Below, one piece after another: positions 1 through 64,000 of a stretch of DNA of 64,000 nt. Location of the stretch: contig JBHIDJ010000006.1 in NCBI GenBank assembly GCA_046760105.1, positions 3,197 to 67,196 on the forward strand, in the 5' to 3' direction. Source of the stretch: Acidiferrobacterales bacterium (lineage in GTDB: Bacteria > Pseudomonadota > Gammaproteobacteria > Acidiferrobacterales > SPGG2). The notes beneath the pieces are model-generated. The model was not told where the DNA came from. It did not search any database and saw only the letters and a list, made by a program, of their open reading frames with translations. The translations under genes and the position numbers were made by a program. How positions within the stretch are numbered: the first letter of the stretch is position 1; every line of letters starts with the position of its first letter.

Positions 1-1
1 C

Positions 2-676
2 AAACATCTCGGCATCGAGCGCTGGCTGTTGTTTGGTGGATCCTGGGGCTCAACCCTGAGCCTGGTTTACGCCGAAACCCATCCCGAGCGGGTATTGGGC
101 CTGATCTTGCGCGGCATATTTCTGTGTCGCCCGCAGGAAATCCACTGGTTTTACCAGGACGGTGCCAGCCGGATCTTTCCTGACCACTGGCAGGAGTTCA
201 TCGCGCCCATCCCCAAAGACGAGCGAAACGATCTCTTGCGCGCGCATTACCGCCGGCTAACTGGGGATGACGAGATCGCACGTATGGCCTCTGCTAAAGC
301 CTGGTCTTTGTGGGAGGGACATACCGTCACCCTGCGGCAAAATCCGGCGGTATTGGAGTTCTTCGGATCACCGCACACGGCGCTTGCACTGGCGCGAATC
401 GAGGCGCATTACTTCATTAACAACGTCTTTCTGGGGGCTGATCAAATCCTAGGTGACGCTGACCGACTAAGAGGCATCCCCGGCATCATCGTTCACGGGC
501 GCTACGACATGGTATGCCCCTTGGAGAATGCCTGGGATCTTCATCATGCGTGGCCGGCTGCGCGCCTGGACATCATCTCCGATGCCGGGCACGCGGCCTC
601 CGAACCCGGGATTGTTAACGCCCTCGTGCTCGCCGGTATCGAAATGGCGCGGCTGTTGACTCGCGGCAGGCGTTGA
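2..676 (+). CDS. pip: proline iminopeptidase (alpha/beta hydrolase), 5'-truncated by window edge
   Basis: Frame is open from nt 2 (KHLGIERWLLFGGSWGSTLSLVYAETHPERV). GGSWG nucleophile elbow and C-terminal DAGHAASEPGI are typical of prolyl aminopeptidases. Stop TGA at 674-676. Confidence 0.8.
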   Translation, partial: KHLGIERWLLFGGSWGSTLSLVYAETHPERVLGLILRGIFLCRPQEIHWFYQDGASRIFPDHWQEFIAPIPKDERNDLLRAHYRRLTGDDEIARMASAKAWSLWEGHTVTLRQNPAVLEFFGSPHTALALARIEAHYFINNVFLGADQILGDADRLRGIPGIIVHGRYDMVCPLENAWDLHHAWPAARLDIISDAGHAASEPGIVNALVLAGIEMARLLTRGRR

Positions 677-1506
677 TGTCGGTCTTCGCCATTGGCGATG
701 TGCAAGGCTGTTTCGATGCGCTGCAGGCGCTGCTGGCAAGAATTCGCTTCGATCCGTCAGGCGACAGGCTTTGGTTCACCGGCGATCTCGTCAATCGCGG
801 CCCACAATCGGCGGACGTCGTGCGTTTAGTCATGGGGCTCGGCAAACGCGCGATTAGCGTGCTTGGCAACCACGATCTGCATCTACTGGCGGTAGCGGCC
901 GGCAACACGCGCCTCGGGCGACACGACACGTTGCGCGACGTCCTCGAAGCCGACGACCGTCAACAACTGCTTGGTTGGCTGCGGCGCCGACCGTTGCTGC
1001 ATCACGATGCGGCCCTCGGCCTTACGCTGGTACACGCCGGATTGCTCCCAGAATGGGATCTTGCCAAGGCCCAGACCCTCGCGCGCGAGGTCGAGACCGT
1101 ACTGCGTGGCCCTGACTACTGCCAGTTCCTCAACCGCATGTACGGCAACCGACCGGACCGCTGGGAAGAAAGCCTCACCGGCTGGGATCGATGGCGGCTC
1201 ATCGTCAATGCCTTCACTCGCCTGCGCTATTGTGATCCCAACGGGCGTATGAACCTCGCACCGGTGGGGGCACCGGGCTCGCAGCCCGATCATTTGGTGC
1301 CCTGGTTCCAGGTGCCGACGCGCCGCAGTCGCGAGTCAACGATTATCTTTGGTCATTGGTCAACCTTGGGCGTTTGGCGGGAAGACGGGGTGATCGCACT
1401 CGATACAGGGTGCCTGTGGGGCGGTTCGCTAACAGCAGTCAAACTGAATAGTGGCGAGCTGGAGTTCTTTAGTGTGCCGTGCGCGCAAGCGCAAACGCCG
1501 GAATGA
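676..1506 (+). CDS. apaH: bis(5'-nucleosyl)-tetraphosphatase, symmetrical (ApaH)
   Basis: MSVFAIGDVQGCFDALQALL, GDLVNRGPQS and GNHDLHLL metallophosphatase motifs. ATG 676 overlaps the pip stop (TGATG); a TTG at 673 is an alternative start. Confidence 0.9.
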   Translation: MSVFAIGDVQGCFDALQALLARIRFDPSGDRLWFTGDLVNRGPQSADVVRLVMGLGKRAISVLGNHDLHLLAVAAGNTRLGRHDTLRDVLEADDRQQLLGWLRRRPLLHHDAALGLTLVHAGLLPEWDLAKAQTLAREVETVLRGPDYCQFLNRMYGNRPDRWEESLTGWDRWRLIVNAFTRLRYCDPNGRMNLAPVGAPGSQPDHLVPWFQVPTRRSRESTIIFGHWSTLGVWREDGVIALDTGCLWGGSLTAVKLNSGELEFFSVPCAQAQTPE

Positions 1507-1577
1507 TCAATGGTTGGTAAGAACGCGTCTCGTCCACCGATGCAACGCAGCCTCCCCCGCTGCCCGGTTCATCACCA

Positions 1578-1961
1578 ATGATAGATCGCGGAAAATATAG
1601 CATGGATGTTTCCGTGCAAATTGCCTATCTGCCGGAGCACTCGGCGCCCGAGCAAAACCGCTACGTGTTTCGCTATACCATAACCATCGCCAACACTGGC
1701 ACGGTGCCTGCGCGGCTGCTAACACGCCACTGGATCATTACAGACGCCAACGAGAAGGTTCAGGAAGTGCGCGGAGAAGGCGTCGTGGGCCATCAGCCCT
1801 ATCTCGCGACAGGCATGACCTTCGAGTACAGGAGCGGCACCGTGATCGAGACCCCGGTGGGGACCATGCGCGGCAGCTACCAGATGGTCGCGGCTGATGG
1901 AGCGACCTTTGACGCGGAGATACCCGAGTTCGTGTTAAGCATGCCGCGCACATTGCATTAA
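1578..1961 (+). CDS. apaG: ApaG (DUF525) protein
   Basis: VSVQIAYLPEHSAPEQNRYVFRYTITIANTG...LLTRHWIITDANEKVQEVRGEGVVGHQP is the typical ApaG core. The start may be the internal ATG at 1602. Confidence 0.88.
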   Translation: MIDRGKYSMDVSVQIAYLPEHSAPEQNRYVFRYTITIANTGTVPARLLTRHWIITDANEKVQEVRGEGVVGHQPYLATGMTFEYRSGTVIETPVGTMRGSYQMVAADGATFDAEIPEFVLSMPRTLH

Positions 1962-1970
1962 TCTCGAGAG

Positions 1971-2063
1971 TCGTGAACCGTTAACCGTGAGTCGGAAAGC
2001 GTAAAGCGTGTAGATTGCGCGTCGTCGACTTGCCCCTCACGACTAACGATTAACGACTAACGA
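1971..2063. repeat. heptamer-array inverted-repeat element, TCGTGAA/..TAACGA family, copy 1
   Basis: 93 nt stay in one 7-nt register: tcgtgaa ccgttaa ccgtgag tcggaaa gcgtaaa gcgtgta gattgcg cgtcgtc gacttgc ccctcac gactaac gattaac gactaac ga. The first six units are xCGTxAx and the last four are their reverse-complement type. The element starts 10 nt after the apaG stop and ends flush with the gyrB stop (2064). Confidence 0.85.
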
Positions 2064-4502
<2,439 letters not shown>

Positions 4503-4605
4503 TTACGGGGAAAACGTCCTATTTTACCATCACTCGTGTCTTTAGACGCTAAAACACTTATATATATAGGTGCTCGCCGGCAAAAAACAACGGTAGCGCT
4601 TGCTG

Positions 4606-5694
4606 CTAGACATTGTGACCGGGATCCAGGCGCCCATGTTCCACGTGAAACACCGTGTGTGCCCGCCAGCCGGTGGTGTCGATGGCTTGCGGCTCCATTG
4701 CGGTTGCGAAGGTTTGCACACCCAGCCGTGCCATCACTGACAGCAAACGTGCACACCGTTGCGCATCGAGCTCGCCGGGAAGATCATCTAACAACAACAA
4801 ACAGCGGCGGCCGCTCTCGCGCATAAAGAGCTCGACATGGGCCAACAACAAGCTAATCACCACTAGCTTCTGCTGCCCGTGTGAAGCCGTCTCCCGCAAT
4901 GGTAGCTGATCAACGTAGACCTCCAAATCGGCCCGTTGGATGCCCGCGTGGGTAAACCCGGCGGCATAGTCGCGGGAGCGGTCATCCGCGAGCGCCGCAG
5001 CCAGGCACTTCTCTGATGGCCAGCCAGGCCGCAATTGCACGTGTACGTGCGCCTCATCAAGCAGCAGTCCCACATAGTAGGCAATACGCTCGTTCCAGGG
5101 CATTTGGTGCCGCTGCCGTAAGGCGTGTAGCTGTTCGCCTACTGTCGCGAGCGCTTGATCCCAACTGGCGAGCGCCCCCGTCGCCACGCCTTCGCGCAGC
5201 GCCGCGTTGCGCTGCCGTAGTATCCGTTGGTAGCGCGACCACAGCGGGTAGAAGTGGGGTTCCACGTGGAACAGCCCCCAGTCGAGCACACCGCGTCGGT
5301 GCTTAGCATTGTGGGTGAACAGGTGGCGCGTATCGGGCATCACCAGCTGCAAAGGCAGTGCCTGCGCAAGCGTACTCGCACTCTCGCTAGCCTCGCCGTT
5401 GACTTTGATGCGGCGCGCTCCCTGCGTACGCTCAACCCCTAGCAGGATCTCGTCGCCGCCTTCTGTCGACCCACGCCCATGCACTGTGAGGGGTCCGGCG
5501 GCACCGCGCCGGAGCAACTGACTCACGCTGCTGCTGCGGAACGAGCGGCCCCGACCGAGAATATGGATTGCCTCAAGCAGGCTCGTCTTGCCGCTGCCGT
5601 TGGGACCACAGATGACATTGAGGCCAATACTGGGCGCAAGGGTTACCTGCTCTAGGATGCGGAGGTTGTGAACCTCTAGCAAGGTGAGCGCCAT
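4606..5694 (-). CDS. recF: DNA replication and repair protein RecF
   Basis: 362 aa. N-terminal LEVHNLRIL...GPNGSGKTSLLEAI Walker A and C-terminal LLLDDLPGELD. Canonical dnaA-dnaN-recF-gyrB order. Confidence 0.95.
   Translation of the reverse strand: MALTLLEVHNLRILEQVTLAPSIGLNVICGPNGSGKTSLLEAIHILGRGRSFRSSSVSQLLRRGAAGPLTVHGRGSTEGGDEILLGVERTQGARRIKVNGEASESASTLAQALPLQLVMPDTRHLFTHNAKHRRGVLDWGLFHVEPHFYPLWSRYQRILRQRNAALREGVATGALASWDQALATVGEQLHALRQRHQMPWNERIAYYVGLLLDEAHVHVQLRPGWPSEKCLAAALADDRSRDYAAGFTHAGIQRADLEVYVDQLPLRETASHGQQKLVVISLLLAHVELFMRESGRRCLLLLDDLPGELDAQRCARLLSVMARLGVQTFATAMEPQAIDTTGWRAHTVFHVEHGRLDPGHNV
4637..4652. other. parS centromere-like site (ParB binding)
   Basis: TGTTCCACGTGAAACA fits the 16-bp parS consensus TGTTNCACGTGAAACA at all specified positions. 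Lies inside the recF 3' end, origin-proximal, with parAB in the same window. Confidence 0.6.
5258..5273. other. second parS-like palindrome
   Basis: GGTTCCACGTGGAACA matches the fully palindromic variant TGTTCCACGTGGAACA at 15 of 16 positions. Lies inside recF. Confidence 0.4.
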
Positions 5695-5725
5695 GGGTAC
5701 AGCGGTGTTGCCCTGCCATGCGCCT

Positions 5726-6826
5726 TCACAAGCGCATGGGCATGACGACGTAGCGCGTATCTTGCTTGCCCGGTGCCTGTAACGTGCAGCTGCTATTGGC
5801 GTCGTTCATAGCGAGCTGTACTTCTTCCCCTTCAAGGCCATTGATGGCATCAATAACATAGTTCACATTGAAACCGATCTCGACGTCCTCCCCTTCATAG
5901 CCGATCGGCACGGCCTCCTCGGCCTCTTCCTGCTCTGGGTTGTGTGCAGTGATCGTGAGATTCCCCGACTGTATAGTGAAGCGTACACCACGATACTTTT
6001 CATTCGCCAAGATGGAGGCGCGTGTTAGTGCCTCACGTAGTACGCCGCGGTCCACGCGGATGATTTTTTGATAGGCGGCCGGTATCACTTGGTTATAGTC
6101 TGGGAAACGTCCGTCGATTAACTTCGCTGTCAGCGTAATGTCCTTGGCGCGCACCTGTGCGTGATTATTGCTCAGCCGTGCCTCCACTTCTTCCGGGGCA
6201 TTGCTAAGAAAACGCACCATCTCTAATACACCTTTGCGCGGCACAATAGCCTGTCGATCACCATCCTGCCCTGTCCCTAAACTAAACTCACTAATACCCA
6301 TGCGGTGCCCGTCGGTTGCGACCGCCCGCACCCGTGCCCCACTCAGTTCCAGTAATACGCCATTTAAGTAGTACCGGACATCTTGGTGTGCCATACAAAA
6401 CTGGGTGCGTTCTAGCAGCCGCTTCAGCGCTTCCTCTGGCAGCTTAAACGTGACATCCCACCCTCCGACCTCCACGTTGGGAAAATCTGCCACAGGCAAC
6501 GTCAGCAGGGTGAATCGGCTCCTGCCTGAGCGAATCACGACTCGCTCACCTTCTTGTTTGATCTCTAACTCAGCGCCACCCGGCAGCGCTCGGCATATAT
6601 CAAAGAGCTTGCGCGCAGGAATGGTTACCGCGCCCCCCTCGGCTGCGCCGGCGTTCGTTGTCGCCACCACCTCAATCTCCAGGTCGGTGCCTGTGAGCTG
6701 CAGTCCCGTCCCGTTTGACTGCACCAATATATTCGAGAGGATCGGCAACGTTTGCCGCCGCTCGACGACACCAGCAACGTGGCTTAGCGGTTTGAATAAA
6801 TCATCGCGATTGATGCGAATCTCCAT
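5726..6826 (-). CDS. dnaN: DNA polymerase III beta sliding clamp
   Basis: MEIRINRDDLFKPLSHVAGVVERRQTLPILSNILV...VMPMRL. Start moved to ATG 6826; the track ORF is extended 9 codons upstream. Confidence 0.96.
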   Translation of the reverse strand: MEIRINRDDLFKPLSHVAGVVERRQTLPILSNILVQSNGTGLQLTGTDLEIEVVATTNAGAAEGGAVTIPARKLFDICRALPGGAELEIKQEGERVVIRSGRSRFTLLTLPVADFPNVEVGGWDVTFKLPEEALKRLLERTQFCMAHQDVRYYLNGVLLELSGARVRAVATDGHRMGISEFSLGTGQDGDRQAIVPRKGVLEMVRFLSNAPEEVEARLSNNHAQVRAKDITLTAKLIDGRFPDYNQVIPAAYQKIIRVDRGVLREALTRASILANEKYRGVRFTIQSGNLTITAHNPEQEEAEEAVPIGYEGEDVEIGFNVNYVIDAINGLEGEEVQLAMNDANSSCTLQAPGKQDTRYVVMPMRL

Positions 6827-6853
6827 CAGCACATGTACCTCGGTTAAACACAA

Positions 6854-7087
6854 TCATATTACAAAAGGTTTTTATATATTTTATAGTAACTACAATTAGT
6901 GCTGTTGATATGTCTATAAAGCTAGCTATGCATTATCAGGCAAGGCGACCCGGCATTGAAAGCCTGTGAACAAGCTTGTGTTTACACAGTGTGTTTCCTG
7001 TGACAGAGGCCGGGTGGGGTTTGTATGACTATGGGACAATTGTCATTATGCACAGGGAATCTACAGGGCTGTGTTCTGATCTAGTTG
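6854..7087. promoter_or_regulatory. dnaA-dnaN spacer: AT-rich tract plus DnaA-box-like 9-mers (dnaN promoter and/or oriC candidate)
   Basis: AT-rich stretch at about 6850-6935 (ttacaaaaggtttttatatattttatagtaactacaattag). TTATGCACA (7046-7054) fits the relaxed box TTWTNCACA. TGTGAACAA (6965-6973) has 2 mismatches to TGTGGATAA. Confidence 0.3.
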
Positions 7088-8425
7088 TTACGTAGTCAAT
7101 ATCTTTATGAGGTTCTCATAGTCCTCTTTAGCACGGACATCGCTGGTAACCAGTGTGTTGATCTTACGGCATGCGTGCAGCACCGTTGTGTGGTCACGCC
7201 CACCGAACGCATCACCAATCTCTGGGAGGCTGTGATTCGTAAGCTCCTTGGCGAGCGCCATTGCCATTTGCCGTGGTCGTGCTACCTGTCGGGAGCGGCG
7301 CTTTGAGTGTAAGTCTGACACCCGTATCTTGTAGTATTCGGCGGCCGTCTTCTGAATGTTGTTGATCGTGACTAGCCGCTCCTGAAACGCGAGCAAGTCC
7401 TTCAGGCTTTCGCTGGCGAGCTCTACGTTAATCATGCGGCCAGTGAAATCTGCATTAGCCATAACACGACGGAGCGCGCCTTCAAGCTCACGTACATTTG
7501 AACGCACACGCTTGGCAATGAAGAAGGCAACCTCGCCTGGTAGCGTCGCACCGTCACTTGCCGCCTTCTTTATGAGGATAGCAACCCGCGTTTCCAGCTC
7601 CGGTGGCTCGATCGCAACCGTCAGCCCTGACCCGAAGCGCGATATTAATCGTTCGGCGACCCCGATGAGGTCTTTCGGGAAGCGGTCTGCGGTAATGATA
7701 ACCTGACGTTGACCTTCCAGTAAGGCATTGAAAGTATGGAAGAATTCCTCCTGAGAGCGCTCCTTGCGCACGAAGAATTGGATGTCGTCGATGAGCAGTG
7801 CATCGAGTGAGCGGTAGAATCTCTTGAACTCATTGATGGCATTGTGTTGTAACGCTCGGACCATGTCCGCCACGAAACGCTCCGCGTGCACGTAGGCAAC
7901 ATCCGCCCTAGGCTTACAGTGCAGCATCAGGTTTCCCGCTGCTTGCATAAGGTGGGTTTTACCCAACCCGACACCCCCGTAGATGAACAGCGGGTTGTAC
8001 GCTCCACCCGGGTTTTCGCCAACCTGGTTTGCAGCGGCGCGCGCAAGCTGATTGGACTTACCCTCGACGTGGCTCTGGAACGTGAACTCTGGGTTTAGCC
8101 GGCCGACTACAGGCACGGCCTTATTGCCCACGCTCGCCGTGCGTGTTGCAATCGGTGTTGCATTCGCCAGTGCCCGCTCTTGACCACCGACCTCCACATA
8201 CACGCTCACGCTGCCAGCGGCGTCGTACTGTGTCGCGAGCTCGGCGATACGTTCCATGAACCGCTCCCTTACCCAATCCATCACAAAGCGGTTGGGTGCT
8301 AGCAACCGCAACACACGCTCTTCTTTTATTGCTTGCAGTGGACGGATCCATGTGTTGAATTGTTGGGTAGGTAGCTCCTCCTCTAACCGCGCTAGGCAGT
8401 TTGTCCACAAGGCTGGATGTGTCAT
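7088..8425 (-). CDS. dnaA: chromosomal replication initiator DnaA
   Basis: [19 protein letters not shown] Walker A, LLIDDIQF, and C-terminal [27 protein letters not shown]. Start set to ATG 8425 ([19 protein letters not shown]); the track ORF extends 19 codons further. Confidence 0.96.
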
Positions 8426-8607
8426 GGGCGTTGTTCTGTTAGTTGTGGGGGGGCGAGAGTCTATCGCCAAACTCGTGTGCAATCTACATGTCGAAAGCTA
8501 CTCTAATGGATACAAGCATTTGCGTTTGTCAGTAGTTGACAAACCTGCGTTCAAGGCATTAACGTTGCGCCCCGCTTGCAGTAAGGAAGCGTTTAAGACC
8601 GGCACCG

Positions 8608-8742
8608 ATGAAAAGAACGTATCAACCAAGCGTTTTAAAACGCAAACGCAACCACGGGTTTCGGGCGCGCATGCGCACAGCGGGCGGTCGTGCAGTGCTT
8701 AATGCGCGTCGCGCGAAGCGCCGCTCACGCCTGAGCGCCTAA
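8608..8742 (+). CDS. rpmH: 50S ribosomal protein L34
   Basis: Absent from the ORF track because it is 44 aa. ATG 8608 gives [44 protein letters not shown], with stop TAA at 8740-8742. Canonical position upstream of rnpA. Confidence 0.95.
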
Positions 8743-8754
8743 CCTTTTTGGCAC

Positions 8755-9123
8755 GTGCCGGCGCGCGCCCGCGAAGGGCTACCCAAATCATATCGTCTGC
8801 TGCAGCCGTCGGCGTTCACATCCGTGCTGCGTCGTGGCTGTAAAAAGCGCGATGGTTATTTTACTGTGCTTGTGGTGCGGAACACGCTGGCACATCTACG
8901 CGTAGGCTTAGTGGTATCGCGTAAGGTGTCGTCGAGGGCGGTCGTGCGTAACAGGATCAAACGTCAAATACGCGAATCGGTTCGTCACCATCAGCCAGAG
9001 CTGAAAGGCCTTGATCTCGTCGTTATCGCCCAGCCGCAAGCGGCACGTGCGGAAGCTTCTGCGCTGCGGGCATCGCTTCGGCAGCACTGGATCAGTATCA
9101 TAGAAAAATGCGGCAAGCCCTAA
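8755..9123 (+). CDS. rnpA: ribonuclease P protein component
   Basis: [17 protein letters not shown]...[28 protein letters not shown] (RNase P protein RNR motif). GTG start, exact start uncertain. Confidence 0.9.
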
Positions 9124-9356
9124 TACGCATCGTGCGCGGCTATCGCTATTTTATCAGCCCACTACTGGGGCCACGCTGCCGCTTCTATCCGACATGTTCC
9201 GAGTATGCGCTGACCGCCATCGAGGCGCACGGGGTGTGCAAAGGTGTGCGGCTTGCGTGCTGGCGCCTGCTGCGTTGCCACCCCTGGCACTCGGGGGGCT
9301 ACGATCCTGTGCCTGCAGGCACGTCGTGCAACGAACACAAGGCAGGCCATGGATAA
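9108..9356 (+). CDS. yidD: membrane protein insertion efficiency factor YidD
   Basis: [58 protein letters not shown] is the full YidD signature. Overlaps the rnpA end and the yidC start. Confidence 0.92.
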
Positions 9357-11019
9357 CACGCGTTTCTTGCTGATTATCGCGCTCGCGATCATCATATTCT
9401 TGATTTTCCAGGCGTGGCAAGAGGAACAACGTCGGGCGGCTGAGCCGCCCGAGATCGCGACAGCGCCCGCCACCCCGGATGCGCCGGATGCGCCCAAGCC
9501 CCCGGCGGCTGAGACACCGGTACCAGCCCCACCTGCGGTGGAGGAGCGACCCACGAAGGCACCCGAGGCACCGCCCACCCGCATCGAGACGGGCGCGCAA
9601 ATTACGGTGGTGACGGATGTGGTCGAGGCGGTCATCGATACCGCCGGCGGCGATCTGCGCGAGCTCAAGTTGCGCAAGTACCCGGTGTCGGTCGATAAGC
9701 CGGATGAGCCCTTTGTGCTGTTGGAGAGTGCCGGCAAACATATCTATGTCGCGCAGTCGGGGCTCATCGGCCTCGATCGGGAGTATCCCACTCACAATAC
9801 GCGTTACCAGGCAGAAGCAAGCCGTTATGTACTGGCTAAGGATGCGGATCGGGTGCAAGTGCCGCTGCGCTGGCAGGCACCCGATGGCGTGCGCTACACG
9901 AAGCTCTATACCTTTCACCGCGACAGCTACGTCGTCGATGTGGAGTTCCTTGTCGAGAACACCGACGCCGGGCCCTGGGAGGGGCATCTCTACCGTCAGT
10001 TCCGCCGGCGATATATCGATCCCAAGCGCGGCTGGTTGGCACTGCCCACATACACCGGTGCCGCCATCTACACGCCCGAGGATAAGTACGACAAGATCTC
10101 TTTCGGCGACATTCGCGACGAGCCGCTGGAACGCGACGTGACCGGTGGTTGGGTCGCGATGTTACAGCACTATTTTGTGGGTTCGTGGATGCCGGCAGCC
10201 GACGAGCGCAACCGCTTTTACACGCTGGCGCTCGCGGACGACAACTACACCGTGGGCCTGAAGCAATTAACGCCAACCACCGTGGCGCCGGGCGCGAGCG
10301 GCCGGTTAAAGACAACGATCTACGCTGGCCCCAAAGAAACCCGTCGTCTGACGCGGCTGGTGGAAGGCATGGAGCTTACCGTCGACTACGGCTGGCTTAC
10401 CGTCATATCGGCGCCGCTGTTCTGGTTGCTCCAGTACATTCACGGCTGGGTTGGGAACTGGGGCTGGGCGATCGTCGTGCTCACTTTTATCATCAAGCTC
10501 GTGTTCTATCCCTTGTCAGCCGCGAGCTACAAGTCGATGGCGCACATGAAACGGGTGCAGCCAAAGCTGCAGAGCCTGCGGGAACGCTTCGGTCATGACA
10601 AGCAGCGCATGAACCAGGCGATGATGGAGCTTTACAAGAAAGAGAAGATCAACCCGCTAGGCGGCTGTCTGCCGATCGCGATCCAGATCCCGGTGTTTAT
10701 CGCGCTTTACTGGGTGTTGCTCGAGAGCGTCGAGCTGCGCCAGGCGCCCTTCATTCTCTGGATCACGGATCTAAGTGTTCGGGATCCCTTATTCGCCTTG
10801 CCCCTGATGATGGGCGCGACCATGTTTATTCAGCAGAAGCTGAATCCTCCTCCCCCGGATCCGATGCAGGCAAAGGTCATGATGGCCTTGCCGTTCGTGT
10901 TCACGGTGTTCTTCCTGTTCTTTCCCGCGGGACTGGTGCTTTACTGGCTGGTTAACAACATCCTCTCAGTCGCCCAACAGTGGCAGATCACACACATGAT
11001 CGCGGCCAAGGCAAAATAG
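9349..11019 (+). CDS. yidC: membrane protein insertase YidC
   Basis: [25 protein letters not shown]-terminal TM, a long periplasmic domain, and the C-terminal core [19 protein letters not shown]...[20 protein letters not shown]. Start set to ATG 9349; the track ORF carries 35 extra codons. Confidence 0.95.
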
Positions 11020-12383
11020 AATCCGCTTTGCCGATTCCCGCACGCGACACCATTGCTGCCGTCGCCACGCCGCCGGGGCGTGGCGGCATCGCGATCGTGC
11101 GCGTGTCCGGGCCCGCAGTGCGTGCCGTCGCCGAGGGGCTCGTCGGCCAGCTGCCGCGCCCGCGCTACGCGGTTTATGGTGCATTCGAGGATGCCTGCAA
11201 GCGCCCGATCGACAAGGGCATTGCATTGTTCTTTCCGGCGCCCGGTTCCTTCACCGGCGAGGACGTGCTGGAGCTCCACGGCCATGGTGGTCCGGTGGTC
11301 ATGGACATGCTGCTCAAACGCGTGCTGCAGCTCGGGGCCCGCATGGCACGTGCAGGCGAGTTTTCCGAACGCGCGTTTTTAAACGGCAAGCTCGACCTGA
11401 CGCAGGCTGAAGCCGTCGCCGATCTTATCGAAAGCAGCTCCGAAAGCGCGGCACGTTCCGCGTTGCGTTCGCTCGAAGGGCAATTCTCCAGGCGCGTGCA
11501 TGCGATCGTCGAGCAGCTTATCGAACTGCGCACCTATGTCGAGGCATCGATCGATTTTCCTGAAGAGGAGATCGACTTTTTGTCCGATCACAAGCTGTCG
11601 CGCGATCTCGTGGCAATACTGCAGGGGCTCGATGATCTACTTGAGTCGGCGCGCCAGGGCTGCTTGCTGCATGACGGTATGACGATCGTGTTGGCGGGCC
11701 CACCTAATGCCGGCAAGTCCAGCCTGCTGAATCGGCTCGCACAACACGATGCAGCGATTGTCAGCCGCACACCGGGCACGACCCGGGATGTCCTGCGCGA
11801 ACGCATCCAAATAGACGGCATGCCGGTACATGTATTGGACACCGCGGGTCTGCGCGATTCCACCGGTGAAATCGAAACCGAGGGCGTACGCCGCGCACGC
11901 GCCGCGATGGAACACGCCGACCGGGTGTTGCTCGTGATCGATGACGACATCGCGGATGAAAGCTCGGTGCAAACGCTCATACAGCAGCTTCCGCAGCCGG
12001 TGACCTATACATTGATCCGCAACAAGATCGACCTCAGTGGCCGCCCGCCGGGCGAGTGTGACAACACCGCTCAGACAGAGCTCGCACTGTCAGCCAAGAC
12101 CGGGGTTGGCCTCGACGACTTGCGCCAACATATGAAAAAGACGATGGGATTTCAGGACGCCGGCGAAGGGACGTTTATCGCCCGGCGCCGGCACCTGGAC
12201 GCACTTGCGCGTGCGCGCCGGCATGTACGGGCGGGGCAGGAGCAGCTAGAGCACGCACGCGCCGGCGAGTTGGCGGCCGAGGAGTTGCGCCTCGCCCAGC
12301 AAGCGCTTAACGAGATCACTGGTGAGTTCACCACCGAGGATCTGCTCGGCCGCATCTTCGCGAGTTTTTGTGTTGGCAAGTGA
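10980..12383 (+). CDS. mnmE: tRNA modification GTPase MnmE
   Basis: DTIAAVATPPGRGGIAIVRVSG, GPPNAGKSSLLN (G1), DTAGLR (G3), C-terminal FCVGK. GTG 10980 overlaps yidC by 40 nt; TTG 11028, just after the yidC stop, is an alternative start. Confidence 0.93.
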   Translation: MADHTHDRGQGKIESALPIPARDTIAAVATPPGRGGIAIVRVSGPAVRAVAEGLVGQLPRPRYAVYGAFEDACKRPIDKGIALFFPAPGSFTGEDVLELHGHGGPVVMDMLLKRVLQLGARMARAGEFSERAFLNGKLDLTQAEAVADLIESSSESAARSALRSLEGQFSRRVHAIVEQLIELRTYVEASIDFPEEEIDFLSDHKLSRDLVAILQGLDDLLESARQGCLLHDGMTIVLAGPPNAGKSSLLNRLAQHDAAIVSRTPGTTRDVLRERIQIDGMPVHVLDTAGLRDSTGEIETEGVRRARAAMEHADRVLLVIDDDIADESSVQTLIQQLPQPVTYTLIRNKIDLSGRPPGECDNTAQTELALSAKTGVGLDDLRQHMKKTMGFQDAGEGTFIARRRHLDALARARRHVRAGQEQLEHARAGELAAEELRLAQQALNEITGEFTTEDLLGRIFASFCVGK

Positions 12384-12399
12384 GAAAGCTCGCCGCGTG

Positions 12400-14391
12400 C
12401 TAACGCGTCGCGGCGTGGAACCCCATCACCAGCCGTTTTAAGCTCTTGGTGTGCGCCGTCCCGCTTAGGCCTCCGTAGCGCAGACGCAAGTAAAGATCAG
12501 TGATGGCATCCACCGCGCCTTGGAGGTCAGGGCGCTCGGCCGTCACCCGTTGCGCAAACGCCAGTGCCCCTTCGGCTGGCCGACGTTCAAGCCCGACATG
12601 CGCGAGCTCACGACAAAAGCTCCGGTAAAGCCGCTGCACGCGATCGGTTTGCGGCCGTTGCCGCATCGGCCTGGCGAGCAGCAACAGGCTGCAAAGCACT
12701 ACAATGGCCAGTGTGGTGAGCAGACCGCGCCACGAAAGGGCCGGCATATGTAGTTGGCTTAGCAAGTGTTGTTGCTGCGCGTGGTCATAGCCCAGCACCG
12801 AACGGTGCCAAGCGACATTTGTGGCGTCCCAGTAAAGGCGCACCGTATGCCAGGACCGCGCGACCCATCCCAGTTCGATCAACCTGCGCACCGCCTCGGT
12901 GGGGAAACGGCCGAGCAGCACCCCGCGAAGTTCCAATTCGCGGACGGCATCGATACCGAGTTCGACCCGCTCGGGCGCTACCGCCGCGGTCGGATCCACC
13001 CGCAGCCAGCCCCGCTGCGGTACCCAAATCTCGGCCCAGGCATGGGCATCCGCCTGGCGGACGATCCAGTAGTTTCCGGCGGCATTGAACTCTCCGCCGA
13101 GGTACCCGGTGACGATGCGACTGGGTACACCCGCCGCGCGCATCAGCGTCACGAAGGCGGAGGCAAAATGGCCACAGAACCCCCTGCGCGTGTCGAACAA
13201 GAACTCGTCGATCGGGTCAATACCGAGCGGTGGCGGATTCAAGGTGTAGAAGAATGGCTGCTCGCGAAAATAGGCGAGCGCCATCTGCGCGATCGCGAGA
13301 TCGTCCGCCGATCGGGCGTGCCAGGTCCTTGCCAGCGCACGTACCCGTGGACTGATATGCTCCGGCAGCTGCAAGGCGAAGCCCCGTTCCGCGGAGTCGA
13401 GCGATCCGGTGTGATAGTGGGGATAAGAAATAACGCTGTACTGCATTCGATCGCGAATGGGGCGGCGGTGCTCGAGCAGATAACCAGGGCGCACTCGGGC
13501 GTGGCTAGGTACGACAATCGGCAGATCGAGCGCCAACATCCAGGGTTTGTTGCTGGGCTCCAGACTCACGGTGTATTTCACCGGCGCCCCCAGGCGCTGG
13601 AAGCGCCTCTTGGGGATCAACGTCTTTGCCGCCTCGCCACGCACCCAGCGTTGACCATCTGTTTGCCACAGCACGAGCGCACGCCAGTAAAGCTGCGAAG
13701 GTTTGGGTGGCTTACCTTCGAACTCCACGCGAAAGGCAGGCGTATAGGATGCGCTCAGGCGGTGAATGCTGCCGGGCTGCATGACCTCAGATAGACCCGT
13801 GAGACCGCTATAGGCGTCGCTCGGCAGCGACCACAAGCCGCCTTGTATTCGTGGAAACAGGATGAACATGGCAAGCATTAACGGCAGGCCCTTGAGCATC
13901 AGCATGCCTGCCAGCTGCAGGTCGTAGCGCCAGTCGGCGCTGGCAGGTTGGTTGAGCCGCACGAGGGTGGCAATGCTCGTCAGTACCACGAGTCCCCCGT
14001 AAAGCACCATCATCGGTGTCTGCGAGTGAAGAAAGGCGGCTAACACCAGCAGGTAGCATAGGCACACGGCCACTACACAATCGCGAAGCTGGCGGAGCTC
14101 CAGGAGCTTCAACGCCAGTAAACCCGCGAGCAACCCGGCACCGGCGTCACGGCCAAGCAGGGTGCCATAATGCCGATAGATGGCGGCGACGAGCAGAAGC
14201 GTTAGGCTGAGACGCAGCAAACGGCCGGGCGTCGACCAGCCGCGATTGTCGATCGCGAAGCGCCAGATCATCCCGCCGGCGCACGCCAACAGGACCCAGA
14301 CGGGCAGCGTGCGCATATGCGGGGCCAAGGCGAGCACCCCGGTTACCAGGAGGCTATTCAGTCCCCAACGCTCCGGCCTAGGCTGCGTCAC
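12400..14391 (-). CDS. tgpA: transglutaminase TgpA-like membrane protein (DUF3488 + transglutaminase core)
   Basis: 663 aa. Multi-TM N-terminus. Cys-His-Asp core context is RRGFCGHFASAFVTLMRAAGVPSRIV, DAHAWAEIW, GWLRVDPT. Last gene of the MoxR-DUF58 operon. Confidence 0.8.
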   Translation of the reverse strand: MTQPRPERWGLNSLLVTGVLALAPHMRTLPVWVLLACAGGMIWRFAIDNRGWSTPGRLLRLSLTLLLVAAIYRHYGTLLGRDAGAGLLAGLLALKLLELRQLRDCVVAVCLCYLLVLAAFLHSQTPMMVLYGGLVVLTSIATLVRLNQPASADWRYDLQLAGMLMLKGLPLMLAMFILFPRIQGGLWSLPSDAYSGLTGLSEVMQPGSIHRLSASYTPAFRVEFEGKPPKPSQLYWRALVLWQTDGQRWVRGEAAKTLIPKRRFQRLGAPVKYTVSLEPSNKPWMLALDLPIVVPSHARVRPGYLLEHRRPIRDRMQYSVISYPHYHTGSLDSAERGFALQLPEHISPRVRALARTWHARSADDLAIAQMALAYFREQPFFYTLNPPPLGIDPIDEFLFDTRRGFCGHFASAFVTLMRAAGVPSRIVTGYLGGEFNAAGNYWIVRQADAHAWAEIWVPQRGWLRVDPTAAVAPERVELGIDAVRELELRGVLLGRFPTEAVRRLIELGWVARSWHTVRLYWDATNVAWHRSVLGYDHAQQQHLLSQLHMPALSWRGLLTTLAIVVLCSLLLLARPMRQRPQTDRVQRLYRSFCRELAHVGLERRPAEGALAFAQRVTAERPDLQGAVDAITDLYLRLRYGGLSGTAHTKSLKRLVMGFHAATR

Positions 14392-15310
14392 TACTTGTGT
14401 ACCCCGGAAACAGCGCCAACGCCGTCAAACATTGGTGCCGGTGGTGCTCGCCGCTCGCGGGCCCCAACGTCGTGCCGGGTAGGCGCAGGCCGTACTGGAG
14501 GCCCGCCTGCTCGCAGTCCAATACCCAGCGGCAAAGCTGGCTAAGCCGTTGCTCGTGGTCGAGCCCGGCCAGCGTAGCCCAATCGAGCCAGACGCTGGCG
14601 CGATAGCTTCCCCCGAATTGCTTCGTCAGCATACCGCGGCCGCGTGCTACGGCCTTCCAACTGACGTGGCGGGGCGAATCGCCGGGTCGGAACTCTCGCA
14701 GGCCACGGAAGTCCTCACCGTCCGGTTGCAAGCCAGGGTCCTGGCGCGCGTGTATAGCGACGCCGATCGGAGTGGACATGAAACGCACCGGTCGTGGATA
14801 GACGAGGCAGCGGTTATCGAGGTTGATGCGCCGGGACCAGGCATAGAGAAAGCCGAGCGGAAATCGGGTGGACACGACGACCGGTGGCGCCGCGAGATAA
14901 CCACGCCGCCGCGCTGGCACCGCCAGGCACACGCAGGCTTGCCCACACTCTACCACGTCGACGCGACCAACCTGGGTTTTGTCGCTTTCCACGCACACCC
15001 CGACGCGCGCTGCGGTCCTGTCGTTGCTGAGGCACACGGGGAAGTCCGCACGCTCGCCGACGAATACCGGAGCGCACGCTCCTGGCGAGACACGCAGACC
15101 AAGCAGGTTGCGATGAGTGTAGAGCATGGACACCACCGCCACCGCGGCGAGCCAAAAGGTCAGGCCGAAGGCGAGCGCATTGCTGTAGTTAATGGCGGCC
15201 ACCAGCAACACCAGCAGCACCAGGCTGAATAGCCACCCGAACCGCGTAGGCAGGATATACAGCTGACGTCGCTGCAGGACCACCTCATCGGGAGGTCGCG
15301 GTGTGGACAT
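14378..15310 (-). CDS. DUF58 domain protein
   Basis: 310 aa. N-terminal double TM and FRGLREFRPGDSPRHVSWKAVARG, the typical DUF58 motif. The start shares one base with the MoxR stop codon (5'-TGATG-3' on the minus strand). Confidence 0.8.
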   Translation of the reverse strand: MSTPRPPDEVVLQRRQLYILPTRFGWLFSLVLLVLLVAAINYSNALAFGLTFWLAAVAVVSMLYTHRNLLGLRVSPGACAPVFVGERADFPVCLSNDRTAARVGVCVESDKTQVGRVDVVECGQACVCLAVPARRRGYLAAPPVVVSTRFPLGFLYAWSRRINLDNRCLVYPRPVRFMSTPIGVAIHARQDPGLQPDGEDFRGLREFRPGDSPRHVSWKAVARGRGMLTKQFGGSYRASVWLDWATLAGLDHEQRLSQLCRWVLDCEQAGLQYGLRLPGTTLGPASGEHHRHQCLTALALFPGYTSSDAA

Positions 15311-16266
15311 CAGGGTATTGGAACCGACTCCAACAGGCGCTCTATCCTAGCATCCGCCGGCTCGTCCGCCGCACCTTCGCTGGGCCGCAGTCGGTGCGTC
15401 ATTACGCTAGGTGCCACCGTTTGCACATCCTCAGGCAGGACCATGTCGCGCCCTTCGAGCAACGCCCACGCCTGTGCGCTATGCAATAGCGCGAGCCCCG
15501 CACGCGGCGACAGGCCATTGGCAAAACGCCCCGAGCGCCGCGTGGTGACAATCAGATCCTGTACATAGTCCAGCAATGCATCGCTGCCGTGAATTCCACC
15601 GACATGCTGTTGTAGTGTCAGCAGTTGCTTACCATCGATGATCGGGATCAGGTTGGCCAGCATGTCGCGTCGGTCGCGGCCCTTTAATAGCGCGCGCTCG
15701 GCTTGCCTGTCTGGATAGCCCATCTCGATGCGCATTAGGAAGCGGTCGAGCTGTGACTCGGGCAACGGAAAGGTGCCGACCAGATGCCGGGGATTCTGTG
15801 TGGCGATGACAAAAAAGGGTTCCGGCAACTTCTGCGTCTCGCCGTCGCTGGTTACTTGGCGTTCTTCCATCGCCTCGAGCAGCGCGCTCTGGGTTTTCGG
15901 TGTGGTGCGGTTGATCTCGTCGGCGAGCACCAGCTGGGCGAATATCGGTCCGGGATGAAAACGGAACTCCTGGCTTTCGAGCTGATAAACCGACACCCCA
16001 AGAATATCCGCCGGTAACAGGTCACTGGTGAATTGAATGCGATTGAACTTGAGCCCAAGCGCGTGTGCCAACACATGCGCGAGCGTGGTTTTGCCTACAC
16101 CGGGCAAGTCCTCGATCAGCAGATGGCCACGGGCAAGCAAACACGCCAGCGCCAGGCGCACCTGTTTCTCCTTGCCCAACACCACCTGCCCTACTTGGTT
16201 GATAATGGCTGTCAGTATCGAGCGGACATTCTCCGTCTGTCTTTCGGGCAGGTGGGTCATCGGCAT
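15310..16266 (-). CDS. MoxR-family AAA+ ATPase
   Basis: GHLLIEDLPGVGKTTLAHVLAHAL (Walker A), LADEINRTTPKTQSALLEAMEERQVT (Walker B/AAA_3), FFVIATQNP. Start ATG 16266 or 16260. Confidence 0.9.
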   Translation of the reverse strand: MPMTHLPERQTENVRSILTAIINQVGQVVLGKEKQVRLALACLLARGHLLIEDLPGVGKTTLAHVLAHALGLKFNRIQFTSDLLPADILGVSVYQLESQEFRFHPGPIFAQLVLADEINRTTPKTQSALLEAMEERQVTSDGETQKLPEPFFVIATQNPRHLVGTFPLPESQLDRFLMRIEMGYPDRQAERALLKGRDRRDMLANLIPIIDGKQLLTLQQHVGGIHGSDALLDYVQDLIVTTRRSGRFANGLSPRAGLALLHSAQAWALLEGRDMVLPEDVQTVAPSVMTHRLRPSEGAADEPADARIERLLESVPIP

Positions 16267-16444
16267 GTGCGTGAGGCTGCAGTGTGGGTTCGGCCGCAAG
16301 GCCTAAATATCTACCTACTTTATAGTCAATGACAACCTGGGTGTCACAGAGATCCACCCCTCGTTCGGTGGCGCATACATACCTAGCCGCTTGGCGATGG
16401 TGCTATGATGCGCGCCGGCAACCCGTTTGCGCTATGCATTAACC

Positions 16445-18319
16445 ATGTTTTATCCAGAACCCTATGACATCATCATCATCGGCGGCGGTCACGCCGGTAC
16501 CGAAGCGGCCGCCGCCGCGGCTCGCATGGGCTGTAAAACCTTGCTGCTTACGCACAACATCGAAACCATTGGGCAGATGTCTTGCAACCCGGCGATTGGC
16601 GGGATCGGCAAGGGACATCTGGTGAAGGAAATCGATGCCATGGGTGGGATTATGGCACGTGCGACCGATCGCGCCGGCATCCATTTTCGGGTGTTGAACG
16701 CGCGTAAGGGAGCGGCGGTCCGCGCCACGCGTGCGCAGGCGGATCGCGTATTGTACAAGGTCGCGGCGCGCAGCCTGCTGGAAGACCAGCCCAACCTGAC
16801 TCTGTTTCAGCAAGCAGCTGATGATCTCGTGGTCGAAGGCGATGAGGTCCGTGGTGTGCTAACGCAGATGGGCTTGGCCTTTCGCGCCCGCGCCGTCGTG
16901 TTGACCACCGGTACCTTCCTCGGCGGACGCATCCATATTGGTCTGTCCAACTATCAGGGCGGGCGCGCCGGTGATCCGCCGGCAAACGCATTGGCGGCGC
17001 GGTTGCGCGAGCTGCCGTTACACGTGGGTCGCCTTAAGACCGGTACACCGCCTCGCATTGACGGCAAAACGATTAACTACGCGCTCATGGAAGAACAACC
17101 AGGCGACACGCCAACGCCTGTATTCTCGTATCTGGGCTCCGCCGCTGAACACCCGCCGCAGGTGCTGTGCCACATCACCCACACGAACGCGCACACGCAT
17201 GAAATTATTCGTGCAGGTCTTGATCGCTCCCCGATGTACACCGGCGTCATCGACGGTGTCGGCCCGCGCTATTGCCCGTCGATCGAAGACAAGGTTGTGC
17301 GCTTTGCCGACAAGCACTCGCATCAGATCTTCGTCGAGCCGGAAGGCCTGAACACGAGCGAGATCTATCCAAACGGCATCTCCACCAGTTTGCCGTTCGA
17401 CGTACAGTGGCAGCTGGTGCGTTCGATCAAGGGGTTCGAGCACGCCACCACCACGCGCCCAGGTTACGCCATCGAGTACGACTATTTCGACCCGCGCGGC
17501 CTGAAACCCACGCTGGAGACTAAAGTAATCACGGGCCTTTTCTTCGCCGGTCAGATCAACGGGACCACGGGTTACGAAGAAGCGGCAGCGCAGGGGCTTG
17601 TCGCCGGCATCAACGCCGCGCGGCACGTGCAGGGACGCGAGCCGTGGTGGCCGCGGCGTGACCAGGCCTACATGGGGGTGCTCATCGACGACCTTATTAC
17701 CCGCGGTACGGATGAGCCCTATCGCATGTTCACCTCGCGCGCCGAGTACCGCCTGCTACTTCGTGAAGACAATGCCGATCTGCGCTTGACCGAAATCGCA
17801 CACCGCCTGGGATTGCTGGATGATCTCCGCTGGGCACGGTTTTGCGCCAAGCGTGATACGATCGAGGCAGAACGCGAGCGCCTCGCTAGCAGCTGGGTGC
17901 GTCCGGAAGAGATCTCGCGCGAGCAAGCCATCAAGGCCCTCGGGCAGCCACTAACCCGGGCGTGCACCGCGTTCGACCTGCTGCGCCGCCCGGAGCTGAG
18001 CTATGAGGCAATTGCTGGCCTGCTGGATGAAGGCGCGGTCGTTAGCGATCGCGCCGTCACCCAGCAGCTGGAGATTATGGCCAAGTACTCCGGGTACATC
18101 GAGCGGCAGGCGCGAGAGATCGAGAGCCATAGCAAGCACGAGAACACCGCATTGCCAACACAGTTGGATTACGGAGCGGTGCGCGGGCTTTCGGTCGAGG
18201 TCCAGCAGAAACTCAACGCGCACAGGCCGGCGACCCTGGGTCAGGCATCGCGGATCTCTGGCGTGACCCCGGCGGCGATCTCATTGTTGCTCGTGCATCT
18301 CAAGCGCAAACGCGCCTAA
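16445..18319 (+). CDS. mnmG: tRNA uridine 5-carboxymethylaminomethyl modification enzyme MnmG (GidA)
   Basis: [22 protein letters not shown]..., [33 protein letters not shown]. Start set to ATG 16445. Confidence 0.97.
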
Positions 18320-18320
18320 A

Positions 18321-18416
18321 CTCGTTAACTGTAAATCGTTAGTCGTGAAGCGAGACTACGGCGCTGGCGTAACGCCGCACAATTTACACCTCACGGATCA
18401 CGACTAACGGTTTTAA
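18321..18416. repeat. heptamer-array inverted-repeat element, TCGTGAA/..TAACGA family, copy 2
   Basis: Left units are ctcgtta actgtaa atcgtta gtcgtga agcgaga. Right units are cctcacg gatcacg actaacg. A perfect 12-bp inverted repeat pairs cgttagtcgtga (18337-18348) with tcacgactaacg (18398-18409). Shares the 11-mer cacgactaacg with copy 1. Begins 2 nt after the mnmG stop. Confidence 0.8.
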
Positions 18417-18591
18417 CCCACGGCGGGGTCAAGGTGTTGAACAGGCCGCACTACGGCGTTGACGGTTTCGTAGGCGATCGAGCCCGACTGACCGTCGGGC
18501 GCCGCCATCAAGTCGCGACTAGTTACACCCTGGTGGTCAGGGTGTGGTTATGACGTGCCTTGTAGCAATCGCTTGTCGGCAGCGGTACGCA

Positions 18592-18630
18592 CAAAAAAAG
18601 AACCAGCGCGGATGGTGCCCGCGCTGGTTC
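18592..18630 (-). terminator. rho-independent terminator of the DUF2914 gene
   Basis: Perfect 11-bp stem GAACCAGCGCG (18600-18610) with CGCGCTGGTTC (18620-18630) and a 9-nt loop. Followed on the minus strand by a U-run (A-run 18592-18599 on plus). Confidence 0.8.
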
Positions 18631-18656
18631 TGATTCTCAGAAACAAAATCAAGCTA

Positions 18657-19160
18657 CTATTGGCTGCCGCTCTCGCCTGTTGACATGCCCTGTTCAACCG
18701 AGCCGGTGACCGCGCCCGTGTAGAGGAACGTGGTTACGCTCAGCGGGCTGCCAGATGAATCGACCACCGAGACTTTCCAGTCACCCAACCACATCGGTTC
18801 CAGATTCTTGCTCGAGTAGACCCGCCAACGTGCCCCGCCTATATGAAACGGGATCTCGGCCATGACTTGGCCGTTGTATTCCCAACGGTGCATGATCGTC
18901 TCGCCCGCCATATCGCGAATTTCGGTAAAATAGTAGATCTTGGAGTTGTCATTGCTCAGGGTCGTAATCGAGTCGATCGGCTCGCGGTCCTGGACGCCGC
19001 TCGTAACGGTCGCGCGGGCAACCCATCCAGCGCTCGGGGCAGTCGTAGTCGCTACCTCGGTCGCGGCAGCGCTCGGGTCCGAGTCCGCAGTGGTAGCCAG
19101 GGCGCTCTGCAGCGGAGCTGCGGTCAGTGTGGCGATTATCGCAATGCTTGCAAACCTCAT
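18657..19160 (-). CDS. secreted DUF2914 domain protein
   Basis: Start ATG 19160 preceded by GGAGGAAACC. Signal peptide MRFASIAIIATLTAAPLQSALA. Core is IYYFTEIRDMAGETIMHRWEYNGQVMAEIPFHIGGARWRVYSSKNL...GDWKVSVVD. Confidence 0.75.
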   Translation of the reverse strand: MRFASIAIIATLTAAPLQSALATTADSDPSAAATEVATTTAPSAGWVARATVTSGVQDREPIDSITTLSNDNSKIYYFTEIRDMAGETIMHRWEYNGQVMAEIPFHIGGARWRVYSSKNLEPMWLGDWKVSVVDSSGSPLSVTTFLYTGAVTGSVEQGMSTGESGSQ

Positions 19161-19384
19161 GGTTTCCTCCTTACGAAAAACATCAATTGCAGTATGCCAG
19201 GCACCCCCGGCCGATGCGCCGGGATGGCACGATACGTTATTCACTGTAGACTCGCGGTCGAGGCCACGACACCATAACCGGACGAAGGGACGAAAACCCT
19301 GGACCAACCGCAAACTAGCAGCGACGGCCATTCATCCAGGACCCAACAGCGCTTACACTTCTGTGCCCCGAAAGGAGACCCTAC

Positions 19385-19840
19385 ATGCGCAACGCGACGA
19401 TGCTTATTTTGATGGCGACACTGCTTTTCTCCGTTTTTGCCGCCAGGGCGGGCGGCTTGATGCTCACACGGAGCCACCACAGCGTCTCACAGACGCTGGA
19501 TCGTCTGGAGGCGGCGCTGCGGGTCAAGGGGCTAAAGATCTTCGCTCGCATTGATCATGGTGCTGGTGCCGGCGCGGCAGGGGTGTCATTGCGCCCGACG
19601 CAGCTGCTGATCTTCGGCAACCCGAAATTGGGCAGTCAGCTGTTTACCAGCAACCAAACAGCCGGCATCGATTTGCCCATGAAGGCGCTTGCGTGGGAGG
19701 ATGCCGAGGGCCAAGTATGGGTCGCTTATAACGATCCGCAGTACATCGCCGATCGCCACAGGATCCACGATCGCGCCGCAGTAATCGAGAAAATGAGCGG
19801 TGCGTTGAAGAAATTAGTGGGTCAGGCCACCCAGCGTTAA
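19385..19840 (+). CDS. DUF302 domain protein (signal peptide)
   Basis: KIFARIDHGAGAGAAGVSLRPTQLLIFGNPKLGSQLFTSNQTAGIDLPMKALAWEDAEGQVWVAYNDP is the typical DUF302 core. SD AAAGGAG lies upstream. The stop is 5 nt before the rsmG start. Confidence 0.8.
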   Translation: MRNATMLILMATLLFSVFAARAGGLMLTRSHHSVSQTLDRLEAALRVKGLKIFARIDHGAGAGAAGVSLRPTQLLIFGNPKLGSQLFTSNQTAGIDLPMKALAWEDAEGQVWVAYNDPQYIADRHRIHDRAAVIEKMSGALKKLVGQATQR

Positions 19841-19845
19841 GGACC

Positions 19846-20469
19846 TTGGAGCTTGCCGAGTGCCTCGCCACCGGGCTTGATGAGCTCGGTCTTTGTTCCA
19901 CCCCGGCGGCGCACGGGAAGTTGTTGCAGTATGTTCGGCTGCTGGAAAAGTGGAATCGGGTTTATAATCTGACCGCTGTGCGCGACGCGCGAGCCATGGT
20001 TACGCGCCACATTCTGGACAGCGCTGCCATAGTGCCTTGGGTTATGGGGCCGCGGGTGCTCGATGTCGGCACAGGCGCGGGTTTGCCCGGGATACCACTG
20101 GCGTTGTTGCTACCGGCAACACGGTTCGTGTTGCTCGATAGCAGGGCCAAGAAATCACGTTTTGTTCGGCAGGTCGTAGCGGAATTGGAACTCGCCAACG
20201 TTGAAGTGGTTTGCGAGCGCGCCGAGAAGTTCCAGCCGGCGCACAAATTCGATACCCTGGCTACACGTGCACTCGCACCTATTACAGATATTCTTGCAAC
20301 AAGTGGCCATTTGTGTGCCGCGGCTGGCCATATCCTGATTATGAAAGGCACCTATCCGCGGGAGGAACTCACTGACATTCCGGATGATTACGCGCTCGCC
20401 GATATCAAGCGGCTGCACGTCCCCGGCCTGGCTGCGGAACGCCACCTCGTGATCATCGAAAGGCGGTAA
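19846..20469 (+). CDS. rsmG: 16S rRNA (guanine527-N7)-methyltransferase RsmG (GidB)
   Basis: LLEKWNRVYNLTAVRDARAMVTRHILDS, VLDVGTGAGLPGIPLAL SAM motif. TTG start. Confidence 0.9.
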   Translation: MELAECLATGLDELGLCSTPAAHGKLLQYVRLLEKWNRVYNLTAVRDARAMVTRHILDSAAIVPWVMGPRVLDVGTGAGLPGIPLALLLPATRFVLLDSRAKKSRFVRQVVAELELANVEVVCERAEKFQPAHKFDTLATRALAPITDILATSGHLCAAAGHILIMKGTYPREELTDIPDDYALADIKRLHVPGLAAERHLVIIERR

Positions 20470-20482
20470 AGAGCCGGCCACT

Positions 20483-21250
20483 ATGGGCAAGATAATCGCT
20501 ATCGCTAATCAAAAGGGGGGCGTCGGAAAGACCACCACTGGCATTAATCTCGCCGCCTCACTGGTGAAGACGCGCCGCCGGGTCATGCTGATCGACTTGG
20601 ATCCGCAGGGTAACGCCACCATGGGGAGCGGAGTGAACAAGCAAGAACTGGCGACCAGCACTTATGAGGCCCTCATTGGTCATGCATCGATCGCTGCGGC
20701 TCGCATCTGCGTGGATGCCGGTTATGATCTGGTGCCAGCTAATGACGATTTGTCGGGCACGCAGGTCGAGTTGATCAACCTCGAGCGTCGTGAATGTCGA
20801 TTGCGCGACGCATTGGCGAACGTCCGCGATCAATACGACTATGTACTCGTCGACTGTCCGCCGGCGTTGAATTTGCTAACGGTTAACGCATTGGTGGCGG
20901 CGCACACGGTCATGATTCCCATGCAATGCGAGTACTACGCACTCGAAGGTTTGACCGCGCTCTTGAATATCATTAGCAAGATTCGTGAGTCCTTAAACCC
21001 GCAGCTCAAGATTGAGGGCCTGCTACGCACGATGTTCGATCCACGCAATAACCTGGACAACGAAGTCTCCGCGCAGCTCAGGCAACATTTCGGCGACAAA
21101 CTTTATCGTACGATCATCCCACGCAATGTGCGGCTTGCGGAAGCGCCCAGCTACGGCAAGCCGGTGATCAATTACGATATGCAGTCCAAAGGTGCGCAGG
21201 CATACCTGGCGCTAGCGGGCGAGATCTTGCGACGCAATGAGGCGGCATAA
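20483..21250 (+). CDS. parA: chromosome partitioning ATPase ParA/Soj
   Basis: MGKIIAIANQKGGVGKTTTGINLAA deviant Walker A, LIDLDPQGNAT, YVLVDCPPAL. Confidence 0.94.
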   Translation: MGKIIAIANQKGGVGKTTTGINLAASLVKTRRRVMLIDLDPQGNATMGSGVNKQELATSTYEALIGHASIAAARICVDAGYDLVPANDDLSGTQVELINLERRECRLRDALANVRDQYDYVLVDCPPALNLLTVNALVAAHTVMIPMQCEYYALEGLTALLNIISKIRESLNPQLKIEGLLRTMFDPRNNLDNEVSAQLRQHFGDKLYRTIIPRNVRLAEAPSYGKPVINYDMQSKGAQAYLALAGEILRRNEAA

Positions 21251-21263
21251 TGAGGCCACGACA

Positions 21264-22121
21264 ATGAGCGACAAGAAACCACGACTGGGTCGCGGGCTCG
21301 ACGCGCTGCTGGACGCAACCGTCAAGCCTTTGCCCGGCAGGGAGGCGCTGCGTAACATTCCGATCGATCTGCTTCAACGCGGCAAGTATCAACCGCGTAC
21401 GCATATCGATAAGCGTGCGCTCAACGAACTCGCCGATTCAATTCGTACCGAGGGGTTGGTACAACCCATTGTGGTACGTGAACTGAAGAACGGGAATTAT
21501 GAGATCATCGCCGGCGAAAGACGGTGGCGCGCCGCGCAGATAGTCGGTCTCGATACGATACCCGCGATGGTGCGCAGAGTCCCGGATGAAGCTGTAATTG
21601 CGATCGCCCTCATTGAGAACATTCAACGCGAAGACCTGAACCCATTGGAAGAAGCATCGGCGTTACAGCGCTTGCTGAATGAATTCGGCATGACTCATCA
21701 ACAGGTGGCGACGCGAGTGGGACGCTCACGTGCCGCCGTCACCAATATACTGCGGCTGCTCACACTCAATAGCGATGTGCGTACCTTGCTGGAACAAGGT
21801 AAGCTCGATATGGGCCACGCGCGCGCGCTGTTGGCGTTGACCGGGAAAGCACAGAGCCAGGTGGCTCGCCAGGTGGCAAGACAAGGCCTGTCTGTGCGTG
21901 CGACCGAAGCCCTTGTGCGTCGTCGCCTGAAGCAAACGACGACTCGCAAGACACCACACCGGGGATCGGTTGACCCAGATACCCGCGCTTTGCAAGACCG
22001 GCTATCGGAGCGATTGGGCGCCAAGGTGCGCATCGTGCACAAGCGCAGTGGTAGAGGAACATTGATCATCCACTATAACAGCACGGAGGAGCTGGAGGGC
22101 ATATTGAGTCACATTCGGTAA
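21264..22121 (+). CDS. parB: chromosome partitioning protein ParB/Spo0J
   Basis: MSDKKPRLGRGLDALL, IIAGERRWRAAQ, HTH THQQVATRVGRSRAAVTNILRLL. Start set to ATG 21264. Confidence 0.94.
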   Translation: MSDKKPRLGRGLDALLDATVKPLPGREALRNIPIDLLQRGKYQPRTHIDKRALNELADSIRTEGLVQPIVVRELKNGNYEIIAGERRWRAAQIVGLDTIPAMVRRVPDEAVIAIALIENIQREDLNPLEEASALQRLLNEFGMTHQQVATRVGRSRAAVTNILRLLTLNSDVRTLLEQGKLDMGHARALLALTGKAQSQVARQVARQGLSVRATEALVRRRLKQTTTRKTPHRGSVDPDTRALQDRLSERLGAKVRIVHKRSGRGTLIIHYNSTEELEGILSHIR

Positions 22122-22220
22122 TTGGCGGTGCTGAAGGACGAGCGCTGGCGGTTACCTTGTTTGGCGCCTATAAGTTAAGTTAAGGAGTGGCGAAGGTTGC
22201 CCCGAAAGGAGGCGTCTGTG

Positions 22221-22547
22221 ATGAGAAAAACGCTGTTGAGTCTTGTTGTCAGCCTCGTATTAGCCAGCGCTGTTTGGGGGCAGGAGCGACCCGAGGATGT
22301 GCTACGGGCGGCGCAAGCGGGAGACCCGGAAGCCCAGTTGGAGATGGGGATCCTGTATGAGTTCGGCTTCTTTATGGAGGGCAACGACATCCCCGCACTG
22401 GCCTGGTATATGCTCGCCGCCAAGCAGGGCAACCAGAGGGCCGTAAAGCGGCGGGATCTACTGATGACCCGGATGAGCCAACCGGACATCGACCAGGCCC
22501 GCTCACAGAGCGGGCAACTGCTGCATAGCCAGCCTGACATGCAATAA
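22221..22547 (+). CDS. small secreted Sel1-repeat protein
   Basis: SD AAGGAGG sits 8 nt upstream of ATG 22221. Signal peptide MRKTLLSLVVSLVLASA. Sel1-like AQAGDPEAQLEMGILYEFG...AWYMLAAKQGNQRA. Confidence 0.7.
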   Translation: MRKTLLSLVVSLVLASAVWGQERPEDVLRAAQAGDPEAQLEMGILYEFGFFMEGNDIPALAWYMLAAKQGNQRAVKRRDLLMTRMSQPDIDQARSQSGQLLHSQPDMQ

Positions 22548-22730
22548 GGCCCGGATACACCCGCCATAAGCCCCATCGTGGCTAGGCCATCATCGGGCTG
22601 TACAAGCATACCCAACTGTTAACCGCCACCGGTTCGCGCATGCAACCGGCGTTTGGCGTGCAACGGCTGCCCCAGTTCTGGGCAGGTTAGAACTGCAATG
22701 CGATGATAGGAGCTGCTCGCCGGCCTCGTG

Positions 22731-22760
22731 TTGACCCCTTAATACCGTGACATTTATACT
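22731..22760 (+). promoter_or_regulatory. candidate sigma-70 promoter of the atp operon
   Basis: TTGACC (22731-22736), 18-nt spacer, TATACT (22755-22760), about 50 nt upstream of atpI. Found by motif inspection only. Confidence 0.35.
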
Positions 22761-22810
22761 GGCCGCGAATAGGCCACCGCGGGTCCATGGAATAACGATA
22801 CTCAAGGCGA

Positions 22811-23200
22811 ATGGGCTACGCAGCCGCTTTGTTATCAAAAACCGTCCGCCGCGTTGCATTCGTCCAGTCCCTGTTAGTTCTGCTTGTCGCTACGGCGTCG
22901 CTGTCGGTCCAGGGATGGGATAGCGCGGTGTCGGCTTGCTACGGTGGCGTAATCAGTATTCTGTGCGCATTTTTGCTGGGATGGCGTGTTCGTCGCGCAG
23001 GCGACCTCGTCTGGCAAGGGTCGAAACTGGGCACCTTATCGCTGTGTCTGGGGATGGCGGAGCGTTTTGGCATCGCGCTTGTCGGTTTTGCTTTTGGCAT
23101 CGGGGTGTTGCACTTGCCGGCGGTGCCACAGGTCGCCGCCTTTGCCTTGAGCCAGTTTGCGTACTTTGCCGCGGTAAAACCTCCTTCACCGGGGTATTAG
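22811..23200 (+). CDS. atpI: ATP synthase protein I
   Basis: 129-aa hydrophobic protein directly upstream of atpB, the size and position typical of AtpI. Confidence 0.75.
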   Translation: MGYAAALLSKTVRRVAFVQSLLVLLVATASLSVQGWDSAVSACYGGVISILCAFLLGWRVRRAGDLVWQGSKLGTLSLCLGMAERFGIALVGFAFGIGVLHLPAVPQVAAFALSQFAYFAAVKPPSPGY

Positions 23201-23228
23201 TCGAGCTGGGAGTGACCTTCAGGGTTGA

Positions 23229-24053
<825 letters not shown>

Positions 24054-24097
24054 CCAGTTTTTCAAACTTCGTTCGAAATATAAAAAGGAGACCGCCA

Positions 24098-24382
24098 ATG
24101 AGTCCTGAATCGATCGCCTTGATCTACGCTTACACCGCCATGGGCGTGGGAGCCCTGCTGGGCCTCGCAGGGATCGGCGGTGCTATCGGCTGGAGCGTGA
24201 TTGCCTCCAAGTACGTCGAGGGAATCGCCCGTCAACCCGAGATGCGCCCGATACTCATGCTGCAAACGTTTATCTTCGGCGGTCTCGCGGAGGCGATCCC
24301 GATCATCGGGGTGGGTATCGCTATGTGGTTCGTGTTCGCCAACCCGTTTCTCGCGGGGGCACAGGCGACCGTTGGCGGCTAA
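24098..24382 (+). CDS. atpE: F0F1 ATP synthase subunit c
   Basis: ATG 24098 preceded by AAAAGGAG. GIARQPE loop and FGGLAEAIPIIG carboxylate helix. Lies inside a longer track ORF (23921..24382). Confidence 0.93.
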   Translation: MSPESIALIYAYTAMGVGALLGLAGIGGAIGWSVIASKYVEGIARQPEMRPILMLQTFIFGGLAEAIPIIGVGIAMWFVFANPFLAGAQATVGG

Positions 24383-24416
24383 TAAATCTCGATAAAATAA
24401 CGACCGGAGACCTTCG

Positions 24417-24887
24417 GTGAACGTCACAGTCACACTCATCGTCCAGATCATCACTTTCGGCCTCCTGGTATGGTTCATCATGCATTTCCTTTGGGGGCCG
24501 CTGACCAACCTGATGGAAGAGCGGCAGCACCGTATTGCGGACGGCCTAGCGGCCGCAGAGAAGGGCAAGCACGACCTGGAGCTGGCGGAAAAGCGTGCAA
24601 TCGAAGCGTTGCGTAAAGCCAAGGCGCAGGCGTCGGACATCATCACCCATGCCGAGCGGCGTGCCGCCGAGATCATCGATGATGCCAGGGGTGAGGCGAA
24701 GACCGAAACGGAACGCATCCTTACTGCGGCTAAGCAAGACATTGAGCAGCAGAGCAACCGCGCGCGTGAAGAGTTGCGGGGATCGTTAGCCGAACTGGTG
24801 GTTACGGCCGCATCCAAAGTGCTCGAAAAGGAAGTCGATCCCAAGGCCCATAGCCGACTGCTGGACGACACGGTCAAACAGCTCTAG
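24417..24887 (+). CDS. atpF: F0F1 ATP synthase subunit b
   Basis: MNVTVTLIVQIITFGLLVWFIMHFLWGPL TM followed by a long charged helix. GTG start. Confidence 0.93.
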   Translation: MNVTVTLIVQIITFGLLVWFIMHFLWGPLTNLMEERQHRIADGLAAAEKGKHDLELAEKRAIEALRKAKAQASDIITHAERRAAEIIDDARGEAKTETERILTAAKQDIEQQSNRAREELRGSLAELVVTAASKVLEKEVDPKAHSRLLDDTVKQL

Positions 24888-24901
24888 ACGACAAGAAACC
24901 T

Positions 24902-25438
24902 ATGGCTGAGACGAAGACGCTTGCACGCCCTTATGCCGAAGCGGTATTCAGTTTGGCCAAAGAGCGCGACGAGTTAGACAAGTGGTCCGACATGTTAGGC
25001 CTGATGGGCAGTGTTGTGACTGACGAGCGGGTAGCGCGATTGACAGACGACCCGCAGGTGACCAGGGACTACTTCACCGGTTTGCTGCTCGACATCGGCG
25101 GTGATCGTTTGACTGCAGACGGAAAAAATTTTGTGCGCCTGCTGGTGGACAATGATCGCATTGGTCTGCTGCCGGATATCGTCATGCAGTTTGAGCAATT
25201 CAAGGCAGAGGCCGAGGGTATTGTTGAGGTCGAGGCGGTTGCCGCGTTCAAGCTCGATAAGGGGCAGATGGCGAATATTGAGCACGCCATGAAAAAGAAG
25301 CTCGGGCGTGAGGTAAGGTTAACCGCTACCGTAGACAAGTCGTTAATTGGTGGCGTCATCATACGTGCCGGTGATTTGGTGATCGACGGTTCGGTCACCG
25401 CTCGGCTACGTGAACTAGCGTCACAGTTGAATCAGTAA
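24902..25438 (+). CDS. atpH: F0F1 ATP synthase subunit delta
   Basis: [13 protein letters not shown]...[21 protein letters not shown], typical OSCP/delta ends. Confidence 0.93.
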
Positions 25439-25448
25439 GGGAATAGCC

Positions 25449-26993
25449 ATGCAACAACTACGTTCAACCGAGATCAGCGATCTCATCAAGCAAAAGATCG
25501 AACGCTTTGAGGCTAAGGCCGAAGCCCGCAATGAGGGTGTCATCGTCGGGCTGACGGACGGCATCGTCCGTATTCACGGCCTGTCCGACGTGATGCAGGG
25601 CGAGATGATTGAATTCCCGGGAAACACTTTTGGTTTGGCGCTGAACCTGGAGCGTGATTCGGTGGGCGCCGTGATCATTGGTGATTACCAACATATCTCC
25701 GAGGGCGACCGCGTGAGTTGTACCGGACGCATTATGGAGGTGCCCGTCGGTGAGGCACTCATCGGGCGTGTGGTGGATCCATTGGGGCGGCCGATCGATG
25801 GGCGTGGGGCACTCGAGACGGCGGAGACGTCGCCGCTGGAGAAGATCGCGCCGGGGGTTATCTCGCGCCAATCCGTATCGCAGCCGGTGCAGACGGGACT
25901 GAAGTCTATTGACTCCATGGTGCCCATCGGTCGGGGACAGCGTGAGCTCATCATTGGCGATCGCCAGACCGGCAAGACGGCATTGGCCGTTGACACCATC
26001 ATCAATCAGAAGGGACAGGATCTCGTTTGCATTTATGTCGCTATCGGGCAGAAGGCCTCGTCGGTGGCCAACGTGGTAAGAAAGCTCGAAGAGCACGATG
26101 CAATGAAGCATACGATCATTGTCGCTGCCACGGCGGCGGAGTCGGCCGCGCTGCAATATGTGGCGCCCTACAGCGGTTGCACCATGGGCGAGTACTTCCG
26201 CGACCGCGGCGAGGACGCGCTTATTATCTACGACGACCTGACCAAACAGGCGTGGGCGTACCGCCAAATGTCGCTACTGCTGCGCCGCCCGCCAGGGCGT
26301 GAGGCCTACCCGGGCGATATCTTTTATTTACATTCGCGTCTGTTGGAACGGGCCGCTCGCATTAATGCCGAGCACGTTGAGAGGATCACCAATGGCAAGG
26401 TGAAAGGCAAAACAGGCTCGTTGACGGCCCTGCCGATTATCGAAACCCAAGCGGGTGACGTATCGGCCTTTGTACCGACGAACGTGATCTCTATCACGGA
26501 CGGGCAGATTTACCTCGACACCGACCTGTTCAACGCCGGTAGCCGGCCTGCCATTAACGCCGGTTTGTCGGTGTCACGCGTCGGCGGTGCGGCGCAGACG
26601 AAGATCATCAAGAAACTGGGCGGTGGCGTGCGCTTAGCGTTGGCACAGTTTCGCGAGTTGGCTGCATTCGCGCAGTTCGCGTCCGAGCTCGACCCTGCTA
26701 CCCGCAAGCAAATTGAGCGCGGGCAGCGCATCACCGAGGTCATGAAGCAGCCGCAATACTCGCCGATGACAGTGGCCGAAATGGCGGTGTCTCTCTATGT
26801 TGCCAACGAAGGATATCTTGACGATATAGAAGTTCTCAAGGTGTGTGCGTTCGAGGATGCATTGCAGCCATACATGAGATCCAAGCGGGCCGATCTCATG
26901 GACAAGATCAACCGCGAAGCCGACTACACAGATGAGATTGCCGCTGAGCTGAAGGTGGCTGTGGAAGACTTCAAGGCCAATCATACTTGGTAA
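25449..26993 (+). CDS. atpA: F0F1 ATP synthase subunit alpha
   Basis: 514 aa. [16 protein letters not shown]-loop, [11 protein letters not shown]. Confidence 0.98.
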
Positions 26994-27008
26994 CATTGGA
27001 TTGTTGTA

Positions 27009-27869
27009 ATGGCGGTCGGTAGAGAGATACGAAAAAAGATCAAGAGCATCCAGAACACGCAAAAGATTACGCGTGCGATGGAGATGGTAGCGGCAAGCAA
27101 AATGCGCCGGGCGCAAGAGCGTATGAGTGCCGCCCGACCGTATGCCGACAAGATGCGCAATGTCATCGGCCATCTGCACCATGCGCATCCTGAATACCGA
27201 CACCCATTTTTCACGGAGCGCGAGGCCAAGAACGCAGGTCTCATCGTTGTGACCACGGATCGTGGTTTGTGCGGTGGACTCAATACTAATGCGTTGCGTA
27301 CGGCGCTCGAAACGATGAGAGAGTGGGACAAAAGGAACGTCAGCACTCAGCTGTGCTGCATCGGCACCAAGGGTTTAACGTTTTTCCGGCGCATCGGCGC
27401 AAACATCCGTTCGGAAGTTACCCACCTCGGCGATACGCCGCGGGTGGAAGACCTTATCGGTACCGTCAAGGTGATGTTGGATGCGTACGTCGACTCAGCC
27501 ATTGATCGCCTACACATCGTTTACAGTCATTTCATAAATACTATGAGCCAGCGGCCAGTGATCGAACAGCTATTGCCGCTTCCAGGAACGGAGGAAGAAG
27601 AGCTGACACATTACTGGGATTATATCTATGAGCCGGACGCGCAAGAGGTTGTCGATGATCTGTTGCGGCGTTACATTGAAGCGCTGATCTATCATGCTGT
27701 AGTCGAGAATCTGGGGTGCGAGCAGTCGGCGCGCATGGTCGCGATGAAGTCGGCCTCGGACAATGCGGGCAAACTTATCGACGAGTTTACGTTGAAATAT
27801 AACAAGGCGAGGCAGGCGGCGATTACACAAGAGATTTCCGAGATCGTCGCTGGCGCAGCAGCCGTCTAA
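27009..27869 (+). CDS. atpG: F0F1 ATP synthase subunit gamma
   Basis: [32 protein letters not shown] and C-terminal [20 protein letters not shown]. Confidence 0.97.
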
Positions 27870-27870
27870 A

Positions 27871-27967
27871 AGTCTAGTTGCAAGTAGCAAGTGGCAAGCG
27901 ACAAGGAGCAGGCCAGGAACAGGGACCATGTCCGGTTTTTCTTGCTACTTGAAACTTGCTACTCGCT
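27871..27967. repeat. heptamer-array inverted-repeat element, GCAAGTA/CTTGCTA family, copy 1 (atpG-atpD spacer)
   Basis: Left units are ttgcaag tagcaag tggcaag cgacaag gagcagg. Right units are tcttgct acttgaa acttgct actcgct. A perfect 11-bp inverted repeat pairs caagtagcaag (27881-27891) with cttgctacttg (27941-27951). Starts 2 nt after the atpG stop and ends 3 nt before the atpD SD AAGGAGG. Confidence 0.85.
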
Positions 27968-27971
27968 GTAA

Positions 27972-29356
<1,385 letters not shown>

Positions 29357-29357
<1 letters not shown>

Positions 29358-29449
29358 AAAGCAGTAGCAAGCGCCAAGTAGCAAGTGACAAGTGAAACAC
29401 CCAAATTTGGTTTTCTTGCTACTTCACAGTTGAAACTTGAGACTTAGTT
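29357..29449. repeat. heptamer-array inverted-repeat element, GCAAGTA/CTTGCTA family, copy 2 (atpD-atpC spacer)
   Basis: Left units are gtagcaa gcgccaa gtagcaa gtgacaa gtgaaac. The centre holds the 10-bp palindrome ccaaatttgg. Right units are ttcttgc tacttca cagttga aacttga gacttag. Inverted repeat aagtagcaag (29376-29385) with cttgctactt (29415-29424). Fills the spacer from the atpD stop to the atpC ATG. Confidence 0.85.
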
Positions 29450-29872
29450 ATGGCGATGACCATGCATGTGGATATCGTGAGCGCCGAAGAGGAAATCTAC
29501 TCGGGCACGGCAGAAATGGTGTTCGCGCCTTTGGCGACAGGCGAGGTGGGGATACTGCCGCGCCACGCGCCGCTGATCGCGCGTATGAGGCCGGGCGAAG
29601 TGCGCGTGCGCAAGGGTGGTGAGGACCAGTTTTTCTATGTCTCGGGTGGGCTGCTAGAGGTACAGCCGCATGTTGTGACGGTGCTTTCGGATACGGCGGT
29701 ACGCGCCAAAGATCTCGATGAGGCGGCTGCGGTAGAAGCCCAGCGCCGAGCGGAGGAGGCGCTCAAAGACAGAAAAGCGGACATCGATTATGCCAGGGCG
29801 CAGGCAGAGTTAATCGAGGCCACCGCCCAACTACGCATGATTCGTCGCCTGCGCGAGAAGCTCAAGAAATAG
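29450..29872 (+). CDS. atpC: F0F1 ATP synthase subunit epsilon
   Basis: [43 protein letters not shown], the typical epsilon N-terminus. Confidence 0.95.
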
Positions 29873-30199
29873 CCCTGGCCATCTTCTCCCCGATCATCGC
29901 GGCCCGAATGCGTGGCAGCCTGCGTCTAGCCGCCAAGCGCTTGTAGTACGCAACAATTGAAATGATTGCTCACCAGCAGTCACATAACCAATTGAAAAAT
30001 ATAGGATTATCTGAGTGGGGGAGGTCTGCCAGGGCAAGCGCTGCGAGGTGTCACGGTGCCCTACAGTGCAATCGTCTTGCCCCCACACGGCAATGCGCGA
30101 GAAACTATTCAAGCATACCGTACGGCTGCTATTTTTTGATTAAGGGCTTAGCTTGAACGCGCTGTAATAGACAGTACACCACGTCACCCCGACAACGTC

Positions 30200-31570
30200 A
30201 TGACGCTAGAGGCTATTATTCTCGCCGCGGGCCAGGGCACACGCATGTATTCGGATACCCCCAAGGTATTGCATGATCTGGGCGGCAAACCGTTGCTTGT
30301 TCACGTGCTCAATACCGCCGCGAGCCTCGAAGCGCAAACCATTCATGTCGTGTATGGTCATGGGGGCGAACGTGTACGCGACTGTGTAGAGGGCAACGAC
30401 TTAAACTGGGTATTGCAGGCCGAACAGAAGGGCACAGGCCATGCGCTGATACAGGCATTACGTGACGTCGCAGACGACGCCTTGGTGCTAGTGTTATACG
30501 GCGATGTGCCATTGATACAGCGCGAGACGTTGACGGCTCTCGTGAAGGCAGCCAGTGACGACAGGTTGGCACTTGTTACTGTCGAACTCGACGATCCTAC
30601 CAGTTACGGGCGAATCATCCGTGACGCTGAAGGCAGGGTAGTGAAAATCGTGGAGGAAAAGGATGCAAGCACCGATGAGCGCGCGGTACAAGAAGTCAAT
30701 GCGGGGTTCCTCGCGGCGCCGGCGGGCAGGCTCAAGTCTTGGTTAGCAAACGTGGATAACCAAAACGCGAAGGGCGAGTATTATCTAACAGACGTTATCG
30801 CAATAGCTGCCGCCAGTGGCTTCAGCATTGCTACCTGCAAACCGCGCTCGACTTGGGAAATAAGGGGTGTAAATAATAAATTGGAACTGGCACAGCTTGA
30901 GCGCGTATACCAGCAGCAACAGGCACAGGTACTGATGAAGCAAGGTGTTACACTGCGAGACCCGACGCGATTCGATCTACGTGGTCAGCTTAAAGCAGGT
31001 CGTGACGTCGTGATTGATGTCAATGTAGTGCTGGAGGGAGAAGTCGTTTTAGGCGATAGTGTGCAAATCGGACCCAATAATTTTCTACGGAGCTCATCCA
31101 TCGGCGCCGCCACCGTAATTCTCGCCAATTGCGTCATTGAGGAATCAGTTGTGGGACGCAACTGTCAGATTGGGCCGTTTGCGCGGTTACGTCCCGGACC
31201 ACAGATCGCCGATCAAGCACGCATCGGGAATTTCGTCGAGATAAAGAAATCCGAGATCGGCGAAGGCAGCAAGATCAATCACCTGAGTTACGTCGGTGAT
31301 ACGGTAGTGGGCAAGAATGTCAACATTGGTGCGGGTACCATCACCTGCAACTACGACGGCGCCAACAAGAACCAGACAATCATTGGTGACAATGTTTTTA
31401 TCGGTTCCGACGTGCAGCTGGTGGCGCCGGTAACCGTCGGTGAAGGCGCCACCATCGGCGCGGGCTCGACGATAACCAAGGACGCACCAGCGGGGCAGCT
31501 GACCCTGAGTCGTGCCGAGCAACGGACGCGAAAGGGGTGGAAAAGGCCGGTTAAGAAAAGTAAATCGTGA
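30200..31570 (+). CDS. glmU: bifunctional UDP-N-acetylglucosamine pyrophosphorylase / GlcN-1-P acetyltransferase
   Basis: ILAAGQGTRMYSDTPKVLH N-terminal NTP-transferase motif and C-terminal left-handed beta-helix hexapeptide repeats (NVNIGAGTITCNYDGANK). Confidence 0.97.
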   Translation: MTLEAIILAAGQGTRMYSDTPKVLHDLGGKPLLVHVLNTAASLEAQTIHVVYGHGGERVRDCVEGNDLNWVLQAEQKGTGHALIQALRDVADDALVLVLYGDVPLIQRETLTALVKAASDDRLALVTVELDDPTSYGRIIRDAEGRVVKIVEEKDASTDERAVQEVNAGFLAAPAGRLKSWLANVDNQNAKGEYYLTDVIAIAAASGFSIATCKPRSTWEIRGVNNKLELAQLERVYQQQQAQVLMKQGVTLRDPTRFDLRGQLKAGRDVVIDVNVVLEGEVVLGDSVQIGPNNFLRSSSIGAATVILANCVIEESVVGRNCQIGPFARLRPGPQIADQARIGNFVEIKKSEIGEGSKINHLSYVGDTVVGKNVNIGAGTITCNYDGANKNQTIIGDNVFIGSDVQLVAPVTVGEGATIGAGSTITKDAPAGQLTLSRAEQRTRKGWKRPVKKSKS

Positions 31571-31759
31571 GCCGTGTATCATGACTCGTGAAACCGTGAG
31601 TTGTGAACCGTGGATTGGGTAGCAAGGGAAGGCTCACAGTTGTGCATCAAGACGCTCCTGATTAGTTGCTTACGACTAACGAATCACGAATTACGACTCA
31701 CGACTAATGACTAACAACTCGCGAATTACGACTCACAAATCACAACTAACGACTTACGA
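31564..31759. repeat. heptamer-array inverted-repeat element, TCGTGAA/..TAACGA family, copy 3 (largest; glmU-glmS spacer)
   Basis: The right arm is 13 contiguous heptamers at 31669-31759: cttacga ctaacga atcacga attacga ctcacga ctaatga ctaacaa ctcgcga attacga ctcacaa atcacaa ctaacga cttacga. The left arm at 31564-31613 carries the complementary word: atcgtga gccgtgt atcatga ctcgtga aaccgtga gttgtga accgtgg. It spans from the glmU stop to the glmS SD. Confidence 0.9.
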
Positions 31760-31767
31760 GGTGTACT

Positions 31768-33600
31768 ATGTGTGGCATTGTTGGTGCGGTTAGTCAGCGC
31801 AGCGTAGTACCGATCCTGCTTGAGGGGCTCAAGCGTCTCGAATACCGCGGCTATGACTCCGCTGGCGTGGCGGTATTGGACAGCCAGAATAGTATTGAAC
31901 GCTTGCGCACCGTAGGTAAAGTAGGAGTGCTTGAGGAGGCGATTCGAGAGAACGAGCTCAGCGGGGCCACCGGTATTGCCCATACGCGTTGGGCGACGCA
32001 CGGTGTACCTAGCAAAGATAACGCTCATCCGCACATGTGCTATGACCGCTTGGCGGTGGCACACAATGGAATCATTGAAAATCACGAAGCCTTGCGAGCG
32101 AAACTCGAAGACCTTGGCTACCAGTTTGCCTCACAAACCGACACCGAGGTTATTGCCCATCTGATCGATCACCACCGGACTGAGCATCCTGATCTACTCG
32201 CGGCGACGCAAGCGGCGATTCAGGAGCTCGAAGGCGCGTACGCCATTGCTGTGTTGAGCCACGATGAGCCTGAACGCATCGTCGGCGCGCGCAAGGGCAG
32301 CCCACTCGTCGTCGGTATCGGTGTCGAGGAGCACTTCTTGGCTTCGGACGTGTTGGCGCTTGCACCGGTGACCCGGCAGGTGATCTATCTAAACGAGGGT
32401 GACGTGGTTGATCTGCACCGGACGAGGTGCGCTGTCTACGGTGTTGATGGTAAGCAAGCGGAACGCGCGGTACGTGTGTCAAAAACGTCGGCCGACGCCG
32501 TAGATCGTGGCCAGTACCGCAACTTCACGCAAAAAGAGATCTTCGAGCAGCCGCAAGCGCTAGCGGATACGCTCGAGGGGCGCATAGGCAGCGATCGTAT
32601 CCTCGAACGGGCGTTTGGTGTCAATGCGCCGGCGGTTTTTGATGCGGTGGAGGCGGTGCAGATTATTGCCTGCGGAACCAGCTATCATGCAGGGCTGGTC
32701 GTCCGCTATTGGTTGGAAAACTTGGCAGGGTTGCCGTGTGCGGTGGAGATTGCCAGCGAGTTTCGTTATCGCAAACACGCCGTAAGGCCCAATACGCTCG
32801 TTGTGGCCATCTCCCAGTCCGGCGAGACAGCAGATACGCTTGCGGCCGTGCAGTATGCGAGGTCGCTCGGATTGGAACGTACGCTGGCGATATGCAATGT
32901 CCCGGAAAGCTCTCTCGTGCGGGATTCGGATTTGGTGTTATTCACGCGTGCTGGACCGGAGATCGGTGTGGCGTCGACCAAAGCGTTTACCACGCAGCTG
33001 GGCTCCTTATTGTTGCTCGTGGTCGCGCTGGCGCGTCGTCACGGACTTACGCCGCAGCAGGAGCAGGCAATCGTCGCGGAATTGGAGCAACTACCCGGGC
33101 ACCTGAGCGCGGTGTTGGCGCTGGACGACAAAATCAAACAGCTGGCCGAGCGTTTTGTGGACAAACATCACGCGTTGTTCTTGGGGCGCGGCGTGCAATT
33201 CCCGATTGCACTCGAAGGTGCGCTGAAGCTGAAAGAAATCTCGTACATCCACGCCGAGGCGTACGCCGCGGGCGAACTCAAGCACGGGCCGCTGGCGCTG
33301 GTAGATGCGAACATGCCGGTGGTGGCGGTGGCGCCGAACGATGACCTGCTGGAAAAACTGAAATCCAACCTCCAAGAGGTACGGGCACGCGGTGGTGAGC
33401 TGCTGGTATTCTCGGAGGCGGGGGCGGGGGTGCGCTCGGAGAACGGCACGACCATCGTGCAGATACCCGCAGCCGGTGAGTTCACGGCGCCGATTCTTTA
33501 TGTCGTGCCGTTACAACTCTTGGCCTATCATGTCGCGGTGGTCAAGGGTACCGACGTCGACCAGCCGCGCAATCTCGCCAAATCGGTGACGGTGGAGTAA
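31768..33600 (+). CDS. glmS: glutamine--fructose-6-phosphate aminotransferase
   Basis: MCGIVGAV (N-terminal catalytic Cys), two SIS domains, C-terminal [13 protein letters not shown]. Confidence 0.98.
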
Positions 33601-33618
33601 GGTTCAAGCTATCTGCAC

Positions 33619-36600
33619 TTATTGCCAGCACTCACCCGGCGCGTTCGCTTTGCCTTTGCCCGGATCAGTCTGAGCCGGTGGCTCGCGGACGAGACCCTCG
33701 TCCTGCTCGAACCGCTTGTGTGTTCTGTAAATCTGCCGGCGTTTGTCGAACCAAGGGCGTGCCTTGGAAATTCTCCATTTTTTCTTGCCATCACGCAGTT
33801 CGACAGCCACCGACAGAGCACGGAGTTTTGCGTAGAAAACCCCCGCGACCTGGCGCTGAAAAATATCGAGTTCACCGAGAATTTTGAGCCTGTCTCCTGT
33901 CATCTCGAGATCCTCGACCTCGACCGCCTTGCCATCCATCTTGAAGTCAGCACGGGTTTTGATGTCTGTAACGGTGAGCAGATTCTTGAACCACCGGACA
34001 ATCCCCTTTTTTTCTGAAAGAAGCACGACAACGGGGCGCGAGTCACGCATTTCCATCTCAATGCGCGCCTCGAGCTGCGCCGGGGTCGTTACTTGCATTT
34101 TGGCTTGCGGCAAACTAAGACGCGCCCACCAGGTAGTATCGGTGCCGATCTTGGCAGTCCCGACGTACATGTTATTGAGTTCAAGCTTTGTGTCACCTAT
34201 GTCAAATGTGCGTGCCTTCAGGTCACCGTTCTTGAGGTGGGCATGTAGCGTCATGTCGCCCGCCATTGTCACGTTCCTGAATTGAGCCACGATCCGCTCG
34301 GCGCGGAACTCAACCTCACCCTTCGCTGACGCCTCCGTTTCGGATGCCTCAATGCGGGTTCGGATTCGACCACGGCCGGAATGTATAAAAAAGCAGGAGT
34401 CGGGCGGGACATAAGCGTTGTAGAAACCGAAGTTCGGAACGTCGGATTCTGGTAGATCCAGGACCACTTTAAGATCAGTAAACGGATCGGTGAGATCCAA
34501 TTCAGAGCTCGTACCGGTGATTTCGAAGCCGATGCCGAAAATGTGGGGTTCTACGTATTCTGACCTTCCGAGTTCGAAGTCATCCAGCGTTACCGTCACT
34601 TCCGCAAAGGCCCGATCCTTCTCGCGAGCGACGCGGCCACGTACCTTGCCCGAACCGCGCGCCTTAAAGTCGAGATAGGTGGCTCGAATCTCATCGGAGT
34701 CAACGGCCAAGCGACTACCGGCAACGAGCCTCCCTTTGCGCACGCGCAAGAAAGCATTGAGCGTTCCGGACCCATTAATATCGAGCCATGGCGCCTTACG
34801 GAAATAGGCGTTCAGGAATTGCAAGCCAGGGACACGGCCAGCCACGCGCACAGTCCCGGATATTGAACGCAATGCATCTTGGCTTTTTTGCTCAGCGAGT
34901 ACGAGGTGGTCAAATATGGAGTCAACGTTTATCGTCAGATCCTTAACGGCCTTTCCATCCCTGAGCCGTACCTCTCCCGAGGCCAACTGTAGCGAAGCTT
35001 TGCGTATAGCCAGTGGCCCTTCGGTAAGAACGATTAGACCGTCGGCGCGCTCGCCCTTATCACTCGGCCCATACTGAACATCGGTCACGACCTTCAGATT
35101 TCCCGACAGGGCGACGTCTTGGAATGCGGCGGCGACACCGGTGCCGGTTATTGCGAGGTTAGCGGTTGTGGTGGGGTGCCCTTGGGCAGTCTCAAACAGG
35201 CCGTCAAAGCGACCAGCGCCGGACCGGATGCGCAGCCCCGTCCGTGACGGAATGTAGTTATTAAGATAGCTCAGATCTGGTATGGTGCCGTCGACGCGCG
35301 CGGATGCGGACATGAAACGCGTCAAGTCGAACACCTTTTTTAGATCTAGAGTGTACTGGGCAAACTCGGACTGCAACTCTAGCGTAAAGTCTTTGGCAAT
35401 GGTTTGCTGCCGATCGCGTATCTTTCCCGAGGTGAGCGTCACCGATGCTTTCAACACTTCTAACCACCCTAGCTCGCTGAAGGCGACCAAGCCCTTATCG
35501 TCCCGCTCCTGCAACCCATATTGAAGGTCGGCACTCAACTCTAGCTCGCCGGCGACAACGAGATCTTTGAGCTCGGCCGTGACATCTTCGCCAATGAGTA
35601 CTAAGTGGCCCGTAGCATCGGGTTGCCCCGACGCCGTCTCGAAGCGGGTCTGAATTTGACCGGTACCCGAACGGATGCGTAGACCCGTCTGTGATGGGAG
35701 GTAGTCATTGAAATATGGCAGATTCGGAATCCTACCAGCGACACGCAGCGATCCAGAGGTGTAATCGAATACACTGAGCGCTTTGTGTGGATCCAGCGTG
35801 TATTGGTCAAAGGCGGATTCGAGCTCTAGCGTGAAATCCTGAGCGATGACTTGCTGTCGATCGCGTATCTTTCCGGAGGTGAGCGCGACTGAAAGCTTCG
35901 ACACTTCGAACGGCGCGTCGGAGAATACGATCAATCCGTCTTCGTCCTCTTCCAACCCGTACTCGAGGTCCGCCTTAACACTCAAATCACCGCCAATGGT
36001 GAAATGCCTGTATTGCATTACCGTACCTTGGCCTACGACCTCGATTTTACCCTCGGCCGTTCGTTCTTGCGGGGAGCTCGTAAAGCGGCTGCGCATGCGG
36101 CCGCTACCTGCACGAATGGTGATGTCCATCTCTTGCGGGATCAATGTGTTGAAAAAGCTGAGCTCCGGCACCTCGGCGTCCGGCAGGTCGACGATCAACG
36201 TTAGGTCAGTGAAAGGGTCACGTAGGTCGAGGTCGCTGCTGGTACCACTGACCTGTAATTCACGGCCAAGAGCAAAAGGTCTTTGTGCTTGCGCTTGTGC
36301 CAGCTCAAAAGTCTCTAGCGCCACGGACACTTTTGCTACGGGCTTCCCGTTCTCGAGTTCGACGCGACCCTGCACCTTACCTGGGCCCTTGGTGGTGATG
36401 GTGTAATTGGCTGCGTTAATCACGATTTCTGCCGTTTCGACGGTGACACGGGTTTCCTGCGACAGCACCCCTTTCTCCAGGTGCAGTTCAGCATCCAGCA
36501 CGCCGCTGCCATCGATATTGAGCCACGGCATTTTGCGGAAGTAGGCTTTCAAGAAGTTCAAACCTTTTACAGCTGCCGTATGGCGCACAGTTCCCGAGAC

Positions 36601-37338
36601 GAATCCCAAGGCTTTGATGCCTTTCTCTTCGCTGGGGACGAACTCATCGATCGTAATATCGGCATGCAGTTCACTGTCTTCCTCAACGACCGTGTCTCCT
36701 ATCCACCAGTTCCCTGAGGTGAGCACTACAGTTGCGCGCGGCACTTCAAGCGGTCCTCTGATGGTGTGTATCATGCTACCGCTCACGCGCCCGTCGCCAG
36801 CGAAGCGGAATTGCTCGATCCACAATGTGCGGACATCACTGATTGCGATGTTGTTCATCTCCAACGTCCACGGGGACTTACGGGTTGTCCGCGGGTACAG
36901 GTTTTCCGGGGGTGGCTGCGGTGGGTTCGAGAGCCCGGGAATAGATGGAGTTAAATCAACATATTGAGGTTTGGGCTCGTCTGGACGTAATCGCTGGCGC
37001 ATCCGGAACTCGAGCCCACGGCCGTTCATCGAATTGGCCTGGAACCGTTTCAGCAAAAGCGGGATTAAATCGATCGATGCACGAATCTCGTCGAGTTCCG
37101 CATACCACTGAAACCTTCTATCTTGTCCGCGAATCTGGAGACCTTGAACGTGAACAATGCCGGGGAACAGCGTCCAACCCTTTTCCCATCGAATCCACAA
37201 TTTCTCCGGCTTTCGGTTGATTAGTTGTGATGCTATCTCGGTATTGAGAAAAAGGTTTGCCAGCACGAGGTAAAGCCCTGTGACCACGACCACCGCGATC
37301 ACGACATGCGTTAGCCACTTTCGCAGAGATGACTTCAT
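33619..37338 (-). CDS. 1239-aa N-terminally membrane-anchored repeat protein; AsmA/TamB/YhdP-like architecture (function unassigned)
   Basis: One N-terminal TM (WLTHVVIAVVVVTGLYLVLANLF), then beta-rich sequence with internal modules. An outer pair is GTSSDLDLRDPFTDLTLIVDLPDAEVP versus GTSSELDLTDPFTDLKVVLDLPESDVP. Tandem inner modules are SGKIRDRQQVIAQDFTLELESAFDQYTLD versus SGKIRDRQQTIAKDFTLELQSEFAQYTLD. The family assignment is inferred from architecture only. Confidence 0.85.
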   Translation of the reverse strand: MKSSLRKWLTHVVIAVVVVTGLYLVLANLFLNTEIASQLINRKPEKLWIRWEKGWTLFPGIVHVQGLQIRGQDRRFQWYAELDEIRASIDLIPLLLKRFQANSMNGRGLEFRMRQRLRPDEPKPQYVDLTPSIPGLSNPPQPPPENLYPRTTRKSPWTLEMNNIAISDVRTLWIEQFRFAGDGRVSGSMIHTIRGPLEVPRATVVLTSGNWWIGDTVVEEDSELHADITIDEFVPSEEKGIKALGFVSGTVRHTAAVKGLNFLKAYFRKMPWLNIDGSGVLDAELHLEKGVLSQETRVTVETAEIVINAANYTITTKGPGKVQGRVELENGKPVAKVSVALETFELAQAQAQRPFALGRELQVSGTSSDLDLRDPFTDLTLIVDLPDAEVPELSFFNTLIPQEMDITIRAGSGRMRSRFTSSPQERTAEGKIEVVGQGTVMQYRHFTIGGDLSVKADLEYGLEEDEDGLIVFSDAPFEVSKLSVALTSGKIRDRQQVIAQDFTLELESAFDQYTLDPHKALSVFDYTSGSLRVAGRIPNLPYFNDYLPSQTGLRIRSGTGQIQTRFETASGQPDATGHLVLIGEDVTAELKDLVVAGELELSADLQYGLQERDDKGLVAFSELGWLEVLKASVTLTSGKIRDRQQTIAKDFTLELQSEFAQYTLDLKKVFDLTRFMSASARVDGTIPDLSYLNNYIPSRTGLRIRSGAGRFDGLFETAQGHPTTTANLAITGTGVAAAFQDVALSGNLKVVTDVQYGPSDKGERADGLIVLTEGPLAIRKASLQLASGEVRLRDGKAVKDLTINVDSIFDHLVLAEQKSQDALRSISGTVRVAGRVPGLQFLNAYFRKAPWLDINGSGTLNAFLRVRKGRLVAGSRLAVDSDEIRATYLDFKARGSGKVRGRVAREKDRAFAEVTVTLDDFELGRSEYVEPHIFGIGFEITGTSSELDLTDPFTDLKVVLDLPESDVPNFGFYNAYVPPDSCFFIHSGRGRIRTRIEASETEASAKGEVEFRAERIVAQFRNVTMAGDMTLHAHLKNGDLKARTFDIGDTKLELNNMYVGTAKIGTDTTWWARLSLPQAKMQVTTPAQLEARIEMEMRDSRPVVVLLSEKKGIVRWFKNLLTVTDIKTRADFKMDGKAVEVEDLEMTGDRLKILGELDIFQRQVAGVFYAKLRALSVAVELRDGKKKWRISKARPWFDKRRQIYRTHKRFEQDEGLVREPPAQTDPGKGKANAPGECWQ

Positions 37339-37636
37339 GGATTGTGCTGGAGCACGCAGGGTTTCTGAGTCCGTAGTGACGCAATATTCCTACCAGCTAC
37401 AACTTAACGGATCCCCGCTTAGCTATCAATGGACGAGATTACTATCTATAGAGGGAAGCCAAAGCCTTTTCAGCAATCCGCCCTTTGCGCAAATTTGAAG
37501 TAAATGCTTGTGCTCGTCAAACGGGATTGCGGGGAACCTAGATTCTACCGTGTGCATGTCGAACGGGGTGTCTTGTTCTGCTAACCAGCTGTTCACTTGA
37601 AGATATTGGCGAGGCATCTCGGGATGCTCGTTAACG

Positions 37637-38242
37637 CTATGTGCCTGTCATGGTAATGTGATTGCGTTGCGACTTCACGCGCTCGAGCCATGCGCGAATC
37701 CCCCGATATTTTGATAGATCAAAGTCGCCCTCGTTGGCTACATGCGTATAGGCATATAGGCCAATGTCGGCGATAGTGTAACGCTCGCCGACAAGATAGT
37801 GGTGATTCGTTAGATGTTTTTCCATCACATCGAGGGCGGCATAACCCGGTAGGCGCTTTTCTTCCAGGGTCTTCTTGTGCTCTGGCGGCGCGCCAAGGTA
37901 ACGGATTATGTAACGCGAAGTGGCAATATAAGGCTCGTGGCTATACTGCTCGAAGAATAGCCATTGTAGCACCTCGGCATGTTCAAACTTACCGGTCGGG
38001 AGAAAATCAGTGCCCTCGCTTAAGTAATGTAGGATGGCGTTAGATTCGGCTAGGAAAACATCGGGTTCGATTTCGAGGAGGGGTATCTTCCCGTTTGGAT
38101 TCTTCGCCAAGAACTCTGGAGCACGGGTTTCTTTCTTAAGAATATCGACATGTATCCACTCGAACGGTTGTCTCAATTGAGTGAGAAGCAGCATTACCTT
38201 GTAGCAATTACCCGAATAGTAATCACCGTATACCTTAAACAT
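37637..38242 (-). CDS. glutathione S-transferase family protein
   Basis: MFKVYGDYYSGNCYKVMLLL...FLAKNPNGKIPLLE...ESNAILHYL thioredoxin-like N-domain plus a helical C-domain. Start ATG 38242 preceded by GGAG. Confidence 0.85.
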   Translation of the reverse strand: MFKVYGDYYSGNCYKVMLLLTQLRQPFEWIHVDILKKETRAPEFLAKNPNGKIPLLEIEPDVFLAESNAILHYLSEGTDFLPTGKFEHAEVLQWLFFEQYSHEPYIATSRYIIRYLGAPPEHKKTLEEKRLPGYAALDVMEKHLTNHHYLVGERYTIADIGLYAYTHVANEGDFDLSKYRGIRAWLERVKSQRNHITMTGT

Positions 38243-38315
38243 AAGAACTCCTTGACGTCGTGTGAGGAAGCACCCGCAGTCACGGGTCACGAAGCGACAG
38301 CCGTTGACTTCTTGA

Positions 38316-38762
38316 CTATTTGACGAGTTGCGGTGAGCTGTTTTTGATTTTTGTTTCGAGTTCCTCGACGTAAGGATCTACATAACCCTCTTTCCAGGTC
38401 GGCTCGAGTTCCCCCACTTTTCTAAATGTTCGCATTGCGTCATGCCACAATCCTTTGTGATAGTAGGCAAGCGCCAGATACCAGTGTGCGTATGTGTGCT
38501 TTGGGTGTGTGGCTATTCTTTCTCTGGTGAACGCTATGAGTTCGTCAAGTTTGTCCTGCTCGAGTAATTCATCAGCTTCATGCCAGAATATGTGCTTTTC
38601 TTCTCCTTCGGCGATTCGGTCGGCGACTTTTGCCAATGCATGCAACGCCCAGAGGATCGCCACACCAAGCAGTGCTAATACTACCAGGGTGACGATCATC
38701 ATCCATTTGATAAACGTTACCTCGCCGAGAAGTCCGTTTAATACGTCAAGTGTGCTTTCCAC
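38316..38762 (-). CDS. hypothetical single-TM protein with TPR-like C-terminal region
   Basis: TM WMMIVTLVVLALLGVAILWALHAL followed by HWYLALAYYHKGLWHDAMRTFRKVGELEP (TPR-like). No closer assignment. Confidence 0.55.
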   Translation of the reverse strand: MESTLDVLNGLLGEVTFIKWMMIVTLVVLALLGVAILWALHALAKVADRIAEGEEKHIFWHEADELLEQDKLDELIAFTRERIATHPKHTYAHWYLALAYYHKGLWHDAMRTFRKVGELEPTWKEGYVDPYVEELETKIKNSSPQLVK

Positions 38763-38950
38763 GATTCTCAGCGCCGACTATGCGATAGAAGTCCTGAATT
38801 GGCCGGTATCCGCAGCCCTCAGCGTCTTAGGCCTGCGACAATACGATAAGCCATTGTTTGCCAAAATGACACCACCATGCCAATCTCATTGGCATATAGG
38901 GGATTTTAAGCGCCGCCCTACGGCGACTTATGCCCAAAGTAGGATCTTGC

Positions 38951-39358
38951 TTAAGATCGCAATTGCTCTAACAGCCCATAGATATCGCCAAGCACCCACA
39001 CATCGGCGATCTTTCCGTCGTAAATCTTAAAGACCGCAGCGCCGGCATATTCGATTTTCTTGCCTGTCGCAGGAATGCCAAACAGCTCGCCCTGGTGGGT
39101 ACCAGTATAAGACAACCTAACGAAGGTCCTGTTCTCCTCCGAGAGGGTCTCAATGATTCGATTGTGGAAGTCTGGAAACGCCAGCTGCACGAAGTCGACG
39201 TATTCGCCAAACTCATCAAGCCCTCGCTTAATCTGACCTAGCGATCCGCGGAACGTCAAATCTTCATGGAGTATCTCGGGAAGCACGCTCTTATCGAACT
39301 TGTTCCACATCTCGTTATAGAAACGGTCGATCAATTGCAGATTCAACAATTTTGGCAT
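38951..39358 (-). CDS. SnoaL-like ester cyclase family protein
   Basis: LIDRFYNEMWNKFD...FRGSLG...GTHQGELFGIPATGKKIEYAGAAVFKIYDGKIADVWVLGD is the typical ester-cyclase/SnoaL pattern. Start set to ATG 39358. Confidence 0.75.
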   Translation of the reverse strand: MPKLLNLQLIDRFYNEMWNKFDKSVLPEILHEDLTFRGSLGQIKRGLDEFGEYVDFVQLAFPDFHNRIIETLSEENRTFVRLSYTGTHQGELFGIPATGKKIEYAGAAVFKIYDGKIADVWVLGDIYGLLEQLRS

Positions 39359-39403
39359 CTTGCTTTCTTTAGTAAACTTCCTCACCGGAAGGGCTCCGCT
39401 CAC

Positions 39404-39864
39404 TTACTCCCAATGCTGGACCTCGATAGTGTTGCCTTCTGGATCGGCAACATATTGAAATGTCAGCAAACCGACGCCTGGCACTTGATGTACCGTGAGG
39501 TCACCACCGGGGAGCCCCCGTTGTCGAACACGGCTTGCGCGGTTGCGGCCACGTCGTCGACAGCAAACGCGATGTGCGAGAATCCAGGCGTGGTCGGGGT
39601 TATCTGTCGTCGCTCGGGCATCGACCGATACTGAAAAATCTCCAAGGTCGGGCTCGCGTCTTTGTAGCCGGGAAGCCGAAGATGAACACCCGAGATGCGC
39701 GACCCCGAGACCGCAGTTGCCTTATCGAGCCACTCGCCGGACAAATGACGTTCAGGCGGAATAAGCACGCCGTCAAACACCTTCTCATAAAACGAAGCAA
39801 GCCGTTTCCAATCTTCTGCTATCAGATTCGTGTGTGCATACCGCATGCCCCCAACAGTTACCAT
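39404..39864 (-). pseudogene. VOC/glyoxalase-family gene interrupted by a 1-nt frameshift at a homopolymer
   Basis: The N-terminal frame reads ...PGFSHIAFAVDDVAATAQAVFDNGGSP, then runs into VVTSRYIKCQASVC* (stop 39463). The adjacent frame continues GGDLTVHQVPGVGLLTFQYVADPEGNTIEVQHWE* (stop 39404), the expected VOC C-terminus. The switch point is at the G4/C5 runs at 39509-39519. Confidence 0.7.
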
Positions 39865-40295
39865 CGTCGTAGGAACTCGGGAATTATCCGCGTTCGATAT
39901 TCTTCCAAATACCGCTCCAAGAAGTCCTCTGGATCCCATAAACCTTCAAGATAATTAGCAGCTTCTGGCCCGGCTACGTAGGCGACGGCAGTGCGCTCGC
40001 GGCCTTGCGCGTCCACGACCGACACAACCTCTTTGACATATAGACCGAGGTCGACGTCCTCGAAATCGTCCAGGATGAGGAAACTGGCATCATCTACCTC
40101 GTGAATCAGCATGCCGGAAACCGATGTTCCTGGTTCCCAGACAGCCGCCGGAATGGGCGTGTATCTTTCTTGTTTGAGTGCATATCGTTGGTAGTCCGGC
40201 AATGTTGCGGCGGTCGTCGTAAAGCTTATACCCGTCAACTGCCGTAGTAGCTCGGGATGCATCAAGACACCATAAGTGAACAAGTTGAGCGCCAT
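39858..40295 (-). CDS. gamma-glutamylcyclotransferase (AIG2/GGCT-like) family protein
   Basis: MALNLFTYGVLMHPELL N-terminal GGCT signature (FxYGxLM), 145 aa. Confidence 0.75.
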   Translation of the reverse strand: MALNLFTYGVLMHPELLRQLTGISFTTTAATLPDYQRYALKQERYTPIPAAVWEPGTSVSGMLIHEVDDASFLILDDFEDVDLGLYVKEVVSVVDAQGRERTAVAYVAGPEAANYLEGLWDPEDFLERYLEEYRTRIIPEFLRRW

Positions 40296-40337
40296 GTCGG
40301 TCAGGGGTGATCTCTGCTACTAGCGGCGTCGGTGCTT

Positions 40338-40955
40338 TCACCTTTTGAAGTTCCAAGCGGGAAGCTGCTCTGGGGAACTAAGACTATCGATAAATGACTG
40401 TGAAAGGGCCTCTTCGCCGATCCGTGCGGACCAATAATCCACACTCTGCGTCAATTCATAGATCAGTGTTTTCAGCGTGCAGGGAACGGCGCCCGCTCGA
40501 TACATGCGCTCCAGCGCCGGTCTCGGGTGTGGCTCAGATGTGAAAATACAGTCTTCCAGCAAGAAGACCTCGTGGCCCATGCGTAACAACCCCAACACCG
40601 ACTGCAGTACGCACACATCCGTCTCCGCCCCAGCTACTACAAACTGTTGGACTGACAGTTGTTCTATGGCCTTACGGATGCCCTCGTCGCTACAGCAGTC
40701 GTACGTTTGTTTGACAAACCGTTGGCCGTAGGTCGGGAAAACGCGCTCGAGTTGCTCCGGGAGCAGTCCTTTCTCGTCCACAGGATGCTCAAATGTAGCG
40801 ATCATCGGCAATTGTAGCGAAACGGCCAGCATCAACAGCCGCTCAATGCGCACAAAAACCGGCTCCTGGGGGCCATCCATGGTCTCCCAAAAGGCGGGCT
40901 GGGCATCAATCAACAGGATTCCAACCTGTGAGCGTTCGATGGATCGAGTCGGCAT
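40338..40955 (-). CDS. isochorismatase-family (cysteine) hydrolase
   Basis: VGILLIDAQPAFWE ... FVKQTYDCC ... FVVAGAETDVCVLQS (catalytic Asp/Lys/Cys context). Start set to ATG 40955. Confidence 0.8.
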   Translation of the reverse strand: MPTRSIERSQVGILLIDAQPAFWETMDGPQEPVFVRIERLLMLAVSLQLPMIATFEHPVDEKGLLPEQLERVFPTYGQRFVKQTYDCCSDEGIRKAIEQLSVQQFVVAGAETDVCVLQSVLGLLRMGHEVFLLEDCIFTSEPHPRPALERMYRAGAVPCTLKTLIYELTQSVDYWSARIGEEALSQSFIDSLSSPEQLPAWNFKR

Positions 40956-41249
40956 CACTAAGGCCTCACGGTTAACGGCAGAGACTACCTGACGAACGGC
41001 GAGCGGCGACAGCTTGGCCGATGCTGCTGCCACCGCAGTCCACCAACGTCTCTACTCGTAATATACCAGCGGCGGATGTCATGTTCCCGCGCAGCGGGAC
41101 TGCCGATTACCGGTGGGCACAATATAACACGGCGTGCGCCAAGGGTTGGGGCCCTTGTTAAACCCGTGAACCTCAAAGCACTTGAACATCAGTTTCATGC
41201 AGATTTTGTGGCGTTCACGCATGTGGTTGGTAATTGTTATTATCACGGC

Positions 41250-43406
41250 ATGGACGTGACCGACATTATCGGCGCACTCAATGCAGAGCAGCGGGACGCT
41301 GTCGCTGCGCCGCCGGGCCCGTTGCTGGTGCTCGCCGGTGCCGGCAGCGGTAAGACACGCGTGCTCACGCACCGCGTGGCGTGGCTGGTAGGCGTCGAGA
41401 ATGTTTCTCCCCATTCGATCATGGCCGTGACCTTCACCAACAAGGCCGCACAAGAAATGCGTGGGCGTATCGAGCGGCTACTGCACTACCCGGTTAACGG
41501 CCTGTGGATCGGTACATTCCACGGCCTGTCGCATCGGCTCTTGCGGGCGCACTGGCGTGACGCGGGTCTGCCAGAGGGTTTCCAGATCCTCGACGCCGAA
41601 GATCAGTACCGGCTTATTCGCCGCGTGCTGAAAAACCTCGGTCTCGACGAGGCTTATTGGCTGCCACGCCAGCTCCAGTGGTTTATCAACACACAAAAAG
41701 AAGAAGGACGACGCCCGCAACACTTCGGTGACATCAACGATTCACAGCTGCGACAACAGGTACGTATCTATCGCGCTTATGAAGAAACCTGTCAACGAGC
41801 CGGGCTCGTGGACTTTGCGGAGTTGCTGTTGCGTGTGCTCGAATTGATGCGCGAGAACGAGACCATGCGCAGCCACTATCAGGGACGTTTCCGCCACGTT
41901 ATGGTGGACGAGCTGCAGGATACCAACGCCATGCAGTATGCCTGGCTCAAGCTTTTTGCTGGCGGTCACAGTAACCTTTTTGTAGTGGGTGATGATGATC
42001 AATCCATTTACGGATGGCGCGGTGCGCGCGTGGAGAACATGCTCACGTTCGAACGGGACTTCCCCGGTACCCGGGTCATCCGCTTGGAGCAAAACTACCG
42101 ATCTACCGCTACCATTTTGCAGGCGGCGAATGCGGTGATCAGCAATAATGACGGGCGCCTCGGTAAGAACCTGTGGACCCATGGCGAGAAAGGCGATGCC
42201 ATACGTTTATATACCGCCTTTAACGAAATTGATGAGGCACGCTTCGTGATCGATCGTATCCAAGACTGGATCAACGCTGGCCGTCTCAGGCAGGAGATCG
42301 CGATTCTCTACCGAGCGAACGCACAGTCGCGGGTTTTCGAAGAGGCGCTAATCGACGCAAACATCCCTTATCGCGTGTACGGCGGCCTGCGGTTTTTTGA
42401 GCGCGCCGAGATCAAGGATGCGCTCGCCTACCTGCGCCTTGTGGCCAGTCGCCACGATGACCCCTCGTTCGAACGGGTGGCCAACGTGCCGACGCGCGGC
42501 ATCGGAGCGAAGTCATTGGAAGCGGTGCGCGAGCATGCGAAAGCCGCAAACACGTCGCTGTGGGAGGCGGCGCGGCAATTGATCGATGCGCGCGAACTTC
42601 CGGCCCGCAATACGAACGCGCTTTCGAATTTCCTCACATTGATTGACAGACTCGCCGAAGAGACCGTGGGATTTGAGCTCGGTGATTTGATTGAACATGT
42701 ACTGCAGCACAGCGGGTTACTGGATCATTACAAAAAGGAGAAAGGCGAACTGGCGGAGGCTCGGGTGGAGAACCTAGAGGAACTCGTGTCCGCGGCGCGT
42801 AACTTCCGGTGGGGAGAAGACGATGATTCGGATCCGTTGTCCACGTTTTTAGCGCATGCGGCGTTAGAGGCGGGTGAGGCGCAGGCACGCGAGTGGGAAG
42901 ATTGCGTTCAACTGATGAGTTTGCATTCCGCCAAAGGCTTGGAGTTTCCGCTGGTCTTTCTCACCGGTATGGAAGAAGGCCTGTTTCCCCACCAGCGTTC
43001 CCTGCAGGAACCGGGGCGACTGGAGGAGGAGCGCCGTCTTTGTTACGTGGGCATGACCCGCGCGATGCGCCAGCTTTACGTGACCTATGCGGAAATGCGC
43101 CGGCTCCATGGCGCCGAGCACTATACGAGCCCCTCGCGGTTTCTCGGCGAGGTCCCGCCCGAACTCGTTGACGAGCTGCGCGCCCAGGCGCACTTGGCGC
43201 GCCCTTGGCGGGCGGCGGCACCAGCGCACGCGGCCGCCCCGCCTGCAGGTATGCGGCTCGGCCAGCGCGTCTGGCACGAGAAGTTCGGTGAAGGGGTAGT
43301 GACGAGCTATGAGGGCCGCGGCGAGCACGCCCGTGTACAAGTTAATTTCCAGGGAGCCGGAAGCAAGTGGCTAGTGCTGGCCTATGCCAAGCTCCAGCAA
43401 CTCTAA
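41250..43406 (+). CDS. uvrD: DNA helicase II (UvrD)
   Basis: LNAEQRDAVAAPPGPLLVLAGAGSGKTRVLTHR, MAVTFTNKAAQEMRGR, VMVDELQDTN, LEQNYRST, VGMTRAMRQLYVTY. Start set to ATG 41250; the track ORF has 58 extra codons. Confidence 0.95.
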   Translation: MDVTDIIGALNAEQRDAVAAPPGPLLVLAGAGSGKTRVLTHRVAWLVGVENVSPHSIMAVTFTNKAAQEMRGRIERLLHYPVNGLWIGTFHGLSHRLLRAHWRDAGLPEGFQILDAEDQYRLIRRVLKNLGLDEAYWLPRQLQWFINTQKEEGRRPQHFGDINDSQLRQQVRIYRAYEETCQRAGLVDFAELLLRVLELMRENETMRSHYQGRFRHVMVDELQDTNAMQYAWLKLFAGGHSNLFVVGDDDQSIYGWRGARVENMLTFERDFPGTRVIRLEQNYRSTATILQAANAVISNNDGRLGKNLWTHGEKGDAIRLYTAFNEIDEARFVIDRIQDWINAGRLRQEIAILYRANAQSRVFEEALIDANIPYRVYGGLRFFERAEIKDALAYLRLVASRHDDPSFERVANVPTRGIGAKSLEAVREHAKAANTSLWEAARQLIDARELPARNTNALSNFLTLIDRLAEETVGFELGDLIEHVLQHSGLLDHYKKEKGELAEARVENLEELVSAARNFRWGEDDDSDPLSTFLAHAALEAGEAQAREWEDCVQLMSLHSAKGLEFPLVFLTGMEEGLFPHQRSLQEPGRLEEERRLCYVGMTRAMRQLYVTYAEMRRLHGAEHYTSPSRFLGEVPPELVDELRAQAHLARPWRAAAPAHAAAPPAGMRLGQRVWHEKFGEGVVTSYEGRGEHARVQVNFQGAGSKWLVLAYAKLQQL

Positions 43407-43649
43407 GAAGGACTGCCTTCTCGGCCGCACACGCTAGCGCCCGGACTCCCCGAGCCGCTGCCAGCACTGCCTCCCCTGAATCGTAGGAAAACCGCGAGTC
43501 ATGACCGCAGCCATTCGCCGGGCAGGCTCGCAAATCCCACGCCTAGCGGATATATTTGAGATAAGGTATATATGTCAGATAGTTATGAGAGCACTCGGTT
43601 TCGGAACCGCCCGTAAGGGCCGATCGCTGGGCGCTAGGAAACTGGCAGC

Positions 43650-44408
43650 ATGAAGTCGAACACTGGGGTCATGTCCGCCGCACGGGCGATGCTGGCTATC
43701 GTGGGGATTACGTTTTTCGCGGAGCTTGTGATCATGCTGCTGCTGGTCGACTTTGGCTATGCGACGCATCCTTTCTCGGTCATGCTGTTGGATGCCGGAA
43801 TACTTTCGTTTTTGATTGCTCCACCCATCTATTGGCTTGTGGCCACCCCCATCAAACGCGAGTACGCAAAACGCCAGGACGCCGAGGGCCGCGCCGCTGA
43901 GCTTGGCAAACAGGCCATCACAGACCCCCTCACGCGAACGAGAAACCGGCGTGGCATCACCATCGCCGTACTTGAAGCCATGGCCCACGCAGAGCGCTAT
44001 GAGCATCCGCTATCGGTCGCCATGGTGGACATCGATCACTTTAAAGAGGTGAACGACACTTACGGCCACAAGGCGGGCGATCGCGTGTTAGAGGGTGTCA
44101 CCGCTATTCTTGTGGAAACACTACGTATGCCGGATAAGGTGGGTCGCTATGGCGGCGAGGAGTTTCTGCTCGTGCTGCCGGAAACGGGGCTGGAACAAAC
44201 CACCAATATTGCCGACCGTATCCGCGCCACCGTTGCCGAAACCGAGTTCGATATTGGCGAAAAGAAGATAAGGCTGACGATCAGTATTGGCGCAACATTG
44301 TTCGTCAAGGGCGAGGACCTTGAAGAATTATTGTCGCGCGCTGACCGTGCGCTGTACGAAGCCAAGGAGTCGGGGCGCAACCTGGTGGTGAGCGCCAAGG
44401 GCTACTGA
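43650..44408 (+). CDS. membrane-anchored diguanylate cyclase (GGDEF)
   Basis: Two N-terminal TM helices, DPLTRTRNRRG, active-site RYGGEEF, and an RxxD I-site (RMPD) five residues upstream. Confidence 0.9.
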   Translation: MKSNTGVMSAARAMLAIVGITFFAELVIMLLLVDFGYATHPFSVMLLDAGILSFLIAPPIYWLVATPIKREYAKRQDAEGRAAELGKQAITDPLTRTRNRRGITIAVLEAMAHAERYEHPLSVAMVDIDHFKEVNDTYGHKAGDRVLEGVTAILVETLRMPDKVGRYGGEEFLLVLPETGLEQTTNIADRIRATVAETEFDIGEKKIRLTISIGATLFVKGEDLEELLSRADRALYEAKESGRNLVVSAKGY

Positions 44409-44446
44409 GAGTTCTTGCGTTCGTGGTGCGCGCGCCTGCCGTTGCA

Positions 44447-45385
44447 TTATTTCAGCATCTCCTCTACAACCGCACTCCATCCCAAGCCTAAGTTAGTCCG
44501 GTTGTATCCCCCGCCGCCCATGGCAATGATGCGCCCTTGGCAGAATTCATCAGCGACGGCGCACAAACGTTTGGCGGCGTGACCGTGCGCCTTGGGTGTG
44601 AACTGCATGTGTGTGATTGGATCACCCTTGATGCTATCGGCGCCGGCCTGCAACAAGATAATCTCCGGTTTACCCGCACGCACAAAATCCTCGAGCTGCG
44701 GCCATACCTGGTGAAACATCTCGTCATTCGCACCGGGCAACATGGGGATGTTTAACTTCGTGCCCTTCGCCGCCCCTTTTCCGGTTTCGTGTGCGAAACC
44801 GGTTCCGGGATAGAGGAAACGCCCGTCTTCGTGAATATCGGCGAAGATGAGATCAGGATCCTCCTCGAAGGCATAGAACACACCGTCGCCATGGTGCGCA
44901 TCGATGTCTACGTAGGCGATCCGTTTGACGCCGTATTCTTGGCGCAGGGTTTCGATTAACACGGCGGGGTCATTGAAAACGCAAAATCCCGCTGCCGAAT
45001 TCTTACGCGCGTGATGCAGCCCTGCGATCGGCACGAAGATTCGCGGGGAATTACCCGACATGCTATGGATTAGGCTGTTTAACCCTGAACCTACTACAAA
45101 CGATCCGGCTTCAAACACCCCTTTGAAGGCAGGCGTATCCCCATAATCCAAGTAGCCCATGCCGGTTTTCGACTGCTGCTTGACACGTTCGACGTAATCG
45201 CGGGTGTGAAACCGTAGGATTGCGTCCTCGGAGCAGCTGGCGGGGATCGCGATGTGGACGCGTTTATCAAGCCCCCGTTTTACCGCCTCACGCCAGAAGG
45301 CATCCATGCGATCCGGCCCGAAGGGATGTCCCTCGCCGAACCCGTAACGGGCGAGGTCCTCGCCAAGGTATACCTGCATAACCAT
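44447..45385 (-). CDS. histone deacetylase-family / AcuC-like deacetylase
   Basis: GLHHARKNSAAGFCVFND, YVDIDAHHGDGV, GGGGYN. Confidence 0.88.
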   Translation of the reverse strand: MVMQVYLGEDLARYGFGEGHPFGPDRMDAFWREAVKRGLDKRVHIAIPASCSEDAILRFHTRDYVERVKQQSKTGMGYLDYGDTPAFKGVFEAGSFVVGSGLNSLIHSMSGNSPRIFVPIAGLHHARKNSAAGFCVFNDPAVLIETLRQEYGVKRIAYVDIDAHHGDGVFYAFEEDPDLIFADIHEDGRFLYPGTGFAHETGKGAAKGTKLNIPMLPGANDEMFHQVWPQLEDFVRAGKPEIILLQAGADSIKGDPITHMQFTPKAHGHAAKRLCAVADEFCQGRIIAMGGGGYNRTNLGLGWSAVVEEMLK

Positions 45386-45642
45386 GCGGTGATTATACGG
45401 TATTCCGCGACGCCGTACGTCCCCGCACTTTCAGCCAACCTCGAAAACGCGGGAGTCCTTACATCATTTCGCTATCGCGTGGAACGCGGAGATCCTAAAG
45501 TCGTAATCAACGGGTGTGTCAGTGCAGTGTTTAATTGCAATCGTCGTGGACAGTCACGTAGCTCAGGGCATGAACGATGTCGTGCGGCCGCACGCGTACG
45601 TCACCAATGCAACGCCGGTGTTAACGGTGCGCCTTGTCTCAC

Positions 45643-46311
45643 TTACAGATTGAGTTTGATTTCTTGTTCTTCCTCGGACGGTTCGAAGCCGCTGCGCTCG
45701 TAGTAGCTGAAGATCGCGTCAACCACTTCCTGCGGTTTATCGACCAGCGTGAAAAGCTCGAGATCCTCCGGGCTGATCATACCCTCGCTCACGAGCGTCT
45801 GTTTAAACCAGTCCACCAGTCCCTCCCAGAACGGTCGGTGTACCAGGATGATGGGCATACGCACGCTCTTACCGGTCTGAATCAGTGTCAACGATTCGAC
45901 CAATTCATCGAGCGTGCCAAAGCCGCCAGGCATGACTACATAGGCCTTGGCATATTTCACGAACATGACTTTGCGTGCAAAAAAGTGTTGAAAACTCAAG
46001 CTTATGTCCTGGAAGTCATTGGCGATTTGTTCGTGCGGCAGGTGAATATTCAAGCCAACACTGGGCGATTTGGCGACGAATGCCCCCTTGTTGGCGGCCT
46101 CCATGAGCCCAGGCCCGCCCCCGCTGATTACGCTAAAGCCGGCATCCGAGAGCATACGGGCAATCTCTTCGGTCAAGGCATAATAGGGGTGTCCGGGTTT
46201 GCTGCGCGAGGAGCCGAAGATGCTGACCGACGGTTGAATCTGCGATAAATGCTCGAAACCGGCAACAAATTCGGCCATGATCTGGAAGATTTTCCACGAC
46301 TCCCGCGACAT
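45643..46311 (-). CDS. LOG-family (TIGR00730) nucleotide phosphoribohydrolase
   Basis: SIFGSSRSK, ISGGGPGLMEAANKGA, VVMPGGFGTLDELVE (PGGxGTxxE). Confidence 0.88.
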   Translation of the reverse strand: MSRESWKIFQIMAEFVAGFEHLSQIQPSVSIFGSSRSKPGHPYYALTEEIARMLSDAGFSVISGGGPGLMEAANKGAFVAKSPSVGLNIHLPHEQIANDFQDISLSFQHFFARKVMFVKYAKAYVVMPGGFGTLDELVESLTLIQTGKSVRMPIILVHRPFWEGLVDWFKQTLVSEGMISPEDLELFTLVDKPQEVVDAIFSYYERSGFEPSEEEQEIKLNL

Positions 46312-46411
46312 GATGCGCGAGGGCGTGACGGAATGCGAGACTCTCGGGGTTAAGTTGTTTTCCGTTTTCGTAGGTATTCGTAGTGATCAAGGTTGAGGGT
46401 TCTTTGCTTTG

Positions 46412-49123
46412 ATGAATAAGACCGGCAATACCAGAACTAAGCCATTCATTTTGGTCGATGGCTCATCGTATCTCTACCGCGCATTCCATGCCATGCCACA
46501 ACTGACGAATTCCCGTGGTGAACCGACGGGTGCGGTATACGGTATCACCAATATGTTGCGCAAGCTGCTCGCGGATTACGACCCGACGCATATCGCCGTA
46601 GTATTCGACGCTAAAGGCAAGACCTTCCGCGACGAGATCTACGCGGATTATAAGGCTAACCGACCACCTATGCCTGAGGAGCTTGCTGCCCAGATCGAAC
46701 CAATCCACGCCATCGTCCGCGCCATGGGGCTGCCGTTGCTCATCGTCGAAGGGGTCGAAGCGGATGATGTCATCGGCACCTTGGCGGCTGGGGCGGCCGA
46801 GCACGGCCTCGATACGCTAATCTCAACCGGTGACAAGGATATGGCGCAGCTGGTCAGCGACCACGTCGTTCTGATCAATACGATGACCGATACTCTATAC
46901 GATAAACAAGGTGTGCACGAAAAATTCGGCGTGCCACCAGAACATATGGTTGATTATCTCGCACTGATCGGCGACAGCGTGGACAACATACCTGGCGTGC
47001 CCAAGGTAGGGTCCAAGACCGCCGCCAAGTGGTTGCAAGAGTACGGTTCGCTGGACGAAATCGTCACCCACGCCGATGAGATCGGCGGAAAAGTGGGTGA
47101 TAATCTCCGCGCTTGTCTAGGGCAGCTGCCACTGTCGCGGCAACTCGTGACTGTTAAGTACGATGTACCGCTGGATCAGGGACCTGAGGCACTAACGCGC
47201 CAGCTACCGGATGAGGCGAAACTACGAGAGCTTTACACACGCCTGGAGTTCAAAACCTTGCTCGCCGAGCTCGTTGGCAGCGAACGGTCAGTGCAAGAGA
47301 ACGCACAGAGCATGGCGGCGCGCTATGAAACGATCTTCGATGACGAGCACCTCGATGACTGGATCGAACGTCTAAGGGTAGCCGGTCTGTTTGCGTTTGA
47401 TACGGAGACCACTGCTCTCGATGCGATGCGTGCTGAGCTTGTCGGCGTTTCATTCACGTACAAAGCGGGTGCCGGTGCATATGTTCCGGTTGGTCATGCG
47501 TATCCTGGTGTGGCCAAACAGCTCGACCGTGATCGTGTACTAAGCAAACTCAAGCCAATTCTGGAAGATCCGGCTAGCACCAAAGTTGGCCAAAACCTTA
47601 AGTATGACCTGATCGTCATGCACCGCTATGGCATCGAAGTTGCCGGCTTAGGATTCGACACTATGCTCGAGTCTTATGTGCTTAACAGTACGGCGTCGCG
47701 CCATGATATGGACAGTCTCGCATTGCGATATCTTGGCTATAAGACATTGAAATATGAGGAAGTGGCTGGCAAGGGCAAGGGCCAGATCAACTTTAGTGAG
47801 GTACCGGTGGAGCAAGCGGCTCCTTACGCTGCCGAGGATGCCGACGTGACGCTGCGACTGCACAAGGCTTTGTGGCCAAGACTGCAGGAGATAGCAAAGC
47901 TGAAGATGCTGTTCGAAGAGCTCGAAATGCCGCTAATACCCGTGCTCTCGCAGATGCAATGCACAGGCGTAAGGATAGATGCCGATATGTTAGCGTATCA
48001 GAGCAACGAGCTTGCACGGCGCATGTTGGAGCTCGAACGGGAGGCACACGAAACCGCTGGCCAGCCGTTCAATCTCGAGTCGCCGAAGCAAATCCAGGAG
48101 GTGTTATACGACAAACTTGGGCTGCCGGTGTTGAAGAAAACCCCAAAGGGGCAGCCGTCAACCGCTGAAGATGTCTTGCAGGAACTGGCGTTGGACTATC
48201 CGTTGCCAAGAATCATCCTCGAGTATCGCGGACTGAGCAAGCTCAAGTCCACCTATACCGATAAGCTGCCTGAGATGATCAACCCAGAGACCGGGCGCGT
48301 GCACACCTCTTACCACCAAGCCGTCGCGGCCACCGGCAGGTTGTCGTCGAGCGATCCCAATTTGCAAAACATCCCGGTGCGTACGGCCGAAGGGCGACGA
48401 ATCCGACGGGCGTTTATCGCTGATCAGGGTTGCAAGATATTATCCGCCGACTATTCGCAGATCGAATTACGCATTATGGCGCATCTGTCAGGCGATAACG
48501 GCCTGCAGCAAGCATTCGCCGAAGGCATGGACGTGCACCGCGCAACGGCGGCAGACGTGTTTGGGGTCGCGCCCGAGCTCGTCACGGATGAAATGCGCCG
48601 AAACGCCAAGGCCATCAACTTCGGTTTGATTTACGGCATGTCGGCATTTGGGCTGGCACGGCAATTGAAGGTTGATCGTAGCACCGCCCAACAATACGTC
48701 GATCTGTACTTCACCCGCTATCCCGGCGTGAAGGACTTCATGGACCACACACGCCAGCAGGCGCGTGAACAAGGATTTGTCGAGACCGTATTCGGGCGGC
48801 GCCTCTATGCACAGGACATCAACGCGAGCAACCAGGCGCGGCGCCAATATGCCGAGCGTGCCGCCATCAACGCCCCCATGCAAGGAACGGCCGCAGACCT
48901 CATCAAGCTCGCAATGCTGGCGGTAGATGTGTGGATTCGGGACGCCGGTGTAAGGGTGAAGATGATTATGCAGGTGCACGACGAGCTGGTGTTCGAGGTC
49001 GCCGAGCAGGAGGTGGAGAAGGCGTGTGAGAACATTCGGCGCTGTATGAGCGATGTCGCTACCCTCTCGGTCCCGTTAGTGGTCGATATCGGGGTCGGCG
49101 ATAATTGGGACGAGGCGCACTAG
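46412..49123 (+). CDS. polA: DNA polymerase I
   Basis: 5'-nuclease N-terminus (ILVDGSSYLYRAFHA), 3'-5' exo (FAFDTETT), and pol motifs DYSQIELRIMAHLS and QVHDELVFE. ATG 46412; the track uses TTG 46409. Confidence 0.98.
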   Translation: MNKTGNTRTKPFILVDGSSYLYRAFHAMPQLTNSRGEPTGAVYGITNMLRKLLADYDPTHIAVVFDAKGKTFRDEIYADYKANRPPMPEELAAQIEPIHAIVRAMGLPLLIVEGVEADDVIGTLAAGAAEHGLDTLISTGDKDMAQLVSDHVVLINTMTDTLYDKQGVHEKFGVPPEHMVDYLALIGDSVDNIPGVPKVGSKTAAKWLQEYGSLDEIVTHADEIGGKVGDNLRACLGQLPLSRQLVTVKYDVPLDQGPEALTRQLPDEAKLRELYTRLEFKTLLAELVGSERSVQENAQSMAARYETIFDDEHLDDWIERLRVAGLFAFDTETTALDAMRAELVGVSFTYKAGAGAYVPVGHAYPGVAKQLDRDRVLSKLKPILEDPASTKVGQNLKYDLIVMHRYGIEVAGLGFDTMLESYVLNSTASRHDMDSLALRYLGYKTLKYEEVAGKGKGQINFSEVPVEQAAPYAAEDADVTLRLHKALWPRLQEIAKLKMLFEELEMPLIPVLSQMQCTGVRIDADMLAYQSNELARRMLELEREAHETAGQPFNLESPKQIQEVLYDKLGLPVLKKTPKGQPSTAEDVLQELALDYPLPRIILEYRGLSKLKSTYTDKLPEMINPETGRVHTSYHQAVAATGRLSSSDPNLQNIPVRTAEGRRIRRAFIADQGCKILSADYSQIELRIMAHLSGDNGLQQAFAEGMDVHRATAADVFGVAPELVTDEMRRNAKAINFGLIYGMSAFGLARQLKVDRSTAQQYVDLYFTRYPGVKDFMDHTRQQAREQGFVETVFGRRLYAQDINASNQARRQYAERAAINAPMQGTAADLIKLAMLAVDVWIRDAGVRVKMIMQVHDELVFEVAEQEVEKACENIRRCMSDVATLSVPLVVDIGVGDNWDEAH

Positions 49124-49204
49124 CAAACTGGTTTCGCCTGGTAAGCGGGGAATGGCGTTATCCCATACGCTTGGTAGGGGATTCACTGATCATAAGCAGG
49201 GACC

Positions 49205-49231
49205 GAACTTCTGGCCACGACTCGGGTCTAT
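49205..49231 (+). promoter_or_regulatory. candidate ECF sigmaE/AlgU-type promoter
   Basis: GAACTT (49205-49210), 16-nt spacer, TCTAT (49227-49231). The known consensus is GAACTT-N16/17-TCtgA. It is the only GAACTT in the window followed by a TC-type -10 at this spacing. Confidence 0.45.
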
Positions 49232-49237
49232 ACACTC

Positions 49238-49360
49238 GGACGATCCTGGTGGATCGTCTTGCCCGCTCCTCCTCCCTGAGCGGGTAGTTCCTGGGCTTTT
49301 TCTTATGCAGGAACGGTTAGGCCCCGGGCTCTCTCCCCTTGTTTTCCGGGGCTTTTTTTT
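49238..49360 (+). ncRNA. candidate small RNA in the polA-engB spacer (Spot42/ErsA-position)
   Basis: Four consecutive hairpins. (1) gacgatcc/ggatcgtc, 49239-49258, 8 bp perfect. (2) cccgctc/gagcggg, 49262-49284, with loop CTCCTCCCT. (3) gttcctg/caggaac, 49287-49314. (4) gccccgg/ccggggc, 49321-49352, followed by T8 (49353-49360). No ORF. Confidence 0.45.
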
Positions 49361-49967
49361 AATCGCAGTCAGCCAGTTCCAGCCAACACCCCAGCACCTG
49401 CCGAGCGGTGTCGACACCTTGGCGCTTGAGCGAGGAGAAGCTCTGCACCGAAACGCCTACACCGAATACCTCCAGCGCGTGCTCCACCTCACGTAAGGCC
49501 GCGGCACGCCGCGCGCGCCTGAATTTGTCACTTTTGCAAAGCAGCACGTGCACTGGCATCGTGTTTGCCGTACACCACTGCAGCAGCGTCAGATCGTAGT
49601 CGGTAAGTGGGTGACGGATATCCATGACCAGCATAAGTCCGCGAAGCGAAGCGCGAGTCTGTAAGTACCGCGGAAGCGCGTGGTCCCAGCGACGCCTCAC
49701 GGTCGCCGGAGCACGTGCATAGCCAAAGCCAGGCAGATCCACCAGGCGGTGTGCGGCGTCCAGCGAGAACACATTGATCTCTCGCGTCCGACCAGGCGTT
49801 TTGCTCGTACGTGCGAGCGCTTTCTGCGCCGTGATCGTGTTAATGGCGCTCGATTTGCCGGCGTTGGAGCGGCCCGCGAAGGCTACCTCGGCACCGCAGT
49901 CAGGTGGCAACTGGGCGAGCGAGGCCACACCCAGGGTAAAGCGTGCGCGCGCAAAAGGATTCTTCAT
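49359..49967 (-). CDS. engB: ribosome biogenesis GTP-binding protein EngB/YihA
   Basis: EVAFAGRSNAGKSSAINTI (G1), DLPGFGYA (G3), LLCKSDK (G4). Start set to ATG 49967. Confidence 0.92.
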   Translation of the reverse strand: MKNPFARARFTLGVASLAQLPPDCGAEVAFAGRSNAGKSSAINTITAQKALARTSKTPGRTREINVFSLDAAHRLVDLPGFGYARAPATVRRRWDHALPRYLQTRASLRGLMLVMDIRHPLTDYDLTLLQWCTANTMPVHVLLCKSDKFRRARRAAALREVEHALEVFGVGVSVQSFSSLKRQGVDTARQVLGCWLELADCD

Positions 49968-50135
49968 GGACTCGCAAACCAAATTGACCACTAACCAAGC
50001 TGTTGGTATATAGGGCATCCATCCAACGCGGACATTGCTAACAGATTATACGGGTTACGTCGCTCGCCGCGTTTAGCGAACGCCATGTCGACGCAGGGGG
50101 TCTGGCTGGTTCACGTAACCTCGGGAGGAGCAAAG

Positions 50136-50741
50136 ATGAAAAACTGTGTCACCTTGGCGCTGGTATTTTGGCTGTCTGTCTCGCTCGGCATCGCCCAGGC
50201 GGCCGGAGATGCGGCCGCTGGCAAGGCCAAAGCTGCCCTGTGTGTGGCTTGCCACGGTCCCGACGGCAACAGCACGAATCCGGAGTGGCCCAACCTGGCG
50301 GGACAACATCCCGAATATACCGTTAAGCAACTGAAGGACTTCAAAGACGGCAGACGTGAGAACGAACTCATGTCGGGCATAGCGAAGGGACTGTCGGAAC
50401 AAGACATGGAAAATCTCGCCGCCTATTTCAGCGCACAACAACCAAAGGTTCTGGCTGTCGCGGACCTAGAGCGAACGAAGCGTGGCGAGCGGCTTTATCG
50501 CGGGGGCAACTCCGAGAGGGAGGTGTCGGCCTGCATGAGCTGCCATGGTCCGTCAGGACGAGGCATCCCACCACGGTTTCCACAGATCTCTGGCCAACAT
50601 GCGGCTTACACGGAGAAACAGCTACTCGCGTTTAAAGGCGGCAAGCGCACCAACGACTTCGAGATCATGAGACGGATTGCCTTTCGCATGTCCGAAGACG
50701 AAATCAAGGCAGTCGCGCAATACATGGCCGCTTTGTACTGA
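50136..50741 (+). CDS. dihaem cytochrome c4
   Basis: Signal peptide MKNCVTLALVFWLSVSLGIAQA. Two haem sites, CVACHGPDG and CMSCHGPSG. SD GGAGG upstream of ATG 50136. Confidence 0.9.
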   Translation: MKNCVTLALVFWLSVSLGIAQAAGDAAAGKAKAALCVACHGPDGNSTNPEWPNLAGQHPEYTVKQLKDFKDGRRENELMSGIAKGLSEQDMENLAAYFSAQQPKVLAVADLERTKRGERLYRGGNSEREVSACMSCHGPSGRGIPPRFPQISGQHAAYTEKQLLAFKGGKRTNDFEIMRRIAFRMSEDEIKAVAQYMAALY

Positions 50742-50875
50742 CAAACGCCGCTCGTCCGTCACCTGCCCCTTCTCGTCGCTTGCTACCGTCGACGGCCACC
50801 TATTGACCGGTGGCATCTCCCGGGGCGTCCATTTTTTCCTATTTAGACCAATAGCTTATAGCCAGGTTAAAGGGT

Positions 50876-50891
50876 TGGCACGAGAATTGCC
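50876..50891 (+). promoter_or_regulatory. sigma-54 (-24/-12) promoter
   Basis: tTGGCACGagaaTTGCc matches the consensus YTGGCACG-N4-TTGCW at every fixed position except the final W. Located about 100 nt upstream of the 78-aa ORF. Confidence 0.6.
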
Positions 50892-50991
50892 TGTCCTCAG
50901 ATAAGCAATACGGGATGGGCTGCCCCGCGATGTGTCGGCGGCTCCATCCACCAGCAAGCGATGTTTCAGTCGCGTTGGGGAGAGGCAAAAG

Positions 50992-51228
50992 ATGCTGAGT
51001 CACATTGTCAATTTGGTGAGCGATTACGAACAGGACTACGGTTCGCGACCGAACCTGGTCTATATGAACGAGACCCACTACACCTACCTGCGCCAAGAGA
51101 TGCCGGGGGTAAGAGATCATAACGACGTAGTGGCGATCCTAGGTATTGATATTGCATTAAGCGATATCGCTGTTCGCCCGCACGTTGCGACGGTGCGGTA
51201 TACGGACGAGAACATTCTTGTGAGCTGA
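50992..51228 (+). CDS. hypothetical 78-aa protein (no family recognised)
   Basis: SD GGGGAGAGG at 50977-50985, then ATG 50992. Sequence MLSHIVNLVSDYEQDYGSRPNLVYMNETHYTYLRQEMPGVRDHNDVVAILGIDIALSDIAVRPHVATVRYTDENILVS. Flanked by a sigma-54 promoter and a rho-independent terminator. Confidence 0.6.
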   Translation: MLSHIVNLVSDYEQDYGSRPNLVYMNETHYTYLRQEMPGVRDHNDVVAILGIDIALSDIAVRPHVATVRYTDENILVS

Positions 51229-51267
51229 CAGGTTTTTTGGTTGAACAGCGTGTGGGGCGCACGCACG

Positions 51268-51298
51268 GGCCGGGTATCAGTCCCGGCCTGTTTTTTTT
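51268..51298 (+). terminator. rho-independent terminator
   Basis: Stem ggccggg (51268-51274) with cccggcc (51282-51288), 7-nt loop, then tgTTTTTTTT. The hairpin contains the stop codon of convergent hemL (51277-51279). Confidence 0.8.
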
Positions 51299-52590
51299 GT
51301 GAGCTCGGTAAGTACTTCTGCCGCCGCCGCGACCGTTTTGGCAATGTCATCAACGCTATGAGCGGCGGACACAAAACCAGCCTCGAACGCCGAGGGAGCG
51401 AGATAAACACCCGCCGCCAACATTCCGTGAAAGAATTGCTTGAAGTGCTCGAGGTCGCAAGCCATGACCTGGGCAAACCGCGTCACCGCGAGCTCTGCGG
51501 TGAAGAACATACCGAACATACCGCCGACTGATTGGACCATGAGCGGCACCCTTGCCTCGTGCGCGGCCGCGCGCAACCCATCAGCCAGTGCCTCGGTCTT
51601 GGCGGTGAGTTCTTGGTGGAAGCCATCGCGCGTGATTTCCTTTAACGTCGCCAGGCCAGCCGCCATCGCGACGGGGTTGCCCGACAATGTGCCGGCCTGA
51701 TAGACAGGCCCATCCGGGGCGATGTAATCCATGATGTCGGCGCGTCCGCCGAATGCGCCGACCGGCAACCCGCCCCCAATGATCTTACCGAGCGTGGTGA
51801 GGTCAGGATTAACCCCGTACAGACCCTGGGCGCCGTTCAGGGCCACGCGAAAGCCGGTCATGACCTCGTCGAAGATAAGCAGCGCCCGGTGGTTGCTACA
51901 CAACTCGCGCAACGTCGACAGAAAGCCGTCGACCGGTGGTATGCAGTTCATATTCCCGACCACCGGTTCAACGATGATACAGGCGATTCGCTCCCCGATT
52001 TCCGCAAAAACTTGCCGTACCTGACCGACATTGTTGTATTCGAGTGTGACGGTGTGCGCCGCCAGGTCCGCCGGCACGCCTGCTGACGTCGGCACCCCCA
52101 GTGTTAATGCCCCGGAGCCCGCTTTGACCAGGAGCGCATCCGAATGGCCGTGGTAACAACCCTCGAATTTGATGATGGTGTCGCGTCCGGTAAAACCGCG
52201 CGCCAGCCGAATCGCGCTCATGGTGGCTTCGGTGCCGGAATTCACCATGCGCACCTTTTCGATCGACGGCATCAGGGAGCAGATCATATCCGCCATTTCC
52301 ACTTCGATGCGGGTCGGTGCGCCAAATCCGAGCCCGTGTTCCGCGTACTGTCTTACCGCCGCGATCACGGCCGGGTGTGCGTGGCCAAGGATCAAGGGGC
52401 CCCAGGAGCCAACATAGTCGATATATTGTTTGCCGTCTTCATCCCACACGTGCGCCCCGCGTCCGCGCGCGAAGAACACGGGCTCACCGCCGACGCCTTT
52501 GAAAGCGCGCACTGGCGAGTTCACGCCTCCCGGGATGTGTCTGCACGCCTGCTTGAATAATGAGCTCGAGCTACGGGTCATCACTTTCAC
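51277..52590 (-). CDS. hemL: glutamate-1-semialdehyde 2,1-aminomutase
   Basis: [27 protein letters not shown], class-III aminotransferase body. The start may be the internal ATG 9 nt downstream. Confidence 0.96.
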
Positions 52591-52608
52591 ATCGTATGGG
52601 CACTGGCT

Positions 52609-53262
52609 TTATGGTGTCAGCCGTTTCGGTGCAGGGCTAAACAGGGCGGCATAACGACTGGCCGCCTGGCGAATGTCCGCTTGCTGGAATACGCCATGTA
52701 TGACCGCCACTGCGTCAGCGCCAGCGACAATCAACTCGCCCGCATTTTCCGGGGTGATGCCGCCAATAGCAACTATTGGAATGCGAAGTCGTTGCTTTGC
52801 CGCTCGCAACAATTCGGGTCCCGCGCGCACCGCAGACGGCTTCGTCGGCGAGCGGTAGAAGCTGCCAAAGGCGACATAGTCAGCCCCCCCGGCTTCAGCC
52901 GCGAGCGCTAAATCCAACTGGTTATAGCAAGACACGCCTATAAGTCGCCGCGCGCCAAGCATCCCTCGCGCTTCCGCCAAGCCTGGGTCCTCGTGTCCGA
53001 CATGAACGCCATCGGCATTGACATGGGTGGCCAGCTCGATATCGTCGTTGACAATGAATGGGGTCCGGTGGCGTTGACATACTTGCGCGAGTGCGGCTGC
53101 CTGGTGCTTGCGCGACGCACGGTCGTCGGATTTGTCCCGGTATTGAATTAGACGGGCACCCCCGGCGATGGCAAGCTTCACCGCGTCGACCAGCTGCACG
53201 GGTTCGATGCAGCCGGTGTCGGTAATGGCATAAAGTCCCGCGACTAACGGCTCACTCGACAT
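52609..53262 (-). CDS. thiE: thiamine-phosphate synthase
   Basis: GLYAITD, LIQYRDK, DGVHVGHEDP, IGVSCYN, DYVAFGSFY, VAIGGI. Start set to ATG 53262 (MSSEPLV), overlapping the thiD stop by 11 nt. Confidence 0.92.
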   Translation of the reverse strand: MSSEPLVAGLYAITDTGCIEPVQLVDAVKLAIAGGARLIQYRDKSDDRASRKHQAAALAQVCQRHRTPFIVNDDIELATHVNADGVHVGHEDPGLAEARGMLGARRLIGVSCYNQLDLALAAEAGGADYVAFGSFYRSPTKPSAVRAGPELLRAAKQRLRIPIVAIGGITPENAGELIVAGADAVAVIHGVFQQADIRQAASRYAALFSPAPKRLTP

Positions 53263-54064
53263 CAGGATCGGTGCGCGCACGTGCCCAGTAGAGACGATCG
53301 GGGAGATATTGTCCCATTCCCAAACGATAACCGTGTTTGAGGCTTCGCCAGGTGTACTCCAATGCCTTGGCAACCGCGGGCACTGGGTCCAGGCCGTGGG
53401 CCAAGGCCGCGCTACAGGCCGACGCCACCGTACAACCGGAGCCGTGGTAGTTGTTGGTCAACCTTTCACACGTGAACGTCTCTAGAAGCCGCATGTTTCC
53501 GTACAAGCGGTTGATGACCCGAGGTGTATTGTCATGTGTACCGGTGATCAGCACATATTGGCAGCCAAGCGACATCAACTCCTGCGCGCAGGCATCGCGT
53601 GTGTCCGCATCCGGTGCCAGCCTGCCCACCTCTAGACTGTTTGGGGTTATCAATGTCGCTCGAGGTACCAGCAGTGAGCGCATAGCATCGTCCAGAAGCT
53701 CGTCGGCCAACACATCACCGCGCGCCGACGTCTGGACCGGATCCACGATCAGCGGAAGATCGCGGTAGTCATCGAGAATGCTCGCTACCGCCATCAGGTT
53801 TTGTCTGTCACCCAGCATGCCGGTCTTAGCCGCTGCGACCGGCATGTCCTCCAGTATCGCGCGTGCTTGCGCGATGACGAGCTCCGTTTCCACTGGCGTA
53901 TATTGCTTGATGCCAATGGTGTCCTGCGCCGTGACAGCCGTGAGCACAGGTGCCGGGTGACAACCCATGCTTACGATCGCCTCGATGTCAGCTGATATGC
54001 CAGCGCCGCCGGTAGGGTCACTACCGGCGAATACAAGCACAACAGGCAACGGATCGGGTTTCAT
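53252..54064 (-). CDS. thiD: hydroxymethylpyrimidine/phosphomethylpyrimidine kinase
   Basis: VLVFAGSDPTGGAGISADI, KTGMLG, LIVDPV, HGSGCTVASA. Confidence 0.94.
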   Translation of the reverse strand: MKPDPLPVVLVFAGSDPTGGAGISADIEAIVSMGCHPAPVLTAVTAQDTIGIKQYTPVETELVIAQARAILEDMPVAAAKTGMLGDRQNLMAVASILDDYRDLPLIVDPVQTSARGDVLADELLDDAMRSLLVPRATLITPNSLEVGRLAPDADTRDACAQELMSLGCQYVLITGTHDNTPRVINRLYGNMRLLETFTCERLTNNYHGSGCTVASACSAALAHGLDPVPAVAKALEYTWRSLKHGYRLGMGQYLPDRLYWARARTDPDVE

Positions 54065-54300
54065 CTTCCGTCAAGCGCGGCTAACGTGATTTCTGGATGC
54101 AGATCAGGCCTAAGCGTTGCGTTGAATGCGGCTGACCCGGCTAGTCTATGCTGAAAGTGCCGTCCTGTTAGCGTGTATATCTGGAGTGGTGGTTAAAGAG
54201 CTTGTTATTCTACCTTTTGGGGCACCTTATTTCACTGACGTCGGGAAAAATGCGAAAATCTTACGTTTACGGTAAACACCCGAGCTGAGTACTGAGAATC

Positions 54301-54498
54301 GTGGACGGCAAGCAAGCGGCATCGAAAACAGAATTCAAGACCTACATGTGCGTCGTCTGTGGTTTTGTCTACGACGAAGAGCAGGGTTTACCGGACGAAG
54401 GCATTGCTCCCGGGACCCCTTGGGAGGACATCCCCGACACTTGGACCTGCCCGGACTGCGGTGCCAGCAAGGACGAGTTTGAGCTGATTGAGATCTAA
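54301..54498 (+). CDS. rubredoxin
   Basis: [50 protein letters not shown] with two CxxCG knuckles. GTG 54301 start is uncertain. Confidence 0.9.
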
Positions 54499-54698
54499 GA
54501 CAATAGCGCCGTCGTGGTCCCTTAGAAGTTGCCCATCAGCGCAATACCCACGATGTGGGTCCGGTAGTGCGATTTCTTGCAATGGGTCGCAACGGGTGTC
54601 AGCTACAAGAAGTACACGCTCGGCGTATCGCAAAGCCGCAAACGAATATCGGTAAACCGTCGGGCTAACCCCACGATCCGTACACGCGGGAACTCTTG

Positions 54699-54725
54699 GC
54701 TGACGCGACGAGTCAGCGTCTTTTT
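54699..54725 (+). terminator. rho-independent terminator
   Basis: Stem GCTGAC (54699-54704) with GTCAGC (54712-54717), loop gcgacga, then gtcTTTTT. It lies 200 nt after the rubredoxin stop, and the stem contains the stop codon of the convergent regulator gene (54713-54715). Confidence 0.6.
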
Positions 54726-57289
54726 GCGCGCCGAGAGCCCAAGCGCTCGATCTTGTAATGCAGCGTATTGGGACGTAGACCTAGCAAGCGCGCCGCCTTC
54801 GATTTATTGCCGTCACAGCGCTCAAGCGTCTGCGCGATGAGGCGTGCCTCGAACTCAGATACGTGCTGACCGAGGGACTTCTCCGTCACGGCGTAGTCGA
54901 GCTCTGGGAGCTTTTGTGGTTGCGGCTGTTTGGATTGCAGCCTGGAGAACACAGACGACTTTAGCACGGCCATATCGGCAGGGAAGTCCTCCGCCAGCAA
55001 ATCGTCGGCCTCGCTTTGACTGAGGTAGTGATAGGTACCGGCCTGCAGGTTGAACTGCAGCGTGTAATAGTGCACGAGAAGCGGGATATCGAGTTTTCTT
55101 TCGCGCATAGTTGGTATAACCAGTACAAAGGGCTTAGAGGACGCAGCCAGTTGCTGCAGTCTGACTGAAACCTCGTCCGCGTTGTTGTCGCACCCGGCGA
55201 TCACGCGTACACGGCCAGCGTGTGGAATCGCGATGCGGAGCTCGTCTTGCTGCAGTGCAGGTAAGCGACGGAGATTATCGATCATCAACGTCCCGTCACG
55301 CGCATCAGCGAGCAACTCAGTGAAACCAACCTGCCTTGCGAGCACCGTTTTGTTCTCAAGCTCCGCGGTCGTAAGTACACTGAACTTTCCGTCGTTACCG
55401 CTGCAACCATACATATAGCGCGCCAGCTCGATGGCCTCATGGACATCTTTCGATTCGATCAGCACAGGCTCCTTGAATCCCGCGATCCGTTCTGCGCAGT
55501 CAAGCAGTTCAGTAAAGACTTGACTGTGAGCGATGAGAGGATAATCCGGGTTATGAATAGCGCGTACCGACTTTTGCAGCTCTACCATTGCGCGGATTTT
55601 GCGTGTGAGCACCGCTTCCGTGAGTTCACCCGGTAGCACCTCGATCAGTGATCCCAGCAAGTTTCGTTTATGCTTTGAAACAAACTCGCTTGCGCCTGGC
55701 CCGTAAACCAGAACCGCTATCGCCACATGATTTTCGTGGATCATCTTTAAGAGCTTACTGCGATGTACCGCAGGGGTGCCGGCCTCGATGAGGCATACCA
55801 GCACGTCAGGCGCGCTGTGGCGCTTAAAACCGGCGGAACCTGGCCCGACAAAGTGAGCCACCTGTGGGAAATGTTTGCGAAGGTGTTTGAGCATTGTTTT
55901 GTCACGGCCCAACAGCGTAACCGTCGGGCCGAACGTTTCCCCCGCAATCGCGCTCGCACCGGTCGTTAGGCCATCTGTCGGCTGTTCGCTGGCTAGGCGC
56001 ATATTTTCATTGCGGAGCACATCGACTTCGCGCCACAAGCATGTCAATGCATGCTCTGTTTTTTGCAATTGCCGTTCGAGGGCATGTATTTGGTCATGAG
56101 CATGCGCACGCATTGTCAGGAGCTTGTCGAGGAACAGGTCCGCCATTTTGTCGAACAGCTGTTCGACCACTCGAAAATCAAATGGCGTGTAGACCTGCTC
56201 ACTGAAAGAGTCGCCCAGTAACAGCCAACCCGATGCATTGCGACTGTGTGGATAGAAGGGGACTATCGCCGCGACACCATGGTGGTTCATCAGAGCGTGA
56301 GTCTTTGGACTGGTATCCACGATTTCGTTGGCCACGATGATATGCGCAAAACTTTGCAGCGCCTCGTCAGGAATTTGTACCATACGCTTTGATGCCCCGG
56401 CTGTAGCCAACACCGCTCCTTGGTTACCCAACAGGGCCACCGGACATCTCAGGGTTTCCGCCAGGCGAGTAACAGCTTCATTGACGGAATCGAGGTCAGC
56501 GATCTCGGTGATCATAGCGCGGATCCTGTGATAAAACGCCGTCTTGCGCTTTCTGACCTTCGACCACGGTATATAAAACTGGATATCGAATAACCTATGT
56601 TGATGAATGGCATAGGCGGTAACCACAAGAAAGTAAGTGATGGCAATCGGGAATGTTACGGCAGCGTTGAACCAACCAATACCAAGGCGTAACAAGATAA
56701 GTACGGTTAGCATCACAAGCGCCATCGGGATGATGGCGACCAGCAGGACCGAGTTCTTCGCCCTTTTTTGCGAAGTATACTGGTAGATTGATCCGTAGAC
56801 TAAAATTCCGATGACGCTCAAGAAAATACCGATCGCGTAGAACTCAAACACAAAGTATAAGGGACCAGATGCACGTGTTACGCTGTATTCAAAACGTACG
56901 AAGTCATTGACTAACCATGGTGTAAAAAGTAGCAAAATTTCGAGGACGATAGCGTATGAGTAAACAGCTGTTAGCGTGAGCCTCATTCTCCACATGTTGT
57001 GTTGGTCGAATGCTAAGGAAACCACCAGGTGAAACAAAAGCGCGAAGCCAACAATCCCAGCAGCGTAGTAGATGGTGGCTTCGATGTATGGAAGCGTGTT
57101 GTTGTCAATGAGATTGTGGACGTGCCAAATCTCGGCAACGTTTTGAATCGAAAGCGCGAATAGAAAATAGAGGTAAATGCGGGTCTGCGCATTATGCGTT
57201 CTAGAGAAATGGGCGTAGGCAAAAATGCCACCTTTGAATGCCAACGCGATGATGGCGGGGAGGCTAATTAAGAACGCGTTTAAACCCAT
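54713..57289 (-). CDS. membrane-tethered NtrC-like regulator: 7TM + GAF-like + degenerate receiver-like + degenerate sigma-54 AAA+ + Fis-type HTH
   Basis: 858 aa. About 7 TM helices in the first 250 aa. A GAF-like segment (ITEIADLDSVNEAV...WLLLGDSF), then a coiled coil. An AAA+-like region has the Walker A position reading VLIESKDVHEAIELAR (no GxxGxGK), Walker B reading GTLMIDNL (DN, not DE), and no GAFTGA. C-terminal HTH_8 is LERCDGNKSKAARLLGLRPNTLHYKIERLG. Confidence 0.8.
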   Translation of the reverse strand: MGLNAFLISLPAIIALAFKGGIFAYAHFSRTHNAQTRIYLYFLFALSIQNVAEIWHVHNLIDNNTLPYIEATIYYAAGIVGFALLFHLVVSLAFDQHNMWRMRLTLTAVYSYAIVLEILLLFTPWLVNDFVRFEYSVTRASGPLYFVFEFYAIGIFLSVIGILVYGSIYQYTSQKRAKNSVLLVAIIPMALVMLTVLILLRLGIGWFNAAVTFPIAITYFLVVTAYAIHQHRLFDIQFYIPWSKVRKRKTAFYHRIRAMITEIADLDSVNEAVTRLAETLRCPVALLGNQGAVLATAGASKRMVQIPDEALQSFAHIIVANEIVDTSPKTHALMNHHGVAAIVPFYPHSRNASGWLLLGDSFSEQVYTPFDFRVVEQLFDKMADLFLDKLLTMRAHAHDQIHALERQLQKTEHALTCLWREVDVLRNENMRLASEQPTDGLTTGASAIAGETFGPTVTLLGRDKTMLKHLRKHFPQVAHFVGPGSAGFKRHSAPDVLVCLIEAGTPAVHRSKLLKMIHENHVAIAVLVYGPGASEFVSKHKRNLLGSLIEVLPGELTEAVLTRKIRAMVELQKSVRAIHNPDYPLIAHSQVFTELLDCAERIAGFKEPVLIESKDVHEAIELARYMYGCSGNDGKFSVLTTAELENKTVLARQVGFTELLADARDGTLMIDNLRRLPALQQDELRIAIPHAGRVRVIAGCDNNADEVSVRLQQLAASSKPFVLVIPTMRERKLDIPLLVHYYTLQFNLQAGTYHYLSQSEADDLLAEDFPADMAVLKSSVFSRLQSKQPQPQKLPELDYAVTEKSLGQHVSEFEARLIAQTLERCDGNKSKAARLLGLRPNTLHYKIERLGSRRAKRR

Positions 57290-58019
57290 TGTTCAAGTTT
57301 TCAATCCCCGGAGGGAGAACACCGTCCGCAACCGATGAGCAAAAACGAGAATCAAGCACCAAAGACTATCGTTTTTGGGGTGGGTCGGCAAAAGATCAGG
57401 CTGCAGCCACACCAAACCTGCTTGACTAATTGCTAGCGCGCCTCCTCATGTCAATAGAAAAAACTTGATCGCCATTTTTAACTTCTTGATTCTTAACACA
57501 ATTATAAAGATTTAGGAGTATATTGCAGTGATAAGGTTACCGAAAGTACTGACAGTCTTCGGAATAATATCAATAGAAATTTTGCGTACTCGGCATGTTG
57601 CCGCAGGACGTTCTTACCGACTTGGTGGTGAACAAATCGGCAATGTCTCCAGGTTGCTAGCCCGATTTGGCCATAGACTGCGTATACATGGGGCTACGTA
57701 ACCTATTGTTTTGTTTAACTATTGTTGGCATATCGGTTACCAAATATCAGCATCTGGTGGGACGATGATTTGGCGTGCTGAATTTGACGCTGCATCGGCC
57801 GCTCGACGCTTCACAGGCCGCCGCCCTCGCTGCCTTTGGCCCCCACCACCGGCGCGTAGCTGGCCGGATGGGATGAAGCGGTGGATTAACGCTTGTGCCG
57901 GGAAACCGGTAACATTGCGCCTCGCTCAACTAGGGTCACCGCCGCCAATGCGAACCGCGGGCTGGCGTAGCCGATAATAGTTCGTATGTTTAAAGGAGCT
58001 TACGTATAAGGAGTGTTCT

Positions 58020-59318
58020 GTGGCGGCTAGAAAGGTTTATGTCATCGATGGTGCGCGCACACCGTTTTTGAAAGCGCAGACCGCTCCGGGTGCGTTTAGT
58101 GCCGCCGACCTGGCAGTGGCGGCCGGTCGCCCGGTGTTGGCGCGTTTGCCATTCTCTCCCTCGGACATTGACGAAGTCATCGTCGGCTGTGTCGTCGCTG
58201 CGCCCGATGAGGCCAATATCGCCCGAATTATTGCGCTCCGGCTAGGTTGCAGTGAACGCGTCCCCGCCTTCACGGTACAGCGCAACTGCGCCTCCGGTTT
58301 GCAGGCAGTCGCATCTGCGCGCGAGCGCATCGCGCTCGGTATGTCAGAGATCGTGCTCGCCGGTGGGACCGAGGCCATGAGTCGTGCCCCCGTACAATGG
58401 AATGCCGCTATGGTCGGCTGGTTGGCGAACGTCATGCGCGCCCGCGGTAGATTCGCGCGTCTTAAAGCGATCGCCGGCATTCGTCGAGCCTACTTGAAGC
58501 CTGTGTTCACCCTGCTACTGGGTCTGAGCGACCCGTTGGTAAAGCTCTCGATGGGGCAAACTGCCGAGGTGTTGGCACATCGCTTCGGTATCGTGCGCGA
58601 ACACCAGGATGCCTACGCGCTGCAAAGTCACGGACGCCTGGCGCTCACGTTTGATCGTGGCGAAATGGGTGATGAGGTGGTAACGCTGTATGACACCCGC
58701 GGACATCACTATTTCGAGGATACTGGCTTACGGCGTGATACCACGGTGGAACGACTTGCCAAGCTCAAACCCGTGTTTGATCGAAAGTACGGTTCGGTCA
58801 CCGCCGGTAACAGCTCGCAAGTTACGGATGGCGCTGCCATGCTCGTGCTGGCAAGCGAAGATGCCGTAAAGGCACACAGCCTACCTGTGATGGGTGAGGT
58901 GCTCGATCATGCCTGGGCCGGCGTGGATCCACGACAAATGGGTCTAGGGCCGGTCCACGCCGTCACTAAGTTGTTGCAAGCAAATGATGTACGCATGCGT
59001 GACCTTGCCCAGCTTGAGCTCAATGAGGCGTTCGCTGCCCAAGTGCTCGCCTGTCAAGCCGCATGGGACAGCGCTGACTACGCACGCGATGAACTAGGAC
59101 TGAAAAGACCGCTAGGCAGCATGGATCCTGACCGGCTAAATCCCAACGGTGGGGCCATCGCCTGCGGCCACCCTGTCGGCGCGAGCGGCGCGCGTCTCGT
59201 GTTACACCTATTGCGAGCGCTGCAACGCAAGGACGGCGGGCTGGGTGTTGCCACTCTGTGCATTGGCGGTGGCCAGGGCGGTGCGATGCTTTTTCGCGTT
59301 GACGGAGACGCAGCGTGA
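58020..59318 (+). CDS. acetyl-CoA C-acyltransferase (thiolase, FadA/FadI-like)
   Basis: VYVIDGARTPF, QRNCASGLQAV (active-site Cys), NPNGGAIACGHPVGASG, LCIGGGQGGAM. GTG start. Confidence 0.92.
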   Translation: MAARKVYVIDGARTPFLKAQTAPGAFSAADLAVAAGRPVLARLPFSPSDIDEVIVGCVVAAPDEANIARIIALRLGCSERVPAFTVQRNCASGLQAVASARERIALGMSEIVLAGGTEAMSRAPVQWNAAMVGWLANVMRARGRFARLKAIAGIRRAYLKPVFTLLLGLSDPLVKLSMGQTAEVLAHRFGIVREHQDAYALQSHGRLALTFDRGEMGDEVVTLYDTRGHHYFEDTGLRRDTTVERLAKLKPVFDRKYGSVTAGNSSQVTDGAAMLVLASEDAVKAHSLPVMGEVLDHAWAGVDPRQMGLGPVHAVTKLLQANDVRMRDLAQLELNEAFAAQVLACQAAWDSADYARDELGLKRPLGSMDPDRLNPNGGAIACGHPVGASGARLVLHLLRALQRKDGGLGVATLCIGGGQGGAMLFRVDGDAA

Positions 59319-61336
59319 AGCACTGGCGGGTACAACAACCTGGCGAGCATGCCGTGGCAACCCTGGATGTCGCCGGCGCATCGGCCAACATCCTCACCCA
59401 TGAAGTGCTGCATGAGTTCGATGAAGTCATCACCGAGCTCGAAAAACAACCGCCGACGGGGCTCATCATCTGCTCGGGGAAAACCACGGGCTTTATCGTC
59501 GGCGCCGACGTGCGCGAGTTCGAAAACATCAATGACTCGGCACGTGCCGCCGAGCTCGCGCGTGCTGGGCAACACGTGCTCAATCGGTTGGCGCAGCTTC
59601 CATTTCCCACGACCGTGGTCATTAGCGGAAACTGCCTGGGCGGTGGACTGGAGCTGGCGCTCGCGTGCACCTACCGTGTGGCGTGCGATGACGCAGGCAC
59701 GCGCTTGGGGCTACCGGAGGTGCGACTAGGCATCCACCCGGGGTTTGCCGGCACCGTACGGCTACCGGCGTTGATCGGCCCATTGCCTGCTTTGGACCTG
59801 ATGTTGACCGGGCGCAGTGTGAGTGCCAGGCAGGCACACAAACTGGGGTTGGTGGATGACGTGGTGCCCGAGCGGCATTTGTTGGATGCAGCGGTCGCGT
59901 GTTTGGCAAAACGGCGGCCAACGCGAAAGTCGCGTTGGTCCAAGCGTCTACCGGGATGGTGGCCGATACGATCGGTGGTCTACCGCCGGGTGCTGCGACA
60001 GCTGCAAAAGAAAGTGAATCCCGACCACTACCCCGCCCCCTACCGCATCGTAGAATTGCGCAAGAGCCGCGGCACACAGGAGCAAGAAGCGATTTCCCTT
60101 GGCGAGTTGTTAGTCGGCCGTACCAGCCGCAACTTAGTGCACGTTTTTCTGCTGGGAGAAGAGCTCAAGCGCCAAGGGCGCGCACATCGACATGACGTCA
60201 AACATGTGCACGTGATCGGGGCGGGGGTAATGGGGGGCGATATCGCGGCCTGGTCTGCATATAAGGGTTTTAGCGTCAGCCTCCAGGACCAGAACGCGGA
60301 AATCGTTGCCCGCGCCATAGAGCGTGCTGCCGAATTCTTTCAGAAGCGGCTCCGGGAGCCGCGTGCTGTCCAGCAGGCGTTGGACCGGCTGATGCCGGAT
60401 ATCGCGGGCGATGGCCTGCGACACGCTGATCTCGTGATCGAAGCGATCATCGAGGACGCCAGCGCTAAGCAGCAGCTATTTCGGCGGGTAGAGCAAATCG
60501 CCCCCAGGGAGGCTGTGCTTACGTCCAACACCTCTAGTATTCCCTTGGAGGCACTGTCATCGGCGCTGCATGACCCCATGCGTTTCGTGGGGCTGCACTA
60601 CTTCAACCCCGTCGCGAAGATGCAGCTGGTCGAGGTGGTGCGCGGGGGGAAGACATCGGAGCTGGCGTTAAACCGTGCGCGCGCCTTTACCGTTGCGATC
60701 GACAAGCTGCCGCTCGTCGTCAGCAGCAGTCCCGGGTTTTTGGTGAATCGCATCTTGACACCGTATCTGATGGAGGCCATGAAGATGGTGGAAGAGGAGG
60801 TTCCGATAGCGGCGATCGATCGCGCGGCGACGGAATTCGGAATGCCGGTGGGTCCTATTGAACTTGCAGATACAGTGGGGTTGGACATCTGCCTGTCGGT
60901 GGCGGAAGAACTGGCAGAACCCTTGGGGGTGACGGTGCCCGACAAGCTGCGCACCATGGTTGAACGGGGGCTTCTCGGCAAGAAGAGCGGGCGTGGTTTC
61001 TACAAGTACGACGCGAAGGGGAGACCGAAGGCGCGCACTAGCGGCAAACCCAGCGATGTGCCCGTCACTGAGCGACTGGTGCTGCGTATATTAAACGAGG
61101 CAATGGCCTGTCTGCGGCAGGGGGTCGTGGAGAACGCCGATGCGATCGATGCGGGGATGGTCTATGGCACAGGCTTCGCGCCCTATCTCGGCGGGCCCTT
61201 GCGGTACGTGGAGAGCTTGGGGGAGAACGGCATCAGCCATAGTCTGTACCGGCTGTCTGAAGAGTACGGTGAGCGATTCATTCCCGATCCCGGTTGGTCG
61301 CAACCCAGCCTGTTAGCGCGGTCAGTGGGCGACTAA
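59315..61336 (+). CDS. fatty-acid oxidation complex alpha subunit (enoyl-CoA hydratase / 3-hydroxyacyl-CoA dehydrogenase, FadB/FadJ-like)
   Basis: Crotonase part GFIVGADVREF and GNCLGGGLELALAC. NAD-binding HVHVIGAGVMGGDIA. The thiolase-first order resembles fadIJ. The start overlaps the thiolase stop. Confidence 0.92.
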   Translation: MKHWRVQQPGEHAVATLDVAGASANILTHEVLHEFDEVITELEKQPPTGLIICSGKTTGFIVGADVREFENINDSARAAELARAGQHVLNRLAQLPFPTTVVISGNCLGGGLELALACTYRVACDDAGTRLGLPEVRLGIHPGFAGTVRLPALIGPLPALDLMLTGRSVSARQAHKLGLVDDVVPERHLLDAAVACLAKRRPTRKSRWSKRLPGWWPIRSVVYRRVLRQLQKKVNPDHYPAPYRIVELRKSRGTQEQEAISLGELLVGRTSRNLVHVFLLGEELKRQGRAHRHDVKHVHVIGAGVMGGDIAAWSAYKGFSVSLQDQNAEIVARAIERAAEFFQKRLREPRAVQQALDRLMPDIAGDGLRHADLVIEAIIEDASAKQQLFRRVEQIAPREAVLTSNTSSIPLEALSSALHDPMRFVGLHYFNPVAKMQLVEVVRGGKTSELALNRARAFTVAIDKLPLVVSSSPGFLVNRILTPYLMEAMKMVEEEVPIAAIDRAATEFGMPVGPIELADTVGLDICLSVAEELAEPLGVTVPDKLRTMVERGLLGKKSGRGFYKYDAKGRPKARTSGKPSDVPVTERLVLRILNEAMACLRQGVVENADAIDAGMVYGTGFAPYLGGPLRYVESLGENGISHSLYRLSEEYGERFIPDPGWSQPSLLARSVGD

Positions 61337-61347
61337 CGGCGGTGTAA

Positions 61348-61725
61348 TCACAGGTATTTGATCGCAAAGTAATTTATGACCAGGTGCATGGTGTTGTCGG
61401 TAATAATAACAAGCCATACTGCCAACCATGGCGGTGTGGTCTCGGCATAGCCGGTATAGGTGACATAGTCTCGCCAGCGTTTTGGATCGCCCGCCATGTT
61501 CTTGACCATCGCCATATAATGCGCGAGACGATAGCGGTCGATTACGGCATGCGTGCCGCAGATTACCGCAAGCGCCCACGGCGACAGCGTAATGAACATA
61601 AACGGCAGCGTATAGGTGACGGCATGCAACAGCGCGATTGGCCAGGACCGGATCTTATGTTCGGCCATGTGGCTCGTCTGCAGGATGTAATCCCCAACGA
61701 GGTGTGCCAGCAACTGCTCCATCAT
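61348..61725 (-). CDS. DUF3307 family membrane protein
   Basis: MMEQLLAHLVGDYILQTSHMAEHK N-terminus and multi-TM body, consistent with DUF3307. Confidence 0.65.
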   Translation of the reverse strand: MMEQLLAHLVGDYILQTSHMAEHKIRSWPIALLHAVTYTLPFMFITLSPWALAVICGTHAVIDRYRLAHYMAMVKNMAGDPKRWRDYVTYTGYAETTPPWLAVWLVIITDNTMHLVINYFAIKYL

Positions 61726-61957
61726 TTTTAGTTATCGAAGGTGACGCGCGGCTTCCGAGCTGGCGCGCGCTGCGATCAAGCTTTAAGTATGGCCTAGAAT
61801 GCGCGTATGCGGTAGTTATCGCGGCGCTGCGGTGAGCACCGTTAGCGTGGCGACAGCGTCCATCGACCGCTTGGCGCATCGACCCGAGGAGACTGATCGT
61901 TTACGGCACCCGCCGAGCCCATGCCACAAACGCGGCTAGAGTCAGGCAAACAGGCCG

Positions 61958-63424
61958 CTAGCGAACGATCTTAAGTTTCTGGCCGGGAGCAAGCTCGCCG
62001 CTGGGATATCGGTCATTAATGAGACGCAAGACCCTCGCTGGATAGTTGGGAATAGGTGAGTCCGTCGCGAGCTGGGCAAACGAGTTACCGGGCTTGGCCT
62101 GCACGATTTGGATTCGCAGCCCCTCGGCGAGCTTGTGTTCGGTGGCGGTTAGCGCATGCAAGCTCCGGGCGGTGTTCAGGAATAGCGGATCGGCTGACGC
62201 AAACGCCCTGTCTGTTTTCCCGGCGCCCAGGAATATATAGGCCTTGTCTCGGAAGTAAATCACACTTACTCGGGTATCGTGGCGACCGAAAGGCCATAAC
62301 AATCGACTCACCGCAGTGTAGGCCTCCAACGCCGTGCCGCTAAGCTCCTGCCCGCGCGCAAGCTTCTTGAGCTTCAGACGTTGGACCATAAATTCGCGCG
62401 GGGAAATGCGCCGGTTAAGATCTTCGGCCATTATCTTCAGGACTGCATTGTTGTCGCGACTGCTAGCCTCAATCTCCTGCGGCCGGTTTTCTATGCGCCA
62501 ATTCTCCGGGAACTCCAGTGCGAAGCCGAGATCCTTGTGATAGAAATTGCGCCCGTAGCGCACCCCTTGTTTCACGCTGTCGCCGAACACCATACCGTCA
62601 AGCAGTGTTAAGAATTCATCGCGTCCCGTGTGGGGGTTGGCCACTTTATGCTTATCCGCTTCCGCTACTACCTCTTGCAGACGTTGGTCCGCACTTGGAT
62701 GAGAGGCGAATACGCCATGATAGACACGTGCCTCGCGTCCCTCGGCCTTGGCGCGCTCTTTCTCGAACTCCTCCTGGTTTTTTAGGATCTCGAGCACATC
62801 GAGCACGGCCCGCGGCTCGTAGCCCGAGAGCGCCAGATATTGCGCGCCTAGTCGATCGGCCTCAAGCTCATGTTTGCGGCCGTAACCGCGGATTATCGCA
62901 GTCCCGAAAAGGTTAAACAGGTTTGCCGCCCCCTGAGTCGCGAGTTCGGGAATGAAGATGGCACCGATGGTGTAGCCGATACGCGCCGCCGTGCTGGCTG
63001 TGTATTGCCGTACGGCATGGCGTGCCGTGACATGACCGATCTCATGACCAAGCACCGCCGCCAGCTCGGCCTCCGAGTTTAAATAGCTCAGCAGCCCACG
63101 GGTGATATAGATATAGCCGCCCGGCAGCGCAAAGGCGTTCACCTCCGGGCTGTCGAGCACGGTAAAACGGTAGAACAATGCTGGTCGGTGGCTCAGGCCC
63201 GCGAGCTTCTCGCCGACGCGTCGGACATAATCCTGTAACTCGGAATCGTCGTAGACACCGTATTGCTTCCGGATCTTGGGGTCATACTGGCGACCGATCT
63301 CTATTTCTCGGTCTTCGGACATAAGCGCAGGTTGCTTCTTTCCCGTGACTGGGTTCTTCGCGCAAGCGTAGAACCACAAGGGCGTTGTCAACACCACCAA
63401 GATCAATACAGCGCGTCGGACCAT
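61958..63424 (-). CDS. M48-family metalloprotease lipoprotein with C-terminal LysM-like domain
   Basis: Lipobox LWFYAC, HEIGHVTARH (HExxH), and C-terminal IQIVQAKPGNSFAQLA...LAPGQKLKIV (LysM-like). Start set to ATG 63424. Confidence 0.85.
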   Translation of the reverse strand: MVRRAVLILVVLTTPLWFYACAKNPVTGKKQPALMSEDREIEIGRQYDPKIRKQYGVYDDSELQDYVRRVGEKLAGLSHRPALFYRFTVLDSPEVNAFALPGGYIYITRGLLSYLNSEAELAAVLGHEIGHVTARHAVRQYTASTAARIGYTIGAIFIPELATQGAANLFNLFGTAIIRGYGRKHELEADRLGAQYLALSGYEPRAVLDVLEILKNQEEFEKERAKAEGREARVYHGVFASHPSADQRLQEVVAEADKHKVANPHTGRDEFLTLLDGMVFGDSVKQGVRYGRNFYHKDLGFALEFPENWRIENRPQEIEASSRDNNAVLKIMAEDLNRRISPREFMVQRLKLKKLARGQELSGTALEAYTAVSRLLWPFGRHDTRVSVIYFRDKAYIFLGAGKTDRAFASADPLFLNTARSLHALTATEHKLAEGLRIQIVQAKPGNSFAQLATDSPIPNYPARVLRLINDRYPSGELAPGQKLKIVR

Positions 63425-63458
63425 GACAACTTGCCTTTTTACAAAGCTTTTGGACGCT

Positions 63459-64000
63459 TCAGTTAAGTAATTTGAGCATAGCAGGATGGCGCACCCGAAT
63501 CTGTAAGCCATCGTCGTGCCGTCTTACCCAGCCGCGCACGCTAACCTGTTTTCCTACGAAGTCCTCGGGCCGGCCTTTGAAATAGCTCCAGTCTTTGCGT
63601 GGCACCATCAGCGTTAACGCACCCGATAGCCGGAGATAGATGTAGTTCCGACTACGTGAAATATTTCTAACTTGGGCGACCACCAGGCGAAAGCCGGTGT
63701 GCTTGGACTGCACGTGTTTGGCATCTATGGGCTCATAGTAGGGATGTGCCCACACCCCGATCCTATGGGCGCGCGCCACCCGCTCCGCCTTCTGGTAAGC
63801 GTCTAACCGGCTTAGATTCGGCGGAATTGCAATTACCACCGCCAGACCACGCGCCAGCAGCTCTTGCTGCGCGCTGCGGCCGTCGGCGAGCCACACGTGC
63901 GCGAGCAGCCGGCCATAGCGATCTTGCGGGGCACGCCCGATGACAAGCCTTACGGTTTGACCGCCGACCAGTTGCTCGAGCCCGCGGCGAGCCGCCTGCG
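63459..64000 (-). CDS. thermonuclease (SNase-like) family protein, 5'-truncated by window edge
   Basis: The frame stays open past the track start: ...VRLVIGRAPQDRYGRLLAHVWLADGRSAQQELLARGLA, typical of the staphylococcal-nuclease fold. It runs off the window end. Confidence 0.8.
   Translation of the reverse strand, partial: QAARRGLEQLVGGQTVRLVIGRAPQDRYGRLLAHVWLADGRSAQQELLARGLAVVIAIPPNLSRLDAYQKAERVARAHRIGVWAHPYYEPIDAKHVQSKHTGFRLVVAQVRNISRSRNYIYLRLSGALTLMVPRKDWSYFKGRPEDFVGKQVSVRGWVRRHDDGLQIRVRHPAMLKLLN

Follow-up and report, generated by a model that had tools for sequence, protein, structure and literature searches.

At one end of the 64-kb window, by which we mean the whole stretch of 64,000 nucleotides that was analysed, apaG (DUF525/ApaG, PF04379; 127 aa, positions 1578..1961, + strand) is met by gyrB (809 aa, 2064..4493, - strand), which converges on it. 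The gyrB assignment was made from the Pfam families of an orthologous contig, as were those of recF, dnaN and dnaA farther along; the window spans the dnaA-dnaN-recF-gyrB region and probably the replication origin. The coding sequence of apaG ends at 1961 and the stop codon of gyrB occupies 2064-2066, leaving a spacer of 102 nt (1962-2063).

The entire convergent spacer (1962..2063) is an imperfect inverted repeat with heptamer arrays as its arms, referred to here as E1. The inverted repeat begins 2 nt past the apaG stop codon, and the last base of its right arm directly adjoins the gyrB stop codon. The left (5') arm (1964..2012, + strand) is built of YCGTKAR-type heptamers, with four clear units at 1964-1991 followed by three degenerate ones (TCGGAAA, GCGTAAA and GCGTGTA) at 1992-2012. 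The centre, or loop (2013..2035), contains a small local hairpin and has no 7-nt periodicity (measured on 2013-2033). The right (3') arm (2036..2063, + strand) reads CTCACGA, CTAACGA, TTAACGA, CTAACGA and is of the complement type, YTMACGA. The arm segments 1964-1991 and 2036-2063, each 28 nt long, are 79% complementary. For arms of 24 nt, the earlier count of 18 matches has to be raised to 19/24, and the complementarity itself is real. Because five independent short-read assemblies contain an identical 102-nt E1, the element is not an assembly artefact.

The heptameric periodicity of the spacer was evaluated against 5000 dinucleotide-preserving shuffles at lags 2 to 29. Lag-7 identity is 0.58, compared with 0.245 (sd 0.05) in the shuffles (z 6.7), and none of the 5000 shuffles attained 0.58 at any of these lags. 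The proposed 7-nt periodicity thus survives a shuffled-sequence test. Tandem Repeats Finder places period-7 arrays at 1972-1990 and 2039-2063, and lag-7 identity is 0.66 in the left arm (1971-2012) and 0.78 in the right arm (2034-2063). The middle of the element (2013-2033) scores 0.21, which is the background level.

This last value bears on the way in which the element had been drawn. The 13 heptamers originally listed match the sequence exactly as transcribed, but the claim that they keep a single 7-nt register across 93 nt fails, since the periodicity is confined to the arms. With a central segment of about 21 nt that is aperiodic, the "13.3 units in one register" are a drawing convention. 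The description of the first six units as xCGTxAx is exact for four of them and the other two deviate, while the right-arm units can be fitted to xTxACGx, the reverse-complement pattern, only after a 2-nt shift of the frame in which they had been written. Preservation of phase through the switch in polarity had also been proposed. Two results count against it: the centre lacks periodicity, and when the two arms are cross-correlated directly, lags of 0, 5 and 6 modulo 7 give about equal values (0.36, 0.38 and 0.34, respectively), so that lag 0 is not favoured. The phase argument is in any case uninformative, because any periodic array will be "in phase" whatever frame is imposed on it, and once it fails, templated copying between the arms is left unsupported.

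E1 is not the only such element in the window. A sliding lag-7 test over the 64 kb placed all strongly periodic segments within four intergenic elements, and a fifth, weaker element (E2) lies 3' of an mnmG-like ORF; the same test at other lags returned 0-1 regions, multiples of 3 excepted. E2 (18320..18418) belongs to the unit family of E1 and starts directly after the stop codon of a 630-aa ORF (16427-18319), which we take to be mnmG-like from its size and position only. Its left arm reads ACTCGTT, AACTGTA, AATCGTT, AGTCGTG and its right arm CTCACGG, ATCACGA, CTAACGG. E3 (27870..27980) and E4 (29358..29449) fill the atpG-atpD and atpD-atpC gaps, respectively, and consist of a second unit family, AGTAGCA / TGCTACT. 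Within this family, AGTAGCA, AGTGGCA and AGCGACA units are paired with TTGCTAC and TTGAAAC units, and in both loops GGTTTT(T)CTTGCTAC comes after a small hairpin. In E3, part of the Shine-Dalgarno sequence of atpD is base-paired with the outer stem, a layout that suits translational coupling.

The fifth element, E5 (31556..31767), is again of the E1 family and occupies the glmU-glmS junction. Its left arm of about 7 units overlaps the 3' end of glmU, and its right arm, with 12.6 units of the ACGACTA type, stops 8 nt short of the glmS ATG. With arms this unequal, an A/C-rich unpaired array is left directly upstream of the glmS ribosome-binding site. In other gammaproteobacteria, the glmU-glmS junction is under small-RNA regulation. 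Gene identities around E3-E5 were taken from Pfam families. An unpaired fragment of the word family with 2-3 units (CTCACGGTTAACGG) is located at 40956..40980.

Word counts agree with this picture. The exact recurrences noted earlier at 18399-18409 and 31672-31681 are present, and ACGACTAACG occurs 5 times in the window against 0.05 expected. When up to 1 mismatch is allowed, CGTNANNCGTNANNCGTNA has 17 matches in the 64-kb window against an expectation of 0.35; all 17 are intergenic and fall in E1, E2, E5 or the short fragment (matches at 40959-40977). The census that had been suggested for this word family, made here over the window, finds further copies in the genome. Each element opens a few nucleotides from a stop codon and extends to the boundary of the gene that follows, and element ends lie 0-12 nt from gene ends both in the window and in relatives. 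The elements measure 92-212 nt and differ from one another by whole 7-nt units as well as in their loop sequences.

The best ApaG matches come from MAGs of uncultured Acidiferrobacterales and "Muproteobacteria" at 77-80% identity, and the apaG/gyrB synteny is common to these sister lineages. Their apaG/gyrB spacers hold graded numbers of units. Three loci with 78% ApaG identity (L209-L211) have a spacer of 89 nt with 3 left units (AGTGAAC, CGTGAGT, CGTGCAC) and about 4-5 right units (...ACGA, CTAACGA, CTTCACGG, GTCACGA, CTTACGA). The spacer of L002 (ApaG 80%) has 2+2 units, and that of L208 retains a 2-unit trace, only ACAACGACTTGCGA, adjoining the gyrB stop codon. L001, L008 and L212 have unrelated short, GC-rich spacers with no units. 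E1 itself counts as about 6+4 units in the same comparison. Such graded numbers at an orthologous site point to stepwise growth or decay in place and argue against insertion of a fixed element.

The idea of unit-wise slippage, as opposed to insertion of a preformed palindrome, is strengthened by these loci, since the same words occur in different numbers at the orthologous junction. It draws further support from arms that vary in length independently, both in metagenomic pairs (3 vs 13 or 9 vs 3 units) and in E5 (about 7 vs 12.6). Growth in 7-nt steps by slippage, as judged from these sequence comparisons, is thus supported. No VNTR behaviour among strains was seen in the material at hand. Exact look-up of the ApaG and GlmS products retrieved five samples (SRR29324582, 584, 595, 596, 598), and a look-up with the GyrB product gave no matches. 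Contigs of the five runs are 99.93-100% identical to the window, with identical elements; the samples represent a single population, with 1-2 SNPs per 3 kb and no element variation. This lack of length variation indicates that slippage is slow on the time scale of that population.

To place E1 in a broader setting, 80 ApaG-anchored loci (L001-L080) and a set of metagenome loci (L083-L202) were considered. Paired heptamer arrays also occur in further beta- and gammaproteobacterial MAGs among the 80 ApaG loci, where the units are of quite another kind; examples are CAGGGTT/AACCCTG, GGTTCAA, TTTTGAA, AGTGAAC and CAGTTGT. Several of these arrays lie directly after apaG in unrelated MAGs: a heptamer array or pair is found at the apaG stop codon in L022 (10381-10598), L054 (10383-10479), L077 (10377-10470) and L045 (10385-10419). 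Arrays of differing units at the apaG stop in several MAGs suggest that this is a recurrent array site. L054, from a betaproteobacterial MAG, also has a TTTTGAA / TTCAACA inverted pair at 11103-11187, whose units are those of Hept_L/Hept_R upstream of recF/recO in Nostoc PCC7120.

A metagenome scan for ACGACTAACGANTNACGA returned at least 120 contigs, with a GC content of 0.34-0.71 among the matches listed, nearly all of which fall in heptamer arrays. ACGACTA arrays were found, for example, in contigs with GC contents of 0.34 (L098), 0.66 (L189, with 11+16 units) and 0.69 (L102). An identical unit over such a range of base composition implies that ACGACTA either arises repeatedly or spreads among very different organisms. 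Among the matches listed, 42 arrays have an inverted partner within 150 nt and 91 are isolated, the search having been made for one arm only. Arm lengths in the listed pairs are uncorrelated. The isolated ACGACTA arrays listed end at a start codon or an opposite-strand stop in 57 cases, compared with 31 that begin at a gene end. Where the neighbours of a listed pair are clear, the genes are co-directional in 30 cases, convergent in 6 and divergent in 1. Gene context at the metagenome loci, for pairs and isolated arrays alike, comes from a crude custom ORF caller that left 37/82 pairs "unclear". These neighbour counts indicate transcribed 3' or intercistronic sites, not promoter regions. On one low-GC contig (L086), three near-identical copies of a pair and its flanks (67-152, 1513-1598 and 2957-3042) are 1444 nt apart, a spacing that places the element within a tandemly repeated segment.

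The two arms of a pair are not arranged at random. Among the matches listed, the TAGTCGT-type arm is the 5' one in 40/42 ACGACTA-family pairs, and a second detection method gave 41/44 (41:3; p = 1.6e-9). E1, E2 and E5 all conform. An inverted pair arranged in this way looks alike on both strands, so that the orientation is independent of the direction of transcription or replication. "G-rich arm first" was considered as a universal rule and rejected: it describes 14/15 pairs at the ApaG loci, but the ratio is 12:14 in other metagenome families. Other unit families listed have AG in the 5' arm and CT in the 3' arm in a ratio of 29:6 (70:9 overall), a marker that is exploratory, having emerged after 6 dinucleotide and 32 trinucleotide pairs had been tested.

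Folding of E1 is predicted to be strong on both strands (-37.2 kcal/mol, z -3.9, on the + strand; -40.3 kcal/mol, z -4.1, on the - strand), each giving a long interrupted stem-loop. On direct reading of the sequence, three of the five arm mismatches turn into G-U pairs on the gyrB-sense strand. Comparison of sense and antisense fold energies revealed no bias in 9 elements, and among the 30 co-directional pairs the split was 16:14, which is not significant. Nothing here thus points positively to selection on one of the two RNA strands, and a DNA-level structure or a neutral repeat would account for the symmetry just as well. Searched against Rfam 15 at the gathering score, E1-E5 gave no match. 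The only match in the window was anti-hemB (RF02837, Burkholderia RNA 7; 49260-49360, + strand; 52.3 bits vs a gathering score of 49.5), which lies in a spacer between convergent genes; the end of this spacer is a T-rich tail resembling a terminator.

The first-pass annotation had suggested a bidirectional terminator at E1, and the features of an intrinsic one are missing there. A terminator scan of 1500-2600 found no terminator-like site, and no T-run or A-run accompanies the E1 stem, whose flanks are ...ATTAATCTCGAGAG and TCAAATGTCGAGG. The organism does use the canonical hairpin+T7 design: an intrinsic terminator with a 14-bp stem and T7 is present at 18599-18631 (- strand), downstream of the gene at 18657-19331. 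An A-run is found on the opposite side of this terminator, which is 180 nt from E2 in the same convergent spacer. The terminator reading of E1 is further unsupported because elements of the same architecture sit within the atp operon and at glmU-glmS, where read-through is expected.

Comparison with described systems assigns E1 to the class of intergenic heptameric repeat arrays. It has head-to-tail 7-nt units beyond chance expectation; it is non-coding, near ORF ends and accompanied by four more such loci in 64 kb; its two convergent arrays form an inverted repeat (28 nt, 79%); and unit number varies between related genomes at the orthologous locus. The Mrazek 2007 survey, as cited in PMC4679880 and PMC4692102, reported that among long simple-sequence repeats heptamers are the commonest kind in many bacteria, and polymerase slippage was put forward to explain them. 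The nearest relatives of E1 are the paired arrays of Xanthomonas, where X. campestris and X. axonopodis carry 70-75 convergent GGGAATC array pairs per genome (Rehm et al. 2015, PMC4692102). The Xanthomonas arrays differ in length between species with their type (single or paired) preserved, are mostly transcribed and depleted between divergent genes, and have no known function despite dedicated studies (PMC4692102). Both they and E1 consist of non-coding 7-nt tandem units in close, opposite-strand arrays beside ORF ends. Unlike the Xanthomonas unit, that of E1 (YCGTKAR / YTMACGA) is not G-rich; its arrays are more degenerate, and it comes from an uncultured gammaproteobacterium of Acidiferrobacterales-like kind, as judged by the MAGs that give the best ApaG matches. 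Membership of the G-quadruplex-forming GGGNATC subclass was rejected, as TCGTGAA, CCGTTAA and CTAACGA lack a G-tract (at least 3 required). These units cannot form a G-quadruplex, and the G4 rationale is therefore inapplicable to E1.

Other heptamer systems share some of these features. TAACTGA direct repeats (2 to >40 copies) lie just upstream of start codons in marine Beggiatoaceae, cyanobacteria and Bacteroidetes (MacGregor 2015, PMC4679880). They are likewise intergenic and phylogenetically scattered, with a similar unit (TAACGAC here), and the right arm of E5 resembles them in being A/C-rich and just upstream of a start codon. E1 was nonetheless not assigned to them: the unit here is TAACGAC/TTAACGA, and E1 has a stop codon on either side and no start codon in its vicinity. 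The BOGUAY TAACTGA arrays include one inverted pair among 170 sets, the rest being nearly all single direct arrays (PMC4679880). The cyanobacterial STRR heptanucleotide repeats (Calothrix/Nostoc), as cited in PMC4692102, are mostly unpaired, and for the TTTTGAA/TTCAAAA repeats of Nostoc an unidentified heptamer-binding partner has been inferred (bioRxiv 10.1101/2022.06.06.494920). These too are tandem intergenic heptamers with several unit families per genome, although the phylum and the units differ. Geobacter metallireducens has GGACCGG x4 and MTYCTGA x5 (mostly in pairs), annotated as putative regulatory sites only (PMC2700814). These dispersed sets of 4-5 tandem heptamers, some drawn as strand-switching pairs, differ from E1 in their fixed copy number (4 or 5), in their near-identical copies and in the location of some of them within genes. 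A search of the literature for literal ACGACTA-array strings found no paper containing them.

In position, E1 is also like the REP/BIME sequences of E. coli, which are dispersed imperfect palindromes in 3' UTRs or between cistrons, transcribed and without a U-tract. REP/BIME sequences stabilise the upstream mRNA. An E. coli REP, however, is a single palindrome of 20-40 nt, RAYT-mobilised and lacking internal 7-nt periodicity. Membership of REP/BIME was rejected, as the arms of E1 are tandem 7-mers and the copies vary in unit number and loop; a MITE was rejected as well, there being no flanking direct repeat at 1962/2063 and the element lengths (92-212 nt) differing by unit arrays.

We consider it somewhat probable that E1 belongs to a genome-wide class of paired heptamer arrays that grow by slippage, and that it serves as a passive 3'-end hairpin and not as a terminator. 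Under this proposal, the starting point would have been a short seed that the ancestor shared by this lineage and its sisters already had, and replication slippage would let each arm gain and lose 7-nt units independently of the other. The transcripts of apaG and gyrB would both enter E1 and fold into a long imperfect stem-loop just past their stop codons. The hairpin may then act as a passive 3'-end structure, both a barrier to 3'-to-5' exonucleases and a definer of the transcript end. The predicted RNA 3'-end hairpin role for these two transcripts is plausible. At co-directional junctions, an element would link the nucleotides after the stop codon with those just before the next ribosome-binding site; there, this linkage could also tune translational coupling.

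The alternative with the next best standing, though we regard it as unlikely, is that slippage-prone arrays are merely tolerated between genes and that the hairpin is a harmless, functionless by-product. This would suit a class for which dedicated studies have found no function (PMC4692102), folding without strand preference, absence of the element from the syntenic relatives L001, L008 and L212, and units that are degenerate in arms of unequal length. Neutrality sits less well with an orientation far from random (41:3 among the matches listed for the ACGACTA family) and with frequent pairing (42 pairs vs 91 isolated arrays among the matches listed, with one arm searched). It also fails to predict that lineages whose ApaG identity is only 78-80% keep the same words at the apaG/gyrB junction, or that divergent, promoter-bearing spacers are depleted. 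A further reading is that a protein recognises the 7-nt unit on RNA or DNA, with inverted pairing modulating its access. Candidates for such a periodic binding platform would be S1, cold-shock or CsrA-like proteins on RNA, as proposed for TAACTGA, and nucleoid- or gyrase-type proteins on DNA, as with REP/BIME. Consistent with it are the presence of one unit in at least 120 contigs from metagenomes, whose GC content ranges from 0.34 to 0.71, the fixed orientation together with the AG (5' arm)/CT (3' arm) signature across families (29:6 among the matches listed), and the tendency of isolated ACGACTA arrays to end at a start codon or opposite-strand stop (57 vs 31 among the matches listed). Binders of this kind were proposed by MacGregor (PMC4679880), and the Nostoc work inferred a heptamer-binding partner (bioRxiv 10.1101/2022.06.06.494920). 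Nevertheless, two distinct unit families coexist in the window, the units are degenerate and E1 has no adjacent start codon, which makes the platform improbable as an account of E1.

Two further readings carry less weight. A bidirectional transcription terminator for apaG and gyrB, which we rate as quite improbable, would fit the convergent position of the genes, the strong stem-loop on both strands and the lack of any other terminator-like site in 1500-2600. The stem, however, is long and interrupted, its base is not GC-rich and it is followed by a T-run on neither strand; canonical hairpin+T7 terminators occur elsewhere in the genome, and the atp and glmUS operons have sister elements within them. 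Very improbable, finally, is a mobile repeat, either a RAYT-mobilised REP or a MITE inserted into the spacer. In its favour are the multiple dispersed intergenic copies with inverted-repeat structure and, in the second unit family, GTAG/GTGG motifs reminiscent of REP heads. Against this, the copies are unlike in length and sequence, differing by whole 7-nt units; no target-site duplication is seen at 1962/2063; each arm is a tandem array and not a palindromic unit of 20-40 nt; and orthologous junctions show graded unit numbers where presence or absence of a fixed insert would be expected.

The favoured combination of slippage and a passive 3'-end hairpin does not account for the orientation rule, the loose end of the analysis that interests us most. 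One speculative answer, to which we give little credence, is that a conserved trans-acting machinery writes or reads the arrays and that E1 would be its site and not passive slippage debris. Such a machinery could be a repeat-adding or repair activity on 3' ends (the pairs look as if two arrays had been built outward-in, starting at a break), or a widespread heptamer-specific nucleic-acid-binding protein.

The class as such is familiar from the STRR work, from the survey of Mrazek 2007 and from the Xanthomonas and Beggiatoaceae papers of 2015. What this locus adds is an uncultured Acidiferrobacterales-like lineage that carries the class with a non-G-rich unit, which weakens the G-quadruplex explanation proposed for Xanthomonas. 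Handles on function are offered by the orientation rule, the depletion from divergent spacers, the lack of a sense-strand folding bias, the occurrence of the same unit across GC contents, and a unit number that is stable within a population and variable between lineages.

Other features of the window include a 1239-aa ORF (33619-37338, - strand) directly downstream of glmS and convergent with it, which has no Pfam family in the Logan gene calls. In the putative origin region, an AT-rich stretch lies between dnaN and dnaA (6854-7087), and a gap of 761 nt is found upstream of dnaA (8483-9243).

Follow-up and report, generated by a model that had tools for sequence, protein, structure and literature searches.

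The heptamer-array hairpin between atpG and atpD in an Acidiferrobacterales bacterium: a regulator of beta-subunit synthesis or a fast-turnover, STRR-like repeat?

The atpG and atpD genes of this Acidiferrobacterales genome are separated by a spacer of about 100 nt that is filled by a hairpin built from 7-nt units. Its place between the gamma and beta cistrons raises the question of whether such a hairpin is a device dedicated to the control of beta-subunit synthesis, a first-pass annotation having suggested that it could set mRNA stability or beta-subunit translation, or a repeat of a kind that also occurs elsewhere. We analyzed the element, here called E1, in the window (the whole 64-kb stretch of DNA) and compared the same spacers in relatives. 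The parts of the locus are as follows.

27009..27869, + strand: atpG (F1 gamma subunit), a 286-aa ORF with its TAA stop at 27867-27869
27861..27867, + strand: last atpG codons and the T of the TAA stop; the fold prediction pairs them with the atpD SD (27971-27977) at the hairpin base
27870..27969, + strand: E1, the whole heptamer-array hairpin in the atpG-atpD spacer, supported by MFE and period-7 detection
27871..27912, + strand: left (5′, purine-rich) array of E1, about six degenerate heptamers of the CAAGTNN type
27913..27940, + strand: unique centre of E1, with two of the three GGA motifs, a mini-hairpin and a T5 run
27941..27967, + strand: right (3′, pyrimidine-rich) array of E1, cttgcta cttgaaa cttgcta ctcgct, NNACTTG type
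27970..27983, + strand: atpD SD AAGGAGG (27970-27976) and start codon ATG (27981-27983), from the sequence and the ORF list

Direct reading of the sequence bore out what the first-pass annotation had said of the position and heptamers of E1, of its layout as heptamer array, unique centre and complementary array, of the 11-bp inverted repeat, which is exact (CAAGTAGCAAG at 27881-27891 on the plus strand and 27941-27951 on the minus strand), and of the three GGA motifs in the centre region (27905-07, 27916-18 and 27923-25). Period-7 arrays were detected at 27869-27912 and 27936-27969. The left array reads agtctag ttgcaag tagcaag tggcaag cgacaag gagcagg, the ttgcaag unit beginning at 27878, and its units decay toward both array ends; TRF assigned it a period of 7 with 3.3 copies (27876-27898), and its period-7 score was 0.81. 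The inverted-repeat arms are 26 nt long with 77% complementarity and rank second by length in the 64 kb, and the stem starts 2 nt past the atpG stop and ends 2-3 nt ahead of the atpD SD. Within the centre, GGAC-cau-GUCC (27923-27933) makes up a mini-hairpin of 4 bp, and five T residues (27936-27940) lead directly into the right arm; the sense-strand 3′ flank of the element is CGCUGUAAGGAGG. The word GTAGCAAG occurs nine times in the window against 1.4 expected, and none of 100 shuffles had nine. The AtpG protein has a match at 100% identity in NCBI, the F0F1 ATP synthase subunit gamma of an 'Acidiferrobacterales bacterium', and carries Pfam PF00231. The same spacer, at 100% identity, is found in L081 and L082, two assemblies made independently for this organism, and E1 therefore is no assembly artefact.

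A period scan of the whole 64 kb, performed with 28-nt windows and periods 3-12, showed that period 7 is the only enriched one, with a self-match of at least 0.7 at 48 positions and at none for every other period. The period-7 arrays are confined to five or six intergenic spacers, all of them 3′ of a gene, the flanking genes being co-directional at three, convergent at two or three and divergent at none, and are written in two words, a CAAGT type and a TCGTGA type. Besides E1, they comprise the following elements.

29358..29445, + strand: E2, the CAAGT-word sister of E1 in the atpD-atpC spacer, cagtagcaag cgccaag tagcaag tgacaag ... ggttttcttgctacttcacagttgaaacttgagactt
31571..31762, + strand: TCGTGA/ACGACTN heptamer hairpin in the glmU-glmS spacer, TRF period 7 at 31672-31759
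18322..18418, + strand: TCGTGA-type hairpin right behind the mnmG stop, followed by TTTT, from the inverted-repeat search
1962..2063, no strand assigned: TCGTGA/ACGACTA heptamer hairpin between a convergent ORF and gyrB, from period-7 detection and TRF

The glmU-glmS hairpin has a left array that runs from the stop codon on and a right array of 12.6 units that reaches into the glmS SD. E2 forms a weak hairpin (MFE -20.6 kcal/mol, z -0.78), and its right-arm units stand in the same order as in the atpD-atpC spacer of the relative L009. Except for the T-run, the centre of E1 has nothing in common with that of E2 or of other family members.

Elements of this kind were also found well beyond the window. 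Exact copies of a 22-mer of the E1 right array, CTTGCTACTTGAAACTTGCTAC, are present in unrelated metagenome contigs (L224, L292), and of the 132 metagenome matches to the right-arm pattern, 34 are accompanied by a partner array. The copies lie at unrelated loci (glyA-nrdR, glmU-glmS, after tuf), several to a contig, and the contigs with the CAAGT word also bear other words; one of them is Muproteobacteria/Sulfuricaulis-like, that is, from the window's own order. Across the family the arms are 3-7 heptamers long and the centres are unique and 4-91 nt in length. The purine-rich arm is the 5′ one in 61 of 64 elements, compared to a ratio of 56:29 for generic inverted repeats, and this strong polarity shows that some non-neutral factor shapes the elements. 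Viral contigs were rejected as vectors of family A, all 12 matches in them being direct arrays with no partner arm. Neither a transposase nor a target-site duplication nor an identical multi-copy master turned up, so that mobility of the elements is inferred from turnover only.

That turnover became apparent when the G|D, D|C and glmU|glmS spacers (the letters standing for the atp genes) were compared along a tree of Acidiferrobacterales relatives. A scan of genome contigs gave no relative above 71% AtpG identity, and closer ones were added by protein look-ups. At G|D, a CAAGT-type element is present in the window, L330 and L331, a GTGAGG-word element in L203 and L329, and 11-nt-period arrays in L334, and the spacers of L204, L206, L207, L332 and L333 (24-40 nt) have no element. 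The D|C spacer carries CGCAAAG in L204, L206, L329 and L334, GTGAGG over a CGCAAAG remnant in L203 and L330, GTGAGG in L207, and CAAGT in the window and L009; with any word counted, it is occupied in 10 of 13 genomes, which could reflect selection for a hairpin instead of an insertion hotspot. The glmU|glmS spacer is written in TCGTGA, GTGAGG or CGCAAAG among the genomes compared, and elements at the A|G boundary were seen in L009 and L333. Besides the CAAGT type, the relatives have elements of the words GTGAGGC, CGCAAAG or TCGTGAN in these spacers, or none at all, and the proposal that the design is shared and the word is not emerges strengthened, with at least four words in the same spacers. 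L204, L206 and L207 have Atp proteins that are 96-99% identical, but identity in their flanking DNA is just 80-93%. The word switches therefore cannot be very recent, and recent in-situ word replacement between near-identical genomes was rejected.

The apparent orthologues of E1 in L330 and L331 kept the right arm and fold weakly (z -0.6 and -1.8), compared to a young-looking copy in L009 (z -7.9). When the window is aligned with L330 and L331, conservation of the right arm and of the SD-proximal part of E1 is at about the level of coding DNA, with 17 of 20 positions conserved for the window against L330, and this could mean a function at the atpD translation-initiation region.

We then asked what E1 might do on the transcript. 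The RNA has an MFE of -42.5 kcal/mol against -30.5 ± 3.7 for shuffled sequences (z -3.24; 1 of 200 shuffles did as well), and both the MFE and the centroid structure are an imperfect hairpin with the apical loop CAU. MFE and partition-function calculations on 27821-28021 predicted a 6-bp helix between 27861-27867 and 27971-27977, in which the SD bases 27971-73 and 27975-77 have unpaired probabilities of 0-0.13 and A27974 is unpaired; when the footprint of a terminating ribosome was masked in the model, the atpD SD was freed from this predicted clamp. On the mRNA, E1 is accordingly modelled to loop out about 100 nt and to bring the atpG stop beside the atpD SD. Accessibility of the translation-initiation region showed no systematic difference between relatives with and without elements, and systematic occlusion of the SD by the elements was rejected, since element-free relatives were no different. 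Sense versus antisense folding, used as a test of RNA-level selection, gave no asymmetry (11:15, mean difference 0.3 kcal). In a test for covariation of the variable dinucleotides between paired heptamers, the pairing was 0.39 and 0.44 at the two positions, against 0.30 and 0.43 in shuffles, so that covariation was marginal at one and nil at the other, and there was no excess of G-U in paired heptamers (18 G-T and 29 A-C mismatches). With no strand bias, no G-U excess and hardly any covariation, no RNA-specific selection signature was found in these elements. At the gathering threshold, Rfam 15 had a sole match in the window, anti-hemB at 49260, and at E ≤ 10 it gave no relevant match within 27700-29600. 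An 18-codon mini-ORF spanning the centre and right arm (27928-27984), with a TGA overlapping the atpD ATG, was rejected as a candidate: the overlap is trivial because atpD begins ATGAGT in all relatives, and the frame is disrupted in L331 by a 1-nt indel. A three-frame stop trap made by heptamers containing TAG or TGA was also rejected for E1, in which frame +1 is stop-free before atpD.

One rival explanation, in line with the first-pass annotation, makes E1 a selected post-transcriptional device for the gamma:beta ratio, which could work by stabilizing or processing the mRNA, by stalled termination, or by clamping the SD until termination on atpG. The fit of the stem between the atpG stop and the SD, the predicted helix over the SD and its modelled release by a terminating ribosome, the right arm conserved in L330 and L331, and the occurrence of elements at boundaries where stoichiometry changes (G|D and D|C, plus A|G in L009 and L333) would all suit such a device. 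There are precedents in REP sequences, which stabilize the mRNA upstream and whose stem-loops, when no more than about 15 nt away from a stop codon, reportedly reduce expression of the upstream gene. Several findings argue against such a device: five relatives are element-free at G|D and two use a different word, the apparent orthologous hairpins are thermodynamically unremarkable, the initiation region shows no systematic difference in accessibility with and without elements, the variable positions neither covary nor show a G-U excess, and the same design stands behind unrelated genes. We therefore regard a dedicated device as doubtful, and the stoichiometry-setting role was not upheld; E1 may have a physical effect on the transcript. 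The companion idea, a CsrA/RsmA platform formed by the GGA motifs of the hairpin centre and the SD, draws on the presence of three GGA within 21 nt and a fourth inside the atpD SD. These motifs fall in stem segments of both predicted structures and outside the CAU loop; moreover, they are not conserved in the orthologous leaders, the L330 centre having no GGA and L331 two at other positions, the trio is missing from E2 and from the three L009 elements, and a purine-rich arm should contain GGA by chance, all of which leaves the CsrA reading hardly credible. A terminator or attenuator might work on the sense strand, halting part of transcription between atpG and atpD, or on the antisense strand, where the hairpin has CUUUUA behind it, complementary to the TAAAAG of the atpG stop region. 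Such a role could be argued from the A-rich run after the stop codon in 11 of 31 family-A elements, from the TTTT after the mnmG-proximal element, and from centres that hold a GC-rich stem and a T-run, as in L220. Yet the scan for terminators and promoters called no site at 27870-27980 (E1) or 29358-29449 (E2), a GC-rich short-loop stem with a U-tract was found at neither, and no U-tract follows the sense-strand hairpin. A- and T-runs occur at only about one third of the elements per flank, and a fixed architecture of A-run, hairpin and T-run was rejected on that count. We consider termination a very improbable role.

Two further explanations are a RAYT-mobilized element and a role at the DNA level. 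The first-pass annotation had likened the GTAG/CTAC heptamers to REP heads, and a REP/REPIN-type element would be mobilized by a RAYT (Y1 transposase) that recognizes a GTAG hairpin. As in the REP, BIME and REPIN elements of Enterobacteria and Pseudomonas, the repeats are extragenic imperfect palindromes, lie 3′ of genes and in operons, come in several families per genome and turn over rapidly; GTAG is part of the commonest heptamer variant, and many family members have CAGT...ACTG ends. REPs, however, have no tandem 7-nt substructure, and neither their fixed RAYT-bound GTAG head nor the conserved short REPIN spacer was found in E1. GTAG is one variant of the variable part, alternating with GTGG, GTGA, GCGA and GTTT in a tandem array; where a REP would have a single 20-40-nt palindrome with an invariant 5′ GTAG, these elements have arms made of 7-nt units in variable copy number; each centre is unique, and GTAG is wholly missing from other words of the same genomes. 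An origin by RAYT activity is thus improbable. The arrays might otherwise act as DNA, with opposed heptad sets bound cooperatively by an abundant protein in chromosome organization or transcription insulation, candidates being a ribbon-helix-helix protein like omega of inc18 plasmids, or IHF/HU as proposed for Geobacter metallireducens. A pentamer that is conserved at exactly every 7 bp, next to variable bases that do not covary, resembles repeated protein sites more than a selected stem, and folding with no strand bias, the variable distance between the arrays (4-91 nt) and the paired opposite-strand arrays of 7-9-nt repeats in Geobacter, one pair of which lies between proB and proA (PMC2700814), point the same way. 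Against binding by such a protein, at least four unrelated words coexist per genome and swap at one site, which would call for as many proteins or none; the elements always follow stop codons and are absent from divergent promoter regions, a distribution better suited to elements of transcribed regions; and no candidate protein was identified. A role as DNA sites is likewise of low probability.

Comparison with known systems led us to the closest parallel. The heptamer repeats called STRR have been known in cyanobacteria since 1990 and, to our knowledge, have no accepted origin or function. E1 and its family resemble them in having 7-bp tandem units, several words per genome, an intergenic and dispersed distribution, and arrays that pair into an intercistronic hairpin within one operon. 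As far as we know, STRR have not been described as following an arm-polarity rule or as changing words at orthologous sites, and the words themselves presumably differ from those of the E1 family. The host is another difference, here the metagenome-assembled genome of an Acidiferrobacterales (Gammaproteobacteria) instead of a filamentous cyanobacterium, and in Acidiferrobacterales paired arrays with a unique centre, running from stop codon to SD, are the rule. In cyanobacteria, 7-bp STRR hairpins lie between hupS and hupL, where their function is unknown and transcript stability or translational coupling has been proposed (PMC2670836), and Nostoc 7120 has ttgtcag arrays and ctgac arrays in one spacer (PMC2408588, Table 3). 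The paired 'global regulator binding sites' of classes 1-3 in Geobacter metallireducens, read as IHF/HU-like DNA sites (Aklujkar et al. 2009), also place 3-5 tandem repeats of 7-9 nt on one strand and a second such array on the other, with variable spacing between the two, with tens of copies per genome, several word classes and one pair between the co-transcribed proB and proA; they differ in using periods 7, 8 and 9 and in belonging to an unrelated lineage, for which comparative turnover data are not reported (PMC2700814). The TAACTGA heptamers of marine Beggiatoaceae, cyanobacteria and Bacteroidetes, for which a post-transcriptional role was proposed (MacGregor 2015), form intergenic arrays that end just before start codons, including those of essential operons, but they are direct repeats of a single exact word, chosen for lack of structure, with 169 direct sets versus one inverted (PMC4679880). 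E1, by comparison, has a degenerate word in inverted paired arrays that fold. The omega protein of inc18 plasmids, a ribbon-helix-helix repressor, binds contiguous 7-bp heptads (WATCACW), direct and inverted, which are read cooperatively at a period of exactly 7; these sites differ in lying at plasmid promoters or centromeres, with one word, a known protein and no long unique centre.

All in all, we lean towards placing E1 among palindromic heptamer-array repeats that lie at gene 3′ ends and turn over fast, an STRR-like class that in design and location is the proteobacterial counterpart of the heptamer hairpins of cyanobacteria, and we do not take it for a dedicated, conserved regulator of beta-subunit synthesis. 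Judged from the sequences, the class design is two opposed arrays of a degenerate heptamer (about five fixed and two variable bases) around a unique centre. The comparison of relatives places its members in short spacers behind stop codons, within operons or between convergent genes; gene context was taken from the curated window list only, since automatic context based on ORFs was partly wrong (for example, the D|C spacer of L203 was flagged as convergent). By the same comparison, arrays grow and decay in 7-nt units and elements are later replaced by elements of another word. E1 seems old at atpG-atpD, because two relatives have apparent orthologues, and on present genomes it is dispensable, because it is missing or replaced in seven others. 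The weak folds of the orthologues and of E2, set against the L009 copy, suggest decay and not a conserved structure. Points that weigh against this reading are the conservation of the right arm and SD-proximal part, the frequent occupancy of the D|C spacer and the strong arm polarity.

Transcribed inside the atp message, E1 should fold as a long imperfect stem-loop on the mRNA. The base of the stem is predicted to pair the last atpG codons with the atpD SD, and the short effective distance from stop to SD may be what made the insertion tolerable, with re-initiation or coupling preserved or even tightened by the looped-out element. REP/BIME elements act as barriers to 3′-exonucleases and modulate the expression of flanking cistrons. 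By analogy they offer the best model for an action of E1 on mRNA, and E1 might similarly protect the upstream atpI-G segment. Effects on transcript stability or translational coupling are plausible in these models. A bolder reading, which we hold to be unlikely, is that heptamer-array hairpins are a distinct, self-renewing class of prokaryotic repeats with a generating machinery or reader of their own that moves in steps of 7. It would link the Acidiferrobacterales elements to the STRR of cyanobacteria, to the paired arrays of Geobacter, to the heptamers of Beggiatoaceae and to CAAGCNN arrays on small viral contigs. Under such a self-renewing class, the near-absolute polarity (G/A-rich arm 5′ on both strands) could arise from the making of the arrays, for example by 3′-end addition of heptamers on both sides of a break, or else from a constraint at transcription, for example that a C-rich Rho-loading arm is never exposed in either direction. 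Operon spacers like atpG-atpD would then be sites where this machinery writes and rewrites structured intercistronic RNA.

The finding probably matters little for the atp operon as such, the element being dispensable in relatives and the CsrA link unsupported. What it brings to light is an order of sulfur-oxidizing Gammaproteobacteria that fills the spacers of core operons (atp, glmUS, glyA-nrdR, mnmG) with hairpins of 7-nt units, in which the word changes between relatives and position, design and strict arm polarity stay. A second lineage distant from cyanobacteria, with orthologous sites in states of gain, loss and word replacement, provides a comparative system in which the origin of such arrays, and their role in operon mRNA stability or translational coupling, can be tested.

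The spacer between atpG and atpD in the window is filled by a heptamer-array hairpin, E1 (27870-27969), with the following layout:

27009-27869, + strand: atpG, 286 aa, stop TAA
from 27871: left array of E1, about six heptamers (agtctag, ttgcaag, tagcaag, tggcaag, cgacaag, gagcagg)
next 28 nt: centre of E1, containing GGAC-cau-GUCC and a T5 run
after the centre: right array of complementary units (cttgcta, cttgaaa, cttgcta, ctcgct), ending 2-3 nt 5' of the atpD SD
27970-27976: atpD SD, AAGGAGG
27981: atpD ATG

Direct reading bore out the sequence description of E1 in the first-pass annotation, in which CAAGTAGCAAG (27881-27891) and its complement (27941-27951) make a perfect inverted repeat of 11 bp. 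Over 26 nt the two arms are 77% complementary, which makes them the second-longest inverted repeat in the 64 kb, and folding of the spacer as RNA gave -42.5 kcal/mol versus -30.5 ± 3.7 in shuffles (z -3.2). The spacer is identical in two independent assemblies of the organism. Across the window, GTAGCAAG occurs 9 times versus 1.4 expected, and a scan of periods 3-12 revealed strong self-matching at period 7 only. An 18-codon ORF (27928-27984) starts in the hairpin centre and ends in a TGA that overlaps the atpD ATG, and the related contig L330 has a similar ORF of 17 codons. It is probably not a gene, as its frame is broken in a second relative, L331, and the overlap is trivial because atpD begins ATGAGT.

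Period-7 arrays were found in only five or six of the ~31 window spacers of at least 45 nt. All of these spacers lie downstream of a gene, three being co-directional, two or three convergent and none divergent. Besides E1 they include:

29358-29445: E2, spacer between atpD and atpC, same word family as E1
1962-2063: TCGTGA/ACGACTN array between a convergent ORF and gyrB
18322-18418: TCGTGA/ACGACTN array after mnmG
31571-31762: TCGTGA/ACGACTN array between glmU and glmS, right arm of 12.6 units

E1 and E2 have GGTTTT(T)CTTGCTACTT in common. The window as a whole is an oriC-proximal gammaproteobacterial region (gyrB-dnaN-dnaA ... mnmG-rsmG-parAB-atpIBEFHAGDC-glmU-glmS). A conserved ORF of ~1240 aa (33619-37338, -) follows glmS immediately, encoded on the other strand, and is also present in four relatives (L203 16425-20177; L204 16349-20074; L206 16435-20157; L207 16347-20072), with a Pfam hit on record in 0/4 of them. 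At 49260-49360 (+) the window matches Rfam RF02837, anti-hemB (Burkholderia RNA 7), with 52.3 bits and E 2.5e-9, above the gathering threshold, which is notable for an Acidiferrobacterales genome.

The AtpG of the window has a 100% identical counterpart in NCBI 'MAG: Acidiferrobacterales bacterium', and the closest AtpG in the species-representative genome collection was 71% identical. We therefore compared ten contigs with AtpG homologues 73-86% identical (L203, L204, L206, L207 and L329-L334), all of them syntenic with the window. A tree of AtpG, AtpD and AtpC showed a shallow radiation at 85-90% identity with a tight group of L204, L206 and L207.

Repeat words in orthologous spacers of the window and its relatives
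atpG-atpD, CAAGT type: window, L330, L331
atpG-atpD, GTGAGG/CCTCAC type: L203, L329
atpG-atpD, CGCAGAT inverted array with 11-nt period: L334
atpG-atpD, without element (spacers 24-40 nt): L204, L206, L207, L332, L333
atpD-atpC, CGCAAAG/CTTTGCG: L204, L206, L329, L334
atpD-atpC, GTGAGGC over a remnant of a CGCAAAG right arm: L203, L330
atpD-atpC, GTGAGG: L207
atpD-atpC, CAAGT: window
atpD-atpC, without element: L331, L332, L333
glmU-glmS, TCGTGA: window, L206, L207
glmU-glmS, GTGAGG: L204
glmU-glmS, CGCAAAG: L334

Because orthologous spacers carry the same design with different words, the earlier statement that the arrays share a design and not a sequence is correct, and it extends across genomes. 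Arrays typically start at the stop codon or overlap it (TGAGTCGTGA..., TAGTGAGGCG...), and they end by running into the SD. One word is often common to neighbouring spacers of an operon, as in the window, L203, L334 and the more distant MAG L009 (AtpG 66% identity). The latter has CAAGT-type hairpins between atpA and atpG, atpG and atpD, and atpD and atpC, and the right arm of the last repeats the unit order of E2 (CTA, CCA/ACA, AAA, AGA). Remnants of a CGCAAAG right arm, gcgtctttgcgctagaagttttg and gcgcctttgcgttggaggttttg, lie 3' of the GTGAGGC hairpin between atpD and atpC (L203 12437-12486; L330 10596-10629), where the left part of an older element has been overwritten by another.

Other repeats occupy the same atp spacers. 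Inverted ACGCAGAT/ATCTGCGT arrays with a period of ~11 nt, a different repeat class, are found in L334, a Muproteobacteria MAG (10868-11009 between atpG and atpD; ~8150-8300 upstream of atpA), and between atpG and atpD in L014, an unrelated gammaproteobacterial chromosome. GC-rich REP-like palindromes (CCCTCTCCC...GGGAGAGGG) recur in several genomes (L334 9848-10000, between atpA and atpG; L033 and L039, between atpG and atpD; L248 ~8050-8130). That of L248 lies nested in a CAAGT heptamer hairpin, within its centre. Hairpins of this kind take further insertions in their loops.

Because its right arm and SD-proximal part align with the corresponding elements of L330 and L331 (17/20 matches between CTTGAAACTTGCTACTCGCT of the window and CTCGAAACTGGCTACTCGAT of L330), E1 probably predates the radiation and was lost or replaced elsewhere, as judged from one short gapped alignment in an arm made of repeats. 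The likeness may also stem from convergence on the family consensus, as the 22-mer of the right arm is present in unrelated contigs too. The L330 word has drifted to CGAGT/ACTCG in both arms, which suggests concerted or compensatory change in one or two units only. Hairpin strength is, by predicted folding, not maintained among elements (z -0.6 in L330, -1.8 in L331, -0.78 in E2 and -7.9 in the perfect atpG-atpD copy of L009), and this spread from perfect to decayed fits turnover of insertions, not a structure maintained by purifying selection. Words were not switched very recently, because flanking coding DNA of L204, L206 and L207 is 80-93% identical (Atp proteins 96-99%).

To follow the word family beyond atp, CTTGCYACTTGNNACTTGNNAC was scanned in metagenome contigs, giving at least 132 matches at at least 120 loci; for 34 of the 132 matches listed, a partner array of CAAG heptamers lies no more than 130 nt upstream. 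These hairpins are found at unrelated loci, between glmU and glmS (L310), between glyA and nrdR (L292, L321), downstream of tuf (L236) and at many gene ends, sometimes several per contig (L224, L249, L292, L313), and L224 and L292 contain exact copies of the E1 right arm CTTGCTACTTGAAACTTGCTAC. Other words also form paired arrays in the same contigs, among them GACTGAG, CAGGTAG, TATCAGT, AGGAGTC and GTGACGC. Most carrier contigs have 57-67% GC, and L292 is Muproteobacteria/Sulfuricaulis-like by its GlyA, which is the window's own order. Among 80 named gamma- and betaproteobacterial genomes, only a handful (L001, L007, L009, L060) have such hairpins near atp. The class is lineage-enriched, neither universal nor atp-specific. 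CAAGT-type hairpins between the SHMT stop and the NrdR start in two different organisms (L292 3540-3640; L321 1530-1600) point to glyA-nrdR as another recurrently occupied site.

In viral contigs the pattern took the form of direct arrays only, each lacking a partner arm. Degenerate CAAGCNN array clusters, e.g. CAAGCTTCAAGCTCCAAGCCGCAAG, occur in many small (4-14 kb) viral contigs among the IMG/VR matches listed (L083 1185-1281; L084 2037-2133; L109 947-999; L137 4169-4307) and are able to self-pair because CAAGCTTG is self-complementary; they may be an origin, iterons or UTR elements. Many CAAGT-type hairpins start with CAGT and end with ACTG (CAGTAGCAAG...CTTGCTACTG; e.g. window 29361, L009 5023 and 6493, L224 6274, L240 1970). 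These ends resemble terminal inverted repeats, but their flanks showed neither a TA nor any other target duplication.

In 61 of 64 paired heptamer-array hairpins from the window and L001-L334, the purine-rich arm is the 5' arm, a rule covering about 19 of 22 distinct words; in the 5' arm G exceeds C in 56 versus 5 and A exceeds T in 53 versus 8. The polarity applies whichever way an element is transcribed, since both strands of an inverted repeat read alike. Generic 10-bp inverted repeats of the same loci gave 56:29 for purines and 42:42 for G versus C, and a polarity so far above theirs argues that something besides neutral processes shapes the elements. Candidate sources are avoidance of an exposed C-rich, Rho-loading arm and a generating mechanism with a polarity of its own. 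Twenty-seven co-directional elements showed no folding advantage of the sense strand (11 versus 15, mean difference 0.3 kcal).

In 97 paired heptamers from 31-32 CAAGT-type hairpins, the two variable positions were complementary at 0.39 and 0.44, versus 0.30 and 0.43 with shuffled partners, and G-T mismatches (18) were no more frequent than A-C (29). Conservation therefore concerns a pentamer repeated every 7 nt in either orientation rather than a stem with fine compensation. The proposed CsrA recognition of E1 is unsupported because its GGA motifs fall in stem segments of the predicted fold and because neither apparent orthologues nor sister elements conserve the trio. The features that define REP and REPIN are lacking as well, since GTAG is no more than the commonest variant of the variable part, and each centre is unique, with lengths of 4-91 nt. 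The suggested link to a RAYT is likewise unsupported. Neither E1 nor E2 matched an Rfam family, and a terminator scan found no terminator-like site at either. The sense-strand stem is not followed by a U-tract.

When folded in a 200-nt context, the stem is predicted to extend outward, so that 27861-27867 (GCCGUCU; the final codons of atpG plus one base of its stop, the first) pairs with the atpD SD (27971-27977). In this fold the start codon is open, and the paired SD bases have an unpaired probability of 0-0.13. The SD became free in the prediction once the bases covered by a ribosome that terminates at atpG were masked. The hairpin would loop out ~100 nt and place the atpG stop beside the atpD ribosome-binding site, which would account for the tolerance of such insertions within operons and could tighten translational coupling. 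REP/BIME stem-loops protect upstream mRNA from 3' exonucleases, and by analogy E1 may do so. Relatives that carry elements showed no systematic difference in accessibility of the translation-initiation region from those that lack them, from which we infer that any effect of E1 on atp mRNA is modest or idiosyncratic.

The closest known repeats are the STRR of cyanobacteria, tandem arrays of 7-bp units that come in several words per genome, for which a role in transcript stability or translational coupling was proposed (PMC2670836; also PMC2408588 Table 3). In Geobacter metallireducens, tandem repeats of 7-9 nt form paired arrays on opposite strands, one pair lying between proB and proA, interpreted as sites for IHF/HU-like proteins (PMC2700814), and in Beggiatoaceae TAACTGA repeats form direct arrays that lack structure (PMC4679880). 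In its working E1 may be most like a REP stem-loop, but its features are not those of a REP. All in all, E1 is an STRR-like heptamer-array hairpin in a gammaproteobacterial atp operon and, from the comparison of spacers, one member of a fast-turnover repeat class. E1 itself is of modest interest; the class is noteworthy for the replacement of words at orthologous sites and for its strict polarity.

Follow-up and report, generated by a model that had tools for sequence, protein, structure and literature searches.

The 92-nt spacer between the atpD and atpC genes of an Acidiferrobacterales bacterium was found to be filled by a heptad-repeat element (E2), which we take, with moderate confidence, to be a partly eroded member of a lineage-wide family of hairpins between genes, with a generic, mild effect in the atp mRNA. 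Since the same hairpin sits at many gene junctions, E2 would belong to the family at large and would not be a regulator devoted to ATP synthase. In E2 an SD-containing spacer is replaced and only a weak stem is conserved; it is an ordinary, rather worn copy, and the interest lies in the family. The design of this family (the CAAGT family) is best read from sequence as 5′-(CAAGT+NN)n, a locus-specific centre and (NN+ACTTG)n-3′, with ~4 units per arm and with five fixed and two free bases per unit.

The whole stretch of DNA analysed (the window, 64,000 nt) contained four heptamer hairpins, two of the CAAGT/ACTTG family (E1 and E2) and two of a second family, CGTGA/TCACG (Table 1). The assignments of atpD and atpC were confirmed by Pfam on contigs from the source population whose two atp spacers match those of the window exactly; the gene order there was alpha, gamma, beta, epsilon, GlmU and GlmS. 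E1 and E2 were identical in four assemblies of the source population, among which no variation in their unit number was found.

Table 1. Genes and heptamer-repeat hairpins in the window
Feature	Position	Strand	Description
apaG-like gene	1578–1961	+	left neighbour of the 1962–2063 hairpin
CGTGA/TCACG-type heptamer hairpin	1962–2063	.	fills the gap between convergent apaG-like and GyrB/ParE-type genes
GyrB/ParE-type topoisomerase gene	2064–4493	-	named from translation only
E1	27870–27980	+	CAAGT-family hairpin filling the atpG–atpD spacer; arms 27880–27905 and 27941–27966
atpD	27981–29357	+	ATP synthase beta; stop TAG 29355–29357; ORF list and Pfam ATP-synt_ab on an identical-spacer contig
E2	29358–29449	+	whole atpD–atpC spacer, 92 nt; CAAGT/ACTTG heptad-repeat hairpin element
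E2 5′ arm	29362–29398	+	~5 CAAGT+NN units: CAGTAG, CAAGCGC, CAAGTAG, CAAGTGA, CAAGTGA
E2 centre	29399–29412	+	palindrome CCAAATTTGG (ccaaatttgg) at 29401–29410
E2 3′ arm	29413–29447	+	five NN+ACTTG units: TCTTG, ACTTC, AGTTG, ACTTG, ACTTA
atpC	29450–29872	+	epsilon; N-terminus MAMTMHVD conserved in relatives
glmU–glmS spacer hairpin	31571–31767	+	second heptamer family, CGTGA+NN then NN+TCACG, 12.6 units

The repeats of E2 begin 4 nt past the atpD stop and finish ~5–7 nt ahead of the atpC ATG. Read along the sequence, the left units are gtagcaa (29364–29370), gcgccaa (29371–29377), gtagcaa (29378–29384), gtgacaa (29385–29391) and gtgaaac (29392–29398), and TRF reported a period of 14 with 2.2 copies at 29363–29393. 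TAG/TGA stop triplets occur in more than one phase of this arm. The centre is locus-specific, other copies having no matching centre. The right units, ttcttgc (29413–29419), tacttca, cagttga, aacttga and gacttag (29441–29447), are followed by tt and the ATG at 29450, and four of the five carry a point change in the core. No G-tract was found in the CAAGT+NN unit, which sets it apart from GGGAATC/G-quadruplex and STRR1–3 units. The 10-mer AAGTAGCAAG lies at 29376–29385 with its exact complement at 29415–29424, and the same pair is exact in the atpG–atpD spacer (27882–27891 and 27941–27950). The repeat strings, the palindrome and the shared 10-mer pair reported in the first-pass annotation were thus all recovered in place.

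Allowing up to one mismatch, AAGTAGCAAG had 10 matches in the window against 2.3 expected, a number reached in 0 of 100 shuffles. In a self-match scan of the 64 kb, only lags 7 and 14 were strong, and only at the four elements (1963–2080, 27868–27917, 29356–29397 and 31661–31765), so the view that the pattern is not random stood up. E1 and E2 had been called sisters; they are of the same family, but closer kinship is not seen, because their identity (82%) equals the median of random non-orthologous family members. Nor is the presence of two elements in one operon as unusual as had been thought, at four heptamer hairpins per 64 kb. E1 was well folded (-42.5 kcal/mol, z = -3.46), with the atpD SD (AAGGAGG) paired at the base of the MFE stem with bases just past the atpG stop, and TRF reported periods 7/14 at 27876–98. 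The last unit of the glmU–glmS hairpin extends into the glmS SD (ACGAGGT), and the hairpin at 1962–2063 folded at -37.2 kcal/mol on the + strand and -40.3 kcal/mol on the opposite strand.

E2 folded poorly. Its MFE was -22.3 kcal/mol vs -20.0 kcal/mol for dinucleotide shuffles (z = -0.8), its arms (29363–85 and 29415–37) were 74% complementary over 23 nt, and within the 3′ arm only 29415–29424 paired well with the 5′ arm. The translation-initiation region of atpC was about half paired in the ensemble. A consensus fold of E2 with the copies at the same junction in two relatives (L212 and L009) gave a 12-bp stem, AGTAGCAAGTGA and its partner, as the sole common structure, leaving ~27 nt of 3′ units unpaired ahead of the AUG; compensatory double changes were not found among these three copies. 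RNA-level selection on E2 itself was considered and found unsupported, the antisense folding better than the sense (-23.2 vs -20.3 kcal/mol) and the local atp/glm set being mixed. The absence of a proper SD before atpC, noted in the first-pass annotation, was confirmed: GAGA at 29439–42 occupies -11 to -8 of the ATG, and the weak SD-like GAG (29439–29441, -11 to -9) lies within the last 3′-arm units.

Consensus scans detected no terminator-like site (a G+C-rich stem followed by a T/U run) at E1 or E2, and a promoter scan detected no promoter consensus at either. An Rfam scan of 22–32 kb gave no relevant match, only a chance RNase_MRP hit within the atpD gene (E = 0.044), which scored well under the gathering cutoff. 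E2 is therefore presumed to be transcribed within the polycistronic atp mRNA, there being no terminator or promoter consensus in it. It is extremely improbable that E2 is an internal promoter from which a near-leaderless atpC transcript starts. The heptad geometry (TTGNNA, 17 nt, G-NN-ACT; 23 = 3×7+2) is sigma-70-like, E2 and the L009 copy both carry TTGCTA, 17 nt and GAGACT followed by 4–5 nt to the ATG, and where an element is the entire intergenic region of divergent genes (xthA-like/pyrE, speA/speE) the promoters must lie inside it. However, besides the negative promoter scan, the hexamers match at only 4/6 and 3/6 positions, the -10 position of the L212 copy is GGAACT, and a gene inside an operon needs no promoter of its own.

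The atp junctions of relatives were then compared (our locus numbers; AtpC identities in brackets). In 78 related gammaproteobacterial loci the atpD–atpC spacer had a median of 20 nt, and the 92 nt of the window are essentially all element; atpG–atpD and atpD–atpC spacers measured at least 45 nt in 18/78 loci and at least 80 nt in 17/66 loci. Between atpD and atpC, CAAGT-family elements were present in the window, L212 (87%; ending CTTGGAACTGAATTT-ATG) and L009 (70%), with a right-arm remnant in L006. The same spacer held the CGTGAGG/CCTCAC family in L207–L211 (90–92%), a hairpin with an 8-nt unit in L001 (91%), a degenerate sequence of 117 nt in L206 (94%) and no element in L213 and L214 (20 and 17 nt). 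Between atpG and atpD, CAAGT-type elements were present in the window, L208, L209, L211 and L213, and a left-arm remnant with its interior deleted in L206; nothing recognisable was seen in L001, L207, L210 and L212, the spacers of L207 and L210 being without further analysis. The glmU–glmS spacers were hairpin-filled as often as the atp spacers, with the CGTGA type in the window and most relatives and the CAAGT type in L095, the locus with the GlmS nearest to that of the window (71%). The atp and glm junctions are long-standing sites for heptad hairpins. The family, its state of decay and its very presence vary.

That variation, despite identical gene order, argues against an atp-specific, indispensable role. 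It is very unlikely, in our judgement, that E1 and E2 were selected specifically as a pair enclosing atpD, so that a processed atpD segment is stabilised or the beta:epsilon ratio is set, as the proposal of insulating the atpD mRNA or tuning that ratio would have it. Unrelated hairpin kinds do recur in the atpG–atpD and atpD–atpC spacers of related gammaproteobacteria, and E1, with its strong fold and its pairing of the atpD SD with bases past the atpG stop, has the geometry of a coupling switch. In the atpHA-type switch studied in the McCarthy laboratory, the start is reportedly sequestered by pairing near the upstream stop and opened by the terminating ribosome. Against this, the same hairpin family is found at many unrelated junctions in all orientations, close relatives with the same gene order are missing one element or both, or have a different family in place (L207–L211, L001, L213 and L214 above), many relatives have no atpG–atpD copy, glmU–glmS spacers are equally often filled, and E2, a decayed copy, scarcely folds at all. 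Opening of the hairpin as a means of translational coupling gained little support in a simple model: a ribosome at the upstream stop hardly opened the start region, the paired fraction passing from 0.62 to 0.53 in 16 family cases, since the repeats let the arms pair again in a shifted register.

Metagenomes were scanned with the pattern AAGTAGCAAG-N25–55-CTTGCTACTT, a sample thus chosen by exact 10-mers in both arms. The CAAGT/ACTTG hairpin was found in at least 120 metagenome contigs, in nearly all of which the motif recurred at 7- or 14-nt steps in both arms. Of 58 inverted array pairs, counted over all heptamer families, 51 had the G-rich arm on the 5′ side and none had the order CTTG…CAAG, the CAAGT copies having been pre-selected in CAAG-first order by the search pattern. 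The arms are direct heptamer arrays, each not palindromic in itself (unlike REP). Exact look-up of ten flanking proteins returned the names Ca. Muproteobacteria, Sulfuricaulis and Acidiferrobacterales, with one Gammaproteobacteria and one Burkholderiales label, and the AtpC of the window was named Acidiferrobacterales; the taxonomy of the family thus comes through the protein cluster names of its flanking proteins. In 80 GTDB atp loci from other gammaproteobacteria the CAAGT motif was present in one, L009. The family looks like a lineage trait (Acidiferrobacterales / Ca. Muproteobacteria / Sulfuricaulis).

Gene contexts of the family, taken from a heuristic ORF caller, were 65 co-directional, 21 convergent and 13 divergent, proportions close to those of intergenic regions in a genome. 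The array started -3 to 8 nt from the upstream stop in the majority of 73 cases, and on 52 of ~91 sides facing a gene start it ended at most 16 nt from the start codon, with a peak at 7–13 nt; common ends were …CTTGGAACTGAATTT-ATG and …ACTGAGGTTAT-ATG. SD 4-mers preceded 4/46 adjacent starts vs 26–39% of control genes on the same contigs, a control frequency that depends on uncertain start calls. Recurrent junctions were S14–S8, tuf–S10, nrdR, glmS, carB and xthA/pyrE. Genes downstream of family copies encoded S8, S10, L3, NrdR, GlmS, CarB, PyrE and an exonuclease III-like protein, and further core genes were those of SpeA/SpeE, SecD/YajC, GcvP, RNase G, FabD and CysS; at the lptE junction the element is read as the LptE signal peptide. 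These data showed that family elements fill the space from stop to start, replacing the ordinary short SD-containing spacer.

This placement bears on a further reading, in which the pyrimidine-rich 3′ array, (CUUGNNA)n, is an SD-independent landing pad for S1/ribosome or for a cold-shock-type heptad-binder and is masked by the 5′ arm. We think it quite doubtful. It is favoured by arrays that finish 2–13 nt from SD-poor starts, by the ~27 nt of 3′ units that stay single-stranded ahead of the AUG in E2, L212 and L009, and by the divergent pairs, where each transcript would carry this arm only. Many arrays moreover finish …NNACTGA, and one (L085) finishes with TAACTGA itself; in another system, 132/170 sets of TAACTGA repeats face an RBS-less start codon (MacGregor 2015, PMC4679880). 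A longer start-proximal arm, expected if the free 3′ units were the working part, was not found, the arms being balanced (4.02 vs 4.15 units, p = 0.8) with no start-proximal excess. Elements are also equally common where no start codon follows, e.g. in the 21 convergent contexts, no binding protein is known, and the SD comparison leans on the start calls mentioned above.

Elements were present at the same junction in 17 orthologous contig groups, and they stay at orthologous junctions though the coding flanks are only 70–80% identical. Identity between copies must be read against the family background, since the repeats in the arms bring the median identity of any two copies to 0.82 (unrelated copies: 95th percentile 0.90, 99th percentile 0.93). 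Orthology of E2 and the L009 copy was therefore not accepted from their identity, as 0.87 falls inside this background; repeats inflate identity, and the shared position alone counts. Five of 15 orthologous pairs scored 0.94–0.97, centre included, with flanks at 0.72–0.93, and a sixth, close-flank pair scored 0.98. In the L138/L156 pair the element was 0.96 identical vs 0.79–0.80 for the flanks; in the L140/L159 pair it was 0.87 vs 0.98, a faster change of the element at very short distances.

Arm-to-arm complementarity at the free NN positions was 0.768 vs 0.727 expected (z = 3.4), the two arms matched in unit number, and five copies at the lptE junction shared a consensus hairpin of 38 pairs. 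The elements at the E1 position in L208, L209 and L211 were 111 nt long, as in the window, and carried CAAG→CGAG on the left together with CTTG→CTCG on the right in several units. For co-directional copies the sense RNA folded better in 42/65 (antisense in 23, p = 0.007), with more G-U pairs in the sense than in the antisense RNA; this bias could stem from strand-biased C-to-T mutation, and it was absent in the local atp/glm set. Complementarity of the arms could also persist by quasi-palindrome template switching without selection. Several lines indicate that the paired structure of family hairpins is maintained, and the family does not look like unconstrained junk. The earlier proposal that the elements reflect selection and not random insertion is partly supported, by persistent junctions and paired arms, but its atp-specific form is not.

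The same observations weigh on the most serious of the unlikely alternatives, that the element is a selfish or neutral DNA palindrome (REP/REPIN, MITE or a slippage-grown quasi-palindrome) lodged in spacers that tolerate insertion, with no role in atp expression. The 65:21:13 context mix, close to random intergenic placement, would be expected of it, as would the presence, absence and replacement among close relatives and the resemblance of E2 and the L206 remnant to decaying copies. Assemblies break inside E2, as they do at repeats, template switching can hold arms complementary without selection, and every unit carries GTAG/GTGG, which resembles the 5′ tetranucleotide of REP. On the other side, locus-specific centres are not predicted by a simple copy-and-paste element, and unrelated centres were seen in E1, E2 and the metagenomic copies, with no MITE-like shared internal sequence; no target duplication was seen at the E1/E2 borders, and family ends were heterogeneous after …ACT. 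Copies stay at the same junction despite flank divergence to 70–80%, some, like L138/L156, are with their centres far better conserved than their flanks, and elements replace the SD-containing spacers of essential genes (S8, L3, S10) or are even read as the LptE signal peptide. By the features tested, the CAAGT family falls outside the REP, MITE and terminator classes and outside Rfam.

Heptamer repeats are over-represented in bacterial intergenic DNA and are hardly understood. REP/BIME/REPIN sequences are abundant extragenic imperfect palindromes with a GT(A/G)G motif, which are transcribed in operons and stabilise upstream mRNA. In REP/REPIN the repeat itself is a palindrome of 20–40 nt, whereas the CAAGT arms are tandem 7-nt arrays with locus-specific centres. 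Closest in layout are the GGGAATC heptamers of Xanthomonas, with 70–75 convergent (inverted) pairs per genome (Rehm et al. 2015, PMC4692102). Like the CAAGT family, these are gammaproteobacterial and intergenic, with tandem 7-nt units often in inverted arrays able to form stem-loops, and they keep their position between related genomes while repeat length changes. Their unit is G-rich and quadruplex-forming, unlike CAAGT+NN, and their lineage differs; stop-to-start filling, SD depletion and a 5+2 unit, found in the CAAGT family, are unreported for them (PMC4692102).

TAACTGA direct repeats occur in Beggiatoaceae, some cyanobacteria and Bacteroidetes, and the arrays were proposed in Beggiatoaceae as binding sites for the ribosome or for a cold-shock-type factor (MacGregor 2015, PMC4679880). 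They resemble the CAAGT family in ending a few nt before RBS-less starts, including those of ribosomal-protein genes, in having about one G per heptamer and in containing stop triplets. They differ in unit and in being direct repeats, an inverted partner being present in 1/170 sets, whereas the CAAGT array always has a complementary 5′ array. Cyanobacterial STRR sequences (Calothrix/Nostoc), as far as they are cited in PMC4692102, form several heptamer families per genome in intergenic and intercistronic positions. They belong to a different phylum, differ in unit sequence and are mostly direct arrays, unlike the CAAGT family. STRR heptanucleotide repeats are said to include one in the atpB–atpE spacer of Anabaena. 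In Haemophilus influenzae, a hairpin formed by the (ATCTTTC)n repeats of the hmw1A 5′-UTR is cleaved by RNase III and controls expression, and it is required for the change of repeat number (Rapun-Araiz et al. 2025, PMC12721329). Heptamer repeats there form a hairpin arm just upstream of a gene, a layout that E1, with its stable fold, resembles more than E2, whose fold is weak; the hmw1A structure has been shown to be transcribed as a long RNA hairpin. It differs in being a single phase-variable locus where the pyrimidine repeat is the 5′ arm and its partner a non-repeat G-rich tract; in the CAAGT family each arm is an array, the purine-rich one lies on the 5′ side and the loci are many. We know of no other heptamer-repeat locus that has been experimentally dissected.

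Heptamer-repeat elements are therefore already known as a kind, and by sequence the CAAGT family matches none of those above. A search of open-access text for the repeat strings, or for repeats in Sulfurifustis/Sulfuricaulis, found no paper. Apparently new are the 5+2 unit, the fixed order of the arms and, in core operons, arrays that run from stop to start where the starts are SD-poor; the replacement of one heptamer family by another at a single junction and the use of an element as coding sequence also appear to be new.

For E2 as a worn copy of this family, the favoured reading, the following course may be envisaged. The RNA would form a short conserved stem of ~12 bp, followed by ~27 nt of pyrimidine-rich units up to the SD-poor atpC start. 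The stem-loop would act as a generic intercistronic structure, possibly an RNase barrier or a cleavage site (RNase III or 3′-exonuclease type); processing by RNase III is suggested as the most concrete mechanism by analogy, because the only experimentally studied analogue, hmw1A, is cleaved by that enzyme. Initiation at atpC would depend on the weak GAG and on translation of atpD terminating close by. The arms would stay complementary through selection for pairing, arm-to-arm template-switch correction, or both, while unit number and the two free positions drift. The effect of E2 is most likely generic and mild, and E2 is probably not a device for the beta:epsilon ratio.

A broader possibility, unlikely in our view, is a genome-wide system in Acidiferrobacterales / Muproteobacteria, heptad hairpins of the 5+2 design with the purine-rich arm always 5′ replacing the spacers and leaders of core genes as a common post-transcriptional module with a recognising factor. 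The genes concerned would include ribosomal-protein genes, atp, sec, nrdR and glmS. An SD-independent start might be masked and unmasked by the complementary arm, or the hairpin might be a site of RNase III processing, or both; slippage and arm-to-arm correction would renew the hairpins, and a conserved heptad-recognising factor would read them. Such a module would be flexible enough for the promoters of divergent genes and for the coding of the LptE signal peptide.

In this family one design recurs, as a set of natural replicates, at many conserved junctions of essential operons. It can be tested through clear features: the arm order is strict, the arrays span stop to start, the starts are SD-poor and changes in the arms are compensated. 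The lineage has cultured members (Sulfuricaulis). Sulfurifustis is a cultured member as well. Should the hairpins act on RNA, they would show a repeat family taking over translation-initiation regions genome-wide; otherwise they would be a clear example of how mutation by itself can keep palindromes complementary. For annotation, the family explains the long spacers of atp, glm and ribosomal operons and the contig breaks there, and it explains start codons miscalled at TTG triplets within the arrays.

In five orthologous contigs (L101, L193, L190, L183 and L113), the entire heptad hairpin (a 5′ purine arm of CAAGT+NN units, a locus-specific centre and a 3′ pyrimidine arm of NN+ACTTG units) at the lptE junction was traversed by the open LptE frame. 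The purine arm encoded a polar, basic stretch (VASSKWQVASK), and the pyrimidine arm the hydrophobic core and lipobox (LFLLLATCxLLLxSC). Thus, judged from these reading frames, the hairpin appears to be translated as a lipoprotein signal peptide. The lipobox (...SCGFHLRG) was conserved in all five, and in L101 the lptE ATG overlapped the upstream stop codon (ATGA). Positions are listed in the table.

Coordinates of the hairpins and related elements
Feature	Locus	Position	Strand	Remark
lptE-junction hairpin	L101	654-748		
lptE-junction hairpin	L193	1722-1809		
lptE-junction hairpin	L190	2756-2850		
lptE-junction hairpin	L183	3505-3592	(-)	
lptE-junction hairpin	L113	3067-3161	(-)	
tuf-rpsJ element	L085	about 5690-5740	(-)	
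E1 pairing partners	window	27872-27882 with 27967-27977		predicted structure
atpG-atpD spacer remnant	L206	1949-1996		
Exonuclease III-like/pyrE hairpin	L138	1577-1645		divergent pair; also L156, L165
speA/speE hairpin	L140	4566-4621		divergent pair; also L159
atpD-atpC hairpin	L001	3888-4000		8-nt unit
glmU-glmS spacer hairpin	window	31571-31767		197 nt; CGTGA+NN / NN+TCACG
Convergent-gap hairpin	window	1962-2063		CGTGA/TCACG-type heptamer

In both divergent pairs, the whole intergenic region was a single heptad hairpin, ending 2-10 nt from the start codon on each side; the promoters of both genes must therefore be located within it. The exonuclease III-like (xthA-like)/pyrE hairpin was 96% identical between genomes, versus 79-80% for its flanks.

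In the predicted structure of E1, the atpG-atpD spacer, the atpD Shine-Dalgarno sequence (AAGGAGG) was paired with the 11 nt after the atpG stop codon, a predicted arrangement with the layout of a translational-coupling switch. In L206, a relative whose AtpC is 94% identical, this spacer retained just the left-arm start and right tail (GACAGTGGAAAGTAGCGAGGAAAACAAG and CTCATTTGAGG), and by its sequence looks like a hairpin with an internal deletion. The closest named genome (L001, Ca. Muproteobacteria SZUA-472) had a strong atpD-atpC hairpin (-51.5 kcal/mol) built of an 8-nt unit (ACGCAAAG / CTTTGCGT) rather than a heptamer. Unrelated G+C-rich hairpins occupied the atpD-atpC spacers of many other gammaproteobacteria (L006, L016, L031, L024, L029, L038, L065, L067 and L072) and also atpG-atpD spacers; both junctions are generally permissive or favoured stem-loop sites.

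A second heptamer family was present in the window. The 3′ arm of its glmU-glmS hairpin comprised 12.6 units, the final one entering the glmS Shine-Dalgarno sequence (ACGAGGT), and the same junction of L206 and L208-L212 carried a CGTGA-type hairpin as well. Another copy filled the entire gap between convergent apaG-like and GyrB/ParE-type topoisomerase genes (the latter named by translation alone); its predicted fold was -37.2 kcal/mol on the + strand and -40.3 kcal/mol on the opposite strand, and a U-tract was absent there.

The L085 tuf-rpsJ element ended in three TAACTTG units followed by TAACTGA-GTTTAAC-ATG, its last unit being identical to the direct TAACTGA repeat of Beggiatoaceae (MacGregor 2015, PMC4679880). 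Many other heptad hairpin copies ended in ...NNACTGA.

In two short-read assemblies of the same population, the contig end fell within E2, the 92-nt atpD-atpC spacer, or at its border: 20 nt upstream of atpC in L204 (1-20) and 1 nt upstream in L205 (1). This fits assembly breakage at a dispersed repeat.

Follow-up and report, generated by a model that had tools for sequence, protein, structure and literature searches.

The spacer between glmU and glmS of an uncultured Acidiferrobacterales bacterium holds a palindrome whose arms are two convergent arrays of one heptamer SSR and which fills the gap from the last conserved glmU codons to the glmS Shine-Dalgarno (SD) sequence. The element belongs to the class of long heptameric SSRs and is built like the inverted (GGGANTN)n pairs known from Xanthomonas. 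On balance, it is probably a REP-like extragenic palindrome, hypervariable and generated by slippage, which would act at most as an intercistronic hairpin or an expression dial.

Convergent heptamer arrays fill the glmU-glmS spacer

The analysed DNA, here called the window, is a 64-kb stretch of an Acidiferrobacterales MAG, an uncultured relative of sulfur bacteria. The right arm of the element (Table 1) reads cttacga, ctaacga, atcacga, attacga, ctcacga, ctaatga and ctaacaa for units 1–7, and ctcgcga, attacga, ctcacaa, atcacaa, ctaacga and cttacga for units 8–13. Eight of the 13 units are perfect NTNACGA heptamers, and the remaining five each deviate at one position. T2 and A7 are found in 13/13 and A4 and C5 in 12/13 copies, and positions 1 and 3 are variable. 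The arm is G-poor (A36 C26 G11 T18, i.e. 11 G in 91 nt). TRF detected period 7 with 12.6 copies, and periodicity of a higher order at 14 and 35 nt. The units of the left arm are tcgtgag, ccgtgta, tcatgac, tcgtgaa+a, ccgtgag, ttgtgaa and ccgtgga. The uninterrupted run of 13 heptamers and the roughly seven complementary units described in the first-pass annotation were both read directly. The arms are 72–81% complementary in several registers, in agreement with the 'slippery' pairing it had suggested.

The two ends of the element reach into the genes. The glmU stop codon (TGA, 31568–31570) lies within the first left-arm unit, and the last glmU codons (..PVKK-SKS-stop) are encoded by the first repeat units. 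At the other end, the GAGG of the glmS SD overlaps the last right-arm unit, and the stop-to-SD packing noticed earlier is thereby supported.

Period-7 autocorrelation across the 64 kb gave a signal only at the glmU-glmS element and at 1968–2074, and periods 5, 6, 8 and 9 gave nothing. The word ACGANTNACGA was counted 9 times against 0.63 expected. The spacer is identical in two independent Logan assemblies, and it is therefore no assembly artefact.

Two other readings of short words in the element were rejected. The single GTAGCAAG in the centre had been taken for a unit of the second word family, which would make it a bridge between the two families. Three isolated copies occur in the window against 1.4 expected, and the central copy is within chance. 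The units also resemble parS half-sites (CGTGAAA / TTCACG), yet no array position matches the 16-bp palindrome TGTTNCACGTGAAACA; real parS sites are found at 4637 and 5258.

Table 1. Positions of the glmU-glmS element, its flanking genes and the other inverted array pairs of the window
Feature	Position	Strand	Description
Second ACGA-type inverted array pair	1962..2063	.	Exactly fills the stop-to-stop gap of convergent ORFs
Third ACGA-type inverted array pair	18320..18415	.	Follows the stop of a 630-aa ORF (16427-18319) without a gap
atpG-atpD spacer, inverted array pair	27870..27975	+	Second word family (AGTAGCA ... TGCTACT); fold z -4.35
atpD-atpC spacer, inverted array pair	29358..29445	+	GTAGCAA family
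glmU	30200..31570	+	ORF, 456 aa; Pfam NTP_transferase and Hexapep found in the identical L001 gene
Left arm	31565..31614	+	7 units, TCGTGAG/CCGTGAN type, one 1-nt phase slip
Centre	31615..31668	+	Non-repetitive, 54 nt; unconserved in distant orthologues; one GTAGCAAG word at 31619
Right arm	31669..31759	+	13 uninterrupted (C/A)TNACGA heptamers, 13 x 7 nt
glmS Shine-Dalgarno GAGG (31757-31760)	31757..31770	+	Shares bases with the last repeat unit; 7-nt spacer, then ATG at 31768
glmS	31768..33600	+	610 aa; 100% match to GlmS of an Acidiferrobacterales MAG

Two word families coexist in the window

The five-member family announced for the window was recovered as five inverted array pairs in 64 kb, three of the ACGA type and two of the GTAGCAA type, so that two word families stand side by side in one genome. 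All five elements start 0–3 nt from a stop codon, and none was found in the eight divergent spacers of the window. The atpD-atpC word of the window also occupies this site in the relative L006. The five copies have the heptamer alone in common, their length, centre and ends all being different; no full-length similarity among them and no target-site duplication were found. The TCGTGAG/CTNACGA and GTAGCAA units carry no G3 tracts and thus lack the unit expected of a G-quadruplex or i-motif former.

The hairpin persists in relatives while its sequence turns over

A stop-to-SD hairpin is present in the same spacer of 10 Acidiferrobacterales relatives (including L003, L004, L006, L007, L128, L129, L208, L209 and L210), with 2–13 units per arm; the check for conservation in relatives proposed by the first-pass annotation was therefore positive. 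The words are lineage-specific, and both arms shift in concert. The arms are TCGTGAG/CTCACGA in the window, L003, L006 and L210, CCGTGAT/ATCACGG in L128 and L208, GGAGTGA/CCTCAC in L209 and L004, and CAAGTNN/NNACTTG, an atp-type word, in L129. In L007 the arms are built from the 9-mers GGATTNACT/AGTNAATCC. The cultured Sulfuricaulis limicola and Sulfurifustis have analogues made of 9-nt units. The unit numbers are 4+4 in L006 and 3+13 in L208. Every close orthologue has its stop codon within the first unit and its SD next to the last one, and the junction ACGAGG is common to the window, L003, L006, L128 and L210. The GlmU C-terminal tails past PVKK are array-encoded and vary between orthologues.

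The 5' ends of glmS in L208 and L209 are 96% identical, whereas their cassettes are unrelated, and the homology ends precisely at the array edges. The cassette types are also incongruent, L209 grouping with L004 and L208 with L128. Comparison of these spacers indicates that cassette turnover is very fast. In L211 and L212 the glmU-glmS spacer holds classical REP-type palindromes, those of L211 being true GTAGGGTGGATT... REPs, which supports a functional or positional equivalence of the two kinds of element. No element was found in the atpG-atpD spacer of L006 (19 nt) or the atpD-atpC spacer of L007 (22 nt), and the elements are dispensable at other orthologous sites.

A metagenome scan for more orthologues added only L128, from a close relative, and L129, which is distant but informative. 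The remaining 78 metagenome loci are 58–64% identical, and a repeat-bearing spacer was seen in none of the eight that were read (L130–L137). No length variation within a population was seen: the spacers are identical among three assemblies of the window genome, between L004 and L005, and between L211 and L212.

These comparisons bear on two alternative explanations. The heptamer could be recognised by an RNA- or DNA-binding factor (S1, Csp, a CsrA-like protein, Rho or a complementary sRNA) that controls downstream translation or termination, as proposed for the TAACTGA repeats of Beggiatoaceae. Such an array would fit the use of one word at several unlinked loci per genome with other words in other genomes, the position-specific conservation inside the unit, the G-poor and partly unpaired right arm, and the placement of 13 units immediately ahead of the SD, which recalls the TAACTGA arrays (PMC4679880). 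However, two unrelated words exist in one genome and swap sites, as seen in L129, and L208 and L209 differ in word at the same gene, so that the factor would need to change as fast as the word. No candidate factor was identified, and recognition by a trans-acting factor is unlikely. A Rho rut site in the G-poor right arm was rejected as a general explanation, because the C>G skew is absent from orthologues with the TCACGGN word.

The second alternative is a mobile element. REPs are single imperfect palindromes of 20–40 nt whose stem is conserved and whose GTAG or CGTC tag stays unpaired; they are copied as units and mobilised by RAYT (PMC3733652). MITE- or REPIN-like non-autonomous cassettes, inserted beside stop codons by the product of a RAYT or other transposase gene at a different locus, would account for the dispersed copies with a genome-specific word in common, the whole-cassette replacement with sharp boundaries, the incongruent cassette types and the true REP-type elements at the same site in L211. 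This origin is nevertheless improbable for arrays that share only a short unit. Apart from the arrays there are no terminal inverted repeats, and target-site duplications, near-identical full-length copies and GTAG- or CGTC-tagged single palindromes are lacking, so that identity with a MITE or REPIN was rejected. The unit numbers are unequal between arms and between orthologues, which is the product of slippage and not of copy-and-paste, and no transposase-like Pfam match was seen beside any fetched copy.

Predicted folds leave the glmS SD outside the hairpin

In minimum free energy (MFE) and ensemble folds of the window element and eight orthologues, the proximal units of the right arm are the partners of the left arm. 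In the window these are units 1–7, and the distal units and the SD are predicted to lie outside the hairpin. The long imperfect hairpin that had been expected is thus predicted in its pairing, but its stability is barely above that of dinucleotide shuffles (z -0.52 and -1.25 in two runs). The arms of this copy are unequal (7 versus 13 units), which leaves half of the right arm without a counterpart. Most of the orthologous hairpins beat their shuffles, with z from -2.5 to -6.5. Among 15 elements, the sense strand folded better than the antisense strand in 7 and worse in 8. With no sense-strand bias, there is no G-U signature of transcript-level selection.

In E. coli, the glmUS transcript is processed by RNase E and glmS is activated by GlmZ/GlmY. 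The element lies at the corresponding place between the two genes, and in both organisms the GlmS level has to be adjustable without that of GlmU. Neither its sequence nor its structure resembles the E. coli system, and it has no GlmZ/GlmY match and no predicted anti-SD pairing. Searches of Rfam gave no match at the spacer, neither for the whole window at the gathering threshold nor for 31450–31850 at E≤10, and a GlmZ/GlmY-like RNA was not detected even at E≤10. A scan of 27700–32000 for sigma-70 promoters and intrinsic terminators found nothing beyond chance in the element, and no terminator-like site (GC-rich stem plus U-run) was found in 31400–31800. The orthologue of Sulfuricaulis limicola has T7 at its end.

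The first-pass annotation had proposed that the arms mask the glmS RBS. A repeat-based riboregulator of this kind, replacing the enterobacterial RNase E/GlmZ mechanism, draws on the shared location with the E. coli regulatory site, on the overlap of the last unit with the SD and on the many pairing registers on offer. In the folds and pair probabilities of the window and eight orthologues, however, the SD was never paired with the left arm; its pairing probability was 0.11–0.76, and its partner was the glmS coding start. Elements of the same kind are also found at sites that call for no such switch, namely the gap of a convergent gene pair and the atp spacers. RBS masking as the explanation of the element is very improbable, and the folding models indicate that the element is not an RBS-masking switch. 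A role of the predicted hairpin in mRNA processing, which had also been suggested, is plausible.

Stop-codon-proximal heptamer arrays are common across phyla

Arrays of ACGANTN x3.5 were found in species genomes at no fewer than 120 loci from many phyla, showing that the heptamer-array class is general and common. An inverted partner within 250 nt was present for 47 of 134 arrays (35%) versus 3–8 in controls. A stop codon was abutted by 53 of 109 arrays (49%) versus 48 of 545 controls. Divergent spacers held 5 of 74 arrays, as compared with 53 of 328 background spacers. Partnered arrays were the shorter ones, with a median of 4 units as compared with 5 in solo arrays (p=0.004). Pairing is therefore not the driver of expansion, and a growth-promoting effect of the inverted partner was ruled out. 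Taken with the window case, the scan argues that the key property is a repeat-built hairpin beside a stop codon, not a particular word.

The element could also be a neutral by-product, that is, junk from slippage and template switching in free non-coding space, without any selected influence on how glmU or glmS is expressed. The weak fold z-score of the window copy, the missing strand bias, the presence/absence variation of orthologous atp spacers, the swapping of cassettes between 96%-identical genomes and the ability of an unrelated REP to occupy the site all agree with neutrality. The arrays end exactly where functional sequence begins, as unconstrained spreading predicts, and tests of the Xanthomonas arrays revealed no function (PMC4692102). 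On the other side, a palindrome is kept in this spacer by 10 of 10 close and middle-distance relatives despite complete sequence turnover, the complementarity of the arms survives changes of word, and most orthologues fold well beyond shuffles. The split into fixed and variable unit positions is unlike uniform decay, and stop-codon proximity and avoidance of divergent spacers are strong across phyla, as they are for REPs. Neutrality is accordingly a possible but rather doubtful explanation.

Comparison with described repeat systems

The closest described system is that of Xanthomonas campestris and X. axonopodis, whose genomes contain inverted pairs of heterogeneous (GGGANTN)n heptamer arrays (Rehm et al. 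2015, PMC4692102). There are 70–75 convergent pairs per genome, about 90% of them intergenic and few between divergent genes, at an average of 28 nt from the upstream ORF (PMC4692102). The pairs have the same flanking genes in the two species with very different length and sequence; the arrays are transcribed, and tests revealed no function (PMC4692102). The elements described here are alike in many respects. GGGANTN is fixed at positions 1–4 and 6 and variable at 5 and 7, and ACGA-n-T-n likewise. Convergent arrays of the same unit lie close together in all five window elements, and in both systems the arrays are intergenic, follow the 3' end of the preceding ORF and seldom occur in divergent spacers. 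It was thus too strong to say that no known paradigm fits the polarity switch, and the architecture is not new, having been described in Xanthomonas in 2015. The differences are that the Xanthomonas word is G-rich and read as a G-quadruplex/i-motif former (PMC4692102), whereas TCGTGAG and GTAGCAA have no G-tracts, and that the pair here fills the entire stop-to-SD gap within operons and two word families coexist.

Heptamers are cited as the most abundant long SSR class, with polymerase slippage as the proposed origin (Mrazek et al. 2007, via PMC4679880), and the STRR heptamers of the cyanobacterium Calothrix PCC 7601 are a further example (cited in PMC4692102). The elements belong with them, as head-to-tail 7-nt units with a shared word at several loci and variable copy number. 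Period 7, the intergenic location, many loci with a genome-specific word and variation of copy number among relatives are common to both. As summarised in the citing papers, however, SSR and STRR arrays are mainly direct, and hairpin pairing and stop/SD packing are not emphasised.

Direct TAACTGA repeats have been described in marine Beggiatoaceae and in some Cyanobacteria and Bacteroidetes (MacGregor 2015, PMC4679880). They too include gammaproteobacterial heptamers a few nt upstream of start codons, housekeeping genes included, with stop triplets in the unit. They use a single word in 2–6 copies, in 169 direct sets versus 1 indirect, and a post-transcriptional role was proposed (PMC4679880). 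Unlike the arrays here, they have no hairpin partner.

A hairpin that includes a heptamer array has been studied in the hmw1A 5'-UTR of Haemophilus influenzae, where RNase III cleaves the (ATCTTTC)n hairpin and expression falls in inverse proportion to n (Rapun-Araiz et al. 2025, PMC12721329). No other heptamer-array hairpin has a mechanism established by experiment. In the hmw1A leader a transcribed heptamer SSR of variable unit number forms one arm of a long hairpin; the glmU-glmS arrays also vary in unit number and are predicted to pair into a hairpin, which in the window copy has the marginal stability given above. In hmw1A, however, the partner arm is a G-rich non-repeat, and the gene encodes a phase-variable pathogen adhesin, not part of a housekeeping operon.

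Like REP, BIME and REPIN elements, the arrays form an extragenic palindrome just past stop codons of co-directional or convergent genes, are species-specific and frequently come as inverted pairs. Unlike REPs, their arms are tandem 7-nt arrays of variable number without a conserved full-length unit or tag. REP325 acts as a stabiliser and partial terminator (bioRxiv 10.64898/2026.03.23.713779).

Proposed origin and action of the element

In a slippage-made, REP-like palindrome, replication slippage or unequal exchange would add and remove units, 7, 14 or 35 nt at a time. The complementarity of the arms may be upheld by selection for pairing, by template switching between the arms, or by both. 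The array would spread up to functional sequence, which would explain why the stop codon and the SD are built from terminal units.

In the glmUS transcript, the arms are predicted to form an imperfect multi-register hairpin of about 45 bp starting at the glmU stop codon, and the distal six or so right-arm units would be left as a G-poor, A/C-rich leader ahead of the glmS SD. Liang, Rudd and Deutscher (2015) reportedly described stop-codon-proximal ribosome stalling at REPs within 15 nt of the stop. By analogy with intercistronic REP/BIME elements or the hmw 5'-UTR heptamer hairpin, the hairpin may act as a barrier to 3' exonucleases, a site for a double-strand RNase or a partial terminator. 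A partial terminator would uncouple and tune the output of glmU versus glmS, with unit number as the dial.

A broader and more speculative proposal is that heptamer-array palindromes are a pan-bacterial, self-renewing counterpart of REPs in at least 10 phyla, renewed by slippage and cassette turnover and not by a transposase. In Acidiferrobacterales they would be unit-number-tunable dials for glmS and the ATP synthase beta and epsilon genes, perhaps through a double-strand RNase as in hmw, in the role of RNase E/GlmZ. In this full form the proposal is rather unlikely.

Heptamer arrays are the commonest long bacterial SSRs, and the sole detailed description of inverted pairs invoked G-quadruplex chemistry. 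The glmU-glmS case presents the Xanthomonas-type architecture with words that are not G-rich, inside the most conserved operons of the genome (atp and glmUS). Its hairpin has been retained in one orthologous spacer although the sequence has turned over completely, and REP elements can take its place. The glmU-glmS spacer, of which nature offers alleles with 2 to 13 units and which cultured relatives (S. limicola among them) make accessible, is a test bed for operon-internal tuning. If the element were without effect, it would still be a striking case of fast non-coding turnover between nearly identical genes.

Structure of the glmU-glmS element

The element in the glmU-glmS spacer is an inverted pair of heptamer simple-sequence repeat (SSR) arrays. 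Both genes were assigned from the Pfam domains of the identical genes at locus L001. The GlmS of the window is 100% identical to that of an Acidiferrobacterales MAG, and the spacer sequence is base-for-base the same in two other assemblies. Eight of the 13 right-arm units match NTNACGA exactly and five differ by one base. T2 and A7 are present in 13/13 units, A4 and C5 in 12/13 and G6 in 10/13, and positions 1 and 3 are variable. TRF detected period 7 in this arm with 14- and 35-nt periods superimposed, and the 35-nt copies were also shown by repeat search. When the whole window was scanned by autocorrelation, the period-7 signal was only observed in the right arm and at 1968-2074, and no signal was observed for periods 5, 6, 8 and 9. 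ACGANTNACGA occurs 9 times (0.63 expected). The glmU stop (31568-31570) lies within the first left-arm unit, and GAGG at 31757-31760 overlaps right-arm unit 13, with the glmS ATG seven bases downstream. Stop codons in all six frames of the element number 29, versus 20.3 ± 3.4 in shuffles. The feature is real and was accurately described in the first-pass annotation, including the 13-heptamer right arm, the complementary left-arm units, the glmU stop inside the element and the last unit running into the glmS Shine-Dalgarno (SD) sequence.

That annotation also counted five family members in the window, and four other elements built in the same way were indeed found. None of the window's eight divergent spacers contains a heptamer element.

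Heptamer elements of the window and glmU-glmS spacers of Acidiferrobacterales relatives
Feature or locus	Coordinates	GlmS identity	Units (left + right)	Words and remarks
Left arm	31565-31614		seven	TCGTGAG/CCGTGAN, one 1-nt slip
Right arm	31669-31759		13	contiguous heptamers, direct reading
ACGA-type element	1962-2063			fills stop-to-stop gap of convergent ORFs
ACGA-type element	18320-18415			begins straight after stop codon
atpG-atpD element	27870-27975			second word, GTAGCAA/TTGCTAC
atpD-atpC element	29358-29445			second word, GTAGCAA/TTGCTAC
L003		86%	~4 + 4	TCGTGAG/CTCACGA
L128		84%	2-3 + 4	CCGTGAT/ATCACGG
L208		84%	3 + 13	CCGTGAT/ATCACGG, as in L128
L209		84%		GGAGTGA/CCTCAC
L004		83%		degenerate version of L209 word
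L006		82%	4 + 4-5	TCGTGAG/CTCACGA, almost perfect
L210		81%	3 + 5-6	glmU-glmS word of the window
L211/L212		76%		no heptamer units; classical REP-like GTAGGGTGGATT... palindromes instead
L007 (Sulfuricaulis limicola AP014879.1)	9891-10000	72%		9-nt units GGATTNACT/AGTNAATCC, then T7
L129		69%		CAAGTNN, atp-type word of the window

Turnover of the element in relatives

Loci of relatives were obtained by exact-protein look-up and one metagenome scan, and their glmU-glmS spacers were then read. In this comparison the palindromic architecture recurs at glmU-glmS, L211 and L212 holding REP-like palindromes, and the sequence is completely turned over. Both arms always change together between genomes, a T-A pair of the window being C-G in L128/L208, for example, and the right arm is always at least as long as the left. 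The glmU stop always comes from the first repeat units, and the GlmU residues beyond the conserved PVKK vary (SKS, RKP, DRKS). In the close relatives with a CGTGA word (L003, L006, L128 and L210), the last unit and the SD always form ACGAGG. In the atp operon, the L006 atpD-atpC spacer carries the GTAGCAA word, L004 has TGAGGCG in both atpG-atpD and atpD-atpC, and the hairpin arms of L007 atpG-atpD (5993-6102) consist of 9-mers CACAGAGNN, not 7-mers. The element was absent when the L006 atpG-atpD and L007 atpD-atpC spacers were read. The element belongs to a genome-wide family, conserved in position and hypervariable in sequence and length.

Very fast turnover was seen between L208 and L209, whose glmS genes share 96% identity in their first 600 nt and whose glmU 3' ends are nearly identical. 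Their glmU-glmS cassettes (3402-3550 and 5925-6000) are unrelated; the alignment is lost exactly past the PVKK codons and comes back about 10 nt upstream of the ATG. The array-free spacer upstream of glmU is well conserved by eye between the two, so the repeat hairpins change much faster than ordinary non-coding DNA does. The L208 cassette, unique centre included, is shared with L128 (2400-2500), the flanks being only 82% identical. By sequence comparison, this pattern suggests that cassettes are exchanged between alleles or replaced very rapidly.

The main rival explanation is that the element has no selected effect. Its presence or absence at other sites favours this explanation, but at glmU-glmS the palindrome persists unbroken through total turnover and its arms co-vary, which speaks against it.

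Other observations were made in the same spacers. The T7 run ending the L007 glmU-glmS hairpin resembles an intrinsic terminator. REP-like palindromes (GTAGGGTGGATTAAGCGCAGCGAATCCACC and relatives) lie at 4250-4413, 5803-6000 and 575-765 of L211, with the same in L212, in glmU-glmS and neighbouring spacers where other relatives have heptamer hairpins. Upstream of glmU, at 30000-30150, a conserved non-coding motif TCTAGGCAA ... TATTGT ... GCTGCTA(T) is common to L003 (8068-8517), L004 (8322-8562), L006 (8328-8548), L208 (1755-2030) and L209 (4275-4547), and the rest of the spacer diverges around it; it could be a promoter, operator or RNA motif.

Predicted folding

The left and right arms are 72-81% complementary in at least six registers. 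With so many registers available, the minimum free energy (MFE) structure makes up a fraction of 0.0003 of the ensemble, and the multi-register pairing proposed in the first-pass annotation is borne out. In the MFE structure, the seven left units are paired with right-arm units 1-7, and the hairpin leaves out the final ~6 right-arm units and the SD. The 241-nt region folds at -62.6 kcal/mol versus a shuffle mean of -60.3 (z -0.52), and the flagship spacer on its own gives z -1.25; z is -2.5 to -6.5 for the majority of orthologues and for the window's other elements. Among 15 elements, the sense strand folds better than the antisense in 7 and worse in 8, so the transcript shows no G-U signature of selection, and as modelled the palindromes are just as good at the DNA level. 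The weak stability of the flagship and the missing strand bias favour the explanation without a selected effect.

Masking of the glmS RBS by the arms, which had been suggested earlier, is not supported. The SD is not paired with the left arm in the window or in eight orthologues; its pairing probability is 0.11-0.76, with the glmS coding start as partner. At 31725-31795, predicted pairing joins the distal right-arm units ctcacaaatcacaactaacga to the opening codons of glmS, ttgttggtgcggttagt; through this contact the SD has a pairing probability of 0.64, irrespective of the left arm. A GlmZ substitute is not supported either, no Rfam family matching the element even at E ≤ 10, and neither a promoter nor a terminator consensus was found in the element. 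A MITE/REPIN identity is not supported since there is no conserved tagged palindrome as in REPs, nor is a parS identity.

Neighbouring features of the window

A near-consensus parS, TGTTCCACGTGAAACA, with 1 mismatch at 4637-4652 and a weaker second site at 5258-5273 both lie inside ORF 4606-5694 (-). With mnmG, parAB and the atp operon also present, the parS sites put the window near the replication origin. The spacer following a 904-aa ORF (46409-49123) matches Rfam anti-hemB (RF02837, a Burkholderia sRNA) at 49260-49360 (+), with 52.3 bits versus a gathering score of 49.5, in this Acidiferrobacterales genome. Convergent with glmS is a 1239-aa ORF (33619-37338, -) with no Pfam match on record; it is conserved in place in L004, L006 and L208, where it has 1250, 1068 and 1241 aa, respectively.

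Occurrence across phyla and known systems

When 185,579 species genomes were scanned with ACGANTN x3.5, at least 120 stretches matched, versus about 4 expected by chance as estimated from 19 fixed bases. The matches listed come from Planctomycetota, Verrucomicrobiota, Cyanobacteria, Acidobacteriota, Chloroflexota, Bacteroidota, Ignavibacteria, Nitrospirota, Deltaproteobacteria and Gammaproteobacteria. The pattern fixed ACGA and T and is uninformative on word preference. Array-loop-inverted-array hairpins are visible in many matches (e.g. L008, L012, L025, L030, L034, L035, L102, L106). Among the matches listed, 47/134 arrays have an inverted partner within 250 nt (8 for the complement-only and 3 for the reverse-only control), and the median is 4 units for paired and 5 for solo arrays (p=0.004). 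An array edge lies within 30 nt of a facing long-ORF stop in 53/109 of them versus 48/545 random positions, the midpoint falls inside an ORF of at least 100 aa in 43/109 versus 479/545 controls, and divergent spacers hold 5/74 classified arrays versus 53/328 background spacers. In the matched genomes, several different heptamer words often stand side by side or nested (L106, L026, L029, L103, L110, L120); at L106 607-1046, TCGAAGG/CCTTCGA arms lie between GTCGTCA arms. It follows that some genomes tolerate heptamer arrays in general and are not bound to one word.

According to the summary of Mrazek et al. 2007 in PMC4679880, heptamers are the commonest of the long SSR classes in most prokaryotic genomes, and polymerase slippage was proposed as their cause. 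Xanthomonas carries 186 (GGGANTN)n arrays with unit positions 1-4 and 6 conserved, 70-75 pairs of which stand close together in convergent orientation (Rehm et al. 2015, PMC4692102). About 90% are intergenic, with the upstream ORF on average 28 nt away and few between divergent genes; they recur at the same gene pairs in two species with extensively variable length and sequence, and are transcribed with no function found (PMC4692102). The architecture is the same as that of the element here, so the mid-array polarity switch, which in the earlier reading, combined with the stop-to-start packing, fitted neither STRR arrays nor REPIN/BIME hairpins cleanly, is not new. The Xanthomonas pairs were credited to G-quadruplex chemistry, which is inapplicable to the words here. 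Written as ACGA-n-T-n, the right-arm unit is fixed at positions 1-4 and 6, as GGGA-n-T-n is, with G3, A4 and T6 in both; the likeness may be coincidental, and the cross-phylum pattern itself fixed those bases.

In Beggiatoaceae, direct TAACTGA arrays lie closely upstream of start codons, and S1, Csp or CsrA binding was proposed (MacGregor 2015, PMC4679880). In the leader of H. influenzae hmw1A, the (ATCTTTC)n array folds into a long hairpin that RNase III cleaves, and expression falls in inverse proportion to n (Rapun-Araiz et al. 2025, PMC12721329). REPs act as stabilisers and partial terminators (bioRxiv 10.64898/2026.03.23.713779). Their defining feature is a conserved palindrome with a tag (PMC3733652), which the elements here do not have, but both share the genomic niche, and this REP-like niche also speaks against the absence of a selected effect.

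Proposed origin and role

The 7-, 14- and 35-nt steps, the unequal arms and the range of 2-13 units suggest that slippage lengthens and shortens the element. Arm complementarity would be maintained by selection for pairing or by template switching, and array spread would stop at the last constrained glmU codon and at the SD. In the mRNA, the element may, by analogy with those systems, work in the manner of a REP between cistrons or of the hmw leader hairpin. The predicted fold would place a structured block from the glmU stop, then, in the window genome, a G-poor unpaired leader of ~40 nt, then the SD; such a hairpin could uncouple and tune the glmU and glmS cistrons.

The order and the words are new here, and the kind itself is already known. 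The surprise is the breadth and the REP-like character of the class as it appears, not the flagship itself, and the natural glmU-glmS alleles make the function of the class directly testable.
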